Source of the DNA: a virus
Lineage: Duplodnaviria; Heunggongvirae; Uroviricota; Caudoviricetes
Virus record (IMG/VR): IMGVR_UViG_2778261421_000003
Location: 1 to 37,073 of that record
Direction: 5' to 3' (one strand)
Length of the DNA: 37,073 nt
Shown here: positions 1 to 37,073 of the stretch, piece after piece
Layout: each line of letters opens with the position of its first letter
How positions within the stretch are numbered: the stretch's first letter is position 1
Position numbers and translations under genes: made by a program
The notes under the pieces: model-generated
Told to the model about the DNA's origin: nothing
Seen by the model: the letters and a program-made list of their open reading frames with translations, nothing else
The model's database searches: none

Positions 1-141
1 TTACTGCTTACACTGTAAGAACGCCGCAAACTCCGCTCCCCAGAAGCTCATCCGTATTTCGCACAGTGAACCGTGCAGCATCCAGATGATGAGGATTGCC
101 GTCACGCAGAACGTGATGGCCGTAAGCGATTTTTGCGACAT
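1..141 (-). CDS. Hok/Gef-family type I toxin-like small membrane peptide (46 aa)
   Basis: Minus-strand ATG at 139-141 and TAA at 1-3. Translation MSQKSLTAITFCVTAILIIWMLHGSLCEIRMSFWGAEFAAFLQCKQ has one hydrophobic helix followed by the SLCE(I/L) ... E(F/L)AAFL.CK signature I recall from HokA/Hok/Gef peptides. Too short for the supplied ORF track. Confidence 0.5.
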   Translation of the reverse strand: MSQKSLTAITFCVTAILIIWMLHGSLCEIRMSFWGAEFAAFLQCKQ

Positions 142-271
142 AGCACTTGCTCCTTTTCCGGAGAGGCGCTAACCTTTCACTTGTCAAGGTAATGCGGTTA
201 GGGCCTCGGTTAAACAGAGATGTTTTCCGGGGCCTTTCCACATCTGGCCTTCGGGTATTCCCTCCGACCAT
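8..271 (-). other. Overlapping mok-like reading frame upstream of and across the hok-like ORF (possible translational-coupling frame)
   Basis: An 87-aa ORF in a different frame covers the hok-like ORF, as mok does in hok/sok loci. No independent protein signature, so it may be a chance ORF. Confidence 0.2.
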
Positions 272-331
272 CAGCCGAAAGGCACCCGCGCGTAATCTAT
301 CGCTTTTTTGTTAATCCGGCAATTCTGCCTG

Positions 332-592
332 TTAGTTCTGAGGTAAAGGCAAACTCATCTGATTGTTTCCCCTGTGTGAAGCTGGCAGCTCATGCCACGG
401 GATACCTTCTGAAGAGTGAACGGCGGAGGCGTGTTTTGATGTGAATTTATGGAAGGCTTCCAGTGTTGAGAAGCATACGCCGCATTCCAGGTTGTTACAC
501 TGGTAATACTTTTGCCGCACGGTGTTTGAATCATTTTCCGGACGACTTGTGCGGATACGGGCAGATGCGCCACAAAGCGGACAACGGAACAT
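332..592 (-). CDS. ogr: Ogr-type zinc-finger late transcription activator
   Basis: The 86-aa product starts MFRCPLCGASARIRTSR and has a CxxC...CxxxxC cysteine pattern like P2 Ogr. It lies downstream of D on the same strand, as in P2. Confidence 0.8.
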   Translation of the reverse strand: MFRCPLCGASARIRTSRPENDSNTVRQKYYQCNNLECGVCFSTLEAFHKFTSKHASAVHSSEGIPWHELPASHRGNNQMSLPLPQN

Positions 593-749
593 AGAGACCT
601 CCCTTAACGTGGTGCTTCTGTTATTTTAAGTTCTACTAGCTCCGATTCCAACTGACTAAACCGCTTTGAGTTGAGGGGCTGACATTCTTATTATTCGCTT
701 ATCAAAGAATAGCTAGTCAAACCTGATACATTAAAATCAGCACGTTATT

Positions 750-778
750 TTGATTGTGTGATATCATAACATTATGTT
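750..778 (+). promoter_or_regulatory. Candidate sigma70 promoter for the AT-rich cargo gene
   Basis: TTGATT (750-755), 17-nt spacer, TATGTT (773-778), then GAGG about 7 nt before the ATG at 825. Based on hexamer resemblance only. Confidence 0.3.
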
Positions 779-824
779 ATTAATGCGTTAAATTGGGATA
801 TCTAATTCAGATTGTGAGGTATTT

Positions 825-1994
825 ATGGGAAAGAATAGTCAACGTAGGCGAGATAATAAAATTAAGCGAGAAAATGAGAAAAAAAGAAACTTAGCGGCAA
901 AGATAAATAAAATGTTGTATATAAAGCCTGATATATTTTTTGATGAATCAGGTAATACTGGCGGAAATTTACTCGATCCATTGCAACCTGTTTTTACCTT
1001 AAGTTCAAGTAGTATTAGTAAACAGGATGCGCTTAAGGCATTAGAACTAACCGGAAGCAAGTCTCCAACAGAAGCCCACTTTAAAACTCTTAGACGTAGA
1101 AAATCTGGTCAGGATGGCATCATTAGGCTTCTTGAAAGCAAATATGTCAATGAAGAGAATGTTAAAATATACTTGGTCGATAAAAAATACATGCTAACAG
1201 CAAAGATTGTTGATATTTTGATCGAGACGTGGTGCTCTAATAGAGGAATAGATCTTTATATAAATGGACAGAATCTAGCTCTGTCTAATGTTTACTATTT
1301 CTGTTTCCCTGCTTTCTGTGGGGAGGAAAAAACAGAGGTAATGTATCAGTGTTTTATGAATATGATCAGAAGCCAATCGACTGAGTCAATTGATGAATTT
1401 TACAGGGTAATTGATGAGTTAAAGATATGCTCAAGTGATAAGATATTCACAGATATAATAAACAGAATTAGTATTACCAGAAGCGATATTGATGATATAT
1501 TGGAAGGTGTTGAGAAAAGCACATTAGATCCATCTATACCAAGCCTCTTTAGACACTGTGTAGAATGGGGTAAATTATACCCTAATGGTTTTTATATTAA
1601 GCATGACGATTCCAAAGCTATTACAGAGAAGAAAGATATTTTTGATAAATTTATGGATATATCAAAAATTACGGAGGCATATGGTTATGATCGAAGAAAA
1701 TTTGAATTGCCAATTAAAGCTCGTTCTTTGACATTCCATTCATCACAAGAGTATCCTCAATTACAAATTGTAGATATAGTAGCAAGTGCGGCTGCTTATT
1801 ATGTTAACTGTCTAAAAAGAAATGACTTAGAAGATTATCTCTTTAAAGAACTTCAAAGAATAAAAATAGATAACTATTTTAAAAATATGGCCATTTGGCC
1901 TACAACATATGTTACACCTCAAGAATTAGGCACAATTTATACTGGTGGGCGAAACCCTGCAGATGGAGTCGCTGATTATCTTTCTCAATATTAG
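825..1994 (+). CDS. Hypothetical 389-aa protein with DUF3800-like motifs; candidate accessory or anti-phage defence protein
   Basis: Long ORF in a markedly AT-rich island between ogr and D, on the opposite strand to both. Near the N-terminus is YIKPDIFFDESGNTG, and near the C-terminus LQIVDIVASAAAYY, which match my recollection of the DUF3800 family motifs. Has its own promoter-like hexamers and RBS, and a downstream hairpin. Confidence 0.6.
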   Translation: MGKNSQRRRDNKIKRENEKKRNLAAKINKMLYIKPDIFFDESGNTGGNLLDPLQPVFTLSSSSISKQDALKALELTGSKSPTEAHFKTLRRRKSGQDGIIRLLESKYVNEENVKIYLVDKKYMLTAKIVDILIETWCSNRGIDLYINGQNLALSNVYYFCFPAFCGEEKTEVMYQCFMNMIRSQSTESIDEFYRVIDELKICSSDKIFTDIINRISITRSDIDDILEGVEKSTLDPSIPSLFRHCVEWGKLYPNGFYIKHDDSKAITEKKDIFDKFMDISKITEAYGYDRRKFELPIKARSLTFHSSQEYPQLQIVDIVASAAAYYVNCLKRNDLEDYLFKELQRIKIDNYFKNMAIWPTTYVTPQELGTIYTGGRNPADGVADYLSQY

Positions 1995-2016
1995 TAACTG
2001 GAGTTTTAATTAATAT

Positions 2017-2038
2017 GGCCGCGTTAGCGGCCTTTCTA
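2017..2038. terminator. Hairpin between the convergent cargo gene and gene D
   Basis: GGCCGC-gtta-GCGGCC stem-loop followed by TTTCT on the plus strand and an AT-rich run on the minus strand; sits between two convergent stop codons. Confidence 0.45.
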
Positions 2039-2085
2039 ACTATGTTTATTGCTAGTACATATCTGAACTAATACATTTAAGACAT

Positions 2086-3195
2086 TCACGCTGTTTCTGC
2101 TATCCATTCCGGGATTTTTGCCTCAAGCTCAAGCTGCGTGGTAAAGCCGCTGTTATCAATAGTGTGCTCGGCTTTTGCAATGATCCAGTCCTGATTATCA
2201 ATCTCGCTTTTAAATCCTGTTACCGTACCATGCATTTCGGGGTAGAGTTCTGCACGTCCACGCGCCAGCGTGATGGAGAATGATGCGGCTCCGCGTTGTA
2301 GCTGCTGCCACTTTGCCGCCGCTGCGCGTCTTGCTGCCTGCTCGTTCTGATAGGTCTTGCGTAACACAAACACATTGCCTTCCGCGCCTTCCATATAATC
2401 ACCTTCACGGCTGCTGCTTTTCTCCTTTTTGGGTTTTGGCGGTTTGCGGCGTTTCACGCTGACTTTTTTCTTTTTCCCGTAATTAAGATCAAGCCAGTAA
2501 GCGCGTACCCCCGTATACGCTTCGCGGTCAGCAATGCGGAACTGATGGCGATCGCCACTGCTGCGCGTGATGGCGAACGAGGGCAACGGCTGGCCCTGTG
2601 CGTTCACGCCACCGCCTGGCATGATGAATAACAGATTACCGCTTTTTACCGTAGTGATTGCGCCCAGCATTTCTGCCATGCGCGTAAGGAAGGACATGTC
2701 GCTTTCTTCGGTCTGGTCAGCGTGGTCGATTTCAATATCCATCAGCATTTCGCTGATTTGTGGTTTCAGACCGTACCGATGAGCGATGGCGGATACCACG
2801 CGCTCAACGGTCACATCATGCCAGGACACCTCACGTTTAACGTTAAATTCATCCCGAAAATCTGCGCTTCTGGCTGAAACCGTCAGCCTGTCCGGCGGTC
2901 CTTCGTGAGCGATTTCATCAACAATGTAAGTGCCTTTTTCTGTCAGCGGTTCTCCTTTCCAGCCAATGAGAACCGTCAGGCGCGCGCCCCGTGGCGGTAG
3001 CAGCAACTGACCATCCGCATCATCCAGCGTGATGGTGAGCTGGTCCGCCTCAAATCCCCGGTTGTCGGTCAGTGACAGGCTCATCAGGCACTCTGCCACG
3101 CCTGACAGCGTTTTACCCTCCGCGAGAATATCAAAATCCGGCATTTTCACGGGGTCTGTGCCCTGACTGAGCAATTGCATGGTGGTGTCGGTCAT
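2086..3195 (-). CDS. D: P2 gpD-like tail protein
   Basis: The listed ORF runs to 3327, but the likely start is the ATG at 3193-3195 (MTDTTMQLLSQG), preceded by GGAGGGAG. Size of about 369 aa and position next to ogr match P2 D. Confidence 0.8.
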   Translation of the reverse strand: MTDTTMQLLSQGTDPVKMPDFDILAEGKTLSGVAECLMSLSLTDNRGFEADQLTITLDDADGQLLLPPRGARLTVLIGWKGEPLTEKGTYIVDEIAHEGPPDRLTVSARSADFRDEFNVKREVSWHDVTVERVVSAIAHRYGLKPQISEMLMDIEIDHADQTEESDMSFLTRMAEMLGAITTVKSGNLLFIMPGGGVNAQGQPLPSFAITRSSGDRHQFRIADREAYTGVRAYWLDLNYGKKKKVSVKRRKPPKPKKEKSSSREGDYMEGAEGNVFVLRKTYQNEQAARRAAAAKWQQLQRGAASFSITLARGRAELYPEMHGTVTGFKSEIDNQDWIIAKAEHTIDNSGFTTQLELEAKIPEWIAETA

Positions 3196-3352
3196 CTGCT
3201 CCCTCCCTGTGCGGCATGGTCGCATGTGCGTGCGGAGGGGGTTACTGCTTTTTGTTGTCGCCGTGGCGGGAGAACGGCGCAGGGGTGAGATTACGCGCGT
3301 GGTGGGTGATGATTGTTGCCGAATCATTTAACGGATACAAGGGGCTGAAGCT

Positions 3353-4537
3353 ATGAGTGAAACTCGTTTTCATGGTGCCCGTGTTACGGAAAGTACCGAC
3401 CTGGTAACAGCGATTAATGATGTTGATTCCAGCGTTATCGGTATCGTGGCAACGGCGGATGATGCGGACGCGAAGCTGTTCCCGCTGAACAAGCCCACAC
3501 TGCTGACCCGCGTCAATGACGTGCTGGGAAAATGCGGGACAACGGGGACGCTTTATCGTGCGCTTAAGGCCATCGCAGACCAGGTGAGCACAAAGGTGAT
3601 CGTCGTTCGCGTGGCTGAACACAAAGAAGAAAACGGAAAGACGCAGGATCAACTGGTTATCGGTGGTTCTGAATCTGACGGCAGCTATACGGGGATGTAT
3701 GCGCTGCTTGTTGCAGAGCAGGATGAAAGCATCGGATACCGTCCGCGTATTCTGGCCGCGCCGGAGCTGGACACGGAGGCGGTGACAAAATCCCTGTGCG
3801 TGATTGCGGGTAAACTGCGCGCGTTTGTGTATGCCGCATGTCATGGTTGTAACACGATGGCTGAGGCGATTACCTACCGCCAGAAATTCAACGAACGTGA
3901 GGTGATGCTCTTATGGCCTGACTTCATCGCCTACAACCCGAAAAGTGGCAAAAACGAAACGTTCCCCGCGCCTGCTTATGCGTGCGGCCTTCGTGCGTAC
4001 ATTGACCATGAGCAGGGCTGGCACAAATCGCTGTCCAACGTTCCGGTTAAAAATGTGCTGGGGATGTCGAGGCATGTGTTCTGGTCGTTACAGGCCGAAG
4101 ACAGTGATGCCAACAGCCTCAACAACAAAGAAATCACGACCATTATTCGTCGTAACGGGTTCCGCTTCTGGGGCAACCGCACACCGGAAACGAACGCCTA
4201 CATCTTTGAGGTGTATACCCGAACCGCACAGGTGCTGGCTGATTCAATTGCGGAAGCGCAGTTTGAAACCATCGACAGTCCACTGACGCCTGCGAACGTG
4301 AAGGATGTTATCAGTGCCATCAGGGCAAAACTGGATTCACTGGTTACTGCCGGGAAACTGATTGGCGCGGAGTGCTGGTATGACATCGTGGATAACAGCA
4401 CCACGAATTTACGTCAGGGGCGTGTGCGTATTCGCTACAAATATACGCCCGTTCCGCCGCTGGAAGACATGGAGCTTTACCAGTCGTTTACTGATGAATT
4501 CTTTGGTCCCGCATTTGCGGTGCTGGGAGGTGCCTGA
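3353..4537 (+). CDS. FI: Contractile tail sheath protein (gpFI)
   Basis: 394 aa; the N-terminal region (VTAINDVDSSVIGIVATADDADAKLFPLNKPTLL) resembles P2 FI sheath. Immediately followed by the tube gene. Confidence 0.85.
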   Translation: MSETRFHGARVTESTDLVTAINDVDSSVIGIVATADDADAKLFPLNKPTLLTRVNDVLGKCGTTGTLYRALKAIADQVSTKVIVVRVAEHKEENGKTQDQLVIGGSESDGSYTGMYALLVAEQDESIGYRPRILAAPELDTEAVTKSLCVIAGKLRAFVYAACHGCNTMAEAITYRQKFNEREVMLLWPDFIAYNPKSGKNETFPAPAYACGLRAYIDHEQGWHKSLSNVPVKNVLGMSRHVFWSLQAEDSDANSLNNKEITTIIRRNGFRFWGNRTPETNAYIFEVYTRTAQVLADSIAEAQFETIDSPLTPANVKDVISAIRAKLDSLVTAGKLIGAECWYDIVDNSTTNLRQGRVRIRYKYTPVPPLEDMELYQSFTDEFFGPAFAVLGGA

Positions 4538-5049
4538 TGGCTGTACCAAAACATCTTCGCTTTTTTACGCTGTTTGTGGATGGTGAAAACGAAGTGGGTA
4601 AGGTGACGTCCGTCACGCCGCCCAAACTGACGCGCAAAACCGACAGCTATCGTGGTGGTGGCATGATGGGGGCGGTAAGTATTGATCTCGGTCTGGACGA
4701 CTCCGCGCTTGATGCGAGTTTTGTTATGGGGGGAGCTGTTCGTGCGCTGTTCCTTAAATATGGCGGCACGATTGACGGCACGCTGCTGCGTTTTGCGGGT
4801 GAATACTACACCGATGCAGAAAGCGATCTGTATGAAATCGAGATGCGCGGGCGTGTGACGGAAATTGATATGGGGGAGGCCAAACAGGGCGAAGCCACAT
4901 CACACACTTACGCTGTCAAAAACACCTACTACAAGCTGAGCGTTAACGATCGCCCGCTGTGGGAAATCGACCTGTTGAACCACATCTACCGGAAGGACGG
5001 CAAGGACATTGTGCCTGACCGCATTCGTTCCGCGCTTGGGCTTGGCTGA
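4537..5049 (+). CDS. FII: Tail tube protein (gpFII)
   Basis: 170 aa, start overlaps the FI stop. Size and position match P2 FII. Confidence 0.8.
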   Translation: MAVPKHLRFFTLFVDGENEVGKVTSVTPPKLTRKTDSYRGGGMMGAVSIDLGLDDSALDASFVMGGAVRALFLKYGGTIDGTLLRFAGEYYTDAESDLYEIEMRGRVTEIDMGEAKQGEATSHTYAVKNTYYKLSVNDRPLWEIDLLNHIYRKDGKDIVPDRIRSALGLG

Positions 5050-5104
5050 TAAGTAATATGCAGGCGGCGCAGTGCGTCGCCTCTGACTGAAAAGGAGACA
5101 ACTG

Positions 5105-5479
5105 ATGAAAGATATCGATACTGAAACCCGGAATAACACCGTAGCGGATGATGTGACGGCAGGTGAGGATATGGCTGTCGAACGTGGTGTAAAACTTTCC
5201 CGGCCAATTGAGCGTGGTGGCGAAAAAATCACATATGTGGAGATCACCGGGGCTATTGAGCAGGCGGGATCCCTGCGTGGTCTGTCGCTGTCTGATGTGC
5301 TGAATCTGAAAGCGGATACCATGTTCACGCTGTTGCCTCGCGTGACCTCGCCACGACTGGATGAAGTGATGATTAAAAAAATGTCGTCACGCGATTTTAT
5401 TCAGTTGTGCGCTGTGGCTGTAAATTTTATGAGCGAGCCAGACTCTGGCGCGAAGAGCGTGCAGGAGACGGCAGCGTAA
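5105..5479 (+). CDS. E: Tail assembly chaperone gpE
   Basis: 124-aa ORF between the tube and tape-measure genes, the position of P2 gene E. Confidence 0.7.
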   Translation: MKDIDTETRNNTVADDVTAGEDMAVERGVKLSRPIERGGEKITYVEITGAIEQAGSLRGLSLSDVLNLKADTMFTLLPRVTSPRLDEVMIKKMSSRDFIQLCAVAVNFMSEPDSGAKSVQETAA

Positions 5480-5643
5480 TCACCCTGGTGTGCTTTGAGC
5501 ACATCGAAGATCTGGTGGCGGATATTGCCGCCATTTTTAACTGGTCGCCCGCCGAAATCTTCATGATGACGCCCGGCGAAGTGGTTAGCTGGCGCGAGCG
5601 GGCGGCACTTCGCAGCGGGAATGCAGACAATGAAGACTCTTGA
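5105..5643 (+). CDS. Tail assembly chaperone E+E' made by a programmed -1 frameshift
   Basis: The -1 frame is open from 5377 to 5643 and overlaps the end of E. The heptamer A_AAT_TTT at 5422-5428 fits the X_XXY_YYZ slippery pattern in the E frame. P2 is known to make E+E' this way. Confidence 0.45.
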
Positions 5644-8437
5644 TATCCGGGTCGCTTTCAGCGCCGTTGACAGGCTGACCCGGCCTGCCGAAAACGCCCG
5701 CCGCCTGATGGGGCAGTTTGGTGACTCCATCCAGCGAACGCAGGGGGCGATCAAAAATCTCGAGCGTCAGGCGCGTTCATTTGAGCGCGCCCGTGACGCT
5801 GTCAGTAAAGCGGATGCGGGCATCGTGAAAGCACGACGCCAGCTTAACGCCCTTAATCAGTTACAACGCACGGGTACAGTGCTCAGCGAAAAACAACAAA
5901 AGCTGATGCAGCAGTTAAGCACCCGGCTTGAACGCCTGAATGAATCGCGCACACGGGAAATTCAGAAAATGCGGGAACTTGGCGGAGAGCTGAAACGCCA
6001 CGGCATTTCCCTGACAGGCAGCGATAACACCATCCAGCAGGCCATCAGACGCACCGAACAGTACAACAACCAGCTTGAACGCGAACGGCAGGCGCTTGCG
6101 CGTGTAACGCGGGCGCGTGAGCGGTATTCGCGCGCGCAGGAAACCGCGGGAAAACTGAAAACAGGTGGTGCGCTGACAATTGGTGCGGCAGCGGCTGGCG
6201 GCTATGCTGCCGGGCGTTTTTTGCAGCCTGCGATCGGGTTCGGGAAAGAGATGTCCCGCGTTCAGGCACTGACGCGAATCGACAAAAACAGCCCGCAGTT
6301 TAAGGCGCTGCGTGAGCAGGCGTTAAAACTTGGCTCTGAAACACAGTTTACTGCGAGTGATGCCGCCAGTGGACAGAGCTTTCTGGCAATGGCTGGTTTT
6401 ACTCCGCAGGCCATTCAGGCCGCATTGCCCGGTGTTCTTAATATGGCGCTGGCAGGTGGCGTCGAACTCGGCGAGACGGCGGATATAGGCTCCAATATCC
6501 TCACACAGTTCAACCTGACAGCCGATCAAATGGACCGGGTTGGCGATACGCTGACAGCGGCATTCACCCGGACCAATACTGATTTACGCGCGCTGGGCGA
6601 AACCATGAAGTATACCGGTCCGGTTGCCGCAAAACTTGGTATCAGTCTTGAAGAAGCGGCAGCCATGGCCGGGATGCTTGCCAATAATGGTCTTCGCGGA
6701 AGCGATGCTGGTACGGCCATGCGCGCAAGTCTGTCCCGCCTTGCATCACCGCCAAAAGCTGCGGCTGATGCACTGAAAGAGCTGGGGGTGTCAGTTGCTG
6801 ACGCCAGAGGCAAAATGCGCCCGATGGAGGATGTGCTGCTTGATCTCTATAAGGCGACACAAAAATACGGACAGGTGGACCAGGTCTCCTTCTTCAAGGA
6901 CATCGCCGGAGAAGAGGCGTTCGTTGGTTTGCAGACGCTTGTTGCGGCGGCTGGTTCAGGAGAGCTGCAAAAACTGACCAGAGAATTGCAGGGGGCAAGG
7001 GGAGAGTCCGATCGCGTTGCAAAAGTAATGGCCGATAATCTTGATGGGGACCTGAAAAATCTCGACAGCGCATGGGAAGGTCTTCGTATTCGCATCAGTG
7101 ATCTGGTTGACGGTCCGCTGCGTTCTGTCACGCAGTGGCTCACGCGGGTGCTTGAAAAAGTCACCTCGCTGGCGCAGGCCCATCCGGTACTGACGCGCCA
7201 GCTACTGATAGCAGGCGGTGCGTTGCTGGCAATGACTGCAACGATTGGCTCGTTGTCGCTGGTTATTGGGGTGCTTTACGGGAAGCTGGCCACCCTGCGT
7301 CTTGGTTTTGACATTCTTACCCGGTCAATGAATGTCGTCAGGGTGTTGCCTGCGCTGTGGGGAATGGTGACGGGTTCCGTTTCTTTGCTGGGAGGCGCTA
7401 TCGGGGCGCTGTTCAGTCCGGTCGGATTGATTGCTGCTGCGTTTGTGGCTGCGGCGGTTCTCATCTGGAAATACTGGGAACCCATTAAGGCGTTTTATGC
7501 CGGGGTGTTCAACGGGATTATGGAAAGGCTGAACCCGTTGCGCGAAACCTTTGAACGGTTTGGTCCTGTTTTTGACGCAATCGGAAGCGGGATCAGCCAG
7601 GTGTTTAACTGGTTTAAATCGCTGCTGTCACCGATGGAATCCAGCAAGGAAACGCTGGATAAATGTACCAGTGCTGGCGAGATATTCGGTAACGTTCTTG
7701 GCGGTGCGTTACAACTTGTTCTGACGCCTGCAAAAATGTTGCTGGATACGCTGGCGTGGATACTTGAAAAACTTGGCGTCCTTCCGGATGAAGCGGAAAG
7801 GGCGCGCAAGAAAATCGAAGACGCACAGCGTGCGGCCATTCTTCAGGACAAGGTTGCCTTACTTCAGGGGGACCTGGCGAAAATCAATCCGCCGAAGCCT
7901 GTGGAAAATGGCAATGGCACCGGAGGTGATAAACCCAAAGACAACAAACCGCTCACAGACAGCAATACCGGGACGCTGCGCAGACTCAGCAAAATTGCTG
8001 ATAACACAGGTAAGCTGGTTGATGAGACGAAAAAACGCATTGGCCCCGGCGATATTGTCTTTAAGAACCTGCCCCGCGCACTTGCTGTTCGTGGGGAGTG
8101 GCAGGAGCGGAAGATTGCGCAGGTCAGTAAGCCTGCCCCCGCAATTAATATCACACCCGTGGTTCCGGCTCCGCTGCCTCCGGCGCTGGTCCCTGTTGTT
8201 GCGGCCAGCTCCCGCCCGGTGGCGGAGGCCATACGATCGCCAGTGGCATCAGTTCCTGCAACTTCCCGTAACCGGGAGCCTGTTGCCTCCGGATTTGGCG
8301 GTGAAATTCATGTTCATCTGCATAACATTGTTACACAGAATCCCCGCGAACTGGCGAAACTGGTCGGTGAAATGGTTAGGGCAGAAATGGAACGGCGCGC
8401 CCGTGCCGGGCGTGGCAGTTTTTACGATAAAGATTGA
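5621..8437 (+). CDS. T: Tail tape measure protein (gpT)
   Basis: 938 aa with a coiled-coil-rich N-terminal half, Gly/Ala-rich hydrophobic segments and central transmembrane-like stretches. Sits between E/E' and U. Confidence 0.85.
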   Translation: MQTMKTLDIRVAFSAVDRLTRPAENARRLMGQFGDSIQRTQGAIKNLERQARSFERARDAVSKADAGIVKARRQLNALNQLQRTGTVLSEKQQKLMQQLSTRLERLNESRTREIQKMRELGGELKRHGISLTGSDNTIQQAIRRTEQYNNQLERERQALARVTRARERYSRAQETAGKLKTGGALTIGAAAAGGYAAGRFLQPAIGFGKEMSRVQALTRIDKNSPQFKALREQALKLGSETQFTASDAASGQSFLAMAGFTPQAIQAALPGVLNMALAGGVELGETADIGSNILTQFNLTADQMDRVGDTLTAAFTRTNTDLRALGETMKYTGPVAAKLGISLEEAAAMAGMLANNGLRGSDAGTAMRASLSRLASPPKAAADALKELGVSVADARGKMRPMEDVLLDLYKATQKYGQVDQVSFFKDIAGEEAFVGLQTLVAAAGSGELQKLTRELQGARGESDRVAKVMADNLDGDLKNLDSAWEGLRIRISDLVDGPLRSVTQWLTRVLEKVTSLAQAHPVLTRQLLIAGGALLAMTATIGSLSLVIGVLYGKLATLRLGFDILTRSMNVVRVLPALWGMVTGSVSLLGGAIGALFSPVGLIAAAFVAAAVLIWKYWEPIKAFYAGVFNGIMERLNPLRETFERFGPVFDAIGSGISQVFNWFKSLLSPMESSKETLDKCTSAGEIFGNVLGGALQLVLTPAKMLLDTLAWILEKLGVLPDEAERARKKIEDAQRAAILQDKVALLQGDLAKINPPKPVENGNGTGGDKPKDNKPLTDSNTGTLRRLSKIADNTGKLVDETKKRIGPGDIVFKNLPRALAVRGEWQERKIAQVSKPAPAINITPVVPAPLPPALVPVVAASSRPVAEAIRSPVASVPATSRNREPVASGFGGEIHVHLHNIVTQNPRELAKLVGEMVRAEMERRARAGRGSFYDKD

Positions 8438-8443
8438 GGAGTC

Positions 8444-8938
8444 ATGGCCATGATGATGATCTACGGCATGTTTGTTTTTGAGCTGCGCACGCTGCCGCAT
8501 CAGCAGTTACAGCAAAACAAAAGCTGGCGGCATGTGAAAAATGAACGCGTTAACCGTTCAGCAGGCTGGCAGTATATCGGCGCAGGTGATGATCGCATTG
8601 TGCTTTCCGGCGTGCTTTATCCTGAAATTACAGGTGGCGAAGTGTCGCTTTCGTTGCTGACCACGCAGGCATATACAGGACGCCCCTGGCCTCTGATTGA
8701 TGGTGTCGGGCAGATTTACGGCATGTATGTACTGACTGAAACGAATACGACCCGTTCCGAGTTTGATCGCTATGGTAAGGCGAAAAAGATAGAATTTTCA
8801 CTGACTCTTGAACGCTGTGATGAGGATTTGCGGGAGCGCCTGCAATCCTCATCGTTCAGCGATATGCTGTCCGGCTTCAAAGATAAAGTGACATCATCTC
8901 TTAACAGCGCGGCCAGCTCCGTTAAAGGGCTGTTTTGA
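8444..8938 (+). CDS. U: Tail protein gpU
   Basis: 164 aa directly after the tape measure gene; size and position match P2 U. Confidence 0.75.
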   Translation: MAMMMIYGMFVFELRTLPHQQLQQNKSWRHVKNERVNRSAGWQYIGAGDDRIVLSGVLYPEITGGEVSLSLLTTQAYTGRPWPLIDGVGQIYGMYVLTETNTTRSEFDRYGKAKKIEFSLTLERCDEDLRERLQSSSFSDMLSGFKDKVTSSLNSAASSVKGLF

Positions 8939-8945
8939 TTAACGC

Positions 8946-8975
8946 AAAACCGCTAATGGTCAGATTAGCGGTTTT
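8946..8975. terminator. Palindromic hairpin shared by the convergent U and invertase genes
   Basis: Perfect 12-bp stem AAAACCGCTAAT / ATTAGCGGTTTT with a 6-nt loop, followed by TTTTCATTTTCC. The invertase stop codon lies inside the stem. Confidence 0.5.
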
Positions 8976-9564
8976 CATTTTCCTGAGTCTGCCTGGTTGT
9001 TTCTTCAGCCTGTATATCGCCTACAGGGTGATAACGATAAATCGTCGATATGCCGATGTCGTAAATGATCGCCAGTTGTTTCCTGTCATGACCGTTTTTA
9101 ATCAGCCTCGCTATTTGCTCGTGTTGTTCTTTTGTCAACTTCGGGCGACGTCCGCCAATGCGTCCTTGTGCGCGTGCTGCTGCCAGCCCGGCCAGTGTAC
9201 GCTCTACAATTAATTCACGTTCCATTTCGGCTAAAGCCCCCATGACGTGAAAAAAGAAACGCCCCATGGGTGTTGACGTGTCAATGCTGTCCGTCAGACT
9301 ACGGAAATTAACACCTTTTTCCCGCAATTCCTCAATAAGCGTGATCAGGTGTTTCATACTTCTGCCCAGTCTGTCCAGCTTCCAGACAACCAGCGTATCT
9401 CCTTCTGATAGCGTTCTGAGCAGTTTTTTCAATCCCGGTCTGGTTGATTTCGTTCCGCTGATTTTATCTTCAAAAATCAGTTCACATCCTGCGCAGTTCA
9501 GTGCATTGCGTTGTAAATCCGTGTTCTGGTCGTTTGTTGACACACGAATATAGCCAATTTGCAT
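8965..9564 (-). CDS. pin: Serine DNA invertase of the Hin/Gin/Cin/Pin family
   Basis: True start is the ATG at 9562-9564 (MQIGYIRVSTNDQNTDLQ), giving the catalytic-serine motif of small serine recombinases and a C-terminal HTH (GISTIYRY). The upstream extension in the ORF track is rejected. Confidence 0.85.
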   Translation of the reverse strand: MQIGYIRVSTNDQNTDLQRNALNCAGCELIFEDKISGTKSTRPGLKKLLRTLSEGDTLVVWKLDRLGRSMKHLITLIEELREKGVNFRSLTDSIDTSTPMGRFFFHVMGALAEMERELIVERTLAGLAAARAQGRIGGRRPKLTKEQHEQIARLIKNGHDRKQLAIIYDIGISTIYRYHPVGDIQAEETTRQTQENENR

Positions 9565-9578
9565 AAAAAACATCCTCT

Positions 9579-10097
9579 TTGTTTCGTGAAAAATACAGAG
9601 TTGGTATAGGTAGGGATAAAAACGAAAACGTTGGTTTGGGGGAAGGCTCTGCATTGCCTGTTGGTGTACCGGTTCCGTGGCCCACCGCCACACCGCCAGA
9701 AGGCTGGTTAAAGTGCGACGGGCGCGCCTTTACAAAAGAACAATATCCTGTTCTGGCCAGAGCCTACCCGACCCTCCGTCTTCCCGATTTACGCGGTGAA
9801 TTTATTCGTGGCTGGGATGACGGACGTGGTGTGGATGCCGGGCGACAATTATTATCTTCACAGGGGGATGCAATAAGAAATATTGAGGGATTCGCAGATG
9901 GCGGGATCGGTATGTCTTTTGATGCAATCAGAGGGGCTTTTTACGATGCAGGAACACGATCAGCGAGAATGCCGAATAACACAACTACTATAGACAAAAC
10001 CGATGACCTTGGATTCGACGCCTCTCGTGTCGTGCCAACAGCTAATGAAAACCGTCCTCGTAATATTGCCTTTAATTATATCGTAAGGGCGGCATAA
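9579..10097 (+). CDS. Promoterless alternative tail-fibre C-terminal cassette 1 (inverted orientation)
   Basis: Encodes LGLGEGSALPVGVPVPWPTATPPEGWLKCDGRAFTKEQYPVLA ... NIAFNYIVRAA, sharing both its first 65 aa and its last 12 aa with the C-terminus of the minus-strand fibre gene H. The middle is divergent. Confidence 0.6.
   Translation: MFREKYRVGIGRDKNENVGLGEGSALPVGVPVPWPTATPPEGWLKCDGRAFTKEQYPVLARAYPTLRLPDLRGEFIRGWDDGRGVDAGRQLLSSQGDAIRNIEGFADGGIGMSFDAIRGAFYDAGTRSARMPNNTTTIDKTDDLGFDASRVVPTANENRPRNIAFNYIVRAA
9625..9830 (+). repeat. Conserved 5' cassette repeat containing crossover candidate A
   Basis: About 200 bp nearly identical to 10096-10310 and to the reverse complement of 11510-11721. 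Begins AAAACGTTGGTTTGGGGGAAGGCTC, which contains a GGTTT half-site like hix/gix sites. Confidence 0.6.
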
Positions 10098-10310
10098 AAA
10101 CGTTGGTTTGGGGGAAGGCTCGGCGCTGCCCGTTGGTGTACCTGTTCCGTGGCCCACTGCCACACCGCCAGCAGGCTGGTTAAAGTGCGACGGGCGCGCC
10201 TTTACAAAAGAACAATATCCTGTTCTGGCCAGAGTCTACCCGACCCTCCGTCTTCCCGATTTACGCGGTGAGTTTATCCGTGGATGGGACGACGGGCGCA
10301 AAGTTGATAC
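10096..10310 (+). repeat. Conserved 5' cassette repeat containing crossover candidate B
   Basis: Direct repeat of 9625-9830 and inverted repeat of 11510-11721. Confidence 0.6.
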
Positions 10311-10620
10311 AGGACGTAAGTTGCTGTCCGCACAAGGGGCAACGCTGTTAAGAACAGCAATGCTGGATTATTATAACCAGGACACTACGGGAACCTCGGG
10401 GATAGTCGGCATGGGATTCAACAATGAAGATTCCATTACAGACCTTCGTGAGGGCAGCTTTAAAATGCCGGACGGGACAACATTCAGCGATCCTGTCATA
10501 GCAATGTCAGACAATGGTATGCAGGCTACTATTCTGACCTCTATCAGAAGCGGGTATGCGAAGGGTATCACTGTCAGACCCCGTAGCATTGCACTTAATT
10601 ACATTGTGAGGGCAGTTTAA
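10108..10620 (+). CDS. Promoterless alternative tail-fibre C-terminal cassette 2 (inverted orientation)
   Basis: Same conserved head (GEGSALPVGVPVPWPTATPPAGWLKCDGRAFT) and tail (SIALNYIVRAV) with a different middle. Directly followed by a tail fibre assembly gene. Confidence 0.6.
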   Translation: MGEGSALPVGVPVPWPTATPPAGWLKCDGRAFTKEQYPVLARVYPTLRLPDLRGEFIRGWDDGRKVDTGRKLLSAQGATLLRTAMLDYYNQDTTGTSGIVGMGFNNEDSITDLREGSFKMPDGTTFSDPVIAMSDNGMQATILTSIRSGYAKGITVRPRSIALNYIVRAV

Positions 10621-11234
10621 TGAGTAACACTGCAGTTCTGGATGAAAACGGTATCGCCACTGTAGCGGGCGATATCACTGTATATCACTATGACGAGGAA
10701 ACCCGGGAATACACCTCATCCTCTGTGGAGTATCTCGCCCTTGGGGTGGGTACTCCGGCACATTCGTGCGCCGATGCACCGCCGGAGGCAATTTCGGGTT
10801 ACGTGGTTTGCCGGACTGCCACGCTGAACGGGTGGGAGCATGTGCCTGATCACCGCGGCGAGACGGTATACAGCACGGAGAACGGTAACCCCGTTCTGAT
10901 TACCCAACCGGGTGATTACCCGGCGGACACCACCACAAAACAGCCAGCCACGCCATGGGATACCTGGAACGGTGAGGCGTGGGTAACCGATACTGAACGG
11001 CAGCGAACCGCAGAACTGGAGGTTGCCAGACAGCAACGCCAGCAACGGGTGAAACAGGCGATGGCGTCCGTCGATCTTATCAACCTCAAACTGCGTGCTG
11101 GTCGCAGTCTGACACCAGAAGAAACGGCAAAACTGAACGCCGTGCTGGATTATATCGACGAGCTGAACGCACTGGATATCAGCACGGCACCTGAAATCAG
11201 CTGGCCGGAAGCGCCACTGGCACTTGCCAGTTGA
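10620..11234 (+). CDS. Tail fibre assembly chaperone (Tfa, P2 gpG-like)
   Basis: 204 aa; the C-terminal region (APEISWPEAPLA, ERQRTAELEVARQQRQQR) resembles P2 G and Tfa proteins. Co-oriented with cassette 2 and opposite to the current H gene. Confidence 0.7.
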   Translation: MSNTAVLDENGIATVAGDITVYHYDEETREYTSSSVEYLALGVGTPAHSCADAPPEAISGYVVCRTATLNGWEHVPDHRGETVYSTENGNPVLITQPGDYPADTTTKQPATPWDTWNGEAWVTDTERQRTAELEVARQQRQQRVKQAMASVDLINLKLRAGRSLTPEETAKLNAVLDYIDELNALDISTAPEISWPEAPLALAS

Positions 11235-11240
11235 ACGGTA

Positions 11241-12965
11241 TCACGCCGCCCTCACGATATAGTTAAACGCGATATTGCGGGGGCGGGTTATGTTAAAGAA
11301 TGCTCCGTTTAATTCGGCTTTTGCGCGACTGTTTGTTCCACCCAGTATTGCGTACCACAAATAATCGCTACGGTAATTCCCCGCAAACACCTTATCGCCG
11401 CCATAGTCAATATTATTTCCGTTACTCATGTACGAGATATCAAGCGCAGAATCGTTATCGTCATGACCGCCGACCAGTGTACCTTTCTGCCATGAAAGCA
11501 ACTTACGCCCCTCGTCAATCTTGCGCCCGTCGTCCCATCCACGGATAAACTCACCGCGTAAATCGGGAAGACGGAGGGTCGGGTAGACTCTGGCCAGAAC
11601 AGGATATTGTTCTTTGGTGAACGTAGCTCCGTTGCACTGTAACCAGCCTGCTGGCGGTGTGGCGGTGGGCCATGGAACCGGTACACCAACAGGCAATGCA
11701 GAGCCTTCCCCCAAACCAAGGTAATTGAGGACATCTTTTATACTGCCCTTAGCGATAATAGCGCGACCAATAGCTGTAAGGGTTGCCAGCGCTGCGCGGT
11801 CTGCTCCGGTAAAATAAGGCAACCGATCTGCTGCAGTGGCAAGTCCTGCCAGAGCAGTGAGCGTGGCATCTGCCGGTTGTTTTCCGTTTGCCAGATCGTA
11901 TGCATCCTTGACCGCTTTCGGTGTGGCGGCCAGTATTTCAGACGTGCTGTTGATGGCATTGCTCAGTTGTACGGTGCCTTTTGCCGTCAGCGAGGCAGCA
12001 GGCACTCCCGTTATCTGACTCCATGGGTGAGTGTGGCTGACGGGGGCCTTGCCGGCTGCAAGGTCGTATGCCGCCTTGACGGCCTTTGGTGTGGCGGCCA
12101 GCGTTTCAGACGTGCTGTTGATGTCACTGCTCAATTGTACGGTGCCTTTTGCCGTCAGCGAGGCAGCAGGGACTCCCGTTATCTGACTCCACGGATGAGT
12201 GTGGCTGACGGGGGCCTTGCCGGCTGCAAGGTCGTATGCCGCCTTGACGGCTTTTGGTGTGGCGGCCAGCGTTTCAGAGGTGCTGTTGGTGGCACTGCTC
12301 AGTTGTACGATCCCTTTACGGGTCGTTGTTGCATCCTGGGCTGTGTATTTTCCCCAGGCCAGATCATACGCGATTTTCACAGCCTTCGGCGTGGCAGCCT
12401 CAGTTTCTGATTGACTGTCCGTGGCACTGCTAAGTTGAACAAAGCCTTTTGCGGTCAGCGAGGCGTCCGGGTGACGTCGTGACTGCTCGTGCTCTGATAT
12501 TTTATCATCCACATATTTGCGGGTTGCCAGAACCACAGACGGGTCGATTTTCAGCGTGATGGCTTCGGTGTTCGTGACAACCAGAATCATGCGGATAGTC
12601 TGGGTGCGTCCACTGCCTTCCTGCAACTGCGGTTTGTACGTTTCCGGGCAGTTTGCCACCGCAATGAGTACACCTTTATCATCATAAAGACCAATCTCAC
12701 GGATCCAGAATCCTCCCTCGCTTTCAGGGATGATTTGCTCCGCAATAATCTGGCTCTGATTGTTAGGGTCAACACTCAGAAGATTCAGCGGTGCAATGCG
12801 TTTCTGGTTAATCAGTTTTGTTTGTGCAGGGTCTGGTGTTGGTAACACACCATTTGCATCACCAACGGCCATTTGCGTCAGATTCAGCTTACTGCCGAGC
12901 ATCGTCGCGTTAGCCAGTCGTGCCGCGCCCTGATTAGTCAGAATGGCGTAGTATTTCACTGTCAT
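11241..12965 (-). CDS. H: Tail fibre protein gpH with the currently expressed C-terminal cassette 3
   Basis: 574 aa; the N-terminus resembles P2 H, the middle has tandem repeats, and the C-terminal 135 aa carry the cassette head and the FNYIVRAA tail. Confidence 0.85.
   Translation of the reverse strand: MTVKYYAILTNQGAARLANATMLGSKLNLTQMAVGDANGVLPTPDPAQTKLINQKRIAPLNLLSVDPNNQSQIIAEQIIPESEGGFWIREIGLYDDKGVLIAVANCPETYKPQLQEGSGRTQTIRMILVVTNTEAITLKIDPSVVLATRKYVDDKISEHEQSRRHPDASLTAKGFVQLSSATDSQSETEAATPKAVKIAYDLAWGKYTAQDATTTRKGIVQLSSATNSTSETLAATPKAVKAAYDLAAGKAPVSHTHPWSQITGVPAASLTAKGTVQLSSDINSTSETLAATPKAVKAAYDLAAGKAPVSHTHPWSQITGVPAASLTAKGTVQLSNAINSTSEILAATPKAVKDAYDLANGKQPADATLTALAGLATAADRLPYFTGADRAALATLTAIGRAIIAKGSIKDVLNYLGLGEGSALPVGVPVPWPTATPPAGWLQCNGATFTKEQYPVLARVYPTLRLPDLRGEFIRGWDDGRKIDEGRKLLSWQKGTLVGGHDDNDSALDISYMSNGNNIDYGGDKVFAGNYRSDYLWYAILGGTNSRAKAELNGAFFNITRPRNIAFNYIVRAA
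11510..11721 (-). repeat. Conserved cassette repeat inside H containing crossover candidate C (inverted relative to A and B)
   Basis: Reverse complement of 11701-11721 is CCTTGGTTTGGGGGAAGGCTC, matching the starts of repeats A and B. Confidence 0.6.
11830..12420. repeat. Tandem 168-bp (56-aa) repeats in the H shaft
   Basis: Units starting about 12001 and 12170 are nearly identical (protein repeat ...TAKGTVQLSS.INSTSE.LAATPKAVKAAYDLAAGKAPVSHTHPWSQITGVPAAS); more diverged copies flank them. Confidence 0.7.
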
Positions 12966-13603
12966 GCGTTTACTCTCAGATTATCAATTAAATGAATGGC
13001 CGGGGCAGGGAAATAATCCCCTTCGACAATAATGGACTCCGGGGTGTAGGGATAAACCGTCAGGGCATCGCCGTGATAGCATCCCGTACCAACGAAAATC
13101 TTTCCGTTCACACTCAGGCTGATCGCCAGCCCCGTCAGATGGCGACTTACTGGTTTTGCATCCGCAATAAGGCGCTCAAGTTCCTGATACATTTCATCGG
13201 TGATGCCCTGATCAAGTACTCCGACAACAATGCGAAATGTCCCTGGCTCCTCATTGAGTTGCCACCACTCCTTTACTTCAATCAGGTAGCCGAGAGGCTC
13301 CACGGCTCTTCGCAGTGCGCTGATGGTCCCTTTGTGTCGGTGTATCAGCCATGCATCACGAATCACCTGTCGCTTTGTCTCTTCCGGCCAGTTGCGATCC
13401 CAGCGGTCAACGGAAAACGCCCAGGCGAGATAAGGCAGCAGATGCACCGGGCAGGTGTCCGGCGACCACAGCGTGTTGAGGTCTACCGGAATGTCTGTAA
13501 TGCGTGTTCCGACGGCTTCGGCACAACGCATGAAATTGCTGGCTGATGGTGGTAACAACGAATTACTCATTGCGTCCACCTTCGCTGATGGTGAATGACT
13601 CAC
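12962..13603 (-). CDS. I: Baseplate assembly protein gpI
   Basis: 213 aa directly upstream of H with overlapping stop/start; position and size fit P2 I. Confidence 0.7.
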   Translation of the reverse strand: MSHSPSAKVDAMSNSLLPPSASNFMRCAEAVGTRITDIPVDLNTLWSPDTCPVHLLPYLAWAFSVDRWDRNWPEETKRQVIRDAWLIHRHKGTISALRRAVEPLGYLIEVKEWWQLNEEPGTFRIVVGVLDQGITDEMYQELERLIADAKPVSRHLTGLAISLSVNGKIFVGTGCYHGDALTVYPYTPESIIVEGDYFPAPAIHLIDNLRVNA

Positions 13604-14459
13604 AGCGCGCCGCCTGTATGTCGCTGATGGCCATATTCTGTGTGGGTTCGATTATCTCCACGCGTTGCACACCGTGCACATGCAGTGCGGCAGCAATGGC
13701 GGACAACGCCACGTCCTGACCGATAAGCCCCTGCTCAGCCAGCCACTTCCTGAACGACGATTCAGCCGCGGCCAGAATAGGTTCGGATTCCGGGCCGGGG
13801 TAAAAGTACAGTTTTGCATTCAGCCGCCATGTCACGATTCTGGCGCTCTGTACGGTCAGGCGGTCGGCCACCGGGCGGGTATCCTCTGCATTCAGAACGG
13901 CGCGAACGGTATTAAGCAACGCCTCCGTTGCTGTGCCGTCGCCTTCAGTGGACAGGATGGAAACCGTCACGTTGGCCGGAGACGGGCTGATGGCTCGCGC
14001 GTCGCGTACCAGACCGCTGGCGCTGCGTGCAAAATACTCGTATGCGCCTGACGGGCCAGCAACACTCAGACCGTCATACGCCCGTTGCGCCCGCAGTCTC
14101 AGCGATGTGTCGCTTTCCATCACCGCGTCGGTGGTATCCGTTGCCGGAGTGATAACCAGGCGCTTTGTGTTCATATTGCCCGCGAGGTTGTCCAGGTCTG
14201 TCCCGGCGCTGTGGCTTAACATGCAGGCGCGTGCACCCTCATTGACCCGCTGGCGTAACAGCATTTCACGAAACGCTGTTGTCTGGGCGATAACGTTCAG
14301 GGGTTCCGATTCCAGCTCCAGCGCGGCGGAGACGGCTTCACGCTGTTCGGCAGGATAGGACGCAATCATCATGGCCTTTGTGTCAGCCAGAATTGCCTCA
14401 AAATCAGGCTTCGCGATGATGGCGGGTTCCGGTAACTGGGAAAGGTCAACAGCAGGCAT
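13563..14459 (-). CDS. J: Baseplate assembly protein gpJ
   Basis: 298 aa (P2 J is about 300 aa) between W and I. Confidence 0.75.
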   Translation of the reverse strand: MPAVDLSQLPEPAIIAKPDFEAILADTKAMMIASYPAEQREAVSAALELESEPLNVIAQTTAFREMLLRQRVNEGARACMLSHSAGTDLDNLAGNMNTKRLVITPATDTTDAVMESDTSLRLRAQRAYDGLSVAGPSGAYEYFARSASGLVRDARAISPSPANVTVSILSTEGDGTATEALLNTVRAVLNAEDTRPVADRLTVQSARIVTWRLNAKLYFYPGPESEPILAAAESSFRKWLAEQGLIGQDVALSAIAAALHVHGVQRVEIIEPTQNMAISDIQAARCESFTISEGGRNE

Positions 14460-14462
14460 GAT

Positions 14463-14813
14463 TTACTCCCTCAGCGTGATGGTTAACTCAACATTCTGCA
14501 TGGTCTGCATGACAGTGCCCGACAGCGTCACCCCGGCGCGGCCTCCCGCTTTCCAGACAACGTCGATGGCGTCCAGGGCAATGCGGGGTTCCCATCGTGT
14601 CAGCGCAATCACGGCAGCACTCATGCATTGCAGACGCGTGGTGTTATTCATGGGTTCGTCAATCAAATCAGGTACAAGGCTGCCATATTCCCGTCGCATA
14701 ACCCGGCTGGCCAGCGGGGTGGTCAGGATGTCCCTGGCTGACTGTTTCAGGTGCTCCATATCATTCAGGTTTCCCGTCCCGTCCGGATTCATTCCTGTGT
14801 AGCGGGTTGTCAC
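14463..14813 (-). CDS. W: Baseplate wedge protein gpW
   Basis: 116 aa (P2 W is 115 aa), between V and J. Confidence 0.75.
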   Translation of the reverse strand: MTTRYTGMNPDGTGNLNDMEHLKQSARDILTTPLASRVMRREYGSLVPDLIDEPMNNTTRLQCMSAAVIALTRWEPRIALDAIDVVWKAGGRAGVTLSGTVMQTMQNVELTITLRE

Positions 14814-15391
14814 TGCGGGCCTCCTGTCGAATCGCTGCCGCCTTTCACACCACCGTGTTTATGCGTATGCACTGTGATGCCGTTTGAGGTGAAGTTGCCG
14901 CCGCTGTGCGTGATATTGCCGCTCATCTTTCCCCCTTTTGTGACGTCAAGCGTCGCTGTTCTCAGAAGGTTTGTGCATTCCACGACGGGCGTATCCAGTG
15001 TCACGCTGACGGATGCCTGCAGGGTGGCTGTTTTCATGCCGCTGGCGCTCAGTGCGCCAGCGTCTGCGTCGTAGCGGAACACCGCGCCATCCGGCGCGCT
15101 GACCACGATTTCTTTCAGGCTTTTGCCGGGGGCCGGACTGGCATCACTCCACAGGCTGCCAATTATCATGGCGGTTTCCGGGTTGCCGCCAATGCAGGCA
15201 ATTACCACCTGTTCGCCTGGTGATGGCGGCAGCCACACATTGAAGGCTCCCGCGCGCGTGGTGTTCCAGCGCAACCAGCCTGTTTCCAGTTCGCCGCTGC
15301 GAACGCGCACGCGCCAGGACTTCTCATCAACTTCAGAGATGATCCCGGTGCGGATGATGTTGCTCAGCAGTCGCATGAGTTCTGCGCTCAC
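14810..15391 (-). CDS. V: Baseplate hub/spike protein gpV
   Basis: 193 aa; the C-terminal region (HTHKHGGVKGGSDSTGGP) resembles the P2 V spike tip. Confidence 0.75.
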   Translation of the reverse strand: MSAELMRLLSNIIRTGIISEVDEKSWRVRVRSGELETGWLRWNTTRAGAFNVWLPPSPGEQVVIACIGGNPETAMIIGSLWSDASPAPGKSLKEIVVSAPDGAVFRYDADAGALSASGMKTATLQASVSVTLDTPVVECTNLLRTATLDVTKGGKMSGNITHSGGNFTSNGITVHTHKHGGVKGGSDSTGGPQ

Positions 15392-16032
15392 CGTACAGCC
15401 TCCGCAATCCGGCCCAGCACCGTGTTATAAATCAGGCGCTCATCTGCCTGGCTGATACCCAACAGCTCACGTACCGGGTAATCGGTGAAAATGCCCGGCG
15501 CAACCTGATCGCGCTCACCGAACTGATGAACGCGTGCAATACGTGCGGCCACGCCGCTGTAACCCACCGTCACACCGGAGGCATCTGCACGGGCTTTCAG
15601 GTAGCGGGCGGTGCGCAGTTTTACGAACATGGGGACGCGCTTTGTGCTGTCCTGGTTGATGCGCCGGGTGCGTATTTCCAGAAAACGGTCGATGTCATCC
15701 CGGTAAAACGTGCGGATATTGTTTTTATCCTCATCCCACCCGGTAATGGTTCGCCCGTATTTCCCCGTGTCGTGATGCCAGTTTTTCAGCGTGCGTGCTT
15801 CGTTATTCCAGATAAAGCGAATGCGCTCCTGTATCCGGGTTACGCGGCGTCTGCGTGGTGTCCATTCGGTCCCGTCCGGCGCTTTTTGTGATCGGATACG
15901 TGCCTGCTGGGCGCGACGTAAATCCTGTGCCAGCTTTCTGGCGATGTTATTGATGGCCTGCTGATTCAGGCTGTCGCGGATAGCCTCAAAGGTTTCATCC
16001 ACGCTGGTGAATGCCTTATCCATCGCTTTCAC
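15388..16032 (-). CDS. S: Virion morphogenesis / tail completion protein (gpS-like)
   Basis: 214 aa between R and V on the late strand. Confidence 0.6.
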   Translation of the reverse strand: MKAMDKAFTSVDETFEAIRDSLNQQAINNIARKLAQDLRRAQQARIRSQKAPDGTEWTPRRRRVTRIQERIRFIWNNEARTLKNWHHDTGKYGRTITGWDEDKNNIRTFYRDDIDRFLEIRTRRINQDSTKRVPMFVKLRTARYLKARADASGVTVGYSGVAARIARVHQFGERDQVAPGIFTDYPVRELLGISQADERLIYNTVLGRIAEAVR

Positions 16033-16483
16033 CCCACGTCACATCCTGGAATACATGCGACCAGTCGCCTTCGGAAGAGGGCAGACGGGGTTTTGGCTCC
16101 GGCAGGTGTTCTGCCTGCGGTGTGCCCTGACTGTTGCGCGTGATGCGAACGCGTTCCCGCAGGGGGAGCGTAAACAGGAGATCGGCGCTGTCATCGTCAT
16201 TGATAACGGCAGAAAATTTGATGTCCTGATTACGCTCCGGATTGAGCAACAACTGTGGCTGATTTTCGGATAACCACGCCAGCAGCGGCAGCGTGAGGTC
16301 GTCCAGCTCTCCGGCGTAATCCATGACAAACATCACCATCTGATAGCGGTAAACAAACGAGGGCGCTTCTCCGGTCGTTTCAATGTTGCCGCTCTCCACG
16401 AAAATGGTGAATTTCTCGGGATTAGCCTGGCACCACCGACACCCATGAAGCATGGACTCTCGCAGACTGTTTGTCTTAAGCAT
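16016..16483 (-). CDS. R: Tail completion protein gpR
   Basis: 155 aa (P2 R is 155 aa), upstream of S. Confidence 0.7.
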   Translation of the reverse strand: MLKTNSLRESMLHGCRWCQANPEKFTIFVESGNIETTGEAPSFVYRYQMVMFVMDYAGELDDLTLPLLAWLSENQPQLLLNPERNQDIKFSAVINDDDSADLLFTLPLRERVRITRNSQGTPQAEHLPEPKPRLPSSEGDWSHVFQDVTWGESDG

Positions 16484-16506
16484 CTGTTTTGCTCTCCTGC
16501 TCTTCC

Positions 16507-18387
16507 TTATGCTGCGGGATTATTGATTTCCAGCACCAGGCTGCCGATATCGACGCCGTACGCGGCATTTTTAGTGATATCAGTTAACGTCAGCGCATTC
16601 AGCCCCAGTGTCAGACTGTCTTTTATGACCTGGAATGCCGGGCCAGCCACTCCATTCAGTTTCGGAGTAACCGTGGCACTGCCGGCGGTGAACACCAGCT
16701 CCAGCGTCTGCCAGTCGTTACTGTAATTCCCGAACTCGCCCAACTTTGTGTTTCCGGCTTTCTTGTGATGCATCAGATTCAGTTTGCCGTCTGTGGTCTG
16801 GGTGAAGAACGACATCAGGAACGGGTTACCAGTCCCGGTCATCGCCACGACGTCAGGTAACGCTACATCGGTATACAGATAAATTCCCAGACCGAACTGG
16901 TTGTTGGTCAGTGCGCCTGACAGTCGAAACTTACAGCTCAGTCTGCCACCCCGTGTCAGCAGGGAGACTGCGTCATCCACCGGATGCATCAGGGACCAGG
17001 TTTTATTGCTCTGCTTGGTAACCTTAAACACACCATCTTCCAGCGCAACACTGCCGCCGGTGATGGTCCAGCCCTGCGCAGCAGCCTCTCCGGCTGTCGG
17101 CAGCAGGGAGACTGTACGAACGGATGTGTCACCATCAGACGGCCCCGATGGAGTGTCGCCGCCGGGCGAGGGTTTAATCTCCGGTGCGGTACCGCTGATG
17201 AAGGCGCTGGTTCGACCAACTGCGTTCAGAATAGCGGTTGCCAGGCGATCCGAAATAATGCCCCTGCGCGCCCATGAACTGAAATGTGTCGGACGATTTG
17301 ACGATACCCAATTACCATTACTACGGGATTGCGCGCCGTAATAACCTGCATCAGCAATATCCGGGTCTTCTGCCGGTAAGTTGGTGGGCGTGTTGTTGCC
17401 GTTACCGTCGGTCATGAACGGCACAAAGAAAACGTTGTCGCTCTCCCTGTTTTTGTACGCGCCGTAGACGGAGTCATACTGTGTGCCGTATGTGTTTTTC
17501 CAGTAATACGTCGTGTCGCCACAAATCCACGGTACAACTGCAGCACTGCCGCCATGGCACTGCGCGTTAAATCCGGAAAGGTCAGTACGGAACTGCTTCA
17601 GCATGGCCGTGAACAGGTCCGGTTGCTGTGCGTAGGTGGCAGCGCTCATGTCAAATTCGCCCTGCATCCAGCACACCGCCAGCAACACATTTTTCGGGTT
17701 CTTCTGTAATGCAGCTTTAGTGCGCGCAATCAGGTCCTGATATAACGGTTTACCCACACCCCAGCGCGCCGAATCCTGGCTGGCCCCCGTGGTCGTACTG
17801 AATGTTCCCTCCGCGCCCTGAGTGAATGCCGAACCACCACGACAGCATGGTACCAGCAGGATCCCCGCGTTATTCGGGATATACGGGAGCAGTTTTTTGG
17901 CAATATGTAAGCCCTGGCCGACACAGCCGTACTGCCCTTTGCTCAGGTCTGCCTTCGGATGATTCAGTGCGCTCATATCCTGAACATCATGCAGGCAGTG
18001 GTCTGCCGGAATGATGTCGTTAAATGCGCATGCTTTACCACCGGGAGTCACTGTGTTGCGACGGGCCAGTTGCTTAATGCGTGGGTGGGGCGCATCGTAA
18101 GAATCCGGCAGCGGCATTCCATCACCATATGACATGGCATTGGATTGACCAGCAAGTACCACCACGTAATACCACTCCGGCACGCTGCCGTGCTGGGGGG
18201 AATCAGGTGAGATGTCTGTAGTGCCATCGGCCACCATTGCCTGCATTAGATACCACGGGGTGCCGGGTTCGTAGGCAACCCGCGTCTCCCCCTGAAGATG
18301 CCACCCTTTCGCAAGATGTTCATTCACCTTTTGAGTCAGTTCAGCCTGTGTCATGGCTGTAATCAGTGCAAAGTTCTTACTGGTCAT
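16507..18387 (-). CDS. Prophage sialate O-acetylesterase-like protein (NanS-p-like): DUF1737-like N-terminus, SASA/SGNH esterase core, C-terminal beta-rich domain
   Basis: 626 aa. N-terminus MTSKNFALITAMTQAELTQKVNEHLAKGWHLQGE resembles DUF1737; VVVLAGQSNAMSYG is the GQSN motif of SASA-type esterases. Sits between lysC and R, where P2 has no gene. Confidence 0.6.
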   Translation of the reverse strand: MTSKNFALITAMTQAELTQKVNEHLAKGWHLQGETRVAYEPGTPWYLMQAMVADGTTDISPDSPQHGSVPEWYYVVVLAGQSNAMSYGDGMPLPDSYDAPHPRIKQLARRNTVTPGGKACAFNDIIPADHCLHDVQDMSALNHPKADLSKGQYGCVGQGLHIAKKLLPYIPNNAGILLVPCCRGGSAFTQGAEGTFSTTTGASQDSARWGVGKPLYQDLIARTKAALQKNPKNVLLAVCWMQGEFDMSAATYAQQPDLFTAMLKQFRTDLSGFNAQCHGGSAAVVPWICGDTTYYWKNTYGTQYDSVYGAYKNRESDNVFFVPFMTDGNGNNTPTNLPAEDPDIADAGYYGAQSRSNGNWVSSNRPTHFSSWARRGIISDRLATAILNAVGRTSAFISGTAPEIKPSPGGDTPSGPSDGDTSVRTVSLLPTAGEAAAQGWTITGGSVALEDGVFKVTKQSNKTWSLMHPVDDAVSLLTRGGRLSCKFRLSGALTNNQFGLGIYLYTDVALPDVVAMTGTGNPFLMSFFTQTTDGKLNLMHHKKAGNTKLGEFGNYSNDWQTLELVFTAGSATVTPKLNGVAGPAFQVIKDSLTLGLNALTLTDITKNAAYGVDIGSLVLEINNPAA

Positions 18388-18665
18388 TGTGTTACTCCCG
18401 TCTGGTGTGTCAGTTCGGCTATTCTCTTATCCAGTTCAGCAATGGCCCGTTTATCCGCGTTACAGGTTTCCAGTGCATCCAGAAGGCGGTCGCCCCATAT
18501 TCCGAGGTTTCCCCATGTGGGTTGGTCAGGGAAGGGGGGAGGCGTTACCGGCATGGTCAGCGTCTGCGGTATAAGCCGGACTGACGGCGCTGGCCGTGGC
18601 GCGTTCTGCGTGCCTGCGCAACCTGTCAGTAAAACGAGCGTCAGGCAAAGCGTGGGCGCATTCAT
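18384..18665 (-). CDS. lysC: Outer-membrane spanin lipoprotein (LysC/Rz1-like)
   Basis: Lipobox LLTGCAG after a short signal peptide and a proline-rich body. Overlaps the 3' part of lysB in another frame, as P2 lysB/lysC do. Start chosen at MNAPTL. Confidence 0.55.
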   Translation of the reverse strand: MNAPTLCLTLVLLTGCAGTQNAPRPAPSVRLIPQTLTMPVTPPPFPDQPTWGNLGIWGDRLLDALETCNADKRAIAELDKRIAELTHQTGVTQ

Positions 18666-18933
18666 CTTTTGCAATATCGTTGCGTAGCTGTTCACGTCTT
18701 ACCTCTCCGTCCTGATTGCGTTGCTGATTGTCCGCGCGGAGCTGAGCCAGCACCTGCTGCATATCCTGTACCCCGGCGCTGATGATATTCAGTGTGTCGA
18801 CGGTACTTTTCAGGGTGCTGGCCTGCGCTTCGTTTCTGGCGTTCTCCCGGCCCAGCGACCACGACAGACGCATGGATGTTCCCCATGCGGCAATCAGAAG
18901 GGAAGCGACGCCAAGCGTGGGCCAGAGCTTCAT
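18526..18933 (-). CDS. lysB: Inner-membrane spanin (LysB/Rz-like)
   Basis: Start MKLWPTLGVASLLIAAWG (N-terminal TM helix) directly after the endolysin stop, then a coiled-coil-like periplasmic part. The upstream ORF extension is rejected. Confidence 0.55.
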   Translation of the reverse strand: MKLWPTLGVASLLIAAWGTSMRLSWSLGRENARNEAQASTLKSTVDTLNIISAGVQDMQQVLAQLRADNQQRNQDGEVRREQLRNDIAKDECAHALPDARFTDRLRRHAERATASAVSPAYTADADHAGNASPLP

Positions 18934-19322
18934 GCCGGATAGGCTCCGTGTGGTAACTGAAAATGCGGTCCGTCTTTCAGGGTCTTCCAGTCGCCGCCCC
19001 ATTCCACCGGAATATTCAGTTCCCGGCTGGCCTGTCTGAATGCTGCTGCGATTTTTTCGTACAGCGGCCATTCCCATGACACCTGGCTGCCAACATAAGC
19101 CACAACATCCACGGCATGCCCTGTGAGATGGCGACTGTTCATGGTCTGGCTCTTGCCTGTGGTCACGAGCTGCTTCTGACGATAACGACTGCGCAATCCT
19201 TCGGTGATACCAAAATCCACTTCCGAGATTTCCAGCGCCCGTCGGGTCACTTTCACCAGATCAGGATTTACACCCTGCAAATTCTTTTCGCTTCGGCTGC
19301 TGAATTTAAATGTGTTGCTCAT
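18930..19322 (-). CDS. Endolysin, peptidase M15-type (L-alanyl-D-glutamate peptidase-like)
   Basis: 130 aa with SRHLTGHAVDV, which I read as the M15 zinc-binding motif. Lies between the holin and spanins; this is not the P2 gpK lysozyme type. Confidence 0.6.
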   Translation of the reverse strand: MSNTFKFSSRSEKNLQGVNPDLVKVTRRALEISEVDFGITEGLRSRYRQKQLVTTGKSQTMNSRHLTGHAVDVVAYVGSQVSWEWPLYEKIAAAFRQASRELNIPVEWGGDWKTLKDGPHFQLPHGAYPA

Positions 19323-19642
19323 TCGTTCCTCTCCTTCACCCTGCGATCAAATATTGCAATAACCTTGTCGCGTGCTTTCTCTGCGCCCATAAAACCGATT
19401 GAGGCACCAAAAAACGTCACTGCATCCTCAGGGATCCCGAAGAAGCGCAGCGACCCGGCCACGGTCATGGCAAGAACGCCGCACGCCAGCGATCCCGTTA
19501 CGGTCTGAACCAGTGTTCGTCCGTCATAAAGACTCATCAGCGCGGAAATGCTGACAGCCGCGCCTACTGCATACACCGTTGGCAGGTGGTCAAAGAGCCA
19601 CGCAATAACCTGCTCTGTGATCCCTGTTTGAATGGTGCTCAC
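19319..19642 (-). CDS. Putative holin
   Basis: Hydrophobic product with about three transmembrane segments and a charged C-terminus (DRRVKERNE), between X and the endolysin. The start is uncertain (a GTG near 19640-19642 is my guess); the long upstream extension overlaps X and is rejected. Confidence 0.45.
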   Translation of the reverse strand: MSTIQTGITEQVIAWLFDHLPTVYAVGAAVSISALMSLYDGRTLVQTVTGSLACGVLAMTVAGSLRFFGIPEDAVTFFGASIGFMGAEKARDKVIAIFDRRVKERNE

Positions 19643-19644
19643 TG

Positions 19645-19851
19645 CTACTCCCCCCACAACTGAATCATTTCTCGTTTCTTCTTCTCCGGCTCCGGCATCT
19701 CCACTTCCTGCCCGGCGTCCAGAAATACCTGCTGACAGAGTCCGGGGTTGGCATCCAGCACCTTTTCGGTGACGCCCTGTGTCGTGCCGTAGTACCGGAA
19801 ACAGAGCGAATCCACGGTGTCGCCTTCCAGTGCCTTCACTTTCATCAGCAC
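19645..19851 (-). CDS. X: Tail protein gpX
   Basis: 68 aa (P2 X is 67 aa), between L and the lysis genes. Confidence 0.7.
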   Translation of the reverse strand: MLMKVKALEGDTVDSLCFRYYGTTQGVTEKVLDANPGLCQQVFLDAGQEVEMPEPEKKKREMIQLWGE

Positions 19852-20348
19852 AGCTCCGCAAACATTCGCGGTCGTCCCAGAATGTCAGAGATGGCCCAGC
19901 TCACATCGCGCCACAAATCCGATGTCTGTATATCCAGTGCGTCCGCCCGGCGGTCGCCCTTGTCCGTTGTGTCCGCATCGCGATAACGCTCCAGAATCAG
20001 GGCGCGTGTGGCGGTATAAACAGCATTGCGCCAGTGCCAGAGATTGACGCTTTCTCCGTTAATTACAGGGGCCGGAACATCGGCCAGCGTCTGATAGCCA
20101 GCCGCCTGTTGTTCCTGCTGCCATGCTTCCAGCTCGCGGGTAACGTGTGCTATGGCCCCGGTGGCGGTATGCAGCAGGCGGGAGGTGGTCACGCGGCCCG
20201 GCAGTCGTACCGCCAGACGCAGCTCGCGCAGCACAATATCCGGCCAGAATGCACCCGCTGAAATACGGGTATCGCCATCATCGGTGTCGGTGATGTCGTC
20301 CTCTGCAGGGCCGGGGTTAGTTCTGGCAACCATACTCATGGGGTTCAC
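19845..20348 (-). CDS. L: Capsid completion protein gpL
   Basis: 167 aa (P2 L is 169 aa), directly after M. Confidence 0.75.
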   Translation of the reverse strand: MNPMSMVARTNPGPAEDDITDTDDGDTRISAGAFWPDIVLRELRLAVRLPGRVTTSRLLHTATGAIAHVTRELEAWQQEQQAAGYQTLADVPAPVINGESVNLWHWRNAVYTATRALILERYRDADTTDKGDRRADALDIQTSDLWRDVSWAISDILGRPRMFAELC

Positions 20349-20440
20349 TCCTGAAAAAATCGGGCGGTGGGTGCGCGGTGTAAACGGTCACGGAGTCAAA
20401 CCGGAACACCGCGCACGCCGCCCGCTGACGGGGTCAGTCG

Positions 20441-21241
20441 TTAACCGCGCTTTGCCTTCTGCGTCGCGGTGGTTTTTCGTGTTGCAGGCTTCTGCGTTGT
20501 CTTTTTACTTTTGCTGCTTTTGTCCTGCGTCTGCTGTGCGCTGGCGTCTTCTGGTGCGGCTGCGGAATCGGCTTTTTTCAGGGCGCGGGAAAGGGTTGCA
20601 ATCTCGCGTTTCACACCTGCGTTCGGGTTCAGGTGCATCGCTTCGCGCAGCAGCTTCAGTGATGAGGCCATGTTGTCTGCATCGGTCAGGCCACGACGGG
20701 CAAAGGCACACGCCTTGCATAATTTGGCGCGCACTTCGTCCGGCATGTCCTGGTTGGCGACAATTTCCCAAAGTGTGTCCAGTGGTTCGATAAAGGCGGA
20801 TAAATCCGCGTCGGCATCCGTCCCGGCCTGCGTCAGTACCGGGTTGCAGATTTCTTCGGTCAGTACCGTGGCAGCAGTACGACCAAAGTTATCCGGCATG
20901 ATGAGGTTGTGACGGACCACATATGCACCAATACGCAGCGCCAGCGGAAGATCGCCGCAGTCAATCGCCCACACCATCAGCGTGGCAATTACTTCGTCCT
21001 GTTGCCCGCCGTCAGTCTCCAGCGTTCCCTCAATCCAGCCGGAAAAGTCCGGCAACAACTCTTTTTTGATGGCGGCTTTCGCGCTTCTGGCCTGTACGCC
21101 CTTTAGCCTGGCCTGTGCCAGACGCAGACGATACAGCACCTCTTCATGCGCGGTACGCGCGGCGTGGTCCACACCTTCATTCGCCCGGCCTGCGCGCTGT
21201 GCCATCACGTTCTGCCAGTGTTGTTGTGCAGGAGTAATCAT
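20441..21241 (-). CDS. M: Terminase endonuclease (small) subunit gpM
   Basis: 266 aa with a basic Lys/Thr-rich C-terminal tail, after the capsid gene N. Confidence 0.75.
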   Translation of the reverse strand: MITPAQQHWQNVMAQRAGRANEGVDHAARTAHEEVLYRLRLAQARLKGVQARSAKAAIKKELLPDFSGWIEGTLETDGGQQDEVIATLMVWAIDCGDLPLALRIGAYVVRHNLIMPDNFGRTAATVLTEEICNPVLTQAGTDADADLSAFIEPLDTLWEIVANQDMPDEVRAKLCKACAFARRGLTDADNMASSLKLLREAMHLNPNAGVKREIATLSRALKKADSAAAPEDASAQQTQDKSSKSKKTTQKPATRKTTATQKAKRG

Positions 21242-21286
21242 TTTTTCTCTCCGTTACAGGCGGGCATGATGCCCGCCGTGAGTTGA

Positions 21287-22339
21287 TTAGCTGTCGGCGA
21301 ACTTCAGGCCAGTGATCATTGCGCACTTGCCATAGTCTTCAACGACATAAGCGTCATTGATGGACTGGTAGGTGGCGATGCGGTTGTATTCCGGCTCGTC
21401 TTTCATCAGGCGACGCATTGAACCTTTCTGCCAGTAAATCGACAGGTTGTTGAACGAGGTGATAAGCATCGTTGCATCCGGGAAGAACGGCGCAAGGAAC
21501 ACGCCCAGCCCGCCAATGGTGCGCGATGACAGGATGAGCTGCCCGGCAAGTAATTCCGCATTGGGATTCTGGCCGCTGATGCTGTTCAGCACGGGCAGAC
21601 GCAGCGAGTTAAACAGGTTGCGCCCCATAATCACCGCGAGGTCGTCAGCTTCCTTGTGCCATTCATCCAGCAGGGATGAGCGCGCATCCTGTACCAGAGC
21701 ATCGGCATTCGCATACTTACCCGCGTGCGCCACAGTGTTGTCCATGTTGCGGGAGGTCAGCGTCACGTCATTCATTACGCGCTCGCTGGCATCGGTTCTG
21801 ATGTGCTCCAGCCAGCCCACGTTAACGTCCTGAAGCAGCTTGTTGGTGTGAAAATCAGACTCGTAGGCGTGGGATGTGCCGTTAAAGCCAATCATGATGC
21901 GATCAAGCGCTACCTGCCGGGCGATCTGTGTACCGATACGGGACTGAAAATCGCTGTGGGCCGCCCAGGTATCAAGCTGTGGGTACGAAATAAAGGTATC
22001 GTAGTTCACCTGTTCGCACTGGTACTGATGAGACTTCATATCGATCACGTTATTCGGGTTACGGCGTTTGATGCCGTCATAACTGCTATTCGTGCGCGCA
22101 ATTGGCCCGGTGGTGTCCAGGAGGATTTTTTCGCCTTTCTGGTCGGTCACGCCGATCACGTTAATTCTTTTCGTAAATTCGGTACTTTCCTTTGAGGCGT
22201 TTTCAAAACGCTGCTGCACCGCGGGTTCCACGGTAAATCGCGATACCAGTGCAGATACCGGGATATTGTTAAGCGACGCCTGCTGCGCCATATAGCGACC
22301 CAGCTTGTTGCGGGTAATATCTGACATCACCAGATTCAT
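21287..22339 (-). CDS. N: Major capsid protein gpN
   Basis: 350 aa (P2 N is 357 aa), between O and M. Confidence 0.85.
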   Translation of the reverse strand: MNLVMSDITRNKLGRYMAQQASLNNIPVSALVSRFTVEPAVQQRFENASKESTEFTKRINVIGVTDQKGEKILLDTTGPIARTNSSYDGIKRRNPNNVIDMKSHQYQCEQVNYDTFISYPQLDTWAAHSDFQSRIGTQIARQVALDRIMIGFNGTSHAYESDFHTNKLLQDVNVGWLEHIRTDASERVMNDVTLTSRNMDNTVAHAGKYANADALVQDARSSLLDEWHKEADDLAVIMGRNLFNSLRLPVLNSISGQNPNAELLAGQLILSSRTIGGLGVFLAPFFPDATMLITSFNNLSIYWQKGSMRRLMKDEPEYNRIATYQSINDAYVVEDYGKCAMITGLKFADS

Positions 22340-22362
22340 AAAAAATTTGCTCCTTTGTCTTA

Positions 22363-23199
22363 TCAGAAGTCAGCCAACTGGTCGGAGGCTGCGCCCGTTG
22401 CGGTGAAGCGGTTCTGCGGATCGCCGTCCTGCGTGCGCAGTTTTTCCTTCAGTGTTGTCAGCTCTGTGGTCAGTGACGTGATTTTCTGGCTGTCCTGCTG
22501 ATGGCGGGTTTCCAGTGCATTAAAACGGTCGATAATGTCGGCCTGTGACGTTGCGACACCTTCCACCGCTTCCTGAATACGGGAGAAACTGGCGTCATCC
22601 GCTTTGCGGCCACGGCCAATAATCCCCATAACGCGGTTAAACCACTGGGTGCCTTCTTCCTGACGATGTTCGGTGAGTTCGATGAGTTCCGACTCCATAG
22701 CGGCGGTGAACATCGCCACCTCTCCCTGCTGACAGTTGAATGTCATCAGTTGCATACGTTGTTGTGCCGCAAAGGCCAGACGTTCCGTGCCCAGGCTGGC
22801 GGGGGTGTCGGTCATTGCCAGCCCGCGCAGGTAAGGGCCTCCCGTGATGGTTGACTGTGGTTCCAGCTCAATACTGGAGTAAATTTTTTTACCATCGTTA
22901 AGCAGGGACATCATGCGAGTGGTCGGCTCAATTTCGGCATACAGTGCCGTGCGGCCTGCCAGCGGGCCATCGGTTATGTCTTCGGTGCTCAACCCCACAA
23001 CATCGCCCATAGCGGAAAACTCGCTACCGGGGAGTGGTGACAGGATGTGCTCAATATTCACACGTGCACCATAAACGGACGGGTTATAACTGGTGGCGGC
23101 AGCTTTCAGCATGTCGCCGTTGATTTCGCGCCCGTCTGCCGTTACACCGGAGACAGCCACGCGAAACTTTTTGCGGGATGTCTTTTTTTCATTAGCCAT
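22363..23199 (-). CDS. O: Capsid scaffolding protein gpO
   Basis: Start chosen at the ATG at 23197-23199 (MANEKKTSRKKFRVAVSGVTADGREI), preceded by GAGGGG. Divergent from P, as in P2. Confidence 0.8.
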   Translation of the reverse strand: MANEKKTSRKKFRVAVSGVTADGREINGDMLKAAATSYNPSVYGARVNIEHILSPLPGSEFSAMGDVVGLSTEDITDGPLAGRTALYAEIEPTTRMMSLLNDGKKIYSSIELEPQSTITGGPYLRGLAMTDTPASLGTERLAFAAQQRMQLMTFNCQQGEVAMFTAAMESELIELTEHRQEEGTQWFNRVMGIIGRGRKADDASFSRIQEAVEGVATSQADIIDRFNALETRHQQDSQKITSLTTELTTLKEKLRTQDGDPQNRFTATGAASDQLADF

Positions 23200-23353
23200 A
23201 GTTTTTGCCCCTCTGACTGGTTCTTCAGTCATGATGGCAAAGCGTAACAGGCAGATACAAAGGGCTTTTGTTGTAAGAAAACAGTCAGAGCAGGGGGTTA
23301 AGGAGAACGGTTTCGCGCGCGGGTAATCTTCCTGTAATTACTCAGGGGGAGCA

Positions 23354-25105
23354 ATGATTCAGGATGCTTTTGTGCGCCAGCGTGCGCGGCAACTTTACTG
23401 GCAGGGTTATCCGCCCGCAGAAATATCACGTCTGATGGGAATAAACCCGAACACGATTTATGCGTGGAAAAAACGCGACCAGTGGGATGAAACGCCACCC
23501 GTGCAGCGTGTCACCCAGTCCATCGATGCGCGCCTCATCCAGCTTACTGAAAAACAGAATAAAACAGGCGGTGACTTTAAGGAAATAGACCTGCTGACCC
23601 GGCAGCTTAAAAAACTGCATGATGGCCAGCCGGATGCGACGGCCACAGGAAAGAAAGGCCGGGCGAAAAAACTCAAAAATCATTTCACGCCGGAACAGAT
23701 TGCCGCACTGCGGGAAAAAATCATCAGCAGGCTGGAGTGGCATCAGCGGGGCTGGTTTGACTCCCTGACCCTTTGCAGGGAAGCCGGGATACGTAACAGG
23801 ATGATCCTGAAATCCCGACAGATTGGGGCGACCTGGTATTTTGCTCAGGAAGCACTGCTGATGGCGCTGCGTGACGATGTGGCGCAACCTTACCAGCGTA
23901 ACCAGATTTTTTTGTCTGCGTCGCGTCGTCAGGCGTTCCAGTTTAAAAGCATTATTCAGGAGGCTGCATCTGAAGTTGATGTGGAGCTGAAAGGGGGCGA
24001 TAAAATCATCCTCTCCAACGGCGCAGAGCTGCATTTTCTTGGTACTTCTGCTGCGACGGCACAGTCCTACACGGGCAATTTTTATTTTGATGAATTTTTC
24101 TGGGTCAGTCGCTTTGCTGAACTGCGCAAGGTGGCTGGCGCTATGGCAACCCTCAGCGGACTGCGGCGCACCTACTTCTCCACGCCATCCACCGAAACGC
24201 ACGAGGCATACGCCTACTGGAACGGCGACCGCTGGAACGAGAAAAAGGCCTCGCATAAACGCCAGCGTTTTTCTGTGGACTGGAAAACGCTGCATAACGG
24301 GCTTATCTGCCCTGACCGGACGTGGCGGCAAATTGTCACGCTGGAAGATGTGGTTAATCACGGCTGGAAACACACCGATATTGATGAAATTCGTGATGAA
24401 AACACCGAAGACGAGTTCCTCAATCTCTATATGTGTGAGTTTGTCCGCGAAGGGGAATCGGCATTTAACCTGAATATCCTGATTGGCTGTGGTGTTGACG
24501 GATACGACGACTGGAAAGACTGGAAACCTTTTGCTCCCCGCCCGATGGGGAATCGTCCGGTATGGATTGGGTATGACGCAAACGGCAGCAGTGGAAACGG
24601 CGACAGCGGCGCTGTGTCCGTGGTGGTTCCTCCGGCTGTTCCTGGCGGCCGTTTTCGAACGGTGGAGACGCGACGCGTTCAGGGGCTGGAGTTTGAAGAA
24701 CAGGCCAGAGTCATTGAAGAGTTCACGTGTCGCTACAACGTGGAACACATCGGCATTGATGTGACAGGCGGGAACGGGGAGGCTGTTTATCAGATAGTGA
24801 AACGGTTTTTCCCTGCTGCTATTCCGTACACCTTCACGCTGTCATCAAAACGGTCGCTGGTACTGAAAATGCTGCAAATAATGCGTGCCGGGCGGTGGGA
24901 ATACGATCGCGCCGAACGCGAGCTGGTCGCAGCCTTTAACGCCGTGCGTAAGGTGAAAACACCGGGCGGCTTTATCACTTACGAAACGGACCGCGCGAGG
25001 GGGATCAGCCACGGCGACCTTGCGTGGGCAACCATGCTTGCTGTCATTAACGAACCAATTGGCGGCGAAGGAGAAAACGAGCGTTTCACGGTTATGGAGT
25101 TCTGA
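23354..25105 (+). CDS. P: Terminase ATPase (large) subunit gpP
   Basis: 583 aa (P2 P is about 590 aa), divergent from O and followed by Q. Confidence 0.85.
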   Translation: MIQDAFVRQRARQLYWQGYPPAEISRLMGINPNTIYAWKKRDQWDETPPVQRVTQSIDARLIQLTEKQNKTGGDFKEIDLLTRQLKKLHDGQPDATATGKKGRAKKLKNHFTPEQIAALREKIISRLEWHQRGWFDSLTLCREAGIRNRMILKSRQIGATWYFAQEALLMALRDDVAQPYQRNQIFLSASRRQAFQFKSIIQEAASEVDVELKGGDKIILSNGAELHFLGTSAATAQSYTGNFYFDEFFWVSRFAELRKVAGAMATLSGLRRTYFSTPSTETHEAYAYWNGDRWNEKKASHKRQRFSVDWKTLHNGLICPDRTWRQIVTLEDVVNHGWKHTDIDEIRDENTEDEFLNLYMCEFVREGESAFNLNILIGCGVDGYDDWKDWKPFAPRPMGNRPVWIGYDANGSSGNGDSGAVSVVVPPAVPGGRFRTVETRRVQGLEFEEQARVIEEFTCRYNVEHIGIDVTGGNGEAVYQIVKRFFPAAIPYTFTLSSKRSLVLKMLQIMRAGRWEYDRAERELVAAFNAVRKVKTPGGFITYETDRARGISHGDLAWATMLAVINEPIGGEGENERFTVMEF

Positions 25106-26151
25106 TGAGCAGAAAAAATAAAAAAGTGCGCATGAGTTCACGCATTGATCTCGCTGATGCGCTCAGGAAAGAATCATCGCTCAGTGCATTCACATTTGAT
25201 GGTCCTTATCGCCTGACCGGGCATGACCTGCTGGACAATATGTACTGTGCTGATAACGGGCGGTGGTATGAAACCCCGGTGGACTGGTACGGTCTGGCAA
25301 GAGCAGCCCGGCAAACGTCCTGGCATCAGTCTGCGCTTTACTTTAAGCGCAATGTATTACTCGGTTGCTACATCCCGCACCCGCTGCTTTCCCGGCAGGA
25401 TTTCTCGGCGCTGGCGCTGGACTGGTTTGTGTTCGGTAACGCATTCCTTGAGCTTCGAAGCAATATGCTCGGCGAACCGCTTAAATTACGGCACGCCCTG
25501 GCGAAATACATGCGACGCGGAAGCGATCTTGAATCATGGTGGTATGTGCAGGATGGCAAGGACGCGTTTCAGTTTCGTCCTGGCAAAGTGTGCCACCTGA
25601 TGAATCCGGATATTAACCAGGAAATCTACGGCATGCCGGAATATCTTGGCGCATTACTCTCGGCCAGCCTTTCTCATTCGGCGGACATGTTCAGAAAACT
25701 GTACTACGACAACGGATCCCACGCCGGGTGCATCATCTACATCGGTGCAGCGCAGGTAAACCGCGAAAGCATGGACTCCCTGAAAGAAACGCTACAGGGG
25801 GCACGTGGTGGTGGTGCGTTTAAAAACGTGCTCATTCATGCGCCCAACGGGGGCAAAGAGGGGGTGCAAATTTTGCCGTTCCAGCAGATCACCGCAAAAG
25901 ATGAATTCATGAATGTTAAGGCGGCATCCCGTGATGATGTGCTGGCTGCGCACCGCGTTCCGCCGCAACTGATGGGGGCGATGCCGGGCGAAAAAAGTGC
26001 GTTTGGCGATGTGGAGAAGGCAGCGCGGGTTTACGCAATTAACGAGCTGATGCCCGTCATGGAGGCTATGAAGCACATCAATGACTGGCTTGGCGAAGAG
26101 GTGATCCGTTTTAACTCTTATGCTCTTCTTGATGAAAAAACAGCCCCGTGA
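25105..26151 (+). CDS. Q: Portal protein gpQ
   Basis: 348 aa (P2 Q is about 344 aa), start overlapping the P stop. Confidence 0.85.
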   Translation: MSRKNKKVRMSSRIDLADALRKESSLSAFTFDGPYRLTGHDLLDNMYCADNGRWYETPVDWYGLARAARQTSWHQSALYFKRNVLLGCYIPHPLLSRQDFSALALDWFVFGNAFLELRSNMLGEPLKLRHALAKYMRRGSDLESWWYVQDGKDAFQFRPGKVCHLMNPDINQEIYGMPEYLGALLSASLSHSADMFRKLYYDNGSHAGCIIYIGAAQVNRESMDSLKETLQGARGGGAFKNVLIHAPNGGKEGVQILPFQQITAKDEFMNVKAASRDDVLAAHRVPPQLMGAMPGEKSAFGDVEKAARVYAINELMPVMEAMKHINDWLGEEVIRFNSYALLDEKTAP

Positions 26152-26168
26152 TGGGGCTGTCCTTTTTA
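26134..26168. terminator. Bidirectional rho-independent terminator at the Q stop
   Basis: ACAGCCCC-gtgat-GGGGCTGT with an A-run before and CCTTTTT after. The Q stop is in the loop and the stop of the convergent 174-aa gene abuts the T-run. Confidence 0.6.
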
Positions 26169-26690
26169 CCAGAGTTGAACCATTTTCTGGGTGCCGTCAG
26201 GCTTGAGATTATCAATTTCAGAGAGAACGTAATATTGAATGGCTTCACAAACGGTGGTGTAGGGTGAATTACCTTCTTTAAGTGGCACGATATTATTATT
26301 AACGCGAACCTGTATTTCATCGTTATACATTGCGATCGAAACAGGCGTGTGCACGAACGCGACTTCGCCAGGTGTGTCGTCAACCACCGTTTCAATACTA
26401 AAAGTCAGTTTTCGCTCATCATTGCTGCCCCATGCTTTGGGGGTAGCGGCAGGGATCTGGGATAAAGGCATTCTGCGAAATCCTTCGGCTGCTTCCAGTC
26501 CGCATGAAACGTAATGCTGGCGATTACCGTCGCTATCTGTCCAGGTCTGTGATGGCAGCTCCAGCGAGATTTCATAAGCATCAACAATGCCCTGGGCAAG
26601 GCGTACAAGCGGGGTCAGATCTTCATTGCGGCGAAAGCTCTCCTTTACCTGCTCCCGTTTTTCTCTTAACTGCTTGTAATTAATGACCAT
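26166..26690 (-). CDS. Hypothetical protein (174 aa), unrecognised cargo in the old/tin position
   Basis: Start chosen at MVINYKQL, preceded by GGAGG. No motif I can assign. GC is lower than the structural genes. Convergent with Q. Confidence 0.5.
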   Translation of the reverse strand: MVINYKQLREKREQVKESFRRNEDLTPLVRLAQGIVDAYEISLELPSQTWTDSDGNRQHYVSCGLEAAEGFRRMPLSQIPAATPKAWGSNDERKLTFSIETVVDDTPGEVAFVHTPVSIAMYNDEIQVRVNNNIVPLKEGNSPYTTVCEAIQYYVLSEIDNLKPDGTQKMVQLW

Positions 26691-27189
26691 AAGACAGCCT
26701 CCATTGATTTCTTTGCTCGTATTTTGCACTTATGAAGTATGGTCGGCAAGGTGCCGTATCGCTGACGCGCTTCGCTTGTCTGCTGCTTCGCCGGGGCATA
26801 AAAAATTTATGCCCCGGCTCTCCAGCTCCTGTATCAATCAGATAATTTCACGACGCCTTCCAGTTTATCGCCACCATCGACGGTCAGACTCTTACGCAAT
26901 TCCACCGCGTTGACTGTATGTTCTCGCTGCCTCAGTGCGATTTTGACGGCCTTACCTTTCACCCCATCAAATCAAAAGCCCTCACGCCTTTTTCATGCTC
27001 AGCGTGAGAAATACGGCCATTCTGTTGTGTCTCTGCGACATCGTTCAGGGAATGCTATTTACCCCCTGAAACGCGGGCTGTTCCCCCGTCACCTGCGCGC
27101 AGAAAAAACGCGTTTTTTTGTGCACGCACGGATCCCTGACGGATCCAGTCGCCACGCGGGCCGGAAGGGTAAAAAGTTGTTCAAAAAAA

Positions 27190-27227
27190 TTGTGCAAATT
27201 TGTGCACTATTGTGCGGTGTATAAAAT
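27190..27227 (+). promoter_or_regulatory. Three TTGTGC repeats at 10-bp spacing with a TATAAAAT box upstream of the antitoxin gene
   Basis: TTGTGC at 27190, 27200 and 27210, then TATAAAAT at 27220-27227. Could be a promoter with operator repeats for autoregulation. Confidence 0.35.
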
Positions 27228-27289
27228 GAAAATATGGCGGTGTTATTACTGCCCAACAAGCCGTTATACTTACGTTATGGGCGTGCATA

Positions 27290-27646
27290 ATGGAAATGAA
27301 TATGAAAACTGTAACTGATGATGAATTTCGTGAGAACCTGAGTGAAATTCTGGATTACCTTTCTTCCGGTGGCAGTGTCGTTATCACTGCGCAGGGAGGG
27401 AAGGATGTTGTTCTTGCTGGTTCTGATCTTAGTCCTGAAATACGGGCTGTCCTTGGCAAAACCAAAAAACTGCGGGATCAAATAAACAAAATGAAGCAAC
27501 CACTCTTAATAAATGCAGTGAGAGATCTGGAAAAACGTCATCCAGCTCTTGTCGCACAGAGAAAAAAAGGATTGTCTTTTGAAGATGCAATGAAGCGTAC
27601 AAGAGAAAAACATGCGGATATCATTAAAAAGCTTGAGGATAACTGA
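27290..27646 (+). CDS. Phd/YefM-like antitoxin (extended, about 118 aa)
   Basis: N-terminal region VTDDEFRENLSEILDYLSSGGSVVITAQGGKDVVLAG resembles Phd/YefM antitoxins. Stop overlaps the start of the Doc-like gene (TGATG). Alternative start at the ATG at 27302. Confidence 0.55.
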   Translation: MEMNMKTVTDDEFRENLSEILDYLSSGGSVVITAQGGKDVVLAGSDLSPEIRAVLGKTKKLRDQINKMKQPLLINAVRDLEKRHPALVAQRKKGLSFEDAMKRTREKHADIIKKLEDN

Positions 27647-28053
27647 TGGACATAGTGTTTTTGTCAAAAGAACAAGTAGAACGTATCCATGCTGAAACTT
27701 TACCCCAGAGCGGAAATGCCAATGACGGGCTACTTGAAGGTGCTTTAAATCGCGTCAGGACACTACACTACTATGAAGGGGTTGATGATATTCATGCTCT
27801 GGCTGCTATGTATTTGATTGGTATAGCCAAGGCTCATGCCTTTCATGATGGGAATAAACGCACAGCTTTTCAGGCTGCATCAATATTTTTAATGATGAAC
27901 TCTTCCGAACTTTCAAACTCCCTGCTGCTGGTTAAATTAACGGTGTTTTCAGCAATGGGGATAGCTACCCTTGAGGAAGTTACCTTTGCTTTGAAATTGC
28001 TGTCTGATTATGGCAATGAATTAATCAGCGACTACGAAGAAGATTATATTTAA
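27646..28053 (+). CDS. doc: Doc (Fic/Doc family) toxin
   Basis: 135 aa with HAFHDGNKRTAF, matching the Fic/Doc HxFx(D/N)GNKR catalytic motif. Translationally coupled to the upstream antitoxin. Confidence 0.75.
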   Translation: MDIVFLSKEQVERIHAETLPQSGNANDGLLEGALNRVRTLHYYEGVDDIHALAAMYLIGIAKAHAFHDGNKRTAFQAASIFLMMNSSELSNSLLLVKLTVFSAMGIATLEEVTFALKLLSDYGNELISDYEEDYI

Positions 28054-28314
28054 TGCTGGCATACTCTGTCGTGTTAAGACAACAGCCTTTGCGGAAACAG
28101 GGCAGGGTGCCAGACTTGCCCGCAGCGCGTCTGACATGAGCAGTTATTCATCTTTTTTATTGTTTTTCTCCATGCAGGGCGACAGTGCGTCCATGCCAGC
28201 TTGATGTTGGTGGAGCCGTCGTCGATACAAATTTTCATGTCGCTTTTCCTTATGTTGATTAATTAATCGGTTACAGGATTTTTAAATCCCGCTTTTGCCT
28301 GTTTTGTGCGCGCT

Positions 28315-31137
28315 TCATATATCGCTGCGCGTTTTTTGCTCATTTACGGGATTTGTGAGTCCCGTTTCTGTCTGTTTTTTGTTTCCACTGGTCAGGCCAC
28401 CCCGCAGCAGGTCTGCTTTGCGGCTGGCGCGTTCAGTGGTTTCACTGATTCTCTGTGCGTGCTCTGCGTCGCGGATGGCGCGCAGCATGTCAGAAAGCAC
28501 GGTAACGGGTGTTTTCATGGTGTTCTGGTCCTGCTGAAGTGTGGATGCCAGGCGTGCGGCGGCTTCAGGGTCTGATGCCCCCAGCTGTGCCAGATAGCTG
28601 GCGACCGGGTTATGGCGGATCTCCGTGCTGCTTACGCCATGATTACGGCTCAGGCGCTGCCAGAGCTGCGTGATTCGGCTGTCCAGGCGGGTATCCGGTT
28701 TGCGTACAATTTCAAATCCCTGCGGTGCAATGATGCTGCCGTCAACGTACAGACTGCCGCCCCGTAACAGGTGCTGCATCTGTTGTTCACCGATATGCAG
28801 GCCGAGAGATTCAGCAGACTCCCGCCATTCTTTAGCGAGTAATTCGTGGTTATCAGGCAAAGGCCGCTGCTGTTTGCGGCTCTGTGTCCAGCTCTGCGCT
28901 TCATCACTGCTGTTTTTTGCCTGTTTGTCACGAAGCGAACGCATCAGCGCCCGGCGTTCGTGCCGTTTCAGTGAGCGCATCCATTCGTTCACTTCAACGC
29001 CGTCAGGGAGCTGCGGCCACGGTGCTGGCCGTTCTTCCGGCTGTTCTGTCCCGTTGTTGTCCGTTTCCTGTACACGGGGACAGTTATTGCCACGAGTCCA
29101 AGGGGCGGCATGGCCGCCCTGAAGGTCAAAACCATTTTCGCGGGCGTTGTCTTCTGGTTCTGGTTTACGTCTTACCAACTTCCAGTTATCCGGATGCGTG
29201 CACACACGGGAGGATTCCCCGATGAGTGGTGACCAGATCCCGTAAATCTGTACGCTCTGTTCGCCGTAATCGTTCAGCTCATCTGCGAGGTCGTAGGCGG
29301 TGCGAATCAGGTAGTCCTTGCGTGGAACAAGCACGCCACCCTGTTTTTCAATGTAGGAGGCAAAACACCCGGCATCAGCGGCAGCGAGTACCGCATCCAT
29401 TGCATCATCCTTCAGCCGTTGCGGGCCTTCCGGGTTGCGTGCCATCTGGCTGGCAAGGCGGCGGAGTTCACGCCATACCTGACGGGAGGGGATGCCAAAG
29501 AACTGGAACTGGCGGACCCGATGAAGACGCGCCCAGCCAATGGCGCGCTCCACGCTCTCGGCCATTGATTTTCCGGTTTCGTGGTCAACGCGTGGCTTGC
29601 CCGTTTTCGGGTCGATGCCATCCACGGCGCGGCTGTCCAGGTTCTTTCCGATGTAGGTCGCGATATAGCTGGTTGGTGTGCCTTTTGAGCCGTCGACATA
29701 CTCCGCCTTAAAGCGCGGAGTAATATCATTGCCCAGCTCGTGGCGGTCTTCCTGAATGGCAATATCGCGGGTGATGGCCACGATGCTGTCGATTTCTTCC
29801 GGATGAGCAAAGACCATCATATGCCAGTGCACGGTGCCGTCATGGTGAGGCTCCACCGTGCGGATGCCATACCAGCGAAGACCGTCGCGGTTCAGTTTTT
29901 TGCGGACCGCCGCAAAAAACGTGTTAACCAGGTAATCGCTGGAGTCGCGCATGGTGGCCCCGTTCCATTTGGGATTCGGATGACCGTTCTCTGTTGTGGC
30001 GTGGTATTTTGACGGGCAGGTGACAGTCAGAAACACCGCTTTGTCGCCACGGGCTTCGGCCAGAAGTTCCAGCCCCTTCATGGTGGCCATCATTTCTGCC
30101 TTACGGTGAACCGGGTTACTTACTCCCGCGTAATACACTGTCTCGAGATCAATCGTGAACCCGTCTTCGTTTTCCAGCATGAAACTTTTCAGGAAATCGC
30201 GTGTTTTCTCGCGCTGTGCGCGAAACTCGCTTAACGCGTCCTGGCTCAGATAGGGTGATGTTTTTCTGGAAACCAGACAGGCGGCGCGGAGTTGTTCTTC
30301 TCTCCACTCGCAACGTAACAGCCACAGTTTGCGTTTCCACCATTCCGCACAGGTCAGGCGAAGGACTGCGCCCGGCAGCAGCTCCGTGTCCGGTTCGTTC
30401 CTCCGGTCTTTATCTGTTGTCAGTGCGTCATAATGTGGAGGCATGATGTGCAGGTGTAACGCCATGCGGGCCAGCATCTGATACGCCTTCAGCGTTACAT
30501 CCATGGTCAGCTCGCCATCTCTGGCACCAAAGCCATCACAGAGTTTTTCGAAGGTGCTGCTGAACATCGCCGCCGTCATGGTGGCCAGCGACTGTATCTG
30601 GTGTTTGTTGAGCTGCGGCAGGTAAAGCAAATCGTCCAGGCGTTCGCGTCCGGCAAGGGAGCGATAACCCGGTGTCAGCCAGTGTCCGTCAGTGCGATCC
30701 AGACGTTCGAATATTTTGCGCAGGGTTCCGCGTGCATAGCGTTCCGCCTGCCAGCTCTTTTTGCCTTTCCGGCGATCGGCTTCCTGTTTTTTGCGCAGGA
30801 AGGAGAGGTGGCGAATAAGCGGATCGCGCAGATAGGACGGCAGCAGGCGCAGCGAGGCCATGGCTTCATCCACCGCGCCACGTGCCTGTTTTCTGGCTTC
30901 TCTGGCCAGTGTGATGGTTTTGTCCTGTTTTTCCTGTGCGTCCAGGCTTTTATTAATCAGGTTGCCCAGCGGCGTGGCGGAGAACGCCGCATCAGCCATT
31001 TCCTGGCGGCGCTCGTTCTCTGCCCGGTAGGCATCCAGCCAGGAGGAAAGCTCGGATTCAGGAGCGGGGATTCCCGTTCCTTCACGACCCACTGCGTGGC
31101 GCGGTTGTTGCCAGTCCCTGATGTACTCTGCCGTCAT
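28315..31137 (-). CDS. A: Replication initiation endonuclease gpA (rolling-circle initiator)
   Basis: Motifs VTCPSKYHA and HWHMMVF are typical of P2/186 A-family proteins. The 940-aa ORF is longer than P2 A (761 aa), so the true start may be internal. Confidence 0.8.
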   Translation of the reverse strand: MTAEYIRDWQQPRHAVGREGTGIPAPESELSSWLDAYRAENERRQEMADAAFSATPLGNLINKSLDAQEKQDKTITLAREARKQARGAVDEAMASLRLLPSYLRDPLIRHLSFLRKKQEADRRKGKKSWQAERYARGTLRKIFERLDRTDGHWLTPGYRSLAGRERLDDLLYLPQLNKHQIQSLATMTAAMFSSTFEKLCDGFGARDGELTMDVTLKAYQMLARMALHLHIMPPHYDALTTDKDRRNEPDTELLPGAVLRLTCAEWWKRKLWLLRCEWREEQLRAACLVSRKTSPYLSQDALSEFRAQREKTRDFLKSFMLENEDGFTIDLETVYYAGVSNPVHRKAEMMATMKGLELLAEARGDKAVFLTVTCPSKYHATTENGHPNPKWNGATMRDSSDYLVNTFFAAVRKKLNRDGLRWYGIRTVEPHHDGTVHWHMMVFAHPEEIDSIVAITRDIAIQEDRHELGNDITPRFKAEYVDGSKGTPTSYIATYIGKNLDSRAVDGIDPKTGKPRVDHETGKSMAESVERAIGWARLHRVRQFQFFGIPSRQVWRELRRLASQMARNPEGPQRLKDDAMDAVLAAADAGCFASYIEKQGGVLVPRKDYLIRTAYDLADELNDYGEQSVQIYGIWSPLIGESSRVCTHPDNWKLVRRKPEPEDNARENGFDLQGGHAAPWTRGNNCPRVQETDNNGTEQPEERPAPWPQLPDGVEVNEWMRSLKRHERRALMRSLRDKQAKNSSDEAQSWTQSRKQQRPLPDNHELLAKEWRESAESLGLHIGEQQMQHLLRGGSLYVDGSIIAPQGFEIVRKPDTRLDSRITQLWQRLSRNHGVSSTEIRHNPVASYLAQLGASDPEAAARLASTLQQDQNTMKTPVTVLSDMLRAIRDAEHAQRISETTERASRKADLLRGGLTSGNKKQTETGLTNPVNEQKTRSDI

Positions 31138-31143
31138 AGTGAT

Positions 31144-31509
31144 TTACTTCGTCATGCCATTCAGGGTGTCGCGGCAGACTGTAGCCAGCCGCTGAATTTC
31201 CAGCACGGTGTCTTCTGTGTCGGCATGGCGATGTGTGATGCGGATGCTGTCGGCAATCACATCGACGATTGCAGAGGATGGGCGCTGGTAAATGCCAATA
31301 ACGGACGGGGTGCCACCTTCAATGCGGTAAAGCCTGTAATTTTCCTCATGGCTGTCAATCATGTAGCGACCATCAATAACAATCTTTCCGTCAGCGAGCT
31401 GCGGTACAGGCAGGGATTTCAGGTACATGTCATAACGATCACGCACGCGAGCGGCAAGATCACGTTCTGTGTTGAGCAGGTATTCAAGAAAGTCGTTGGC
31501 GAGAATCAT
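31144..31509 (-). CDS. Hypothetical early protein upstream of A
   Basis: 121-aa ORF ending 7 nt before the A start, in the position of the P2 orf80-83 cluster. No motif recognised. Confidence 0.45.
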   Translation of the reverse strand: MILANDFLEYLLNTERDLAARVRDRYDMYLKSLPVPQLADGKIVIDGRYMIDSHEENYRLYRIEGGTPSVIGIYQRPSSAIVDVIADSIRITHRHADTEDTVLEIQRLATVCRDTLNGMTK

Positions 31510-31581
31510 TGCGGCAATCCTCTTGCTACAGATGTGCGAAGGCCTCCCGCCGCAAGGTGCAGGAAAGGCCTGGAACAGGAA

Positions 31582-31812
31582 TTAATGGAGTTTGTTTTGC
31601 TGCTGGATGAGCTGCTGAAGCTCGCGCAGATCATCCGCCAGATAGCTGAAAACAGAGGCGGAATAAATGTTTGATAGTGCGTGGCTGCGCTCATGCAGCA
31701 TATTGATGTGCATGATTTGCGCGACGCGTGATGCGCGGAAAAGTCTGCGGTTGATTTCAGTCTGGATGTGACGACGCTCCGCGATAGCGCGGTGCTGTTT
31801 GCGGTTTGCCAT
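31582..31812 (-). CDS. Hypothetical small basic early protein
   Basis: 76-aa Arg/His-rich ORF co-oriented with the early operon. No cysteines, so not the DksA/TraR-type zinc finger. Confidence 0.35.
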   Translation of the reverse strand: MANRKQHRAIAERRHIQTEINRRLFRASRVAQIMHINMLHERSHALSNIYSASVFSYLADDLRELQQLIQQQNKLH

Positions 31813-31991
31813 GATGTGGCCTCTCTGTTAGTTAGTTTTGAAAACTCACCATCCAGAGGTTCCAAGCTCGGGGTGGTGAGACGTACAGGGTTGGAACTAC
31901 CGGCTAACAGAGGACCCGGCCCAGCTGATGCTGGCCCTGTACGCCCCACCATAATTCTGACGCGAAAAAGACGTGGCGATACGGCACGCAC

Positions 31992-32011
31992 AAAAAAACC
32001 GCTGGCGCGGT
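31992..32011 (-). terminator. Candidate rho-independent terminator on the minus strand
   Basis: Short GC stem ACCGC/GCGGT (31998-32011); the minus-strand transcript would be followed by seven U (complement of the A-run at 31992-31998). The stem is only 5 bp. Confidence 0.3.
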
Positions 32012-32179
32012 TGTGCGCTCTGTTAGTCTGCGGGGTTCCAATCCCGGCACCCGTTTTATGAGGTGCAGCGGAAATGTAACCTGACTGATTGCGGCATGGC
32101 AAGCGGTTTTTTTGTGAGAACGGCATACTAAAAAATCCTGATACTGCTCCGGCCAGCGGTTTTCACTGGCCGGGTTTAA

Positions 32180-33010
32180 TTACTTCACCGGAACAAACGG
32201 AACAGCGGTGTTACTGGTCATGTATTGCGGTAGCGTGCCGTTCCATTTGTTAATCGCTTCCAGCTCCATAACGCCGGGATTCTGGCGCAGAGCTTCACCG
32301 CGTAAACGAATGGCGTCGGCTTCAGCCTGGGCTTTTGTGCGAATGGCATCGGCTTGTCCGGCAGCTTCTGCGCGCAGCATGTTGGCTTCAGCTTCGCGTT
32401 GCTTGACTTCCTGTTCACGTTGCAGGGTTTTCTGGTTTGCCGTGACTTTGGCATTAATGCTGTCGATAACGGTTGGCGGGTATTCCGGCTTACCCACATA
32501 AGAGAGGCTCATTACCTGAATGCCGATAGGTGTCATTTCTGCCTGAATGTCTTTAAGTGCTGAATCCAGCAGTTCAGACTTGCCACCGTCGATAAATTTA
32601 TCGGTGGTCATTTTGCTGGCCAGTCGGTTGAGTGCGTCGGCGATCTTCTGGCGCAGGTCAGTGTCGGTAATGTCATCCACGCCTTTGCGGTAGGTCTGAA
32701 ACACTGTAGTAACTTTGGATGGATCAACCTTGTAGGCCACACCGATGTGATAGCCGATGGTTGTGCCGTCACTCATCTGAAAGCTGAACGGCTCATCGTA
32801 GGTCTTCATTTGTTTGAAGGTCGGGAAGATGTAAACCTCGGTATTCCAGCCAGTCCAGTAGCGGCCAACGCCAACCACTTCGCCAACGCCTTTGTCGTCG
32901 CCCAGCTTGTTGACTTTGATGCCCACATTACCTGGCTCAACGCGATCGCAGCCAACCAGCAGGATGGCGGCAAAAAGCGGGAGAATCTGAAAGAGTTTGA
33001 ATTTCTTCAT
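32180..33010 (-). CDS. SPFH/band-7 (stomatin/prohibitin-like) domain lipoprotein
   Basis: 276 aa with lipobox LLVGCD, a central SPFH-like region and a C-terminal Ala/Glu/Arg-rich coiled coil (QREQEVKQREAEANMLRAEAAGQADAIRTKAQAEADAIRLRGEAL). Confidence 0.65.
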   Translation of the reverse strand: MKKFKLFQILPLFAAILLVGCDRVEPGNVGIKVNKLGDDKGVGEVVGVGRYWTGWNTEVYIFPTFKQMKTYDEPFSFQMSDGTTIGYHIGVAYKVDPSKVTTVFQTYRKGVDDITDTDLRQKIADALNRLASKMTTDKFIDGGKSELLDSALKDIQAEMTPIGIQVMSLSYVGKPEYPPTVIDSINAKVTANQKTLQREQEVKQREAEANMLRAEAAGQADAIRTKAQAEADAIRLRGEALRQNPGVMELEAINKWNGTLPQYMTSNTAVPFVPVK

Positions 33011-33210
33011 TGTTTAATTTCCTTGATGTACTTACTGAAAAGGCGAACAACGCCTGCCGGGTACAGCATGGCAATGAAAATGCCCAGCAATACCAGGAAA
33101 GAGCTGTCTGATGAAATCATTCGGGGGAGTACCCCTACATACAGAATGAGAGAGACGAGGACGCATACTAGCGCCCATGCATATGCACGAAACCATGTCT
33201 TGTTGTTCAT
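33007..33210 (-). CDS. Small two-helix membrane protein coupled to the SPFH gene
   Basis: Start chosen at MNNKTWFRAYAWALVCVLVSLILYVGVL...; two hydrophobic helices; stop overlaps the SPFH ATG (ATGA). The upstream extension in the ORF track is rejected. Confidence 0.45.
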   Translation of the reverse strand: MNNKTWFRAYAWALVCVLVSLILYVGVLPRMISSDSSFLVLLGIFIAMLYPAGVVRLFSKYIKEIKQ

Positions 33211-33220
33211 GTTGCGGCCC

Positions 33221-33517
33221 TTACTGGTTAAGGAAAAAATCGAAAACCTTGTCAATGCGTTGCAGCAGCTCTTGCTGTATTGCTTCCGGCGTTTCCGGTT
33301 CGCCTGGCGCCTCCAACGTCGCGCAGAAATCAGCGATTTCATGATGGAGTGTCAGGCGAATGGCAGGGGCCGTGGTTCTGGCGTGCTCCAACTCATCCAG
33401 CAGTGCCAACACCACTGACGGTTGTAAGCTCACGCGAGATGGTAGTGATTCATGGGGGGGTATTCTTTGCACGGCAGTCGCCAGTTCGCGTAGTTCCTGG
33501 TGGTTGATGATGCTCAT
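33221..33517 (-). CDS. Hypothetical acidic early protein
   Basis: 98-aa ORF in a run of tightly packed, co-oriented early ORFs. Confidence 0.4.
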   Translation of the reverse strand: MSIINHQELRELATAVQRIPPHESLPSRVSLQPSVVLALLDELEHARTTAPAIRLTLHHEIADFCATLEAPGEPETPEAIQQELLQRIDKVFDFFLNQ

Positions 33518-33765
33518 GCTCTGGCTTCCTTCAGTAACTGGTTAAACATATTGGTAAGTGGATTGCCGCACCCGAACGGCATCGGGTTTACCTGGTAAGA
33601 GAAGCGACCACCTGTTTTGCGCTCTTTTCTTATGACTGAACCGCTACGCCAGAGTCGGCGTAACTCCGCATTAATAGCTGTGGTTGGGGTATTCAGTGCT
33701 GCGGCGATTTCTCCACCGCTACACCCCGGATTGGCGGCGATATAGTCCAGAATGGTCATCTGCAT
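33514..33765 (-). CDS. Putative winged-helix DNA-binding early protein
   Basis: 83 aa; TILDYIAANPGCSGGEIAAALNTPTTAINAELRRL looks like a wHTH. Start overlaps the neighbouring stop. Confidence 0.4.
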   Translation of the reverse strand: MQMTILDYIAANPGCSGGEIAAALNTPTTAINAELRRLWRSGSVIRKERKTGGRFSYQVNPMPFGCGNPLTNMFNQLLKEARA

Positions 33766-33959
33766 GACTCCTGTACCTGTCGGATAAGGTTCACCCGCAC
33801 CACGTTGGTGGCGCAGAAGTAAGTGCCGTCAGTGAGGTAGATGTGGTGTGCATCCTTTTCTGAACGGTGTTTGTCGATTGTGGTAATCAGGCGTTCGTCG
33901 ACTTCGTATTCACGTCCTCTGGAGGTAAAACGAACGACAGGAAAGTGCTTAATTGCCAT
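33756..33959 (-). CDS. Hypothetical small early protein
   Basis: Start chosen at MAIKHFPVVRF (ATG at 33957-33959); part of the early ORF chain. Confidence 0.35.
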   Translation of the reverse strand: MAIKHFPVVRFTSRGREYEVDERLITTIDKHRSEKDAHHIYLTDGTYFCATNVVRVNLIRQVQESCR

Positions 33960-34266
33960 TGCGCCCACTGTTCTGTTTCTGGCGACGGATGCGGGATAGC
34001 TGGATTTCCAGCTCTTCAATGTGGTCGTGCAACTCGTCTATTTCGGCGAAAAGCGAATCAAGGGTTGATGAGAGTTCCGTTAACAGGGCCTTTGCCGCCA
34101 GTGCAACAGTAAACGTGCCGATGTCGCGTTCCGGGTCAATTTCACTAACAAGTGTTCTGGTTAGTTCAAGAGCGACGGGGAGCGCCTCTTCCAGTTTGCA
34201 ATCCTGGAGATGAGCAAGAATAGTTAATGCGTCGCATTGAATTTTGTCTTCTTTATTTTGTTTCAT
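33949..34266 (-). CDS. Hypothetical acidic coiled-coil early protein
   Basis: 105 aa with an acidic helical C-terminus (LDSLFAEIDELHDHIEELEIQLSRIRRQ). Confidence 0.4.
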   Translation of the reverse strand: MKQNKEDKIQCDALTILAHLQDCKLEEALPVALELTRTLVSEIDPERDIGTFTVALAAKALLTELSSTLDSLFAEIDELHDHIEELEIQLSRIRRQKQNSGRNGN

Positions 34267-34466
34267 CGTTGCCGCCTTATTTGAATGTACAAAGCCCTCC
34301 GCGAGTGCGGATTGTTTTCATGTTTTCTTATTTAATCGTGTGTTTTATTTGTGCTGTTATTCTTCAGTGAAAAAACGCTCAATCTTTTTTACTGAATGAA
34401 TAATTCGCACAATGCCAATTGCGCAGACCACTGAAATAATCAGAACAATCCATGACATAAATATAC

Positions 34467-34709
34467 TCATGCGATATTCCCCAGCTTATACGGTTCAATA
34501 TGTTCTCCGCATTCTGCGGCACAGACCAGCTCGGAAAGTTCGTTAAGTGCATCCAGATCATCAGCGTAAAAAGCCACGTCATACAGACTCCGGATTGCCC
34601 TGGTCAATGAGTCACGGGCTGCACGTTCAGCATGAACGCCTGATGCGCTTAAGCGAAAATAAAAACGCTCAAGTGCTTTGTTGATGAGTGTTTTATATTC
34701 TTTGTCCAT
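34467..34709 (-). CDS. Hypothetical early protein
   Basis: 80-aa ORF co-oriented with the early operon. Confidence 0.4.
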   Translation of the reverse strand: MDKEYKTLINKALERFYFRLSASGVHAERAARDSLTRAIRSLYDVAFYADDLDALNELSELVCAAECGEHIEPYKLGNIA

Positions 34710-34720
34710 TGCAACACCCT

Positions 34721-34996
34721 TTAATCTGCTTTCTGGATTTCAGTTTCTGAATCCATGCAAATAATTTCGATATAGGGTTCATTGCCATTAACCTGACGTG
34801 CCTTTTCAGCTTCGCTAATGATTTCGCGTACAGTCTGGTACGGAAGTTCTACGGTCAGGCGCGTGCCGTTCAGATAAACGTAAGTAGCTGCATTTTTTTC
34901 TGATGGGACGACTCCATCAATAGCTGATGCGCGTAATAACAGTTCACCGCGAAAATCAATAAAACGGATAAATACACCTTGTGCATGCTCTTTGGT
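34721..34996 (-). CDS. Hypothetical early protein
   Basis: Start chosen at MTKEHAQGVF; the longer ORF extension overlaps the upstream gene. Confidence 0.4.
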   Translation of the reverse strand, partial: TKEHAQGVFIRFIDFRGELLLRASAIDGVVPSEKNAATYVYLNGTRLTVELPYQTVREIISEAEKARQVNGNEPYIEIICMDSETEIQKAD

Positions 34997-35009
34997 CATA
35001 ACGCACCTG

Positions 35010-35348
35010 TTATAAATCAGTCTGTTTAATAAAACTTTGCCCGCGAAGCAGACGATCAACCGTGCGAAGTGCTTCGTACAATGTGAAATCCTGTCCAAAC
35101 TGATTGTCGCCGTTGCTCAGAGCAAAAATGCGGTTTCCGGTAAATGGGTTGCGTTGGCATCTGTGAACCACGATTCCAGCTTTTTCAATCAGCCAGGTGT
35201 GTTCGCCAATTTGTTTTACTGTATGGCCATCTGGCGTTGCGTGTGTTTCGCTCAGGCTGTAGCGAGAGTTGCTGCGTGATGCACTGGTAGTGAAACGGTT
35301 AGCGTGGCGTTCTGTTCCGGTACGAAAATTACGGCGTTGCTTCAGCAT
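35010..35348 (-). CDS. Hypothetical early protein downstream of cox
   Basis: 112-aa ORF in the position of P2 orf78/B. No motif recognised. Confidence 0.4.
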   Translation of the reverse strand: MLKQRRNFRTGTERHANRFTTSASRSNSRYSLSETHATPDGHTVKQIGEHTWLIEKAGIVVHRCQRNPFTGNRIFALSNGDNQFGQDFTLYEALRTVDRLLRGQSFIKQTDL

Positions 35349-35362
35349 AAAATGACACCTCG

Positions 35363-35641
35363 TTATTTTGTCATCTGCACGTATTTTTCTGTGCTCCTGA
35401 TTGTTTTCAGGAAAAGAGCGAAGAGATTTACTGTGCGTCTTGAGTTCTTTTCATCCTGGTTGATGGGAATTGAACCTCTGTCAGCCTGTCTTTTCACTGT
35501 GTTAACAGCTTGGTTGGTACGCTTTGCGTAATCTTTCAGGCTTTCTTCAAGTACTGGTAACCCATGCTCATCGCGGTAGGGATAGAACGCTGCTAAACGC
35601 TCAAAGTCTGCCTGTTCGTGTGTGTTCAGGACTTTTGCCAT
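35363..35641 (-). CDS. cox: Cox/Apl-like excisionase and early repressor
   Basis: 92 aa (P2 Cox is 91 aa), first gene of the early operon and divergent from C. YAKRTNQAVNTVKRQADRGSIPI resembles the Cox HTH region as I recall it. Confidence 0.55.
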   Translation of the reverse strand: MAKVLNTHEQADFERLAAFYPYRDEHGLPVLEESLKDYAKRTNQAVNTVKRQADRGSIPINQDEKNSRRTVNLFALFLKTIRSTEKYVQMTK

Positions 35642-35680
35642 GTGTGATAACCTGCGCTATCTGTGGTTGTTTGTGACTTG

Positions 35681-35727
35681 GTGTACTTATAAGTACACCT
35701 TGTGCGCAAGCTTAGTGTACTTATAGG
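35681..35727. promoter_or_regulatory. Operator-like repeats in the cox-C intergenic switch region
   Basis: Perfect 18-bp palindrome GTGTACTTATAAGTACAC (35681-35698) and a second GTGTACTTATA half-site (35715-35725) in the 96-bp gap between the divergent cox and C starts. Confidence 0.4.
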
Positions 35728-35737
35728 AACACTGTCA

Positions 35738-36046
35738 ATGCTTATCGGTGAAAAAATTAGAGTGATTCGTGAATCAGAGGATTTAACGCGCGAAGAATTT
35801 TGCGGCCTGATTGATGTGCCTATCGGCACTTTGCGTCGTTATGAAACGGGGCGGATTGAAAACATAGGGGGCGAAGTGCTTATCAAGATTGTTAATCACC
35901 CTCGCTTTTTTAAGTACATGAATTGGCTTATGACGGGAAAAACAAATGAGGCTGCTGGGCAGATCAGTCCGTCTCTCTCCCCTGATGGGCCAAAAAGCAC
36001 ATCGCCTTCTCAAAAACCCCGCAAGACTGGCACACAGCCCGGCTAA
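35738..36046 (+). CDS. C: Immunity repressor C
   Basis: Start at the ATG at 35738 (MLIGEKIRVIRESEDLTREEF...GTLRRYETGR...FFKYMNWLMTGK), resembling P2 C in length and in the HTH and FTKY..W.MT motifs. Confidence 0.75.
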   Translation: MLIGEKIRVIRESEDLTREEFCGLIDVPIGTLRRYETGRIENIGGEVLIKIVNHPRFFKYMNWLMTGKTNEAAGQISPSLSPDGPKSTSPSQKPRKTGTQPG

Positions 36047-36095
36047 TCATGGAGCGCTGGGGGCATGGTGGTCTTGTAACGCTGGGGTTTCACGA

Positions 36096-37073
36096 ATGAG
36101 CATAAAATCAATTCCGGGAGGGTATCTTCTTGACATACGCCCGGAGGGGCGTAAAGGCAAACGCATTCGTAAAAAATTTAAAACGAAATCGGATGCAGTT
36201 TTATATGAGCGGTGGGTGCTGGCGCAACAGCATAACAATGAGTGGAAAGGAAACTCTATTGATCGCCGTCCGCTGTCAGTGCTTATTGACTTGTGGTGGA
36301 AATACCACGGCCAGCTAATGAAGTCAGGGCATAACACGCGCCTTAAATTGCTGCGCTTGAGTGAGGCAATGGATGACCCGTGCGTGCATAAACTTAATAC
36401 AACGATGCTCACCGAGCTACGTGTGTCCAGGATAGAGCAGGGGATACAGCCCAGCACCATAAATCGAGAGATTGGGGCGTTAAGCGCGATGTTTACCGCA
36501 CTCATCTCATCCGGCCATTTTCTTAACGATAACCCCGTTCAAGGCCTTAAAGGAATGAAGGTTAACGAGCGCGAAATGGGATACCTGAGTAAGTCTGAAT
36601 GTGTTCAGTTGCTGGATGCACTGGCTGAAAATCCCGATGAACGGCTGGCTGTCGAAATCCTTCTGTCGACCGGGGCGCGATGGGGCGAGGTAGCGGCACT
36701 GGAGCAGCGCCGTGTTCTTCATTGTCGAATCACTTTTTCAAAAACGAAGAACAGCAAAAACCGTACCGTTCCTATTTCTGAAAGCCTGTTTGAAAAGATC
36801 AAAAAACGGGGCGGGAAACTGGTGTTTCCGACGCTGGATTATTCATTGGTTCGCGATGTCATCAAAACGGTCGCACCTGATGTTCCTGACGGCCAGGCTG
36901 TTCATGCGCTGCGCCACACCTTCGCCAGTCATTTCATGATGAACGGCGGCAATATTCTGACGCTCCAGAAAATTCTGGGGCACGCAAAGATTCAGACAAC
37001 GATGATTTATGCCCATCTTGCGCCGGATTACCTGCAGGATGCGGTGAGGTTTAATCCACTAGGAGGTGCTTAA
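36096..37073 (+). CDS. int: Tyrosine integrase (P2 Int-like)
   Basis: Start chosen at MSIKSIPGGYLL (ATG at 36096). C-terminal catalytic region HALRHTFASHFMMNGGNILTLQKILGHAKIQTTMIYAHL carries the R/H-x-x-R...Y pattern. The stop is the last codon in the window. Confidence 0.85.
   Translation: MSIKSIPGGYLLDIRPEGRKGKRIRKKFKTKSDAVLYERWVLAQQHNNEWKGNSIDRRPLSVLIDLWWKYHGQLMKSGHNTRLKLLRLSEAMDDPCVHKLNTTMLTELRVSRIEQGIQPSTINREIGALSAMFTALISSGHFLNDNPVQGLKGMKVNEREMGYLSKSECVQLLDALAENPDERLAVEILLSTGARWGEVAALEQRRVLHCRITFSKTKNSKNRTVPISESLFEKIKKRGGKLVFPTLDYSLVRDVIKTVAPDVPDGQAVHALRHTFASHFMMNGGNILTLQKILGHAKIQTTMIYAHLAPDYLQDAVRFNPLGGA

Follow-up and report, generated by a model that had tools for sequence, protein, structure and literature searches.

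The ogr-D junction of a P2-related prophage in Escherichia coli carries an inserted AT-rich island with a single gene, which encodes a protein of the DUF3800 family. According to the explanation that we find, as a whole, on balance probable, this island is a horizontally acquired and self-contained moron cassette consisting of a promoter region, one gene and a hairpin, and its product would be a nuclease made in the lysogen and acting in anti-phage or inter-element conflict.

Carrier prophage and limits of the island

The window, which is the whole stretch of DNA analysed (37,073 nucleotides), is a P2-related prophage adjoining ihfA on the chromosome of an E. coli strain of O104:H4 type. The island and its flanks are 100% identical in 2009EL-2071 and other strains; among the carriers is the O104:H4 lineage of the 2011 outbreak, strains of which have an ISKpn26 insertion. 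The initial annotation had called the phage P2-like, which is correct as to its relatedness to P2; it is not P2 proper, however, but a P88-like phage (Xuanwuvirus, Peduoviridae). The genes D and ogr are transcribed divergently from the sheath gene FI, whereas the P2 order is colinear, and the nearest sequenced phages, P88 and P884B11 (Xuanwuvirus), 500465-2 and Shae_phiSM, are 94-97% identical over the flanks. A megablast search of the island against 50,697 phage genomes gave no match, i.e., no sequenced phage carries it, and tblastn against phages found only distant DUF3800 genes, in three phages. The features of the locus are listed in Table 1. The frame of D is open to 3327 (ORF 2086..3327, minus strand), with a probable start at Met45 at 3195, and D genes of 1,110 nt (369 aa) are annotated in relatives by RefSeq. 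The left prophage end carries hok/sok at 1-290, where the sok RNA match (128-287, E = 4.8e-9, 48.4 bits) is below the Rfam gathering score of 59. The slot between gpQ (portal) and gpA carries Phd/Doc.

Table 1. Features of the ogr-D region (positions in the window)
Feature	Position	Strand	Details
ogr, late-gene activator	332..592	-	zinc finger, 86 aa; Pfam Ogr_Delta 4.7e-14; RefSeq annotation
ogr leader	593..632	-	-10-like TAAAAT (628-623) and ogr ribosome-binding site; kept in empty and occupied sites
Inserted island	633..2085	.	1,453 bp, ~33% GC, ogr-D junction; comparison with empty site
Left adapter	633..656	-	consensus CAGTTGGARTCTGAGC; common to all occupied junctions
Upstream/promoter region co-moving with the gene	663..824	+	Klebsiella ssrA-island identity begins at 663
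Promoter-like site	666-694	+	TTGAGT-17-TATTAT; promoter scan
Promoter-like site	750-778	+	TTGATT-17-TATGTT; read from sequence
Ribosome-binding site	816-819	+	GAGG, 5 nt before ATG
DUF3800 gene	825..1994	+	389 aa plus stop codon
G+C-rich hairpin, terminator-like	2017..2032	.	GGCCGC-GTTA-GCGGCC; z = -3.15 vs shuffles
Island right flank	2036..2085	.	2062-2085 = right adapter (TCTGARYTAATACATYTAAG...) common to other cargo variants
Tail/baseplate hub gene D	2086..3195	-	Pfam Phage_GPD 2.1e-17; 369 aa
Sheath gene FI	3353-4537	+	divergent from D, followed by other tail genes

In the unoccupied junction of E. coli 55989 and the closest relatives, 42 bp lie between the ogr ATG and the D stop codon. 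Because homology to the empty 55989 junction breaks at 632 and resumes at 2086, the insert corresponds to 633-2085. The AT-rich island had been proposed to begin at 593; its low GC was borne out, and its start has to be moved to 633. The GC content is 0.30-0.37 over 600-2000, the lowest stretch of the whole window, whereas the remaining ~35 kb is almost all at 0.47-0.62; the moron itself has 0.33 vs 0.53. The single open reading frame lies on the strand opposite to ogr and D, as previously described, and the promoter-like hexamers, ribosome-binding site and downstream hairpin are present. The promoter and terminator of the DUF3800 gene are pattern matches only, and we infer that it is expressed from its own promoter. 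A second, hidden partner gene was also considered for the island and rejected, the candidates being short ORFs that overlap the main frame and were treated as spurious.

From 663 to 2035, the island shares 80% nucleotide identity with its counterpart in an ssrA/smpB genomic island of Klebsiella. The conserved block takes in 162 nt upstream of the ATG as well as the hairpin, which lies between the convergent DUF3800 and D genes; since the promoter region, gene and hairpin all lie inside this block, together they make up the mobile unit. The view of the gene as a moron was upheld: close relatives are without it, its composition is different, it is on the opposite strand, and the upstream region and hairpin were transferred together with it. 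The DUF3800 gene has a GC content of 0.30-0.40 in every host examined, including the Pseudomonas locus at 0.66 GC. Among enterobacterial copies, dN/dS is 0.05-0.13, and we therefore regard it as a functional gene under purifying selection and not as decaying cargo.

Direct and inverted repeat searches found no terminal inverted repeats above chance at the island, and a shuffle-controlled comparison of left and right flanks was likewise not above chance for it; only the YecA cargo variant beat its shuffles. An insertion sequence or transposon was ruled out, there being neither terminal inverted repeats nor a transposase Pfam match. In E. coli genomes the island occurs as one copy per genome at a single site.

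The ogr-D junction as a variable cargo slot

The flanks ogr and D were found in 1,517 of 5,426 complete E. coli genomes, and the DUF3800 cassette in 36 of the 5,426, always at an identity of at least 99%, so that ~2% of related prophages carry it. The junction was surveyed, as had been proposed, in an evenly spaced sample of 42 E. coli junctions that keep both flanks, and it is not uniformly occupied: 24 are empty (~57%), one has only an IS30 in D, and 17 contain cargo. The cargo comprises DUF3800 (two junctions), a 500-aa PIN_4 protein (five), a SEC-C/YecA-like protein (four), a ParA/AAA_31-like protein (one) and annotated hypothetical proteins (five). Three of these hypothetical cargos were examined: one bears a weak resemblance to HEPN (RiboL-PSP), and the others, of 221 and 384 aa, had no Pfam match. 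The cargo in the sampled junctions is found in either orientation and is always one gene of 1.0-2.0 kb. Six alternative cargo proteins searched against PADLOC models gave no full-length match and two short, weak ones. The ogr-D junction is thus a cargo hotspot.

When seven cargo variants were aligned with the empty site, the occupied junctions proved to carry short adapters absent from the latter, with CAGTTGGARTCTGAGC...CAACTTAGAATAG on the ogr side and TCTGAGYTAATACATYTAAGTTGC on the D side. The empty site has one ATTCTAAGTTGC, and cargo is flanked by versions of TAAGTTG. The left adapter contains a -35-like TTGGAR located 17 nt from a conserved -10 (TAGAAT or TAAAAT) before ogr; in the window it supplies TTGGAA (651-646) for the predicted ogr promoter (scan of the minus strand, 651->623). 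The left adapter has probably been conserved because ogr, when cargo parts it from D, still has to be expressed. Previous studies of P2 hotspots named gpA-gpQ, Z/fun, the int/att region and "tail protein to CI", and the last of these may overlap the D-ogr junction in part. We found no account in the accessible literature of a cargo hotspot with conserved adapters at the D-ogr junction of P88-like phages. Since the slot is present in ~1,500 sequenced E. coli genomes and its cargo is mostly uncharacterised, it offers a cheap source of candidates.

Protein family and conserved residues

The DUF3800 assignment proposed initially was confirmed by Pfam, where PF12686 was matched with E = 3.5e-10 and 41.2 bits (the gathering threshold is 21) over positions 2-148 of the 149 in the profile, and the profile search assigned the protein to this family and to no well-characterised housekeeping or phage structural family. 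Both motifs reported earlier are present, FFDESGNTG at residues 38-46 and LQIVDIVASAAAYY at residues 313-326. The hallmarks of DUF3800 are an N-terminal DE motif and a C-terminal QxxD motif (PMC7736814), here represented by D40-E41 and Q314-x-x-D317, which are invariant in 40 close homologues; in a set of 134 distant representatives, whose identity to the query is just 24-43%, they are retained in 96-99%. Residues kept in at least 90% of the 134 are D40, E41, G43, T45, G46, Q54, E83, K120, D130, E134, D235, W248, D261, S263, Q314 and D317.

A word-indexed search recovered 154 relatives, a tight group of 390-400-aa proteins from Enterobacterales, Pseudomonas, Aeromonas, Vibrio, Shewanella, Halomonas and Psychrobacter. 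The exhaustive profile search found 1,775 clusters at 50% identity with E <= 1e-3, including 427 with E <= 1e-30; almost all are 355-370 aa long and match profile positions ~35-390, and the N-terminal Lys/Arg-rich segment is kept in only three of the best 150 clusters. Long-form stand-alone DUF3800 proteins amount to a few hundred 50%-identity clusters on prophages, plasmids and islands. The protein matched only phrog_12991 in PHROGs ("unknown function"), no family in PADLOC-DB v2.0.0 at E <= 1, and none in NCBIfam. It is already named "DUF3800 domain-containing protein" in RefSeq, and the family, its predicted fold and a loose association with immunity have already been published.

Predicted fold and active site

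The structure prediction suggested with the first description of the gene gave a confident AlphaFold (AF2) model (pLDDT 85.9, pTM 0.83) with an RNase H-like fold. The model consists of an N-terminal basic helix (3-32), strands 36-42, 56-62 and 113-119, a helix (120-138), a five-helix insertion (~146-251, ~105 residues), strands 256-261 and 299-305, and a helix (311-331). The product is thus predicted to be a stand-alone "long-form" protein, in which an RNase H-fold core is interrupted by a helical domain; the Lys/Arg-rich helix before the core is clade-specific. In the model, D40/E41 are on strand 1, D261 is at the end of strand 4, and D317 and Q314 are on the helix after strand 5. Judged by secondary-structure order and conservation, the predicted catalytic residues are D40/E41, D130/E134, D261 and Q314/D317. 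Of these, D40, E41, D261 and D317 are candidates for the DEDD tetrad of type 2 RNases H and lie on the elements where an RNase H-fold enzyme would be expected to have it, and D130/E134, on the helix after strand 3, would offer another possible site for the glutamate.

The DESGNTG loop is reminiscent of the DEVGRGP loop in RNase HII. A comparison of the DUF3800 family profile with E. coli RnhB by hhalign gave a probability of 0.35% (the RnhB sequence used was verified to be identical to 7uwe_C), and an HMM search of all PDB sequences found no RNase H; sequence-level kinship to RNase HII was rejected on these two results. We therefore describe the protein as RNase H2-like by its predicted fold and not as a member of the RNase HII family, in agreement with published remarks on other DUF3800 proteins (PMC7736814; PMC10910872). 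The product is probably a metal-dependent nuclease of the RNase H superfamily.

Genomic neighbourhoods of homologues

The Klebsiella homologue (85% identity) is located in the ssrA island directly after a TerB_N/TerB_C gene, which is followed by SngB and SngC (Shango) and then by PtuA/PtuB (Septu), with PADLOC E-values of 1e-78 to 1e-280 for these Shango and Septu genes. In Aeromonas, the homologue (48%) belongs to an integrase island linked to a tRNA, where it is flanked by a TIR protein and a CHAT-like protein, with HamA/HamB (Hachiman) beyond, and the Vibrio cholerae homologue (45%) adjoins a type I restriction-modification system and an integrase fragment. The Yersinia homologue (70%) is found on plasmids and in Tn3 contexts and is invariably accompanied by an FRG protein (PDC-S15) and by a protein of 191-195 aa. 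The Proteus homologue (74%) is a moron that follows the tail-tip genes in a lambdoid prophage, and the Serratia homologue (77%) is in a CP4-57-like island. Pseudomonas and Agarivorans homologues are found in small islets without recognisable defence genes. Further relatives are carried by two Shewanella and 37 Acinetobacter plasmids. The classical Z/fun hotspot of the P2-like phage 899, which lies between FI and the tail-fibre assembly gene, is the site of a distant DUF3800 gene (348 aa, 26.3 bits). In a qualitative reading of these neighbourhoods, homologues recur near defence systems and in prophage cargo slots.

Possible functions of the DUF3800 protein

A role in anti-phage or inter-element conflict is held to be the best explanation because the gene is foreign and mobile and adjoins validated defence systems, because two P2-family hotspots are occupied, and because other DUF3800 forms are linked to retrons or CRISPR. 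In the mechanism that we propose, the gene would be expressed in the lysogen from its own promoter, and the self-contained nuclease would cut nucleic acid appearing during infection and protect the host, hence the prophage, against other phages or mobile elements, either by direct interference or by abortive infection. For such a fold, the most natural substrate may be an RNA-DNA hybrid or an intermediate of replication or recombination, and this is the weakest step of the mechanism. We lean towards this explanation as a whole, whose phenotype, substrate and activity are inferred. To our knowledge, cleavage of RNA-DNA hybrids or replication intermediates has been shown for no stand-alone anti-phage system, and we know of no DUF3800 member with demonstrated activity. 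In the searchable literature we found no phenotype for a stand-alone DUF3800 protein and no catalogue entry for the long form. It speaks against this explanation that a constitutively made, partnerless nuclease would need auto-inhibition or restriction to its substrate, and that the Pseudomonas and Agarivorans islets are not rich in defence genes.

The same mobility could also be read as that of selfish or addictive cargo without an immune role, either a toxic nuclease that is costly to lose or a hitch-hiker recombining via the hotspot flanks. The gene is AT-rich and promiscuous, occurring on many kinds of mobile element, and addiction modules are common here, with hok/sok at the same prophage end and Phd/Doc in the gpQ-gpA slot. 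We nevertheless regard such a role as unlikely, since no antitoxin partner or conserved flanking RNA moves with the gene (the flanks are 22-120 bp in Vibrio and Aeromonas, with no Rfam matches) and no terminal inverted repeats rise above chance. It also overlaps with the main explanation, as many toxin-antitoxin or "addiction" modules prove to be anti-phage.

A counter-defence or phage-benefit gene, whose RNase H-like product would destroy host immune nucleic acid or process the phage's own replication intermediates, would be consistent with a location in a phage next to late genes, with the fact that RNase H-fold enzymes act on RNA-DNA hybrids, the chemistry found in retron msDNA (PMC7736814), and with the few anti-defence genes among P2-like prophages in a 2026 P2/P4 survey (10.64898/2026.02.27.708500). 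Its candidate targets are retron msDNA, guide RNAs and nucleic-acid signals. However, close homologues reside in non-phage islands and plasmids amid defence systems, where an anti-defence use is not obvious, and a gene present in ~2% of related prophages is not needed for the phage life cycle. The gene also faces the other way from the late operon and brings an upstream region of its own, an arrangement typical of morons expressed in the lysogen. We consider counter-defence decidedly unlikely.

A nuclease that needs a non-coding RNA, nearby or elsewhere, as guide, antitoxin or activator is very improbable: although other DUF3800 genes are linked to 11 structured RNA motifs or to retron/CRISPR RNAs, none of the Rfam RNAs DUF3800-I to -XI was found at positions 1-3400 of the window at E <= 10 or, at the gathering threshold, in six homologous loci; region 663..824 has no Rfam match and no significant RNA structure, folding no better than shuffles (z = +0.6); and conservation upstream ends at the start codon in Proteus and 20 nt ahead of it in Yersinia, while the short-flanked Vibrio and Aeromonas copies have almost no non-coding DNA.

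Going beyond the lysogen-expressed nuclease of this prophage, we tentatively raise the possibility, which we hold to be well short of probable, that the stand-alone DUF3800 proteins of the long form are a single-protein immune system so far unrecognised, which would sense an infection-specific nucleic acid structure, with RNA-DNA hybrids or replication intermediates as natural candidates, and cut it with an RNase H2-like active site, and that D-ogr of P88-like phages is a further prophage defence hotspot. If so, the junction could be mined for new systems, as the six alternative cargos examined are without a convincing PADLOC match. Should the E. coli copy prove to have a phenotype, a function could be assigned to the family as a whole and its retron and CRISPR links would be easier to explain, and this copy is the simplest test case, having one gene with its own signals, a tractable host and clear catalytic-residue mutants.

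Comparison with known systems

Previous studies predicted DUF3800 to be the RNase H2-like effector of type VII retrons, encoded either by a stand-alone gene (VII-A2) or as a fusion to the reverse transcriptase (VII-A1) (PMC7736814). The protein described here has in common with that effector the DUF3800 domain, the N-terminal DE motif and the RNase H2-like predicted fold, and both genes are found in a mobile, defence-linked genomic context. Unlike the type VII retron, the island is a single-gene unit without a reverse transcriptase or msr/msd nearby. The glutamine of QxxD is kept here (Q314), whereas the retron-linked clade is without it according to PMC7736814, and the present form is much longer (~355-390 aa) and includes a helical insertion and, at the N terminus, a basic helix. 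Membership in retron type VII was rejected, as no RVT domain and no Rfam retron RNA were found and the island has a single gene.

DUF3800 is also known as an accessory of Cas12a2/a3 and type VI-F CRISPR loci (PMC10910872, PMC12669027, PMC13594972). The TPR-DUF3800 accessories of Cas12a2/Cas12a3 and type VI-F belong to the same domain family and are likewise predicted RNase H-fold nucleases in an immune context, but the gene studied here stands alone, with no TPR domain in Pfam and no cas genes or CRISPR array in the island. Type 2 RNases H (RNase HII/HIII and eukaryotic RNase H2A) have no detectable sequence-profile relation to the DUF3800 protein, which differs from them in its ~105-residue helical insertion and terminal extensions and, as an accessory and mobile gene product, from housekeeping enzymes.

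As to the insertion site, the ogr-D slot resembles the known P2-like hotspots, old/tin between gpA and gpQ and Z/fun between G and FI, in being a presence/absence slot between core genes and in receiving alternative, mostly single-gene, AT-rich cargo in either orientation (PMC9122126; 10.1101/2024.10.15.618418). It differs from them in its position and in having its own conserved adapters, the left of which rebuilds the predicted ogr promoter.

Proposed Cargo Exchange at the ogr-D Junction

The junction between ogr and the tail gene D, which holds the DUF3800 cassette in this prophage, was found to carry other single-gene cargos in related loci (listed in the table below). Comparison of the window (593-656 and 2062-2085) and six junctions with other cargo (L015, L016, L023-L026) against the empty junction L014 revealed two adapters, a left one of ~35 bp and a right one of ~25 bp, which are common to all occupied junctions and absent from the empty one. 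Versions of TAAGTTG lie on both sides of the cargo, whereas the empty site has a single copy. The arrangement looks as though a single ancestral insertion had been followed by exchange of cargo between the adapters. The left adapter also restores a predicted -35 element for ogr.

The cargos at L024-L026 comprise a 340-aa weakly HEPN (RiboL-PSP)-like protein together with a 221-aa and a 384-aa protein, and neither of the latter two has a Pfam match. None of the six alternative cargo proteins gave a full-length match to a PADLOC defence-system model; short and weak matches were obtained for two, the SEC-C/YecA protein (E1-E2/E2 models) and the ParA-like protein (PDC-M28B). All six are regarded as putative candidates.

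Cargo genes of ogr-D junctions and further prophage genes (bare coordinates refer to the window)
Feature	Position	Strand	Remarks
PIN_4 protein, 500 aa	L015:2187-3689		single-gene cargo, ogr-D junction
Protein with N-terminal SEC-C motif (SEC-C/YecA), 379 aa	L016:2234-3373		single-gene cargo, ogr-D junction
ParA/AAA_31 protein, 352 aa	L023:904-1962		single-gene cargo, ogr-D junction
Cargo gene	L024:793-1458		single-gene cargo, ogr-D junction
Cargo gene	L025:851-2005		single-gene cargo, ogr-D junction
Cargo gene	L026:835-1857		single-gene cargo, ogr-D junction
Hok ORF	1-141	-
sok RNA	128-287	-	Rfam match 48 bits, below gathering score 59
Hin/Gin-type DNA invertase gene	8968-9693		adjoins tail-fibre genes
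SPFH/Band-7 protein gene	32183-33010		early region

DUF3800 Genes in Other Contexts

The P2-like Escherichia phage 899 (PV533660.1) has a distant DUF3800 gene (L027:3983-5029; 348 aa, Pfam 26.3 bits) in the classical Z/fun hotspot. The gene in front of it (L027:2318-3703) encodes a 461-aa protein whose match to AHJR-like nucleases is weak; Yersinia phage GMG73 has the same sequence. In the Yersinia loci (L017-L020: 5488-9170), two genes always precede the DUF3800 gene, one for an FRG-domain protein (PADLOC candidate PDC-S15) and one for a protein of 191-195 aa; this holds in four plasmid and Tn3 contexts that otherwise differ, and the three genes may form a module in this lineage. The Aeromonas gene lies between two genes (L008:6684-7880 and 9296-10357), for a TIR_2 and a CHAT-like protein, whose products match different halves of a single PADLOC model, PDC-S66; the DUF3800 gene seems to lie inside, or to have split, this candidate system.

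ISKpn26 and the Annotation of D in O104:H4 Genomes

In the 2011 outbreak O104:H4 genomes listed, ISKpn26 (IS5 family) is inserted at CTAG, window 636-639 (compare L002:2547-3743). Among the genomes listed, at least seven of the 36 cassette carriers possess it, including 2011C-3493, C227-11, and HUSEC2011. The site falls within the 17-nt spacer of the predicted ogr promoter, between -35 (TTGGAA) and -10 (TAAAAT); the DUF3800 start codon is ~185 nt downstream, and the cassette (663-2035) is intact despite the insertion. ISKpn26 may alter ogr expression and therefore, as we propose, late-gene activation of the prophage.

RefSeq divides D in O104:H4 genomes (L001:7494-8347) into an 801-nt CDS of the 'VgrG/Pvc8 family' and a 93-nt pseudogene fragment. 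The D frame in the window (2086-3327) is open over 413 codons, and the D protein of relatives is annotated as 369 aa; the split is probably an annotation artefact and not a damaged gene.

Other Features of the Prophage

A hok/sok-type toxin-antisense RNA module (window 1-290) is located at the prophage end adjoining ogr, and its conservation extends to all related prophages examined. An SPFH/Band-7 protein is also encoded. The position of the Hin/Gin-type invertase gene beside the tail-fibre genes suggests a possible host-range switch. Finally, the slot between gpQ (portal) and gpA (replication), window 27290-28053, where GC falls to 0.41, contains a Fic/Doc toxin and a Phd-like antitoxin (29.2 bits, below the Pfam cut-off of 29.8); this slot is the equivalent of the old/tin position in P2.

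Follow-up and report, generated by a model that had tools for sequence, protein, structure and literature searches.

Inverted FI-U tail block in a P88-like prophage of Escherichia coli: a fixed, lineage-typical gene order with a predicted shared late control region

The window analysed here is a stretch of 37,073 nucleotides from a tailed-phage genome (IMG/VR record IMGVR_UViG_2778261421_000003). Pfam assignments confirmed both the gene identities and the strands of the original prediction: D and ogr lie on the minus strand together with V through H, and FI-FII-E-T-U (3353-8938) occupies the plus strand (Table 1). The Ogr product is 98-99% identical to the P88 and phiSM copies and 36-43% identical to Ogr of P2 and Fels-2; identities to the P2 and Fels-2 proteins are 48-53% for D, 45-48% for FI and 33-35% for E. 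An overlapping ORF at 355-573 was considered as ogr and rejected in favour of the one listed. The D start codon is preceded by a Shine-Dalgarno sequence, GGGAGGGAG. Both ATGs flanking the divergent spacer are where they had been placed, the spacer itself measuring 157 nt instead of 158 bp.

Table 1. Features of the tail region and of the O/P comparison region (positions in the window)
Feature	Positions	Strand	Description
ogr	332-592	minus	Ogr/Delta-type zinc-finger late activator, 86 aa; PF04606, E 4.7e-14
D	2086-3195	minus	Tail/baseplate hub, 369 aa; Phage_GPD, PF05954
D/FI spacer	3196-3352		Divergent control region, 157 nt, between D ATG (3195) and FI ATG (3353)
Predicted D late promoter -10	3216-3221	minus	GACCAT; predicted TSS ~3207-3209
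Ogr-type activator site	3256-3273		TGT-N12-AGA, centre 3264.5; 5/6 bases of the TGT-N12-ACA dyad
Predicted FI late promoter -10	3308-3313	plus	GATGAT; predicted TSS ~3320-3322
FI	3353-4537	plus	Tail sheath; sheath Pfam domains
FII	4537-5049	plus	Tail tube; Phage_tube, PF04985, E 2e-45
E	5105-5479	plus	Tail assembly chaperone; Phage_TAC_7, PF10109, below curated cut-off; E' frame next
T	5621-8437	plus	Tape measure; PhageMin_Tail, PF10145, E 1.6e-56
U	8444-8938	plus	Tail protein, stop 8936-8938; Phage_P2_GpU, PF06995, E 7.7e-39
Terminator-type hairpin	8946-8975	both	Bidirectional, U and pin convergent; A-tract, 8-12 bp stem, T-tract
pin	8965-9564	minus	Pin/Gin-type serine DNA invertase of the tail-fibre switch; Resolvase and HTH_7
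H	11241-12965	minus	Pfam
O-side hexamer	23231-23236		CATCAT; offsets of the two O/P hexamers 43-49 nt
Second Ogr-type site	23272-23289		TGT-N12-AGA in the O/P divergent spacer; internal comparison
P-side hexamer	23324-23329		TAATCT

The window represents an E. coli prophage that belongs to the P2 family and is P88-like (Xuanwuvirus). Its set of P2 late-gene homologues is complete (Q P / O N M L X ... R S V W J I H, FI FII E T U D and ogr); each was recovered at 30-66% identity when the window proteins were compared with P2 and Fels-2 by tblastn, in agreement with the Pfam families. The nucleotide similarity and collinearity with P88 or P884B11 by which the genus is recognized extend genome-wide: a 7.8-kb region matches Xuanwuvirus relatives at 91.7-94.1% identity across 96% of its length, and positions 11300-36000 are 94.7% identical to P88 over 74%. 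Coverage multiplied by identity gives ~0.70-0.88, an estimate rather than an exact intergenomic distance, which is at or above the usual 70% genus level. A PADLOC scan of the cargo genes returned only weak matches, to a Doc-like protein.

The canonical P2 arrangement, with FI-FII-E-T-U-D as one operon co-oriented with V-W-J-I-H, is absent from the window. P2 and Fels-2 both have the block and ogr co-oriented with V-W-J-I-H, so the block had rightly been called inverted relative to P2. The canonical order is no requirement of the ICTV family Peduoviridae, four genera of which (Xuanwuvirus, Novemvirus, Reginaelenavirus and Senquatrovirus) have members with the inverted order. Besides P88, phiSM, P884B11 and 500465-2, the phage records showing it include phiT5282H (Novemvirus), 3LV2017 (Reginaelenavirus), SEN5 (Senquatrovirus) and Serratia phage KSP20.

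Within E. coli the order is fixed. The D/FI junction is intact in 1356 of 5426 complete genomes (1356 of the 1380 with a match), about one complete E. coli genome in four carrying a P88-like prophage. The whole run from D and FI to U and pin aligned as a single collinear BLAST piece in 1103 complete E. coli genomes, with identities of up to 99.9%. A synthetic query for the canonical U-to-D junction found it in one place in none of 1387 matching E. coli genomes, and orientation polymorphism is absent across more than 1300 collinear complete genomes. In a survey of bacterial genomes, all 29 genome loci with a D at least 61% identical to that of the window, spread over many Enterobacterales genera, were inverted and all loci with a D at most 54% identical were canonical; the monophyly of the inverted clade is judged here by these identity bands of one protein and not by a tree.

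P88 is inducible and plaque-forming, its tail is contractile and its burst size is ~65 (PMC5285337); phiSM both produces plaques and establishes lysogeny (PMC6456863), and SEN4/5 have been described as temperate phages of the Myoviridae (PMC5261728). The flipped block is the ordinary inherited order of working P88-like phages. Of the options originally offered for the layout, the lineage-specific one is chosen, on the strength of the collinear E. coli genomes, the viable phages and the uniform order in all relatives with a D at least 61% identical. Working relatives that share the orientation, which the original prediction had named as counter-evidence together with a mapped late promoter for D, were found; that promoter is predicted rather than mapped. 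Papers on P88, phiSM, SEN4/5, S. marcescens PP4, kosakonicin and a Xenorhabdus tailocin make no mention of the orientation of the FI-U block, and literature searches found no explicit description of the inverted order; the xenorhabdicin locus of the Xenorhabdus tailocin paper appears canonical.

The D/FI spacer matches that of the Xuanwuvirus relatives save for a few substitutions. It had been reported to lack a TGT-N12-ACA element, which is literally true, but it contains a TGT-N12-AGA element with a single mismatch. A strict search of the window for TGT-N12-ACA gave eight matches, none of them in late intergenic spacers; this pattern is too narrow, since the pF and pO/pP sites of P2 itself read TGT-N12-CCA. 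In the window, TTTTGTTGT-N12-AGA occurs only in the D/FI and O/P spacers. At the orthologous position, 25 of 33 inverted-layout loci and the majority of canonical loci have the TGT-N12-ACA dyad without mismatch; the site lies 79-86 nt upstream of the FI ATG in relatives and 88 nt upstream in the window. Whether the half-site is AGA or ACA co-varies by lineage between the D/FI and O/P sites, AGA being the form in Xuanwuvirus and Novemvirus. The window site itself departs from the P2 consensus in having AGA, not ACA.

Hexamers resembling a -10 element are found 43-48 nt from the centre of the D/FI site on both sides. Of the regions upstream of FI, 31 of 31 in the inverted layout and 33 of 35 in the canonical one have nAnnAT at this distance, and on the D side 30 of the 32 distinct sequences have it at the mirror-image position, where the background is 0.2 per position, these counts coming from related, aligned sequences that are not independent observations. 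The distance from the site centre to the D start is also conserved (66-82 nt), as is a CGCGCG block in spacers that have otherwise diverged, and the architecture as a whole is preserved across the inverted clade. In the window, the GACCAT on the D side is a weak -10 and the predicted D leader is short (~13-15 nt). A composite pattern of site, spacing and nAnnAT matched the whole window seven times (1.6 expected); with the exception of the FI-side D/FI element (3256-3313), no match precedes V or falls within the late intergenic spacers, and the pattern misses the P-side promoter, whose hexamer is TAATCT. The overlap of S with V suggests that V through H are co-transcribed with the O operon.

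Ogr/Delta-dependent late promoters of the P2 type have a TGT-N12-ACA dyad centred near -55 and a -10-like element but no good -35, and start in an activator-dependent manner ~55 nt from the site centre. The D/FI geometry mirrors the shared PP/PO site of P2, leading us to predict that D has its own divergent late promoter acting from the shared Ogr-type site. D, which has a Shine-Dalgarno sequence of its own, would thus be transcribed separately, and the suggested severing of D from its promoter is probably not real, given the Ogr-type site and the predicted mirror-image -10 elements. Read-through offers no source of D transcripts, because only antisense FI lies upstream on the D strand. The layout might be lineage-typical and D nevertheless be expressed from a different signal, for instance a spacer promoter that does not require Ogr. 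We consider this unlikely. The weakness of the D-side hexamer and the short leader are in its favour, as is a sigma-70 consensus scan of 1900-11400 that found no promoter in 3196-3352 on either strand, although a blank result is expected of activator-dependent promoters. Against it are the conserved position of the D-side hexamer, the conserved distance from the site to the D start, the retained CGCGCG block and a geometry equal to that of PP/PO.

We regard it as very probable that this P88-like prophage carries the fixed ancestral order of a large clade of P2-like phages rather than the product of a local event, that the order arose through a single ancient inversion in place and that the late genes are served by two bidirectional control regions. 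What is observed here is the layout with its fixation and distribution, and the conserved architecture of the sequences; the single inversion, the binding of the activator, the two start sites and termination are inferred. The inverted segment would have extended from the pF activator site to the end of U, which would have placed the Ogr-binding site, with its dyad symmetry, between FI and D and uncoupled D from U. Late genes would then be read from the O/P and D/FI regions, each with one Ogr-type site centred ~55 nt from two mirror-image start sites, those at O/P being predicted near 23336-23338 (plus) and 23222-23224 (minus). FI through U would be transcribed rightwards as far as a bidirectional hairpin terminator held in common with the convergent invertase gene, and D leftwards from its own late promoter with its own ribosome-binding site. 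The specific proposal that the inversion turned the pF site into a second bidirectional late region, with one Ogr site driving both FI-U and an independent D, seems to us reasonably likely.

Phage genomes are mosaic, and a foreign FI-U cassette gained by recombination and inserted by chance in the opposite orientation would give the same present-day map, the event being too old for breakpoint scars. Such a replacement is nonetheless quite improbable. FI, FII and U are 43-48% identical to their P2/Fels-2 counterparts and J, N, P and Q 41-54%, with lower values of 30-35% for E and T; adding D to FI, FII and U gives a range of 43-53%, and this likeness to the other late genes, together with a pF architecture that is identical in both layouts, favours an inversion in place over a module swap. 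The FI promoter moreover keeps the exact family architecture and its half-site variant follows the O/P site of the same genome, which points to a long shared residence with the Ogr of this lineage.

At the other end of the block, U and pin converge on a palindromic hairpin as originally described, the pin stop (8965-8967) lying inside it. The element, which has a 12-bp stem, was found by a terminator scan and folds with -15.6 kcal/mol on the plus strand (z -3.0) and -16.9 kcal/mol on the minus strand (z -5.4). Transcription is predicted to terminate here in both directions, so the antisense run of plus-strand transcripts across pin that had been envisaged is probably not real either.

The neighbouring invertase gene, whose product is 81% identical to that of Fels-2, abuts the U end of the block and drives the adjoining multi-cassette fibre switch, with its inverted repeats of 229-236 nt; it had been suggested that such an enzyme flipped FI-U through secondary crossover sites. 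A recent or ongoing inversion of this kind, which would make the block a switchable segment, is very improbable. No inverted repeats pair 3196-3352 with 8939-8975, where a search for them had been proposed as a check; only short chance-type pairs turned up, none of them joining the two boundaries. The genuine crossover repeats map to 9628-10328 and 11487-11722, and the FI-U block is not bounded by inverted crossover sites. Both orientations do not occur among close relatives: the alternative was never seen among ~1390 E. coli genomes (0/1387, against 1356 with the D/FI junction). An invertase is nearby at only three of the 29 inverted-layout genome loci in other genera, the remaining 26 having no invertase match in the vicinity, and flipping the block back would destroy the conserved arrangement of the D promoter. 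The Pin/Gin-type invertase is not involved in the orientation of the tail block. Mis-orientation of the 5.6-kb block during contig building, a suggestion based solely on the difference in order from P2 and Fels-2, has a negligible likelihood, as both junctions are contained in the 1103 single collinear alignments and in independently sequenced phage genomes and the block has no flanking repeats long enough to mislead an assembler.

The inverted order is thus the normal state of P88-like prophages and is compatible with viable phage. Where P2 or Fels-2 serves as the annotation template, such prophages will repeatedly be flagged as rearranged or mis-assembled, and the finding serves mainly to correct this. 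The predicted shared Ogr site illustrates how a dyad-symmetric activator site may allow an inversion to split an operon without loss of late control. The model makes a testable prediction for regulation in the P2 family, and the layout is a possible taxonomic marker. If the second bidirectional region is real, the classic four-operon late programme of P2 would have been rewired in a way so far unreported, and the Peduoviridae would have a clean genomic marker of a grouping above genus level, comprising at least Xuanwuvirus, Novemvirus, Reginaelenavirus, Senquatrovirus and KSP20-like phages.

The closest known systems are P88, P884B11, 500465-2 and Citrobacter phage phiSM (Peduoviridae), in which the order and orientation of ogr, D, FI-U, the invertase gene and H-V are identical to those of the window, the 7.8-kb region being 92-94% identical over 96% of its length between the window and these Xuanwuvirus members. 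The morons differ (DUF3800 in the window, hok/gef in P88 and tagO in phiSM), as does the set of fibre cassettes, and the window has an extra gene for a 626-residue esterase-like protein (16507-18387) compared with the Xuanwuvirus members.

The F operon of P2 (FI-FII-E-E'-T-U-D, under the Ogr-dependent pF) has the FI-U genes and their internal order in common with the window. The architecture of pF is also that of the window: the dyad site precedes the FI ATG by ~82 nt, and the -10-like hexamer is 43-49 nt away from the site centre. In P2 this hexamer stands 7-9 nt before the annotated start site. In P2, however, D shares a transcript with U, whose end it overlaps, and the operon has the same direction as V through G, whereas in the window D diverges from FI and FI-U converges on the fibre region. 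For PP/PO, the P2 record annotates one activator site for both promoters, 55.5 nt from each start; the O/P and D/FI spacers of the window show this same geometry of a single dyad-symmetric site midway between divergent late units, with starts that are annotated for PP/PO and are predictions at D/FI. Fels-2 (Felsduovirus), which has a Gin/Cin-type fibre invertase, matches the window in gene set and in the placement of the invertase gene between the tail block and the fibre cassettes, but its order is canonical, ogr-D-U-T-E-FII-FI-pin, with all genes on one strand.

An ORF map and Pfam scans of the window (see the table) bear out the gene calls made earlier, and the original observation that the FI-FII-E-T-U tail block (FI-U) is inverted also stands. 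In the annotated records of P2 and Fels-2, FI-FII-E-T-U-D-ogr all lie on the strand of V through H, and the homologies to these records were confirmed by running tblastn with the window proteins; compared with both phages, the FI-U block is thus flipped in place. The D start codon at 3195 is preceded by a GGGAGGGAG ribosome-binding site.

Features of the window and the family matches or remarks that accompany them
Feature	Position	Strand	Match or remark
ogr	332-592	minus	PF04606, E 4.7e-14
72-aa ORF	355-573	minus	overlaps ogr in a different frame; no family match
DUF3800 gene	825-1994	plus	low GC (~33%); in ogr-D slot
D	2086-3195	minus	Phage_GPD
GACCAT, D side	3216-3221	minus	predicted -10
GATGAT, FI side	3308-3313	plus	predicted -10
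FI, sheath	3353-4537	plus	Pfam
FII, tube	4537-5049	plus	Pfam
E	5105-5479	plus	
T, tape measure	5621-8437	plus	
U	8444-8938	plus	
Serine invertase (pin)	8965-9564	minus	
Fibre cassettes and tfa gene	9579-11234	plus	
H, I, J, W, V, S, R ... through L, M, N, O	beyond fibre region	minus	
626-aa protein gene	16507-18387	minus	DUF1737, SASA-type carbohydrate acetylesterase domain, DUF6645; between lysis genes and R
P and Q	after O	plus	
Antitoxin-toxin pair	27290-28053	plus	Phd/YefM-type and Fic/Doc-type; low GC; between Q and replication gene
SPFH/Band 7 family protein gene	32180-33010	minus	early region

A collinear region with 91-94% identity is present in Escherichia phages P88, 500465-2, 520873 and PhiR44_2, Xuanwuvirus P884B11 and Citrobacter phage phiSM, and the strands are identical in the annotations of these P88-like relatives; the remainder of the window matches P88 with 94.7% identity across 74% of length. 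This collinearity and identity mark the window as a P88-like (Xuanwuvirus) prophage. Functional phages have this layout: P88 is induced by mitomycin C, forms plaques with a burst size of ~65 and has a contractile tail (PMC5285337), phiSM is plaque-forming and lysogenises strains of K-12 (PMC6456863) and SEN4/5 are reported as temperate Myoviridae (PMC5261728). The phiSM record (OR565851.1) is mis-annotated at 2294-4745, where D is called 'ogr' and 'late control gene D protein' is the name given to the sheath gene; its paper calls the virion a siphovirus, although genes for a sheath and tube are present.

A lineage-specific layout, a real rearrangement (for example by the invertase) and an assembly error had all been offered as readings, and only the first holds up. 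In a megablast search of 5426 complete E. coli genomes, 1103 contained positions 2000-9800 as a single collinear match to 80% or more of the query (identity up to 99.9%), and the D|FI junction (2800-3800) was intact in 1356 of the 1380 E. coli genomes having any match. The two halves of a canonical junction query, built by joining the U 3' end to the D 5' end on one strand, were found together in none of 1387 matching E. coli genomes. Inverted repeats were sought at the block boundaries, as suggested, and none connecting the two was found. The orientation is thus fixed, and the adjacent invertase does not flip the block.

The D sequences of the window, P2 and Fels-2 were aligned and used to fetch 80 loci with 10-kb flanks, drawn from one genome per bacterial species, on which the window late proteins were placed by tblastn. 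The 29 loci with a D 61-98% identical to that of the window (from Salmonella, Kluyvera, Kosakonia, Enterobacter, Klebsiella, Xenorhabdus, Photorhabdus, Providencia, Rouxiella, Hafnia, Yersinia, Morganella, Pectobacterium, Citrobacter and Dryocola) all have the FI-U block flipped with respect to D and V through H, while every surveyed locus with a D no more than 54% identical shows the canonical order; only three of the 29 have an invertase match nearby. Named phages with the inverted layout fall in four ICTV genera, namely Xuanwuvirus, Novemvirus (phiT5282H), Reginaelenavirus (3LV2017) and Senquatrovirus (SEN4/5), and Serratia phage KSP20 has it too. Since FI, FII, U and D (43-53% identity to their P2/Fels-2 counterparts) have diverged about as far as J, N, P and Q (41-54%), the comparison speaks more for a single ancient inversion in place than for uptake of a foreign tail module. 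A prophage on a contig assigned to a Gram-positive genus (NZ_JBQPOM010000071.1, 'Vagococcus sp. WN89Y') has late proteins mostly 91-99% identical to those of the window; this contig is probably contamination or a mislabelled assembly.

The invertase stop codon (8965-8967) lies inside a hairpin (8946-8975), flanked by an A-tract and, at its other end, a T-tract, that folds on both strands (-15.6 kcal/mol, z -3.0; -16.9 kcal/mol, z -5.4) and is shaped like a bidirectional intrinsic terminator between the convergent U and invertase genes. Owing to this hairpin, the plus-strand read-through across pin into the fibre cassettes proposed earlier appears unlikely. Positions 9579-12965 form a multi-cassette fibre switch, in which two alternative C-terminal cassettes without promoters (9579-10097 and 10108-10620, both plus) and, after them, a single tfa (10620-11234, plus) face H (11241-12965, minus); the C-terminus that H expresses at present lacks a tfa in its own orientation. 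The inverted repeats of the switch are 229-236 nt long and 84-89% complementary, and the cassette period of 472 bp matches a ~471-bp length difference in some E. coli matches.

The ogr-D slot holds the DUF3800 gene in the window, a hok/gef gene in P88 and a tagO-like gene in phiSM, and is thus a variable moron site; no PADLOC match was found for the DUF3800 gene. P88 and phiSM lack the 626-aa esterase-like protein, which might modify surface glycans or be an enzyme associated with the virion.

The inverted FI-U arrangement is ordinary: it occurs in about a quarter of complete E. coli genomes, and annotated genomes of viable phages that carry it are already public. The mildly new point is a predicted bidirectional late control region between D and FI, which bears on the concern raised originally that the inversion separates D from the F-operon promoter. 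As stated originally, the D|FI spacer (3196-3352) lacks a strict TGT-N12-ACA site for the Ogr-type activator; it contains TGT-N12-AGA instead, and the sites of P2 itself are imperfect too (TGT-N12-CCA at pF and at pO/pP in the P2 record). The extended motif TTTTGTTGT-N12-AGA occurs exactly twice in the window, once in the D|FI spacer (3250-3273) and once in the divergent O|P spacer (23266-23289), against an expectation of 0.28, two copies being reached in 5 of 100 shuffles. In 25 of 33 inverted loci and most canonical loci, a perfect TGT-N12-ACA lies 79-86 nt before the FI ATG, at the orthologous position, and the site centre lies 66-82 nt from the D start codon throughout the clade despite otherwise diverged spacers. 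The half-site variant co-varies between the two spacers of one genome, with AGA at both in Xuanwuvirus and Novemvirus and ACA at both in Reginaelenavirus and Senquatrovirus.

In sequences anchored on the site, a -10-like nAnnAT hexamer was sought 43-48 nt from the centre. It was present on the FI side in 31 of 31 inverted and 33 of 35 canonical sequences and at the mirror-image position on the D side in 30 of 32, with a background elsewhere of 0.2-0.6 hexamers per position. Because the P2 pF hexamer, at an equal offset, sits 7-9 nt before the annotated start site, transcription in the window is predicted to start at ~3320-3322 (FI) and ~3207-3209 (D); no transcript mapping for the inverted clade was found in the literature searched. 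A GC-rich CGCGCG(CG) block lies between activator site and hexamer (3222-3245 and 23314-23321), kept at the same position on the D side across the clade (L007-L033 of the compared loci) and, in four genera, also on the P side of the O|P spacer. In the region 23199-23353, the ATG of the long O ORF, at 23232, overlaps the predicted O-promoter -10 (CATCAT, 23231-23236); the more likely start is the ATG at 23199, from which the P2-like O N-terminus (MANEKK...) is read. Together, the site position, the mirror-image hexamers and the half-site co-variation support a model in which a single Ogr-type site would drive two divergent late promoters, for D and FI, like the divergent PP and PO of P2, for which the P2 record annotates one common activator site, its centre 55.5 nt away from either start site.

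Follow-up and report, generated by a model that had tools for sequence, protein, structure and literature searches.

The locus at positions 8,946 to 12,965 of the window, by which we mean the whole 37,073-nucleotide stretch of viral DNA analysed here, is with high probability (roughly 0.9) a DNA inversion switch with three sites and four states, which exchanges the receptor-binding tip on the tail fibre of a P88-like (Peduoviridae) prophage. This reading is carried by the anatomy of the locus, by in-frame fusions between the fibre gene and alternative tips, by natural isomers with exact breakpoints and by an intact enzyme. The same three-tip inversion system is already known, having been demonstrated experimentally in E. 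coli E2348/69 by Goldberg et al. (2014, Genome Med 6:112; PMC4272514), who described in a P2-like prophage of this EPEC strain three inverted repeats and two overlapping inversions and, by sequencing and PCR, four coexisting variants with three alternative C-termini. Both the principle and the specific architecture are published, and what the window contributes is an allele set rather than a new concept.

The tail-fibre gene H (11241-12965, minus strand) comprises a constant part (11720..12965), in which Pfam recognizes an N-terminal collar-fibre domain and four Phage_fiber_2 repeats and which contains tandem 168-nt repeats, and a cassette 3 (11241..11719, minus strand) that makes up the last 479 nt of the gene and, being fused to H, supplies the expressed tip; repeats and a domain search place its head at 11487-11719 and its variable part at 11241-11486. 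Two further cassettes, both with a Phage Tail Collar domain, lie on the plus strand and are silent as oriented: cassette 1 (9631..10097; head 9631-9867, variable tip and conserved tail 9868-10097) and cassette 2 (10103..10620; head 10103-10339, variable tip 10340-10620). Such silent cassettes are routinely annotated as 'phage tail protein' or as pseudogenes. A preliminary description of this DNA had already placed the third cassette on the minus-strand H and had given the cassettes conserved heads of some 200 bp, which are indeed long repeats of 229-243 nt with 84-89% identity: heads A and B form a direct repeat (243 nt, 88%), B and C an inverted one (229 nt, 89%), and A and C another inverted one (236 nt, 84%). 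Its succession of an invertase gene and two cassettes stands as far as the elements and their positions go, but the invertase lies on the minus strand and diverges from cassette 1. The conserved tail that it attributed to all three cassettes is likewise only partly borne out, since an alignment of six cassettes, those of the window and of EPEC, finds RPRNIAFNYIVRAA in cassettes 1 and 3, whereas cassette 2 has RPRSIALNYIVRAV instead.

The tip in cassette 3 matches that of T4 gp37 (PDB 2XGF) in a phmmer search (E=1.1e-14) that aligns the two collars and pairs NIAFNYIVRLA, at the C-terminus of gp37, with NIAFNYIVRAA of the tip; the layout of a gp37-type tip, namely collar, variable region and C-terminal NIAFNYIVR motif, is present. 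The tips are thus homologous to the T4 gp37 tip, though short, and the conserved head is the collar domain. In the published gp37 structure the tail reportedly packs back on the collar, the middle alone being free to vary.

Each of the three cassettes starts at a crossover site (TT GGTTTGGGGGAA), two of the sites being direct and one inverted. Site A (AAAACGAAAACG TT GGTTTGGGGGAA; 9619..9644, plus strand, core 9631-9632) and site B (GGCATAAAAACG TT GGTTTGGGGGAA; 10091..10116, plus strand, core 10103-10104), whose outer half and the cassette 1 stop codon overlap, are matched by site C on the minus strand (TCCTCAATTACC TT GGTTTGGGGGAA; 11706..11731, core 11718-11719). The 37 kb contain exactly three copies of the 16-mer TTGGTTTGGGGGAAGG, at 9631(+), 10103(+) and 11719(-), against a chance expectation of about 0.35 matches even with three mismatches allowed; these positions and the repeat search bear out the earlier proposal that repeats A and B are direct and C inverted. 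Mapping of the 26-bp sites, which the preliminary description had called for, shows that all three align with the annotated cixL/cixR of P1 and with the boundaries of the Mu G segment (gix sites): the window, P1 and Mu share the inner half-site GGTTTnnnGGAA/GAGAA, and the TT core is as in P1. Outer half-sites agree more weakly, with 5-8 of 12 positions matching the Mu and P1 outer halves in an alignment read by eye. As all three sites combine a TT core with the inner half GGTTTGGGGGAA, the same core is found at every partner site. Each is a 26-bp site, with 12-nt half-sites flanking the TT core, and sits at the boundary between the constant and variable parts of H, within the codons for ..Y-L-G-L-G-E-G; one Gin-family serine invertase would recombine all three.

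The enzyme itself (8965..9564, minus strand; 199 aa) is an intact serine DNA invertase of the Gin/Cin/Pin/Hin family (Resolvase, E=2.4e-51, plus HTH_7) with the layout of a small serine recombinase, i.e. a catalytic domain at the N-terminus, bearing the nucleophilic serine, and an HTH at the C-terminus. Residues 1-185 match the Mu Gin structures 3UJ3/4M6F (E=1e-90), the protein is 76% identical to the SfMu invertase, and its gene shares 99.3% nucleotide identity with that of the experimentally switching EPEC locus, with two amino-acid differences. The earlier caveat that the invertase might be inactive finds no support in the alignment to Gin, in which the protein is full length and Ser9, D64, R65 and R68 are all present. 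By homology to the annotated P1 cin enhancer, nucleotides 19-90 of the invertase gene (9475..9546, minus strand) are a candidate Fis-dependent recombinational enhancer: cin nt 19-90 are marked as the enhancer in the P1 record, and the window is 78% identical over this stretch as against 58% over the next 72 nt, although coding constraint confounds the comparison. A loose Fis consensus yields in the 5' end of the invertase gene one 15-mer, at gene nt 94-108, just outside 9475..9546, and no second Fis-like site 48 bp from the first.

On its downstream side the invertase is separated from gpU, identified via Pfam Phage_P2_GpU, by a hairpin between the two stop codons (8946..8975; a 12-pair stem followed by a T run in a terminator scan), which is probably a bidirectional intrinsic terminator. 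On the other side, a 66-nt spacer (9565..9630) outside the invertible DNA runs from the start codon of the invertase to site A, carries the ribosome-binding site of the invertase, and is 100% identical across all isomers and EPEC; 66-67 nt likewise separate gin from the right G-segment boundary (gixR) in Mu, and a Min-like recombinase has the same spacing. A P2-type late-promoter dyad in this spacer (TGT-N12-ACA, 9580-9597) was considered as a plus-strand driver of the tail-fibre assembly gene and rejected, as the window holds 8 matches to the pattern versus 9.2 expected; it is further discounted by the lack of any such dyad at the P/O divergent late promoter region and by its absence from the corresponding spacer in the Min-like system.

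With three sites in both orientations, one invertase and overlapping invertible segments, the locus has the makings of a multiple-inversion system. Site C, which lies in H, has the opposite orientation to A and B, so that a CxB crossover would flip 1.6 kb and a CxA crossover 2.1 kb; the latter would invert the middle site too and thereby make its pairing with the invertase-proximal site possible. Four isomers would result, in which H is fused to tip 3 (the window), to tip 2, or, in two of them, to tip 1. Enzymes of the Hin/Gin family require inverted sites and a Fis-bound enhancer, and for this reason the direct-repeat sites A and B would normally be left unresolved. The suggestion that inversion of C with B or with A fuses H to cassette 2 or 1 holds on both counts, on paper and in nature. 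Crossover at the TT core gives an uninterrupted H::cassette-2 frame for CxB and an uninterrupted H::cassette-1 frame for CxA, and three of the four predicted states are observed in the same prophage, recognized in other complete E. coli genomes by T, U, invertase, Tfa, I and J proteins identical to those of the window. The BxC-inverted state is found in DA33135 and CMZE027, the double-inversion state in AVS0225 and three further genomes; the H::cassette-2 junction occurs in the same prophage at loci L004 and L005, and the H::cassette-1 fusion, 100% identical, in NZ_OZ040015 and the AVS0225-type genomes. In these natural isomers the outer half-sites are swapped reciprocally and exactly at the core, while the heads are unaltered. 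The fourth state with the exact cassette set of the window (H::var1, B-var2, Tfa, var3') was not found intact, an aberrant NZ_OZ040015 coming nearest; its layout is present in TUM13770, where the first cassette differs. Counting complete E. coli genomes with at least 80% junction coverage, H is joined to tip 1 in 15, to tip 2 in 283 and to tip 3 in 81. The prophage hosting the locus is of the P88/P2-like type of E. coli. Isomers with reciprocal exact junctions, together with the switching in culture of a 99.3% identical EPEC system, argue that inversion between the sites does occur, and the behaviour of the relatives makes it likely that the window's own strain switches as well.

The locus has a single tail-fibre assembly gene. 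Tfa (10620..11234, plus strand; Caudo_TAP, PF02413, E=5.5e-28) directly follows a fibre tip, its ATG overlapping the stop codon of cassette 2 and its ribosome-binding site, as read from the sequence, lying within the ...VRA codons. As the preliminary description had it, this is the sole Tfa-like ORF in the whole window, and the expressed tip has no co-oriented Tfa: in the present orientation Tfa, on the plus strand, converges on H, with the two stop codons 6 nt apart. Carried on the var2-Tfa/var3 segment (var1 to var3 being the variable tips), Tfa has the orientation of H in only two of the four states, and there the two would be co-transcribed. A sequence search of Tfa against PDB chains gave no significant match, and BLASTP against Mu U no similarity; tblastn of the var3 tip against a phage collection returned two matches only and is uninformative on the cognate Tfa. 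A sigma-70 scan of 8400-12000 found a single weak site, inside cassette 1, which is fewer than chance predicts.

One Tfa may serve all three tips. A doubtful but by no means negligible reading takes the two states that place Tfa antisense to H (that of the window, and H::tip 1 with tip 3 in sense) as yielding badly assembled fibres, a low-infectivity 'off' condition unless another prophage gives Tfa. T4 gp37-type tips need gp38/Tfa-type chaperones, an established requirement that speaks for such a condition, as do the convergence of the only Tfa in the window with H, the lack of a convincing plus-strand promoter upstream of Tfa, and a var1-like tip of another prophage that directly precedes its own Tfa, 53% identical to the window's. 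It has to be set against this that the one-Tfa layout is kept in the window and in EPEC though their Tfa genes are 66% identical in nucleotides and their tips unrelated, that every Tfa-less cassette is still intact, that a different recombinase also serves the var2-Tfa/var3 module as a two-state system and P1-like plasmids carry the module too, and that 81 genomes have H::var3 as their assembled state. Taken together, the conserved layout, the intact cassettes, the recurrence of the module and these 81 genomes suggest that the Tfa-less tips are functional. It seems unlikely, for its part, that one Tfa co-transcribed in two of the four states means, for three unrelated tips, that tips 1 and 3 fold with no chaperone dedicated to them or are supplied with Tfa by an unrecognised route, for which read-through of the T-U convergent late operon, flipping among replicating copies and the Tfa of other prophages are candidates; were it so, the inversion switch would set the supply of chaperone alongside tip identity.

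Rearrangement of the locus by homologous recombination that depends on RecA and uses the heads (roughly 230 bp, 84-93% identical), with the invertase irrelevant or inactive, is a very improbable account of the isomers. Two-cassette relatives with mosaic heads do point in its direction, L010 having a C/B head and L011 an A-like 5' part with a B-like 3' part that fits a deletion of cassette 1 by homologous recombination, and we conclude from these mosaic heads that homologous recombination also acts on the repeats. In L004, L005 and L006, however, each head is 100% identical to that of its own cassette, the exchange is confined to the first 19 nt, core included, with the outer half-sites reciprocally swapped, and the invertase is intact. 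In EPEC, moreover, all four variants occur inside clonal colonies and the small inversion is near 50% (PMC4272514), a level well beyond what RecA typically achieves on diverged repeats. That the locus is a frozen relic, with cassettes 1 and 2 decaying fragments and the orientation fixed in the window's strain, deserves hardly any credence: PGAP does call silent cassettes partial pseudogenes ('incomplete') in several genomes, but the reading frame runs open from the site to the conserved tail in each of the six cassettes of the window and EPEC, although the two sets diverge by about 25% in nucleotides, identical prophages are found in different states, and neither the enzyme nor any of the three sites is damaged.

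An inversion switch so understood makes the locus a clean natural case of host-range bet-hedging. As E. coli prophages and P1-like plasmids widely carry the switch, its recognition is an aid to annotation, and the tip sets should be helpful for picking tips to retarget P2-type particles and tailocins.

Among known systems, the closest is the EPEC E2348/69 locus (NC_011601 1891695-1893703), which shares with the window the prophage family, an identical gpI protein, the 100% identical 66-nt spacer, the site sequences and the arrangement of three cassettes with one Tfa, but differs in its heads (73-77% identical), in its unalignable variable parts and in its Tfa (66% nt); the EPEC reference genome carries a different isomer from the window, the same as that of AVS0225. 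The two-state switches, i.e. Mu G/Gin, P1 C/Cin, e14 P/Pin and the P88 segment, have in common with the window the enzyme family, the 26-bp site architecture and the placement of a site where the constant part of the fibre gene gives way to the variable part; in Mu, too, about 66 nt lie between one site and the invertase gene beyond it. They differ, P88 included, in having two sites, two states and one Tfa per tip (Sv-U / U'-Sv'), whereas the window has three short gp37-like tips and one Tfa.

The comparison drawn in the preliminary description with Min and with shufflons is apt as regards multiple inversion of the Min type, while the shufflon is a mere analogy. The Min system of p15B has six crossover sites. 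Sandmeier et al. are said to have described this multiple-inversion system of plasmid p15B in 1990 and 1992. Like the window, Min (p15B and the Min-like arrays of P1-like phage-plasmids) has one Gin-family invertase and more than two sites in both orientations, and its overlapping invertible segments exchange the 3' ends of the tail-fibre gene. The Min-like array of pKY1497_2 even contains var1, var2, Tfa and var3 at 99.7-100% identity, with a single Tfa; it departs from the window in its recombinase (190 aa, about 74% nt identity), its P1-like replicon and its larger number of cassettes. In its mode of action the system at this locus corresponds to Min of p15B and to Mu G/Gin. With R64-type shufflons it shares multiple inversions that shuffle adhesin C-termini, a functional resemblance only: the R64 shufflon uses the tyrosine recombinase Rci on sfx sites, whereas the only recombinase of the window locus is a serine invertase, and because its enzyme is a serine recombinase the system is not a true shufflon.

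The invertible tail-fibre tip system flagged in the preliminary description is real, and its interpretation there is correct. The window is a 'P2-like' E. coli prophage (Peduoviridae; P88 / Xuanwuvirus group). Across the locus it is 100% identical to NZ_CP124487 (strain AVS0542), and a comparison of 25 kb with phage P88 gave 94.7% identity over 74% of that length. The locus is the meeting point of two late operons: FI-FII-E-T-U on the plus strand, ending at gpU (8444-8938), and V-W-J-I-H on the minus strand, ending at the tail-fibre gene H (11241-12965). All the listed elements were found, namely an invertase gene on the minus strand (8965-9564; Resolvase and HTH_7 domains), cassettes 1 and 2 with a single Tfa (tail-fibre assembly) gene on the plus strand, and cassette 3 within H on the minus strand. 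The cassette heads, each opened by one of the crossover sites A, B and C, are repeats of 229-243 nt with 84-89% identity, A and B being direct and C inverted, as had been claimed; the 16-mer TTGGTTTGGGGGAAGG has exactly three copies in the window, where about 0.35 would be expected even allowing three mismatches. The conserved tail ascribed to all three cassettes holds for cassettes 1 and 3 (RPRNIAFNYIVRAA) but reads RPRSIALNYIVRAV in cassette 2. Neither a second Tfa nor a fourth head was found in the window by tblastn. A strong hairpin at 8946-8975, beginning exactly where the preliminary description had started the system, lies where gpU and the invertase gene converge, between their stop codons, and is probably a bidirectional terminator.

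The three junctions were aligned to the annotated P1 cixL and cixR sites, whose crossover positions are given in the record, and to the Mu G-segment boundaries, which carry gix sites. Sites A (AAAACGAAAACG TT GGTTTGGGGGAA), B (GGCATAAAAACG TT GGTTTGGGGGAA) and C (TCCTCAATTACC TT GGTTTGGGGGAA) share one core and one inner half-site, the outer half-sites being weaker; set against the P1 sites (CAATCCTAAACC TT GGTTTAAGAGAA and TTATCCAATACC TT GGTTTAAGAGAA) and the Mu site (TTATCCAAAACC TC GGTTTACAGGAA), they therefore display the architecture of the family. The core falls in the H codons for ..NY-LG-LGEG, and when the constant part of H is joined there to cassette 1 or 2 the predicted frame stays open through to the conserved tail. 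Over its full length the invertase aligns to Mu Gin (PDB 3UJ3/4M6F; E ~1e-90), with Ser9 retained, and its identity to the SfMu invertase is 76%. A stretch of 66 nt separates its start codon from the site A core, the same distance as lies between gixR, the right G-segment boundary, and gin in Mu, and between the Min-like recombinase of P1-like plasmids and its site. The identity pattern is compatible with a candidate Fis enhancer in the invertase gene: over cin nt 19-90, annotated as the recombinational enhancer in the P1 record, the window and P1 are 78% identical, against 58% over the following 72 nt. Coding constraint confounds this comparison, however, and a loose Fis consensus returned one Fis-like site only.

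That H can be fused to the other two cassettes is borne out by natural isomers. Among 5,426 complete E. coli genomes queried with the predicted junctions and counted at 80% or more query coverage at one place, 15 had H::tip1 (a single genome at 100% identity), 283 had H::tip2 and 81 had H::tip3. More telling still, one and the same prophage, its T, U, invertase, Tfa, I and J proteins identical throughout, is found as different isomers: the window state in AVS0542 and JBEHAAB-19-0176; the BxC inversion, with H::tip2 followed by Tfa, in DA33135 and CMZE027; and the double-inversion state, in which H::tip1 goes with a sense tip 3 and an antisense Tfa and head B adjoins the invertase spacer, in AVS0225, EC190759, KUN2017-0933 and EC08. 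In TUM13770, where the first cassette is a different one, the elements have the fourth layout (H::tipX, then head B-var2 and Tfa, with antisense var3 beside the spacer). Homologous recombination between the head repeats does not account for the clean isomers: every head is 100% identical to that of its own cassette in all isomers of the same prophage, and all three outer half-sites are swapped reciprocally with the breakpoint exactly at the TT core, so that the crossover falls no further than 19 nt into the head, as site-specific recombination predicts.

Homologous recombination nevertheless also acts on the heads. Some relatives (L010, L011 and L013) have two cassettes only, cassette 1 being missing; the head on var2 is a mosaic in L010 (5' C, 3' B) and in L011 (5' A-like, 3' B-like), the latter being what would remain if heads A and B of the fourth state had undergone homologous recombination with each other. 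These relatives show homologous recombination or gene conversion among cassette heads, with loss of cassette 1. Two further loci are aberrant. One (NZ_CP023849, E. coli 4/0, 951948-960767) is 100% identical to the window in invertase, spacer, cassettes 1-2, Tfa and cassette 3, lacks H, and continues at the site C core into the spacer of another recombinase, Cin/Min-like, and its gene (WP_000904922.1), with aroA-serC next; the arrangement suggests that crossover sites belonging to two distinct invertase systems recombined, by deletion or by a large inversion. The other (NZ_OZ040015, 3088759-3098406) carries H::A-var1, B-var2 and Tfa nt 1-586, then an abrupt junction, about 48 nt of head B and inverted var1 with head A, so that cassette 3 is missing and cassette 1 duplicated; it reflects either illegitimate recombination or misassembly of a mixed population.

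In phage P88 itself the segment is of the classical Mu type (Sv-U / U'-Sv') and includes two Tfa genes, in contrast to the one Tfa of the window. On the P1-like plasmid pKY1497_2 (NZ_AP019805, 54373-65020), var1, var2, Tfa and var3 are 99.7-100% identical to the window, the plasmid having in addition a fourth cassette, its recombinase being a different one of Cin/Min-like type, and its Tfa gene likewise the only one; P2-like prophages thus have tip cassettes in common, almost unchanged, with P1-like plasmids. Under the same Cin/Min-like recombinase the var2-Tfa/var3 module is also found by itself, forming a two-state switch. On these grounds the system is a Gin-family member that operates like Min of p15B; the proposed likeness to shufflons is one of function only, and the system is no shufflon in the strict sense, since shufflons employ a tyrosine recombinase.

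This architecture has already been published and experimentally validated. Goldberg et al. 2014, sequencing clonal EPEC E2348/69 cultures, described in a P2-like prophage two overlapping inversions among three 215-bp inverted repeats beginning ACCTTGGTTTGGGGGAAGGCTCTGCA, with four PCR-confirmed variants and one protein with three alternative C-termini, the large inversion being in forward orientation in about 90% and the small one in 49 +/- 37% (PMC4272514). The EPEC locus (NC_011601, 1887500-1897500) belongs to the same prophage family: its invertase is 99.3% identical in nucleotides (two amino acid differences), its spacer is 100% identical, its three site sequences are the same, and its three cassettes and one Tfa follow the AVS0225-type layout. 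The differences are confined to the cassette alleles (heads 73-77%, Tfa 66% in nucleotides, variable parts unalignable).

The tip is homologous to the receptor-binding tip of T4 gp37 (PDB 2XGF; E=1.1e-14). The gp37 collar domain aligns with the cassette head, and the final gp37 residues, NIAFNYIVRLA, with the cassette tail. In gp37 the chain reportedly runs out and back, its C-terminus returning to the collar, from which confinement of variation to the middle would follow. The constant part of H contains, at 11880-12384, tandem 168-nt repeats encoding Phage_fiber_2 repeats, and prophages that are otherwise nearly identical have H genes anywhere between 1545 and 1824 nt long, suggesting that repeat copy number, and hence fibre shaft length, varies.

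The only residual question of the locus is chaperone supply. Of the four states, two (H::tip2; H::tip1 then B-var2) place Tfa in the same orientation as H; in the other two it is antisense to H, among them the state of the window, whose expressed tip indeed has no co-oriented Tfa. No convincing plus-strand promoter was found. A need for the chaperone is suggested by gp37-type tips, which classically require one, and by a var1-like tip of another prophage that is directly followed by its own Tfa, 53% identical to that of the window, with a conserved C-terminal and a variable N-terminal half. Conversely, the intactness of all Tfa-less cassettes and the retention of a one-Tfa layout in both the window and EPEC despite deep divergence suggest that tips without Tfa are functional. 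The explanation we favour, as a guess, is that one Tfa acts on every tip by way of the conserved collar and tail, and that the antisense states may either produce it weakly or receive it in trans.

Elsewhere in the window, a 626-aa ORF (16507-18387, minus strand; DUF1737, SASA or sialate O-acetylesterase-like, and DUF6645 domains) lies inside the late operon, flanked by lysis/tail-completion and baseplate genes; its product may be a surface-glycan esterase, as cargo or virion enzyme. A DUF3800 gene (825-1994, plus strand), probably cargo, adjoins gpD near the prophage end. A Phd/Doc-type toxin-antitoxin pair lies at 27290-28053 (plus strand) and 27023-28084, and three of the eight TGT-N12-ACA dyads in the window cluster around it.

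Follow-up and report, generated by a model that had tools for sequence, protein, structure and literature searches.

A single-gene cassette beside the portal gene of a P88-like prophage encodes a candidate phage-exclusion protein of family phrog_5091

The systems that most resemble the gene described here are the tin and old genes of phage P2 and the classical morons. P2 Tin is a non-enzymatic protein that blocks the growth of T-even phages by binding a phage protein. Tin and old are non-essential prophage cargo of the cos-proximal interval between genes Q and A, where they form an independent transcription unit. In the P2 record, cosL corresponds to positions 1-19, the terminator tQ to 160-181 and Q to the complement strand of 187-1221; old and tin are found on the opposite arm, the A side of cos, and are transcribed from a start ~150 nt from cosR in the direction leading from cos toward A, with which they are convergent. 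The classical morons of the lambda/HK97 type, described by Hendrix and colleagues, are units of promoter, gene and terminator that deviate in GC content, are absent from near-identical relatives and turn up in unrelated phage backbones at the borders of operons, for instance beside the tape-measure gene. HK97 gp15, an inner-membrane protein, is a superinfection-exclusion moron in the tail operon. The folds of actin capping-protein beta and of the PI31/Fbxo7 FP domain are also named among the closest known systems. The defence hotspot of P2-like phages has been defined as everything between gpQ and gpA (Rousset 2022, PMC9122126), and the first-pass annotation of the present DNA, which treated the Q-A interval as a known variable cargo position of such phages, is in line with this published definition.

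The window, by which we mean the whole stretch of 37,073 nucleotides analyzed, is a P88-like prophage (Xuanwuvirus, Peduoviridae, P2-like) that is 99.75% identical over 4 kb to Escherichia coli strain 300444. As had been annotated, it contains a convergent ORF of 174 aa between the portal gene Q (25105-26151) and the replication gene A (28315-31137). This ORF occupies positions 26166-26690 of the minus strand and encodes a protein of 19.8 kDa and pI 4.9 that is a member of phrog_5091 and is identical to WP_000236496.1, the copy in strain 300444, which is entered in RefSeq as 'hypothetical protein'. The lower GC content noted earlier was also observed: the ORF has 47.4% GC and 48% GC3, whereas the corresponding values for P, Q, N and A are 53-57% and 59-69% (53 and 60%, respectively, in Q; 57 and 63% in A). 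The dN/dS ratio of E. coli alleles with DNA differences of up to 5% was 0.08-0.15, i.e., close to 0.1. Since this ratio is accompanied by homologues down to 22% identity, the ORF does not represent a chance frame but is a functional protein-coding gene under purifying selection.

Close and distant homologues alike open with M-x-I-x-Y, and we therefore consider the ATG at 26690 to be the true start codon. A GTG at 26729, from which a protein of 187 aa would be translated, was rejected because the homologues open at the position of the ATG; it sits within the spacer of the putative promoter described below. The Shine-Dalgarno sequence GGAGG (26698-26702, minus strand), read from the sequence, is located 7 nt upstream of the ATG, and GGAG is likewise kept in the upstream region of the Salmonella homologue. 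Further upstream on the minus strand we noted a putative sigma-70 promoter (26721-26749) that is composed of the -35 hexamer TTGCCG (26744-26749), a 17-nt spacer and the -10 hexamer CAAAAT (26721-26726). It matches 8 of the 12 consensus positions, which is under the threshold of the promoter scanner, and was not called. The upstream region in Salmonella retains TTGTCT, a 17-nt spacer and CAAAAT, while the sequence of the spacer and the remaining sequence have diverged. The conserved hexamers and their spacing are consistent with the phylogenetic footprint of a weak sigma-70 promoter within the cassette.

At its other end, the gene shares a bidirectional intrinsic terminator with Q (26140-26160, both strands), consisting of a 9-bp stem with 6 GC pairs. 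The hairpin overlaps the stop codon of Q (26149-26151) and lies 5 nt from the stop codon of the 174-aa ORF (26166-26168), in line with the bidirectional terminator previously described at the Q stop. Its T-run on the plus strand was detected by a terminator scan, and that on the minus strand (complement of 26135-26139) was read directly from the sequence. A terminator also ends the homologues in Salmonella and in phage CharmingMan.

The gene and these signals are contained in a present/absent cassette of ~640 bp (26121-26762). Its edges were defined by BLAST and MAFFT against P88, P884B11 and three prophages without the gene, and the alignment of the zone comprised P88, P884B11 and eleven prophages. 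Homology to the gene-less relatives ends at 26120-26123 and restarts at 26758-26763. In place of the cassette, gene-less phages carry ~25 bp of unrelated sequence, which includes the last ~10 codons of the portal gene. The cassette is thus an indel of 640 bp with sharp junctions, and it shares with the classical morons deviant base composition, a terminator of its own, absence from near-identical relatives and a scatter of homologues across unrelated backbones, with a putative promoter in addition. The analysis showed that the 174-aa gene is an autonomous single-gene accessory cassette, a moron, made up of promoter-like hexamers, a strong ribosome binding site, the ORF and a bidirectional terminator. 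The edge of the cassette inside Q (26121-26151) is visible in the C terminus of the portal protein, which reads ...SYALLDEKTAP in phages with the gene and ...PYALLDTQPTS in those without it.

The abundance of the gene was determined in 5,426 complete E. coli genomes; the genome counts are inflated by clonal sampling, e.g., of O25b:H4-ST131. The gene was present in 397 genomes, the portal 3' end of the type found in the window in 1,079 genomes (1,205 places) and the P88-type 'empty' junction in 771 genomes. The locus is hence variable among relatives, and the gene is carried by about one third of P88-type prophages. Alternation with known defence genes, which had been suggested as a check, was not observed at this site; the Q-proximal site is essentially binary and contains either the cassette or nothing. 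Only two plasmid records carry the gene. The neighbouring hotspot, in turn, contains many different cargoes in genomes with the gene, namely, Phd-Doc, DUF4760 with a hypothetical gene, an Ea22-like gene, an XF1762-family gene or none. Since the gene co-occurs with so many different cargo sets, a partner gene is not needed. In accordance, no conserved adjacent partner, which is a criterion for type II toxin-antitoxin systems, was found across 12 or more contexts.

Beyond the cassette, the alignment of P88-like relatives revealed a conserved block of 458 bp (26758-27215) with an identity of 92-99% across relatives and of 92-95% in the gene-less ones. The block contains an ORF of 42 codons (26834-26962, minus strand), annotated as hypothetical in several phages, and tandem AAAWTTGTGC repeats (27186-27205). 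A perfect hairpin with a 13-bp stem (26790-26818) corresponds to the post-Q hairpin of P88; this ancestral hairpin is now located upstream of the putative promoter of the cassette. The linear record of P884B11 is cut exactly at window position 27171/27172, and both of its ends are contiguous in the window. The break lies inside a GC-rich ~20-mer flanked by A/T tracts. Searches of the window with the P2 cos 19-mer (up to 3 mismatches) and, by BLAST, with the circularised P2 cos region revealed no similarity, and the assignment of cos therefore rests on the break in the P884B11 record, from which cos is probably located at ~27150-27172.

On the A side of this block, a variable cargo swap site (27215-28189) is the positional equivalent of P2 old-tin, and its contents differ among relatives. 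In the window, and likewise in strain 300444, it contains Phd (27290-27646) and Doc (27646-28053) on the plus strand. Other relatives contain an S8 peptidase with an AAA ATPase, a DUF3800 gene, an Ea22-like gene, DUF4760 with a hypothetical gene, an XF1762-family gene with hypotheticals, or small ORFs; parR and parM usually come after this cargo. The first-pass annotation had placed the 174-aa gene where P2 carries old and tin. This placement does not hold, because in the window the position and orientation of old-tin are taken by Phd-Doc (27290-28053), whereas the 174-aa gene is located on the other side of the block, between tQ and cos, a stretch in which P2 has only ~160 nt of non-coding DNA, provided that the probable cos is correct. 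The Q-A interval of P88-type phages consists of two independent variable sites that flank a conserved block, which probably holds cos, and swap-site behaviour is confined to the A-side site. This two-site arrangement around the probable cos is the most useful by-product of the analysis. It refines the gpA-gpQ hotspot map of P2-like phages for the P88 type, and arguments for defence by position are to be made per site and not per interval.

The protein had been annotated as unrecognised. This agrees with the Pfam, NCBIfam and PADLOC searches, but the protein is contained in the PHROGs and RefSeq collections. The match to phrog_5091 (PHROGs v4, unknown function) is full length, with an E-value of 1.4e-67 and 227.5 bits over residues 1-168 of the protein and 1-164 of the 164 profile positions. 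This family has no assigned function, and membership is thus silent on mechanism. The alleles verified at the locus are WP_000236489, 93, 95 and 96. Close relatives (46-95% identity) were found in E. coli, Yersinia, Salmonella and Trabulsiella; among the representative genomes scanned, those of Salmonella enterica and Trabulsiella were the only ones to carry them. When 1.84 billion representatives were searched with a profile, 89 proteins were retrieved, nearly all of them stand-alone, 155-185 aa long and 22-35% identical to the query, including distant homologues from Providencia, Morganella and Xenorhabdus. None of the 49 family members scanned matched a family in Pfam, NCBIfam or PADLOC, and there was no informative domain fusion among the 89 representatives. 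P0049 (3,099 aa) and P0094 were rejected as repeat-driven false matches. Conserved motifs of the family are Y39..S42-L43-x-L45-P...W50-x-D..G....Y60-V61, F97-x-I-x-T101-V-x-D-D-x-P107 and (E)VC..I(K/Q), the last in the C-terminal helix.

The homologues occur in several genomic contexts, two of which were added by searches with single distant members as query. In Salmonella P2-like prophages (62% identity), the gene is convergent with the portal gene and followed by the terminator, and the conserved block is located upstream. A Morganella P2-like prophage with a Toprim primase also has its homologue (23% identity) convergent with the portal gene. In a Trabulsiella 186-like prophage (46% identity), the homologue comes directly after gpA and precedes a HicB-family gene and a pair of Phd-Doc genes. 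The lambdoid phage CharmingMan and an IMG/VR contig carry it between the Q antiterminator and the holin gene, and another lambdoid contig between the spanin gene and an HNH endonuclease gene. In E217-like myovirus prophages from Providencia and metagenomes, it is located between the tube/chaperone genes and the tape-measure gene. The lambdoid and E217-like homologues lie inside late operons on the late strand. All contexts are typical moron sites in temperate-phage backbones. Since no neighbouring gene is conserved across them, the 174-aa gene acts alone. When four family members were compared by tblastn with 50,697 phage records, only P88-like records and CharmingMan were matched, and none of these belongs to a known virulent phage type.

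In the E217-like prophages, the homologue was always found at the junction of the tube/chaperone genes and the tape-measure gene (~800 aa), at 7001-7519 in L013, 6001-6519 in L021 and L022, and 3496-4014 in L023. A structural or tail-assembly role in these phages, considered because of this position, was rejected: the Providencia homologue had no tblastn match in any deposited phage and is thus not a conserved part of the tail. Beyond the tape-measure gene, their cargo includes DUF4431, an Mrr-type nuclease, Arc repressors and Bro-N, which makes for an unusual, moron-rich tail module.

The 174-aa protein itself gave no match in Pfam or NCBIfam, and none of the PADLOC-DB v2.0.0 defence HMMs matched at E <= 1. 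Homology to structural or packaging proteins was not found in Pfam or the annotated PHROGs, and the best Foldseek match in BFVD had an E-value of 0.06. A search of the PDB with the family profile returned nothing below an E-value of 0.1. Single-sequence phmmer matches to designed helical-repeat proteins in the PDB (e.g., 5cwb, E-value 2.6e-7) were discarded as spurious, since they were composed of three per-repeat matches with E-values of ~2.5 each at residues 124-168. The 5cwb case illustrates that repeat proteins can give misleading whole-sequence E-values. The AF2 model had a pLDDT of 90.3 and a pTM of 0.81 with an alignment of 49 sequences, and a pLDDT of 78.9 with 11 sequences. The modelled fold is alpha+beta and consists of a helical hairpin (residues 5-42), a mainly antiparallel sheet (49-135) and a helix (145-159). 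The protein is acidic, with a net charge of about -7 at a pI of 4.9, and direct reading of its sequence revealed no signal peptide, no hydrophobic or membrane segment and no catalytic motif. It is a small cytoplasmic protein and may be a non-enzymatic and probably dimeric binding module.

These properties set the protein apart from the counterparts introduced above. Homology to P2 Tin and Old was rejected: the comparison of Tin (253 aa) with the family profile by hhalign resulted in a probability of 0.4% and an E-value of 0.16 over 10 columns, and tblastn of a phage collection that contains P2 gave no P2 match. Old, of about 590 aa, has an OLD ATPase and a TOPRIM domain, whereas the 174-aa protein has no Pfam domain. 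The protein is soluble, acidic and lacks a transmembrane segment, in contrast to the inner-membrane protein HK97 gp15, with which it has no sequence relationship.

The gene is already catalogued: in PHROGs, as a hypothetical protein in RefSeq, in the locus tables of Rousset 2022 and probably in the candidate list of DefensePredictor. Alleles of the series WP_0002364xx are entered as 'hypothetical' in Table S5 of Rousset 2022, and the sequence of the gene had no match in the supplements of that study, including the table of constructs assayed (PMC9122126). DefensePredictor lists WP_000236487.1 as 'Predicted novel defense gene' with mean log-odds of 4.65, the strict cut-off being 4 (DeWeirdt et al., PMC13092281, Table S10). 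WP_000236487.1 is an E. coli hypothetical protein of 174 aa (525 nt) with an accession adjacent to the locus alleles, and this size and accession adjacency suggest that it is probably an allele of the 174-aa gene. The score is just over the cut-off and partly reflects genomic context. The overall experimental validation rate of that study was 45%; the complete table of screened units (S6) contains no WP_0002364xx accession, and WP_000236487.1 is absent from the cloned or validated units among the matches listed in the tables (PMC13092281). Literature searches by accession, PHROG identifier and peptide string yielded no published characterisation of the gene. We class it as an uncharacterised prophage moron, or hotspot-region cargo, the anatomy of which will not surprise a specialist.

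Considering the lysogen-style cassette, the occurrence in temperate phages only, the location in recognised cargo regions and the DefensePredictor call on the probable allele, we tentatively favour superinfection exclusion or defence, in which the 174-aa protein would protect the lysogen by stoichiometric binding; we would place this reading somewhat below an even chance. The gene would be transcribed in the lysogen from the putative promoter of the cassette, and the protein, probably as a dimer, would act stoichiometrically on a protein of the incoming phage or on a host factor that this phage needs. Superinfecting phages would thus be excluded by a 'binder/poison' logic like that of Tin and not by an enzymatic or abortive-infection logic. 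In broader terms, the product is most likely a non-enzymatic binding protein used in phage conflict, and the gene is a reasonable candidate for a phage-exclusion protein. The first-pass annotation had reached a similar proposal by position. It is supported in part by the published cargo hotspot, the accessory distribution (397 of 5,426 genomes), the lack of similarity to structural or packaging proteins and the predicted defence function of the probable allele (PMC13092281), but the positional argument was imprecise, and guilt by alternation falls because known defence systems do not take the place of the cassette at this binary site. Other observations speak against exclusion. The late-operon homologues in lambdoid and E217-like phages would equally fit a gene expressed in the lytic phase, arms-race genes do not typically combine purifying selection with so little diversification of alleles, no PADLOC family was matched, the DefensePredictor score is marginal and context dependent, and the putative promoter matches the consensus weakly.

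The late-operon homologues bear on a further explanation, according to which the acidic protein neutralises an immune protein of the host or of a rival prophage much as Ocr, Acr or anti-CBASS proteins do, during infection or induction. A small, acidic, non-enzymatic and single-domain protein would suit such counter-defence or host takeover, as would the late or lytic transcription units of the lambdoid and E217-like homologues; the 174-aa gene would also be nearest to the left end of virion DNA, if cos is at about 27171. However, such genes would be equally useful to virulent phages, and none of the 50,697 records yielded a virulent-phage homologue. The gene in the window, moreover, faces the late operon in convergent orientation, is separate from the early operon and has its own promoter-like element; neither an aca-type regulator nor an anti-defence island is present in its vicinity. 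We regard counter-defence as unlikely. Should the protein be either an exclusion or a counter-defence factor, the repertoire of phage conflict would gain an enzyme-free family that has no structural assignment. A more far-reaching proposition is that phrog_5091 and the ~90 diverged cluster representatives from Enterobacterales prophages form a new single-protein, non-enzymatic anti-phage factor that has a fold not represented in the PDB and binds a protein of the invader, or else act in packaging or satellite hijacking, given the repeated adjacency to portal, cos or terminase; this proposition is doubtful.

The family is common in clinically important E. coli (~7% of complete genomes, including ST131) and occurs in at least three temperate phage architectures. 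Its frequent occurrence in pathogenic lineages, O25b:H4-ST131 and O111:H8 among them, together with the moron behaviour and the lysogen-type structure of the cassette, could also point to an orphan immunity or other lysogenic-conversion factor that guards the lysogen from a colicin, a CDI effector or a T6SS effector, or alters host physiology, and does not act on phages. We consider this quite improbable, as Pfam and NCBIfam contain no matching immunity family, none of the contexts examined contained a cognate toxin gene, action in the envelope is impossible for a protein that has neither a signal peptide nor a membrane segment, and the lineage prevalence may reflect nothing but clonal sampling. 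P4-like satellites share the cos of their helper. A packaging-tied accessory that acts at portal, terminase or cos and modulates packaging or resists hijacking by such satellites is highly unlikely: although the gene is convergent with and adjacent to the portal gene in three diverged P2-like lineages (E. coli, Salmonella at 62% and Morganella at 23% identity), lies ~480 nt from the probable cos in a cassette that rewrites the last ~10 portal residues, and has a lambdoid homologue adjoining an HNH gene of the type that usually accompanies terminase, it is missing from two thirds of otherwise near-identical phages and is thus dispensable, other homologues have positions remote from packaging genes (directly behind gpA, between Q and holin, and in the tail operon), and the protein has no similarity to packaging or structural families. 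What is left beyond exclusion and these rivals corresponds to a gene of no significant function or to a reading that we did not consider. As matters stand, the gene is one of many hypothetical cargo genes, already catalogued, with a probable allele that is ML-flagged.

The cargo on the A side of the interval deserves a brief description. Phd-Doc is the plasmid-addiction module of P1. The pair in the window is complete, with ~40% GC, and comprises an antitoxin of 118 aa with an N-terminal Phd/YefM domain and a Doc protein of 135 aa with the HxFxDGNKR motif. Most P88-like relatives have intact parM and parR, and the prophage in the window keeps a parM remnant of 54 codons (28074-28238, minus strand). 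The acquisition of Phd-Doc seems to have come with a deletion of the partition module at this site, so that partition was exchanged for an addiction function. The replication endonuclease that follows, the gpA homologue at 28315-31137 on the minus strand, has 940 aa and is thus ~180 aa longer than P2 gpA (761 aa according to the record coordinates).

Follow-up and report, generated by a model that had tools for sequence, protein, structure and literature searches.

The 37,073-nucleotide stretch of DNA that we analysed (the window) consists almost entirely of a single integrated P2-like prophage of E. coli (Peduoviridae, P88/Xuanwuvirus type), and on the evidence of sequence and structure models it carries an intact Phd/Doc-type toxin-antitoxin (TA) pair that is ordinary for its family (Table 1). 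Sequence comparison, modelling and analogy with known systems together make it very probable that the two genes form a functional type II TA operon of the Phd/Doc family, a judgement which concerns molecular identity and mechanism and not biological role. The best explanation for their position, as read from the sequence, is that the pair arrived as a cassette of low GC content in the portal-to-gpA hotspot, near cos, of this P88/P2-like prophage. As for what the pair does there, the most likely role by analogy is selfish retention of cassette and prophage through post-segregational growth arrest, to which we would give about an even chance.

Table 1 Features of the Phd/Doc cassette and its immediate surroundings, in window coordinates.
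Feature	Position	Strand	Description	Protein accession
Three TTGTGCA boxes	27190..27216		Phage backbone, directly left of the cargo junction	
Cassette-specific 5' region	27216..27301	+	Likeness to P2-like backbones without the TA pair stops at 27215	
Three GTTAT boxes	27242, 27263, 27274	+	Candidate operator	
Candidate promoter	-35 TTATTA 27243-27248; -10 TATACT 27265-27270	+	16-nt spacer; weak candidate	
Antitoxin gene	27302..27646	+	114 aa from ATG 27302; alternative ATG 27290 gives 118 aa	PGAP WP_001561011.1
Toxin gene	27646..28053	+	135 aa, Doc subfamily of Fic-fold proteins	PGAP WP_001561009.1
Cassette 3' flank	28054..28192		Up to the deletion junction at 28189-28192, with 4 bp of microhomology	
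parM remnant	28074..28238	-	54-codon ORF; first 17 codons genuine ParM, the rest read-through over the deletion junction	

The toxin is a Doc-type Fic protein, with homology far beyond chance in sequence comparisons and in its predicted fold. It scores above the cutoffs of both NCBIfam TIGR01550 (DOC_P1; 53.6 bits, cutoff 38.65) and Pfam Fic PF02661 (44.2 bits, cutoff 24; E 3.5e-11) and matches PHROG 577, 'Doc-like toxin' (2.9e-26). A sequence comparison with solved structures gave significant matches to P1 Doc entries alone (3k33, E 6e-13), and the pairwise identity to P1 Doc is 35% over 103 residues. A sequence-only reading of this DNA had recognised a Fic/Doc catalytic motif in the 135-aa product, and the assignment held up on alignment to P1 Doc: HAFHDGNKRTAF occupies residues 64-75, and the columns of the motif H64-A-F-H-D68-G-N70-K71-R72 pair up with those of P1 Doc (H64/H66, D68/D70, N70/N72, K71/K73 and R72/R74). 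Across 30 aligned toxin homologues, reaching down to 31% identity, the motif never varies at H, F, D, N, K, R, T or A. The AF2 model of the toxin (pLDDT 84.6) is all-helical with seven helices, and P1 Doc chains take ranks 1-13 when it is searched with Foldseek (best TM 0.80-0.88, rmsd 1.6-1.7 Å).

The active site also bears on whether the toxin could instead be a conventional Fic AMP-transferase, or modify not EF-Tu but some other target, such as a topoisomerase. Fic-fold toxins do vary in chemistry and target (review PMC7180214), and the C-terminal tail conserved in the toxin subfamily is acidic (LLSDYxNxL...DY; LLSDYGNELISDYEEDYI); modelled with low confidence and missing from P1 Doc, this tail could change substrate choice. 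However, where the Fic motif HxFx(D/E)GNGRxxR has its second Gly, the toxin has Lys71. A Lys at this position (P1 Doc K73) inverts ATP, making P1 Doc a kinase, and the substitution separates kinase Doc from the AMPylating Fic enzymes (review PMC7180214). In sequence and in structure alike, the top matches are all to P1 Doc, with AMPylating and other Fic proteins trailing in the Foldseek list at E > 0.02. A different chemistry or target is thus very unlikely. On inspection, the Fic inhibitory motif (S/T)xxxE(G/N) is absent from toxin and antitoxin alike.

The features expected of a type II TA operon are present: two small co-oriented genes, antitoxin first, overlap each other and are kept together in unrelated contexts, namely P2-like prophages in four genera, a siphovirus-type prophage of Klebsiella and a chromosomal site in Enterobacter. 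The overlap is the one that the sequence-only reading had pointed out, the antitoxin stop TGA (27644-27646) and the toxin ATG (27646-27648) having one base in common within TGATG (gap -1). A scan of a genome collection found a small ORF upstream of the Doc gene at 78 of 80 loci, and at most of these it abuts or overlaps the toxin start. The antitoxin likely begins at ATG 27302 (MKTVTD...) rather than at ATG 27290, because invariance among 16 homologues begins there and PGAP uses the same start. The protein is longer than P1 Phd, as had been proposed, with a length of likely 114 rather than 118 aa. When the window is compared with the copies in Enterobacter, Citrobacter and Serratia, substitution rates demonstrate purifying selection on both genes: with synonymous sites saturated, the toxin has a dN of 0.075-0.13 and the antitoxin one of 0.26-0.33, and dN/dS, where computable, comes to 0.044 in the toxin and 0.10-0.16 in the antitoxin.

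The N-terminal domain of the antitoxin (residues ~1-41 of the 114-aa form) proved to be of the Phd/YefM type by profile comparison and model, in agreement with the earlier suggestion of a YefM/Phd-like domain in this ORF. Its match to Pfam PhdYeFM PF02604 (29.2 bits, E 7.8e-07) lies just below the cutoff of 29.8 and covers the first 39 of 74 profile positions, and that to TIGR01552 (16.6) is under the cutoff of 20.8; several close homologues have a precomputed PF02604 match. Likeness to Phd/YefM at the sequence level is confined to the first ~40 residues. Over 41 columns, the profile of the antitoxin family aligns to a profile built from P1 Phd and Phd-like proteins of 73 aa at 96.5% (hhalign, E 8.7e-10). 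The AF2 model (pLDDT 73 overall, 74-87 in the N-domain) displays the element order β1-α1-β2-β3, and its top Foldseek matches are the P1 Phd structures 4zlx (rmsd 0.8 Å over 39 columns) and 3hs2, with YefM (2a6q) also found.

Beyond this domain, the middle of the antitoxin (~residues 45-90) is a hypervariable helical insert of ~40 aa, and it is this segment that accounts for the extra length of the protein. In the wider antitoxin family the middle segment ranges from almost nothing to ~90 residues. The family of long antitoxins is small: 35 cluster representatives were found at E <= 1e-3 in 1.84 billion proteins, ~25 of which match end to end.

The extra length had also led to the proposal that the C-terminal neutralising region may differ from that of P1 Phd. 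The length is real, but the neutralising end does not appear to be a different one: the last 24 residues (LSFEDAMKRTREKHADIIKKLEDN) are near-invariant, the best-conserved part of the antitoxin, and end in the hydrophobic-x-x-L-x-D-K/R tail common to Doc antitoxins. We took the ORF immediately upstream of Doc homologues at the 80 loci of the genome-collection scan and found that a tail of the form hydrophobic-x-x-L-x(1-2)-(D/N/K/E)-(K/R) closes 75 of 78 distinct C-termini, whereas among 2,515 control ORFs taken at those loci the share is 4.5%. The tail occurs with a Phd-like N-terminal part, with one seemingly unrelated to Phd, or with none, as in the 56-aa antitoxins of Xenorhabdus, which keep the tail motif. 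The C-terminus profile alone gives a weak match to Phd-like C-termini (13 residues, P = 0.003), and AF2 models the segment as a single helix with low confidence. For another Doc antitoxin, experiments by Ernits et al. 2023 (PMC10440598) established a modular, transferable neutralising element, 'Phd-C'. From the conserved last 24 residues and the tail common to Doc-linked antitoxins, the neutralising element of the window's antitoxin is probably of this Phd-C kind and not something new, and its conserved C-terminal helix probably binds Doc.

By homology to the P1 proteins, the free toxin would act on EF-Tu as a kinase, with Thr382 as the phosphorylated residue in E. coli, and thereby arrest translation. 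The C-terminal helix of the antitoxin (~91-114 of the 114-aa form) would fold onto the active-site groove of Doc and so neutralise it, and the dimeric N-domain would repress the operon's own promoter. The antitoxin is expected to be the more labile partner, so that lost expression would free Doc.

The region upstream of the pair holds candidate control elements (Table 1). A scan with promoter and terminator consensus sequences returned nothing convincing for the TA operon. Conservation of the candidate promoter and GTTAT boxes (27242-27278), and of the blocks GTGTTATTA and CGTTATACTTACG, is confined to TA-bearing loci, of which the alignment has four. The TTGTGCA boxes were considered as a TA operator and rejected: they are a backbone feature that six P2-like loci keep irrespective of their cargo, one of them without a TA pair and another with an unrelated Phd/Doc pair; the first and third boxes are invariant and the middle one is altered in the Serratia locus.

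The prophage in the window has an integrase, the early region, gpA, the modules for capsid and tail, and ogr. The portal gene (25105-26151) flanks the pair on one side and gpA, the replication endonuclease gene (28315-31137, minus strand), on the other, so the sequence-only reading was right to place it among prophage cargo. Directly left of it, a backbone segment (26758-27215) is common to P2-like elements in 1,439 E. coli genomes and presumably carries cos. The sole positional hint for this is a linear P88-like record that ends at the equivalent of ~27171; the P2 cos 19-mer had no match in the window. The cassette begins at 27215/27216, and its GC content of 39-44%, against 52-62% in the flanks, points to a foreign origin. 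In P2-like phages the cos-proximal interval from portal to gpA (P2 gpQ-gpA) is a cargo hotspot which holds old, tin, retrons and further defence systems (Rousset et al. 2022; Vassallo et al. 2022). Rousset et al. 2022 also describe cargo unrelated to defence at this site, cytolethal distending toxin and partition systems among it, and note that roughly one in four P2-like phages has a partition system, which may allow maintenance as a plasmid.

A partition module also accompanies the pair in the two undeleted E. coli loci that we examined. Their order is portal, (hypothetical), backbone segment, then phd-doc on the plus strand, followed on the minus strand by a ClpX-type zinc-finger gene, a parR-like gene, parM and gpA. 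The window matches locus L004 up to 28192 (L004 6093) and again from 28189 (L004 7746), and thus lacks ~1.65 kb of L004 comprising the zinc-finger gene, the parR-like gene and most of parM. What is left of parM has Pfam StbA_N on residues 1-27, matches intact ParM over 17 residues by tblastn and is labelled 'ParM domain-containing protein' by PGAP. The deletion is carried by the window and by two of 20 genomes with the cassette; in the other 18, matches end at one point, ~28190 in the window, and the deletion junction is not evident. With the par module deleted, the TA pair would be what remains in the window of a maintenance block.

We considered the ClpX-type zinc-finger protein as a third TA component that would tune ClpXP turnover of the antitoxin, and rejected this since the gene is missing from the Serratia, Enterobacter and Citrobacter versions. 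In the table of Rousset et al., the zinc-finger gene occurs 43 times, against ~10 for the TA pair, and accompanies StbA/Plasmid_stab_B. By these co-occurrences, the zinc-finger gene goes with the par module and not with the TA pair.

A cargo locus that has lost a neighbouring module in this way might itself be a decaying remnant with no present activity. The 1.65-kb deletion that destroyed the adjacent par module would fit such a history, as would the rarity of the cassette, which is present in 20 of 5,426 complete E. coli genomes. Yet both ORFs are full length with an intact catalytic motif, the copies in these 20 genomes, from varied hosts, are at least 99.7% identical, and dN is low with saturated dS across genera. 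An inert remnant is accordingly a most improbable reading of the pair.

All 23 cassette copies in complete E. coli genomes are chromosomal. A search of plasmids in PLSDB returned none with the cassette, the only matches being to the parM/gpA backbone and, in Arsenophonus, to a doc fragment of 73% identity, and a plasmid origin of the cassette was rejected for this reason. The collection of sequenced phage genomes that we searched holds no record with the cassette either, the best protein matches being Doc genes of 32-50% identity. The same pair (toxin 81-89% identical) sits in the portal-gpA interval of prophages of Serratia, Enterobacter hormaechei and Citrobacter youngae, with HicAB and a putative methyltransferase as its neighbours in the Serratia locus. 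More distant pairs are found elsewhere: one of 58% identity adjoins the tape-measure gene of an unrelated Klebsiella prophage, and one of 60% identity is chromosomal in Enterobacter, outside any prophage or island. The P2-like hotspot of a Pantoea stewartii prophage (L034) holds a different, short Phd/Doc pair.

Both proteins carry RefSeq/PGAP names, 'type II toxin-antitoxin system Phd/YefM family antitoxin' for WP_001561011.1 and 'death-on-curing family toxin' for WP_001561009.1, and Table S5A of Rousset et al. 2022 lists WP_001561011 in the arrangement PhdYeFM + StbA + Plasmid_stab_B + zf-C4_ClpX + Fic. The pair is thus already annotated in databases and present in a published hotspot catalogue.

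Retention is the role that we favour because the proximity of ParM/ParR in the two intact E. coli loci parallels the partition-plus-addiction arrangement of P1. Several points count against it: all E. coli copies are chromosomal, the neighbours in other genera are HicAB and a methyltransferase in place of a partition module, and the locus is a documented hotspot for anti-phage systems. The alternative is that the main role of the pair is defence by abortive infection, protecting the lysogen population. A competing phage that shuts off host transcription, or degrades or sequesters the antitoxin, would free Doc, translation would stop and the phage cycle would fail. That the portal-cos-gpA interval serves as a reservoir of defence systems has been demonstrated (Rousset et al. 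2022; Vassallo et al. 2022), and this context, together with the repeated capture of Doc pairs by prophages (the Pantoea pair in the same interval and the 58%-identical pair in the Klebsiella prophage), keeps abortive infection a contender. The hypervariable middle of the antitoxin is what might suit a surface under conflict, and there are weak PADLOC matches to the candidate defence proteins PDC-S23 (E 7e-06) and PDC-M59B. However, our full-text literature search found no Phd/Doc pair tested or shown as phage defence, the pair is in no validated PADLOC-DB system, and Rousset et al. list the arrangement but report no test of it. Lying in a defence hotspot gives the pair a context and does not make it a defence system. 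The Enterobacter chromosomal homologues lie outside prophages and islands, and the hotspot accepts non-defence cargo. Taken together, we regard defence as a possible but doubtful main role. A more specific form of it, in which the cassette is a Doc-based abortive-infection system and the antitoxin insert is the surface where an invading phage or host shut-off releases the EF-Tu kinase, seems to us unlikely; if true, it would be the first Phd/Doc pair shown in phage defence.

The significance of the pair beyond annotation is small. It represents an uncharacterised Enterobacterales subfamily of Phd/Doc, with a 135-aa acidic-tailed toxin and a ~114-aa antitoxin with a variable insert, and it offers a clean example of how cargo in a P2-type hotspot is assembled and eroded, a TA pair having been inserted next to a partition module that a deletion then removed. 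If the preferred reading of retention is correct and the pair stabilises the prophage, the 'partition plus addiction' logic of P1 would extend to P2-like phages; should the pair instead block phages, the EF-Tu kinase Doc would join the abortive-infection effectors.

Among known systems, the cargo genes that Rousset et al. 2022 describe in the P2 hotspot, old/tin included, share the genomic position of the pair next to cos. They are unrelated to it in sequence and mechanism, and no defence phenotype has been reported for the window's arrangement. A parallel for the antitoxin is PanA(Phd-C)/Doc of Corynebacterium doosanense (Ernits et al. 2023, PMC10440598), in which a short transferable C-terminal helical element neutralises Doc. 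That element sits on an otherwise unrelated domain, which fits the pattern seen here across 78 Doc antitoxins. The N-domain of the C. doosanense antitoxin is Panacea and not Phd/YefM, and its likeness to the window's antitoxin is one of description rather than of sequence comparison.

The short pairs of Enterobacterales (73-aa antitoxin and 119-132-aa Doc, for example from Salmonella, Kluyvera and Pantoea stewartii L034) share both family and operon layout with the window's pair. Their antitoxin tail, ...H-x-x-x-I-x-x-L-x-D-K/R, matches KHADIIKKLEDN of the window's antitoxin, and the L034 pair occupies the same P2-like hotspot. They nevertheless form a separate subfamily, with toxins 33-45% identical to the window's and antitoxins without the middle insert.

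The reference system is Phd/Doc of P1 (PDB 3K33, 3DD7, 3KH2). The window's antitoxin differs from P1 Phd in size (114 aa against 73 aa, with ~40 aa of poorly conserved inserted helices), and its C-terminus (FEDAMKRTREKHADIIKKLEDN) is not recognisably like that of P1 Phd (AEFASLFDTLDSTNKELVNR) except weakly in the last 13 residues. The toxin has an extra acidic tail of ~15 aa relative to P1 Doc. The host element is an integrated P2-like prophage where P1 is a plasmid prophage, and the partition genes are ParM/ParR in the relatives of the window's locus as opposed to ParA/ParB in P1. In other respects the two pairs are alike: the antitoxin gene precedes the toxin gene with a one-base overlap, the toxins share the H-x-F-x-D-x-N-K-R motif and the fold (35% identity, TM 0.80-0.88), and the antitoxins share the Phd fold in the N-domain. 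Both pairs reside on temperate phages, and loci related to that of the window, like P1 itself, also hold a partition module.

The partition module beside the toxin-antitoxin pair has been reduced to a stump. The junction at 28189-28192 marks a 1.65-kb deletion with 4-bp microhomology, through which the window lost most of parM together with a parR-like gene and a zinc-finger gene of the ClpX type. Two related prophages (L003 and L004) retain all three genes intact.

At the opposite border of the cargo, the first and third TTGTGCA boxes are invariant across six P2-like loci whose cargo differs or is missing altogether, and the middle box has changed in just one of them, that of Serratia. Candidate roles for these boxes are a backbone promoter, an accessory site for terminase/cos, or a site that anchors recombination when cargo is exchanged. 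The nearby PHROG 5091 gene has no match in Pfam or PADLOC; some P2-like phages have it and others do not, irrespective of the presence of the toxin-antitoxin pair.

Features of the window discussed here
Feature	Position	Strand	Remarks
DUF3800 protein, 389 aa	825-1994	+	PHROG 12991 (function unknown); adjoins gpD
Serine recombinase (Resolvase + HTH_7)	8965-9693	-	adjoins tail-fibre region
174/187-aa protein	26166-26729	-	PHROG 5091 (function unknown); between portal gene and conserved, presumably cos-bearing, backbone segment
Three TTGTGCA boxes	27190-27216		spacing ~10 bp; exactly where cargo starts
Toxin C-terminal tail, residues 120-135	28003-28050		acidic, tyrosine-rich; LLSDYxNxL...DY
54-codon 'ParM' ORF	28074-28238	-	stump of partition module
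C4 antisense RNA	31869-31956	-	Rfam gathering-level match, 78.5 bits
isrK Hfq-binding sRNA	31992-32066	-	Rfam gathering-level match, 72.4 bits
SPFH/Band 7 domain protein, 276 aa	32180-33010	-	prophage early region

Comparison with the prophage of strain 300444 reveals further variable stretches. Segment 656-2062 of the window, which holds the DUF3800 gene, has no match in that strain, whose prophage carries a DUF2971 gene adjoining gpD. P2-like phages possess a second defence-enriched hotspot at the locus of fun in P2 (Vassallo et al. 2022), and the variable spot at 656-2062 may be this hotspot. The two prophages also diverge from 8945 to 13279, where the recombinase and tail-fibre stretch may constitute an invertible tail-fibre segment of the Cin/Gin type. 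In the early region, the C4 and isrK matches are adjacent to each other, and the corresponding region of strain 300444 adjoins an 'ash family' pseudogene. The SPFH/Band 7 protein encoded in the window's early region has no PADLOC match.

Some Doc homologues elsewhere are paired with different antitoxins. In Pantoea stewartii ATCC 8199 (L034, 5654-6315), another P2-like prophage holds an unrelated pair between portal and gpA: a short Phd (73-aa core) and a 119-aa Doc that is 43% identical to the window toxin. This looks like a Doc module captured independently by the same hotspot. In three Xenorhabdus loci (L024-L026), the ORF upstream of a Doc 57-58% identical to that of the window encodes only 56-57 residues and adds little to the conserved C-terminal motif (...AFRKALLxTQxKYADIIKALEDK). 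The Phd N-domain is absent from this product, which may be a neutraliser-only antitoxin.

The toxin itself ends in a tail that is predicted to be disordered. Its LLSDYxNxL...DY pattern is conserved in the Doc subfamily of the window toxin, whereas P1 Doc lacks such an acidic, tyrosine-rich C-terminal extension.

Follow-up and report, generated by a model that had tools for sequence, protein, structure and literature searches.

The window analysed here, a stretch of 37,073 nucleotides, is a P88-like prophage (Xuanwuvirus, P2-like) of E. coli that shares 93.6% nucleotide identity with phage P88. Its early operon carries a pair of overlapping genes, one for a lipoprotein with an SPFH (Band-7) domain and one for a small membrane protein, which form a mobile accessory cassette and a putative self-contained inner-membrane module. 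We think, with a probability of roughly 0.5, that this mobile two-gene cassette is an inner-membrane SPFH scaffold module that faces the periplasm and serves lytic growth. In this reading the pair is a dispensable fitness module, neither a core replication function nor a recognised defence system. The features are listed in Table 1.

Table 1. Positions of the pair, its parts and the cassette in the window
Feature	Position	Strand	Basis
Partner gene, 67 aa	33007..33210	-	ORF; "membrane protein" in the phage P88 annotation; PHROG 1130
SPFH/Band-7 lipoprotein gene, 276 aa	32180..33010	-	Pfam PF01145, PHROG 200, AF2, Foldseek
ATGA overlap of partner stop and SPFH start	33007..33010	-	ORF coordinates, sequence
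Codons for the partner loop motif P29-R-M-I-S33	33112..33126	-	Family motif
Signal peptide with lipobox, residues 1-21 (L-V-G-C21, then Asp22)	32948..33010	-	Sequence, family alignment
SPFH domain proper, residues 23-209	32384..32944	-	Pfam envelope
Long Ala/Glu/Arg/Gln-rich helix, residues 179-243	32282..32476	-	DSSP on the AF2 model
C-terminal region, residues 244-276, with W256-x-G258-x-x-P261	32183..32281	-	Family alignment
Stable 10-bp hairpin just past the SPFH stop codon	32149..32173	-	RNA fold
Extent of the accessory cassette (partner, SPFH gene and hairpin)	32106..33220	-	Alignment with P88-like phages without the cassette

Sequence and predicted structure of the SPFH lipoprotein

On the minus strand, where the first-pass annotation had placed an SPFH lipoprotein of 276 residues, a profile search against Pfam gives a match to Band_7 with E=7.6e-31 and 107.9 bits (cut-off 23.6), and the envelope of this match covers positions 2-176 of the 176 positions in the profile. 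The same protein falls into PHROG 200 ("lipoprotein", E=4.9e-112) and is 100% identical to a RefSeq "SPFH domain-containing protein" that is found in several E. coli genomes. At its N-terminus, a KK n-region and a hydrophobic h-region precede the lipobox ILLVG-C21 (MKKFKLFQILPLFAAILLVG-C21), which agrees with the pattern [LVI][ASTVI][GAS]-C. Cys21 is invariant in an alignment of 72 family sequences, and a lipobox cysteine is seen in most of the 150 representatives of the SPFH-lipoprotein family. There is strong reason to believe that the protein is exported and lipid-modified at Cys21. Most likely it is then kept at the periplasmic face of the inner membrane, a location that the sequence does not guarantee, because Asp22 at position +2 after the cysteine is followed by Arg23 at +3, and the relatives have E, S, T, A or Y at +2. 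Indirectly, an inner-membrane location is backed by the partner, an inner-membrane hairpin, and by related single-ORF proteins in which a TM hairpin precedes the lipoprotein part.

The AF2 model of the protein (pLDDT 91.8) has the strands and helices of a beta/alpha core at residues 21-176. The long Ala/Glu/Arg-rich coiled coil that had been proposed for this protein appears in the model as one continuous helix, which DSSP assigns without interruption, and the segment that contains it aligns to residues 180-306 of HflK. Judged from the model, this helix is the equivalent of the coiled-coil wall in SPFH cages. In the C-terminal region, the family alignment shows no variation at W256 and G258 and almost none at P261; by analogy with the HflK/C and prohibitin cages, this region probably supplies the element that caps or closes the predicted oligomer. 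A core, one long wall helix and a conserved C-terminal closure motif very probably make up a complete cage-forming SPFH set. That the protein assembles into a ring or cage is suggested by the conserved wall helix and the W-x-G-x-x-P motif, the model itself being that of a monomer.

When the model was compared with the PDB using Foldseek, the top full-length matches were HflC/HflK, prohibitin, erlin and stomatin (E=4e-14 to 1e-13), and the probability reached 1.00 for HflK/C, prohibitin, erlin, stomatin, flotillin and QmcA. In fold and topology taken together, the evidence points strongly to HflK/C and prohibitin as the closest relatives. Homologues in the records of phiP27, Stx phages and a Klebsiella phage carry the label "serine protease", which we reject, as Pfam finds no protease domain; the label was probably inherited from the name of COG0330, "membrane protease subunit".

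The partner protein and its coupling to the SPFH gene

The length of 67 residues for the product of the smaller gene follows from the ATG used in the P88 annotation, while the open frame reaches 33342. The product matches PHROG 1130 ("membrane protein", E=1.6e-20), a family that PHROG files under "moron, auxiliary metabolic gene and host takeover". It has no significant family match in Pfam or NCBIfam, and in Pfam NfeD (PF01957) is not matched at E<=0.1. The protein is built of a first TM helix, a short loop, a second TM helix and a basic C-terminal tail, and from its sequence we predict an N-in/C-in topology. An alignment of 28 partners has a positive-inside charge pattern with K and R concentrated in the C-tail, as well as a conserved core of the form P-x-L-x-S...V..G. 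The loop motif listed in Table 1 is an instance of the family pattern P-x-hydrophobic-hydrophobic-S/T (P-x-L-I-S), and there are strong grounds for regarding this short periplasmic turn as the sole conserved feature of the partner hairpin.

The AAGGAA Shine-Dalgarno sequence of the SPFH gene lies within the 3' end of the partner gene. The ATGA overlap of 4 nt is common to the window, phiP27 and an Stx2 phage, and start and stop also overlap in Tribble. The overlap, the Shine-Dalgarno sequence, the PHROG 1130 match and the two hydrophobic helices bear out the earlier proposal that a two-helix membrane protein of 67 residues is translationally coupled to the lipoprotein. We are confident that it is a dedicated transmembrane partner of the SPFH scaffold. 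On the other hand, identity between the window and phiP27 reaches 97% for the mature SPFH protein, compared with only 23% for the partner, which implies either that the interface between partner and scaffold is very generic or that the two proteins are more independent than we propose.

The accessory cassette in P88-like prophages

In the window, the pair lies on the minus strand with cox (35363..35641) on one side and the replication gene A (28315..31137) on the other, which confirms its assignment to the early region; C and int form the right end of the window. Within the early operon, the cassette is flanked by an Ead-like gene and, on the other side, by a P1-type IsrK/C4 antisense module, and 11 nt separate the stop codon of the Ead-like gene from the ATG of the partner.

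The cassette, about 1.1 kb in length, consists of the pair and a 3' hairpin. We derived its extent from a three-way alignment of the window, P88 and P884B11 and from megablast matches that come in two pieces in phages without the pair. The pair is missing from several sister phages, among them P884B11, 569R5, 705R2 and Shae_phiSM. Among the complete E. coli genomes with a P88-like backbone, 145 of 874 (about 17%) have it, counting this junction only. Its presence in related prophages is thus variable, as the first-pass annotation had anticipated, and the pair, whose SPFH domain is confirmed by profile, is accessory and not a conserved core early function. For P88-like prophages it is, in fact, routine accessory content that existing annotations already include, and no recognised defence system. 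The homology block common to the window and the Stx/phiP27 phages ends at the signal peptide and lipobox.

RNA folding gives the hairpin a free energy of -21.1 kcal/mol (z=-4.5). It is found in the window and in P88 and is missing in P884B11. Considered as a possible intrinsic terminator, it is not canonical despite its stability, because the U-run begins only 12 nt past the stem. A crude scan with the sigma-70 consensus found no promoter that would belong to the cassette itself, and a weak internal promoter active in lysogens could escape such a scan. The single promoter-like site that the scan returned is that of the IsrK/C4 module.

Distribution of the pair in phages and bacteria

Homologues of the SPFH lipoprotein occur in 412 phage records. 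The carriers include virulent phages of the N4-like, rV5-like, Felix-O1-like, Bruynoghevirus, phiCbK-like, crAss-like and jumbo types, and in virulent phages the pair has early or nucleotide-metabolism genes as neighbours and is not part of lysis cassettes. Among temperate elements, the cassette is shared by P2-like, lambdoid, P1-like and SSU5-like ones. The partner gene, often unannotated in the phage records, immediately precedes the SPFH gene in lambdoid, P1-like, SSU5-like and N4-like phages. A small ORF with two TM helices overlaps or abuts the SPFH gene on its upstream side in P88, phiP27, the Stx2 phage, the SSU5-like Cyrano, pMT1-like contigs, a P1 variant and the N4-like Tribble; in the rV5-like Ro1, one ORF lies between the two genes.

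Bacterial loci were found by searching genome contigs with a profile made from an alignment of 12 sequences. In at least 52 of the 78 genomic loci that could be evaluated, the partner motif is found at a distance of 165-200 nt upstream from the codon for the lipobox cysteine; these loci span from Enterobacterales to Leptospira and Bacteroidota, and phage partners have the motif too. In Dyella, the pair occupies syntenic chromosomal loci, and in Leptospira and Xenorhabdus it has non-phage neighbours; this suggests a cellular origin or a cellular use of the pair.

About 20 of the best 150 representatives are single-ORF forms that hold the hairpin, a basic linker, the lipobox signal and the SPFH domain together. 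Their topology puts the SPFH domain in the periplasm, and the loop motif is present in their N-terminal extensions. As judged from these sequences, hairpin, signal-anchor and SPFH region appear to be read as one ORF in some lineages. More distant SPFH lipoproteins, in Pseudomonas DL54, Erwinia M7 and Cytophagales, have no partner. The pair is an old, self-contained module.

Comparison with known SPFH systems

SPFH scaffolds are currently seen as cages that enclose membrane clients, as for HflK/C with FtsH, QmcA with NfeD, prohibitin, stomatin and flotillin. The PHROG 200/1130 family adds to them a lipid-anchored version that faces the periplasm and has a minimal two-helix partner, neither NfeD nor a protease, and hundreds of phages of unrelated types carry it. 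If its client or its effect were identified, a phage accessory gene that is very common would be accounted for, and an SPFH cage with its obligate partner could be studied in a small bacterial model that is easy to express. The window pair is a direct member of this family, with adjacent, co-oriented genes and no structural difference from examples such as gp12/gp11 of P88, L05 of phiP27, the "HflC/HflK family inner membrane lipoprotein" of BcepF1 and the Vi01-like gp200.

Among solved structures, the best sequence match is to HflK/HflC, the SPFH3 proteins of E. coli that form a cage around FtsH (E=7e-4; PDB 7vhp, 7vhq, 7wi3 and 9cz2). They are also among the top full-length structural matches, have the same order of parts (SPFH core, long helix, C-terminal closure segment) and have their SPFH domain in the periplasm, as is predicted for the phage lipoprotein. 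However, identity is only 17-18%, HflK and HflC are a pair of paralogues with N-terminal TM anchors where we find a single SPFH gene with a lipobox lipid anchor, and HflK/C lack a counterpart of the 67-residue hairpin. NCBIfam returns weak matches to hflC (TIGR01932, E=8e-6) and hflK (TIGR01933, E=6e-5), which score 24.8 bits against a cut-off of 134.4 and 22.7 bits against 159.4, respectively, so that we do not count the protein as a member of either family. The prohibitin PHB1/PHB2 and erlin1/2 cages (PDB 8rrh, 9o9z and 9vvg), top-ranked among full-length structural matches (E about 1e-13), are likewise membrane-anchored rings turned toward a non-cytosolic compartment; they differ in being eukaryotic hetero-oligomers with TM anchors and no small hairpin partner, and are 14-18% identical.

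The SPFH-NfeD operons (QmcA-YbbJ, PDB 8z5g; YqiK-YqiJ; stomatin PH1511-PH1510) follow the same two-gene logic, in which the gene for a small membrane protein lies upstream and is co-translated, and the lipoprotein matches the fold of QmcA with E=2e-8. We nevertheless reject an SPFH-NfeD operon proper, since the partner does not match the NfeD profile and its 67 residues, two TM helices and a short tail, leave no room for an OB-fold. In addition, QmcA and YqiK face the cytoplasm on a TM-hairpin anchor, whereas the phage protein is predicted to be exported and lipid-anchored. The earlier suggestion of a host-like membrane module of the SPFH/NfeD type is therefore nearer to the evidence than the defence role proposed alongside it, but its NfeD part does not hold.

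Little help comes from the literature. The classification of Hinderhofer (2009), with its groups SPFH1-12, mentions neither lipoproteins nor phages, and according to a paper from 2026 it is unclear why phage genomes encode SPFH lipoproteins. The P88 paper, a PhageMaP essentiality preprint and a survey of SPFH proteins in P. aeruginosa contain no functional data on the pair, and publications on SPFH proteins in connection with prophages, anti-phage activity, superinfection exclusion or inhibition of holins and lysis gave neither functional data nor a link to anti-phage activity.

Proposed function and alternatives

In the reading that we favour, the lipoprotein would form ring- or cage-shaped oligomers that set apart a patch of the inner membrane together with the partner and possibly a host client, and the module would condition or stabilise the inner membrane in lytic development. 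As the cassette is without a detected promoter of its own in a repressor-controlled early operon, we infer that the pair is made on infection or induction and not in the quiescent lysogen. The missing promoter, the occurrence in virulent phages and the non-phage contexts together argue against a defence expressed in the lysogen and for a periplasm-facing scaffold that acts in lytic growth. A broader version of this scaffold, improbable in our view, is a generic phage device for "membrane takeover": a periplasmic SPFH nanocage might fence off or sequester a universal inner-membrane machine (such as FtsH, a DNA-entry complex or one that depends on the PMF) and protect the membrane of the infected cell from such threats as premature depolarisation, abortive-infection effectors that target membranes or the DNA entry of a secondary phage. 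This would explain the recurrence of the module in more than 400 phage genomes, virulent and temperate, and its retention by bacteria as a stress module.

The defence role proposed in the first-pass annotation would have the pair expressed in the lysogen, where it blocks superinfecting phages at the inner membrane, either by excluding their DNA or by abortive infection; in the latter version the small hairpin would be a membrane-disrupting effector restrained by the SPFH scaffold. The cassette is indeed accessory, horizontally mobile among the four kinds of temperate element named above and present in a minority of related prophages, and the PHROG category of the partner fits as well. Small proteins of the inner membrane and lipoproteins are common among exclusion proteins, as with Imm and Sp of T4, SieA of P22, Llp of T5 and Ltp (PMC3952083). 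However, the SPFH protein has no match in PADLOC-DB v2, and the match of the partner to PDC-M18B in PADLOC (14.2 bits over 20 residues, E=0.008 against one library) is in our judgement due to chance. The cassette is embedded in a repressed early operon with no promoter found for it alone, homologous pairs occur in strictly virulent phages and in conserved chromosomal contexts outside islands, and no publication on the subject links SPFH proteins to anti-phage activity. We consider a prophage-borne defence unlikely on these grounds; exclusion expressed early in lytic growth, as with imm and sp of T4, is compatible with the data. Potentially, the lipoprotein could also mimic HflK/C, its periplasmic ring capturing host FtsH, or some other protease or complex of the inner membrane, by the periplasmic domain of the latter and altering the turnover of phage or host membrane and regulatory proteins in infection. 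HflK/HflC and prohibitin face the periplasm or the intermembrane space and enclose FtsH or m-AAA proteases (summarised in PMC13086221). Both are the nearest relatives with solved structures, the weak NCBIfam matches go in the same direction, and the universality of FtsH agrees with a family that has a very broad range of hosts. Yet the scores stay far under the equivalog cut-offs, a lipid anchor on the product of a single gene takes the place of the N-terminal TM helix by which HflK contacts FtsH, the loci that we inspected have no linkage to ftsH or a protease, and the resemblance may be just the common SPFH architecture, so that we hold such mimicry to be quite unlikely.

Less credible than these, and at odds with the genomic position, is a role in the timing of lysis. 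The 67-residue protein would here be a hairpin similar to class II holins or antiholins, and the SPFH scaffold would delay permeabilisation by sequestering either this partner or the phage holin. Class II holins and pinholins are in general small, with two TM helices and an N-in/C-in arrangement; the partner has the same predicted build and a highly basic C-tail. The likeness is topological only, as neither Pfam nor PHROGs give a match to a holin family. Moreover, the lysis genes are distant from the early operon that holds the pair; in virulent phages the pair has early or nucleotide-metabolism genes around it, and it is conserved on chromosomes without phage genes. We regard this role as very unlikely. 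The scaffold reading for lytic growth also has to be set against a lipoprotein of lysogenic conversion that would act at the surface or in vesicles on the animal host, as a TLR2 agonist or virulence factor. PM0222 of Pasteurella multocida, a prophage "HflK/C-like" SPFH protein of 25-35 kDa, is reported to occur in outer-membrane vesicles, to signal via TLR1/2 and to contribute to virulence in mice (PMC9872710). The E. coli prophages, those of Stx phages included, have a lipoprotein of matching size, which we liken to PM0222 by description only. On the other hand, any triacylated lipoprotein can trigger TLR1/2, and members of the family are widespread among environmental bacteria and among virulent phages that have no animal host, which makes this the most improbable explanation of all; the conserved inner-membrane partner and the single-ORF forms point to the inner membrane instead.

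The SPFH lipoprotein and its partner

The first-pass annotation had described an SPFH-like lipoprotein coupled to a small membrane protein, and profile searches bear this description out. The Pfam Band_7/SPFH model matches residues 23-209 of the 276-aa protein (E = 7.6e-31, 107.9 bits with a cut-off of 23.6), the N-terminus, MKKFKLFQILPLFAAILLVG-C21-D22, is a classical signal peptide of a lipoprotein, complete with lipobox, and the ORF shares an ATGA overlap with that of the 67-aa partner. PHROG 200 ("lipoprotein") matches as well (E = 4.9e-112), and the nearest solved chain by sequence is HflK (E = 7e-4). The "serine protease" labels of old records were rejected, since no profile supports them. 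In an alignment of 72 sequences, the residues that are invariant throughout the family are the lipobox Cys21, G49, G163, W256 and G258, with P261 nearly so.

An AF2 model calculated from an alignment of 72 diverse homologues (pLDDT 91.8, pTM 0.74) consists of the signal-peptide helix, an SPFH alpha/beta core (21-176), an uninterrupted helix (179-243), a short helix and an extended C-terminal tail; the long helix is what had been read from the sequence as an Ala/Glu/Arg-rich coiled coil. Foldseek aligned the model over its full length with HflC/HflK (7vhq, E = 4e-14), the prohibitin complex, erlin1/2, stomatin, flotillin, QmcA and the vault shoulder in the PDB. Judging from the model, all elements of the cage-forming SPFH scaffolds are present, the cage itself being putative. 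Since the protein is exported, its SPFH part is predicted to face the periplasm, as in HflK/C.

The partner matches PHROG 1130 ("membrane protein", E = 1.6e-20) and none of the NfeD, holin or other Pfam and NCBIfam families. In all partners the two helices are joined by a turn with the motif P-x-(L/M)-(I/V)-S-(A/S)-x-(S/D/T), and the C-tail is basic; this tail indicates an N-in/C-in topology in which no more than a few residues reach the periplasm.

An accessory cassette of the early operon

The window is a P88-like E. coli prophage (Xuanwuvirus, Peduoviridae, P2-like), with 93.6% nucleotide identity to phage P88 across the region; several complete E. coli genomes contain 100%-identical copies. 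The ATG of the partner follows the stop codon of the Ead-like gene after only 11 nt. A consensus scan returned no promoter-like site upstream of the pair, and its sole promoter-like match was assigned to the IsrK/C4 module, the P1-type antisense RNA genes downstream. The hairpin behind the SPFH gene has no adjacent U-run. This layout (see table) suggests that transcripts of the early operon, which is under repressor control, include the pair, so that it would be expressed upon infection or induction and be silent in the quiescent lysogen.

Features of the early region in transcription order, followed by features of other loci
Feature	Position	Strand	Remark
cox	35363..35641	minus	first in early transcription order
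Several small early genes	between cox and winged-helix gene	minus	
Winged-helix protein gene	33514..33765	minus	
Ead/Ea22-like protein gene	33221..33517	minus	followed by partner, SPFH lipoprotein
Insertion, ~1.1 kb	about 32106..33220		partner gene, SPFH gene, hairpin
Partner ORF, 67 aa	33007..33210	minus	ORF call
SPFH lipoprotein ORF, 276 aa	32180..33010	minus	ORF call
Hairpin, 10 bp	32149..32173	minus	after SPFH stop codon; -21.1 kcal/mol, z = -4.5
206-aa ORF	31506-32126	minus	overlies IsrK/C4 RNA genes
P1 immI-type antisense immunity module	31823-32102	minus	directly 3' of cassette
Promoter-like match	32102..32073		
IsrK	31992-32066	minus	Rfam match; after hairpin
C4	31869-31956	minus	Rfam match; after hairpin
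Target elements a1; b1; a2; b2	32041..32035; 32026..32018; 31865..31859; 31831..31823	minus	repeated
Complementary elements b'; a'	31912..31904; 31897..31891	minus	inside C4
"Derepression protein" ORF, 76 aa	31582..31812	minus	RBS overlapped by b2
DUF5405-like gene	between "derepression protein" ORF and gene A	minus	
Replication gene A	28315..31137	minus	last in this order
C and int	right end of window	plus	
phiP27 (L003), partner gene	3304..3492	minus	unannotated
Stx2 phage 14040 (L005), partner gene	3792..3980	minus	unannotated
P1 variant MH445380 (L171), partner gene	about 2250..2490	plus	unannotated
Shigella flexneri and E. coli ECMA0423 (L087/L088), insertion of ~780 bp	about 5214-5994		splits the pair; opposite-strand ORF
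P88-like phage loci L001; L172, ParM-type genes	180-1139; 1084-2359		just left of gene A

When the window is aligned with P88 and P884B11, partner gene, SPFH gene and hairpin stand out as one insertion, which the window shares with P88. In P884B11 the insertion is missing altogether and the Ead-like gene directly adjoins the IsrK module; only the flanks match in 569R5, 705R2, Entero_P88(23), Shae_phiSM, PhiR44_2, 520873 and 503458. Among 5,426 complete E. coli genomes, 874 contain the flanking P88-type backbone (at least 80% coverage), 145 the junction between backbone and cassette, and 145 the full pair; any match to the query occurs in 576 genomes, with 227 places on plasmids. The pair is thus variably present in related prophages and, with the cassette at this junction in about 17% of backbones, is not the conserved core early function that would have spoken against the first-pass annotation.

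Distribution in phages and bacteria

The SPFH gene alone is about 92% identical at the nucleotide level in Stx2-converting phages and phiP27, near int/xis, and about 76% identical in ~108-kb SSU5-like phage-plasmids. A small two-TM ORF lies directly upstream in phiP27, the Stx2 phage (both with the ATGA overlap) and the SSU5-like Cyrano, where it is annotated "membrane protein". A P1 variant and the virulent N4-like Klebsiella phage Tribble also carry the upstream partner. So does Ro1, a virulent rV5-like phage, in which one ORF separates the two genes. In Shigella flexneri and E. coli ECMA0423, an otherwise Stx/phiP27-type copy is split by an insertion. Between the window and phiP27 the mature SPFH protein is 97.3% identical, the signal peptide about 65% and the partner 23%, and the nucleotide homology block stops at the lipobox, which places a mosaic breakpoint there.

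An exhaustive search gave 2,891 cluster representatives at E < 1e-3, of which 221 reach E < 1e-30; most are 270-300 aa long, and their lipobox Cys stands at about position 17-24. In about 20 of the top 150, an N-terminal extension made of the same hairpin and motif is followed by a basic linker and then by lipobox signal and SPFH. Such single-ORF forms of 320-390 aa (P0124, P0131, P0135, P0136, P0138, P0141, P0149, P0152, P0160, P0169-P0172, P0194, P0200, P0206, P0216 and P0244; L128 and L133) may be genuine fusions, or gene callers may have joined two genes that are in frame; in both cases they support a functional linkage of partner and SPFH protein and an SPFH part outside the cytoplasm.

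A scan in which each species was represented by a single genome yielded 80 loci, which belong to Enterobacterales, Xenorhabdus, Sutterella, many Dyella, Cupriavidus, Leptospira, Bacteroidota, Saprospirales, Dependentiae and others. The partner motif precedes the lipobox Cys codon by 165-200 nt in at least 52 of the 78 evaluable loci, a figure that is too low, as the hydrophobicity filter rejected some partners from Dyella and Leptospira. We found no partner in the Cytophagales/Binataceae subgroup (33% identity or less) or in the distant phage members DL54 and Erwinia M7. The Dyella loci (L101, L104-L127) are syntenic across species on both flanks: in Dyella/Rhodanobacteraceae the pair adjoins divergent BlaI/BlaR1-like regulators (Penicillinase_R / Peptidase_M56), with a hemerythrin-domain gene downstream, in a conserved chromosomal neighbourhood. 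Its neighbours are succinate dehydrogenase and ArsR genes in Leptospira and MFS and LysR genes in Xenorhabdus, and the Sutterella locus looks prophage-like (DUF2303). The module is not confined to phages. Using tblastn, we found homologues in 412 phage records, both temperate and virulent (N4-like, rV5-like, Felix-O1-like, Bruynoghevirus, phiCbK-like, crAss-like, Lak and jumbo); SPFH folds are common in giant viruses too.

The same pair, with 78% amino acid identity, occurs on a 108-kb contig of Yersinia pestis NCTC5923 (L090); judged by its size, this contig may be a pMT1/SSU5-like replicon. Kluyvera and Lelliottia have similar copies on contigs of ~92-109 kb, and Buttiauxella has one on a contig of ~58 kb.

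Possible functions of the pair

For an exported lipoprotein with complete SPFH-scaffold architecture and a dedicated, co-translated two-helix partner, encoded by an accessory, mobile cassette in an early operon, our best reading, held with moderate confidence, is a membrane-microdomain module that faces the periplasm and would condition or stabilise the inner membrane in phage growth. The lipoprotein would stay at the inner membrane, in its outer leaflet, which is supported by Asp+2, by the inner-membrane nature of the partner and by the single-ORF forms, and may oligomerise into a ring or cage round the partner and possibly a host client. The pair would be expressed during lytic development. 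Since so divergent a partner accompanies a nearly identical SPFH protein in phiP27, any interface between the two must use generic features.

Superinfection exclusion or abortive infection by the prophage, which the first-pass annotation favoured, would fit an accessory, mobile cassette, but this explanation is weakened by the lack of a promoter-like site for the pair in the consensus scan, by the presence of the pair in virulent phages and by its chromosomal synteny, and the SPFH protein matched none of the PADLOC defence models. Exclusion like that of T4 imm/sp, expressed at an early stage of lytic growth, is possible. A modulator of FtsH is suggested by HflK/C, which are the nearest structural relatives and share the topology; however, the NCBIfam hflC and hflK models match only weakly, far under cut-off, and the loci inspected show no genomic link to a protease. 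The topology of the partner could also be that of a holin-like protein, and one Pasteurella report would, by analogy, allow a virulence or TLR2 role of the lipoprotein. Targeted literature searches found nothing functional, and a 2026 phage paper explicitly calls the role of such SPFH lipoproteins unclear.

Whereas the characterised SPFH systems are anchored by TM segments, the scaffold of the pair is lipid-anchored, periplasm-facing and encoded by a single gene, and in place of NfeD it has a minimal hairpin as its conserved partner; the pair is a distinct variant. A 2009 classification of SPFH proteins gives no NfeD partner for the minor subfamilies, and neither phages nor lipoproteins feature in it. 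Annotations of both genes already exist (P88 gp11/gp12, "SPFH domain-containing protein" in RefSeq, established PHROGs). We found no description of the relationship between hairpin partner and SPFH lipoprotein in the searchable literature. The pair is ordinary for this prophage, yet it points to a widespread, uncharacterised membrane module of phages and bacteria.

The neighbouring antisense module

In the P1 immI-type module next to the cassette, the a/b and a'/b' sequences co-vary when the window is compared with P88 and P884B11; this points to heteroimmune specificities. ORFs similar to the 206-aa ORF overlying the RNA genes are labelled "transcriptional regulator" (P884B11) and "ash family protein" pseudogene (PGAP); such protein calls are probably spurious. 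Further along, two related P88-like phage loci carry ParM-type plasmid segregation/partition genes beside the replication gene, an uncommon feature in an integrated P2-like prophage.
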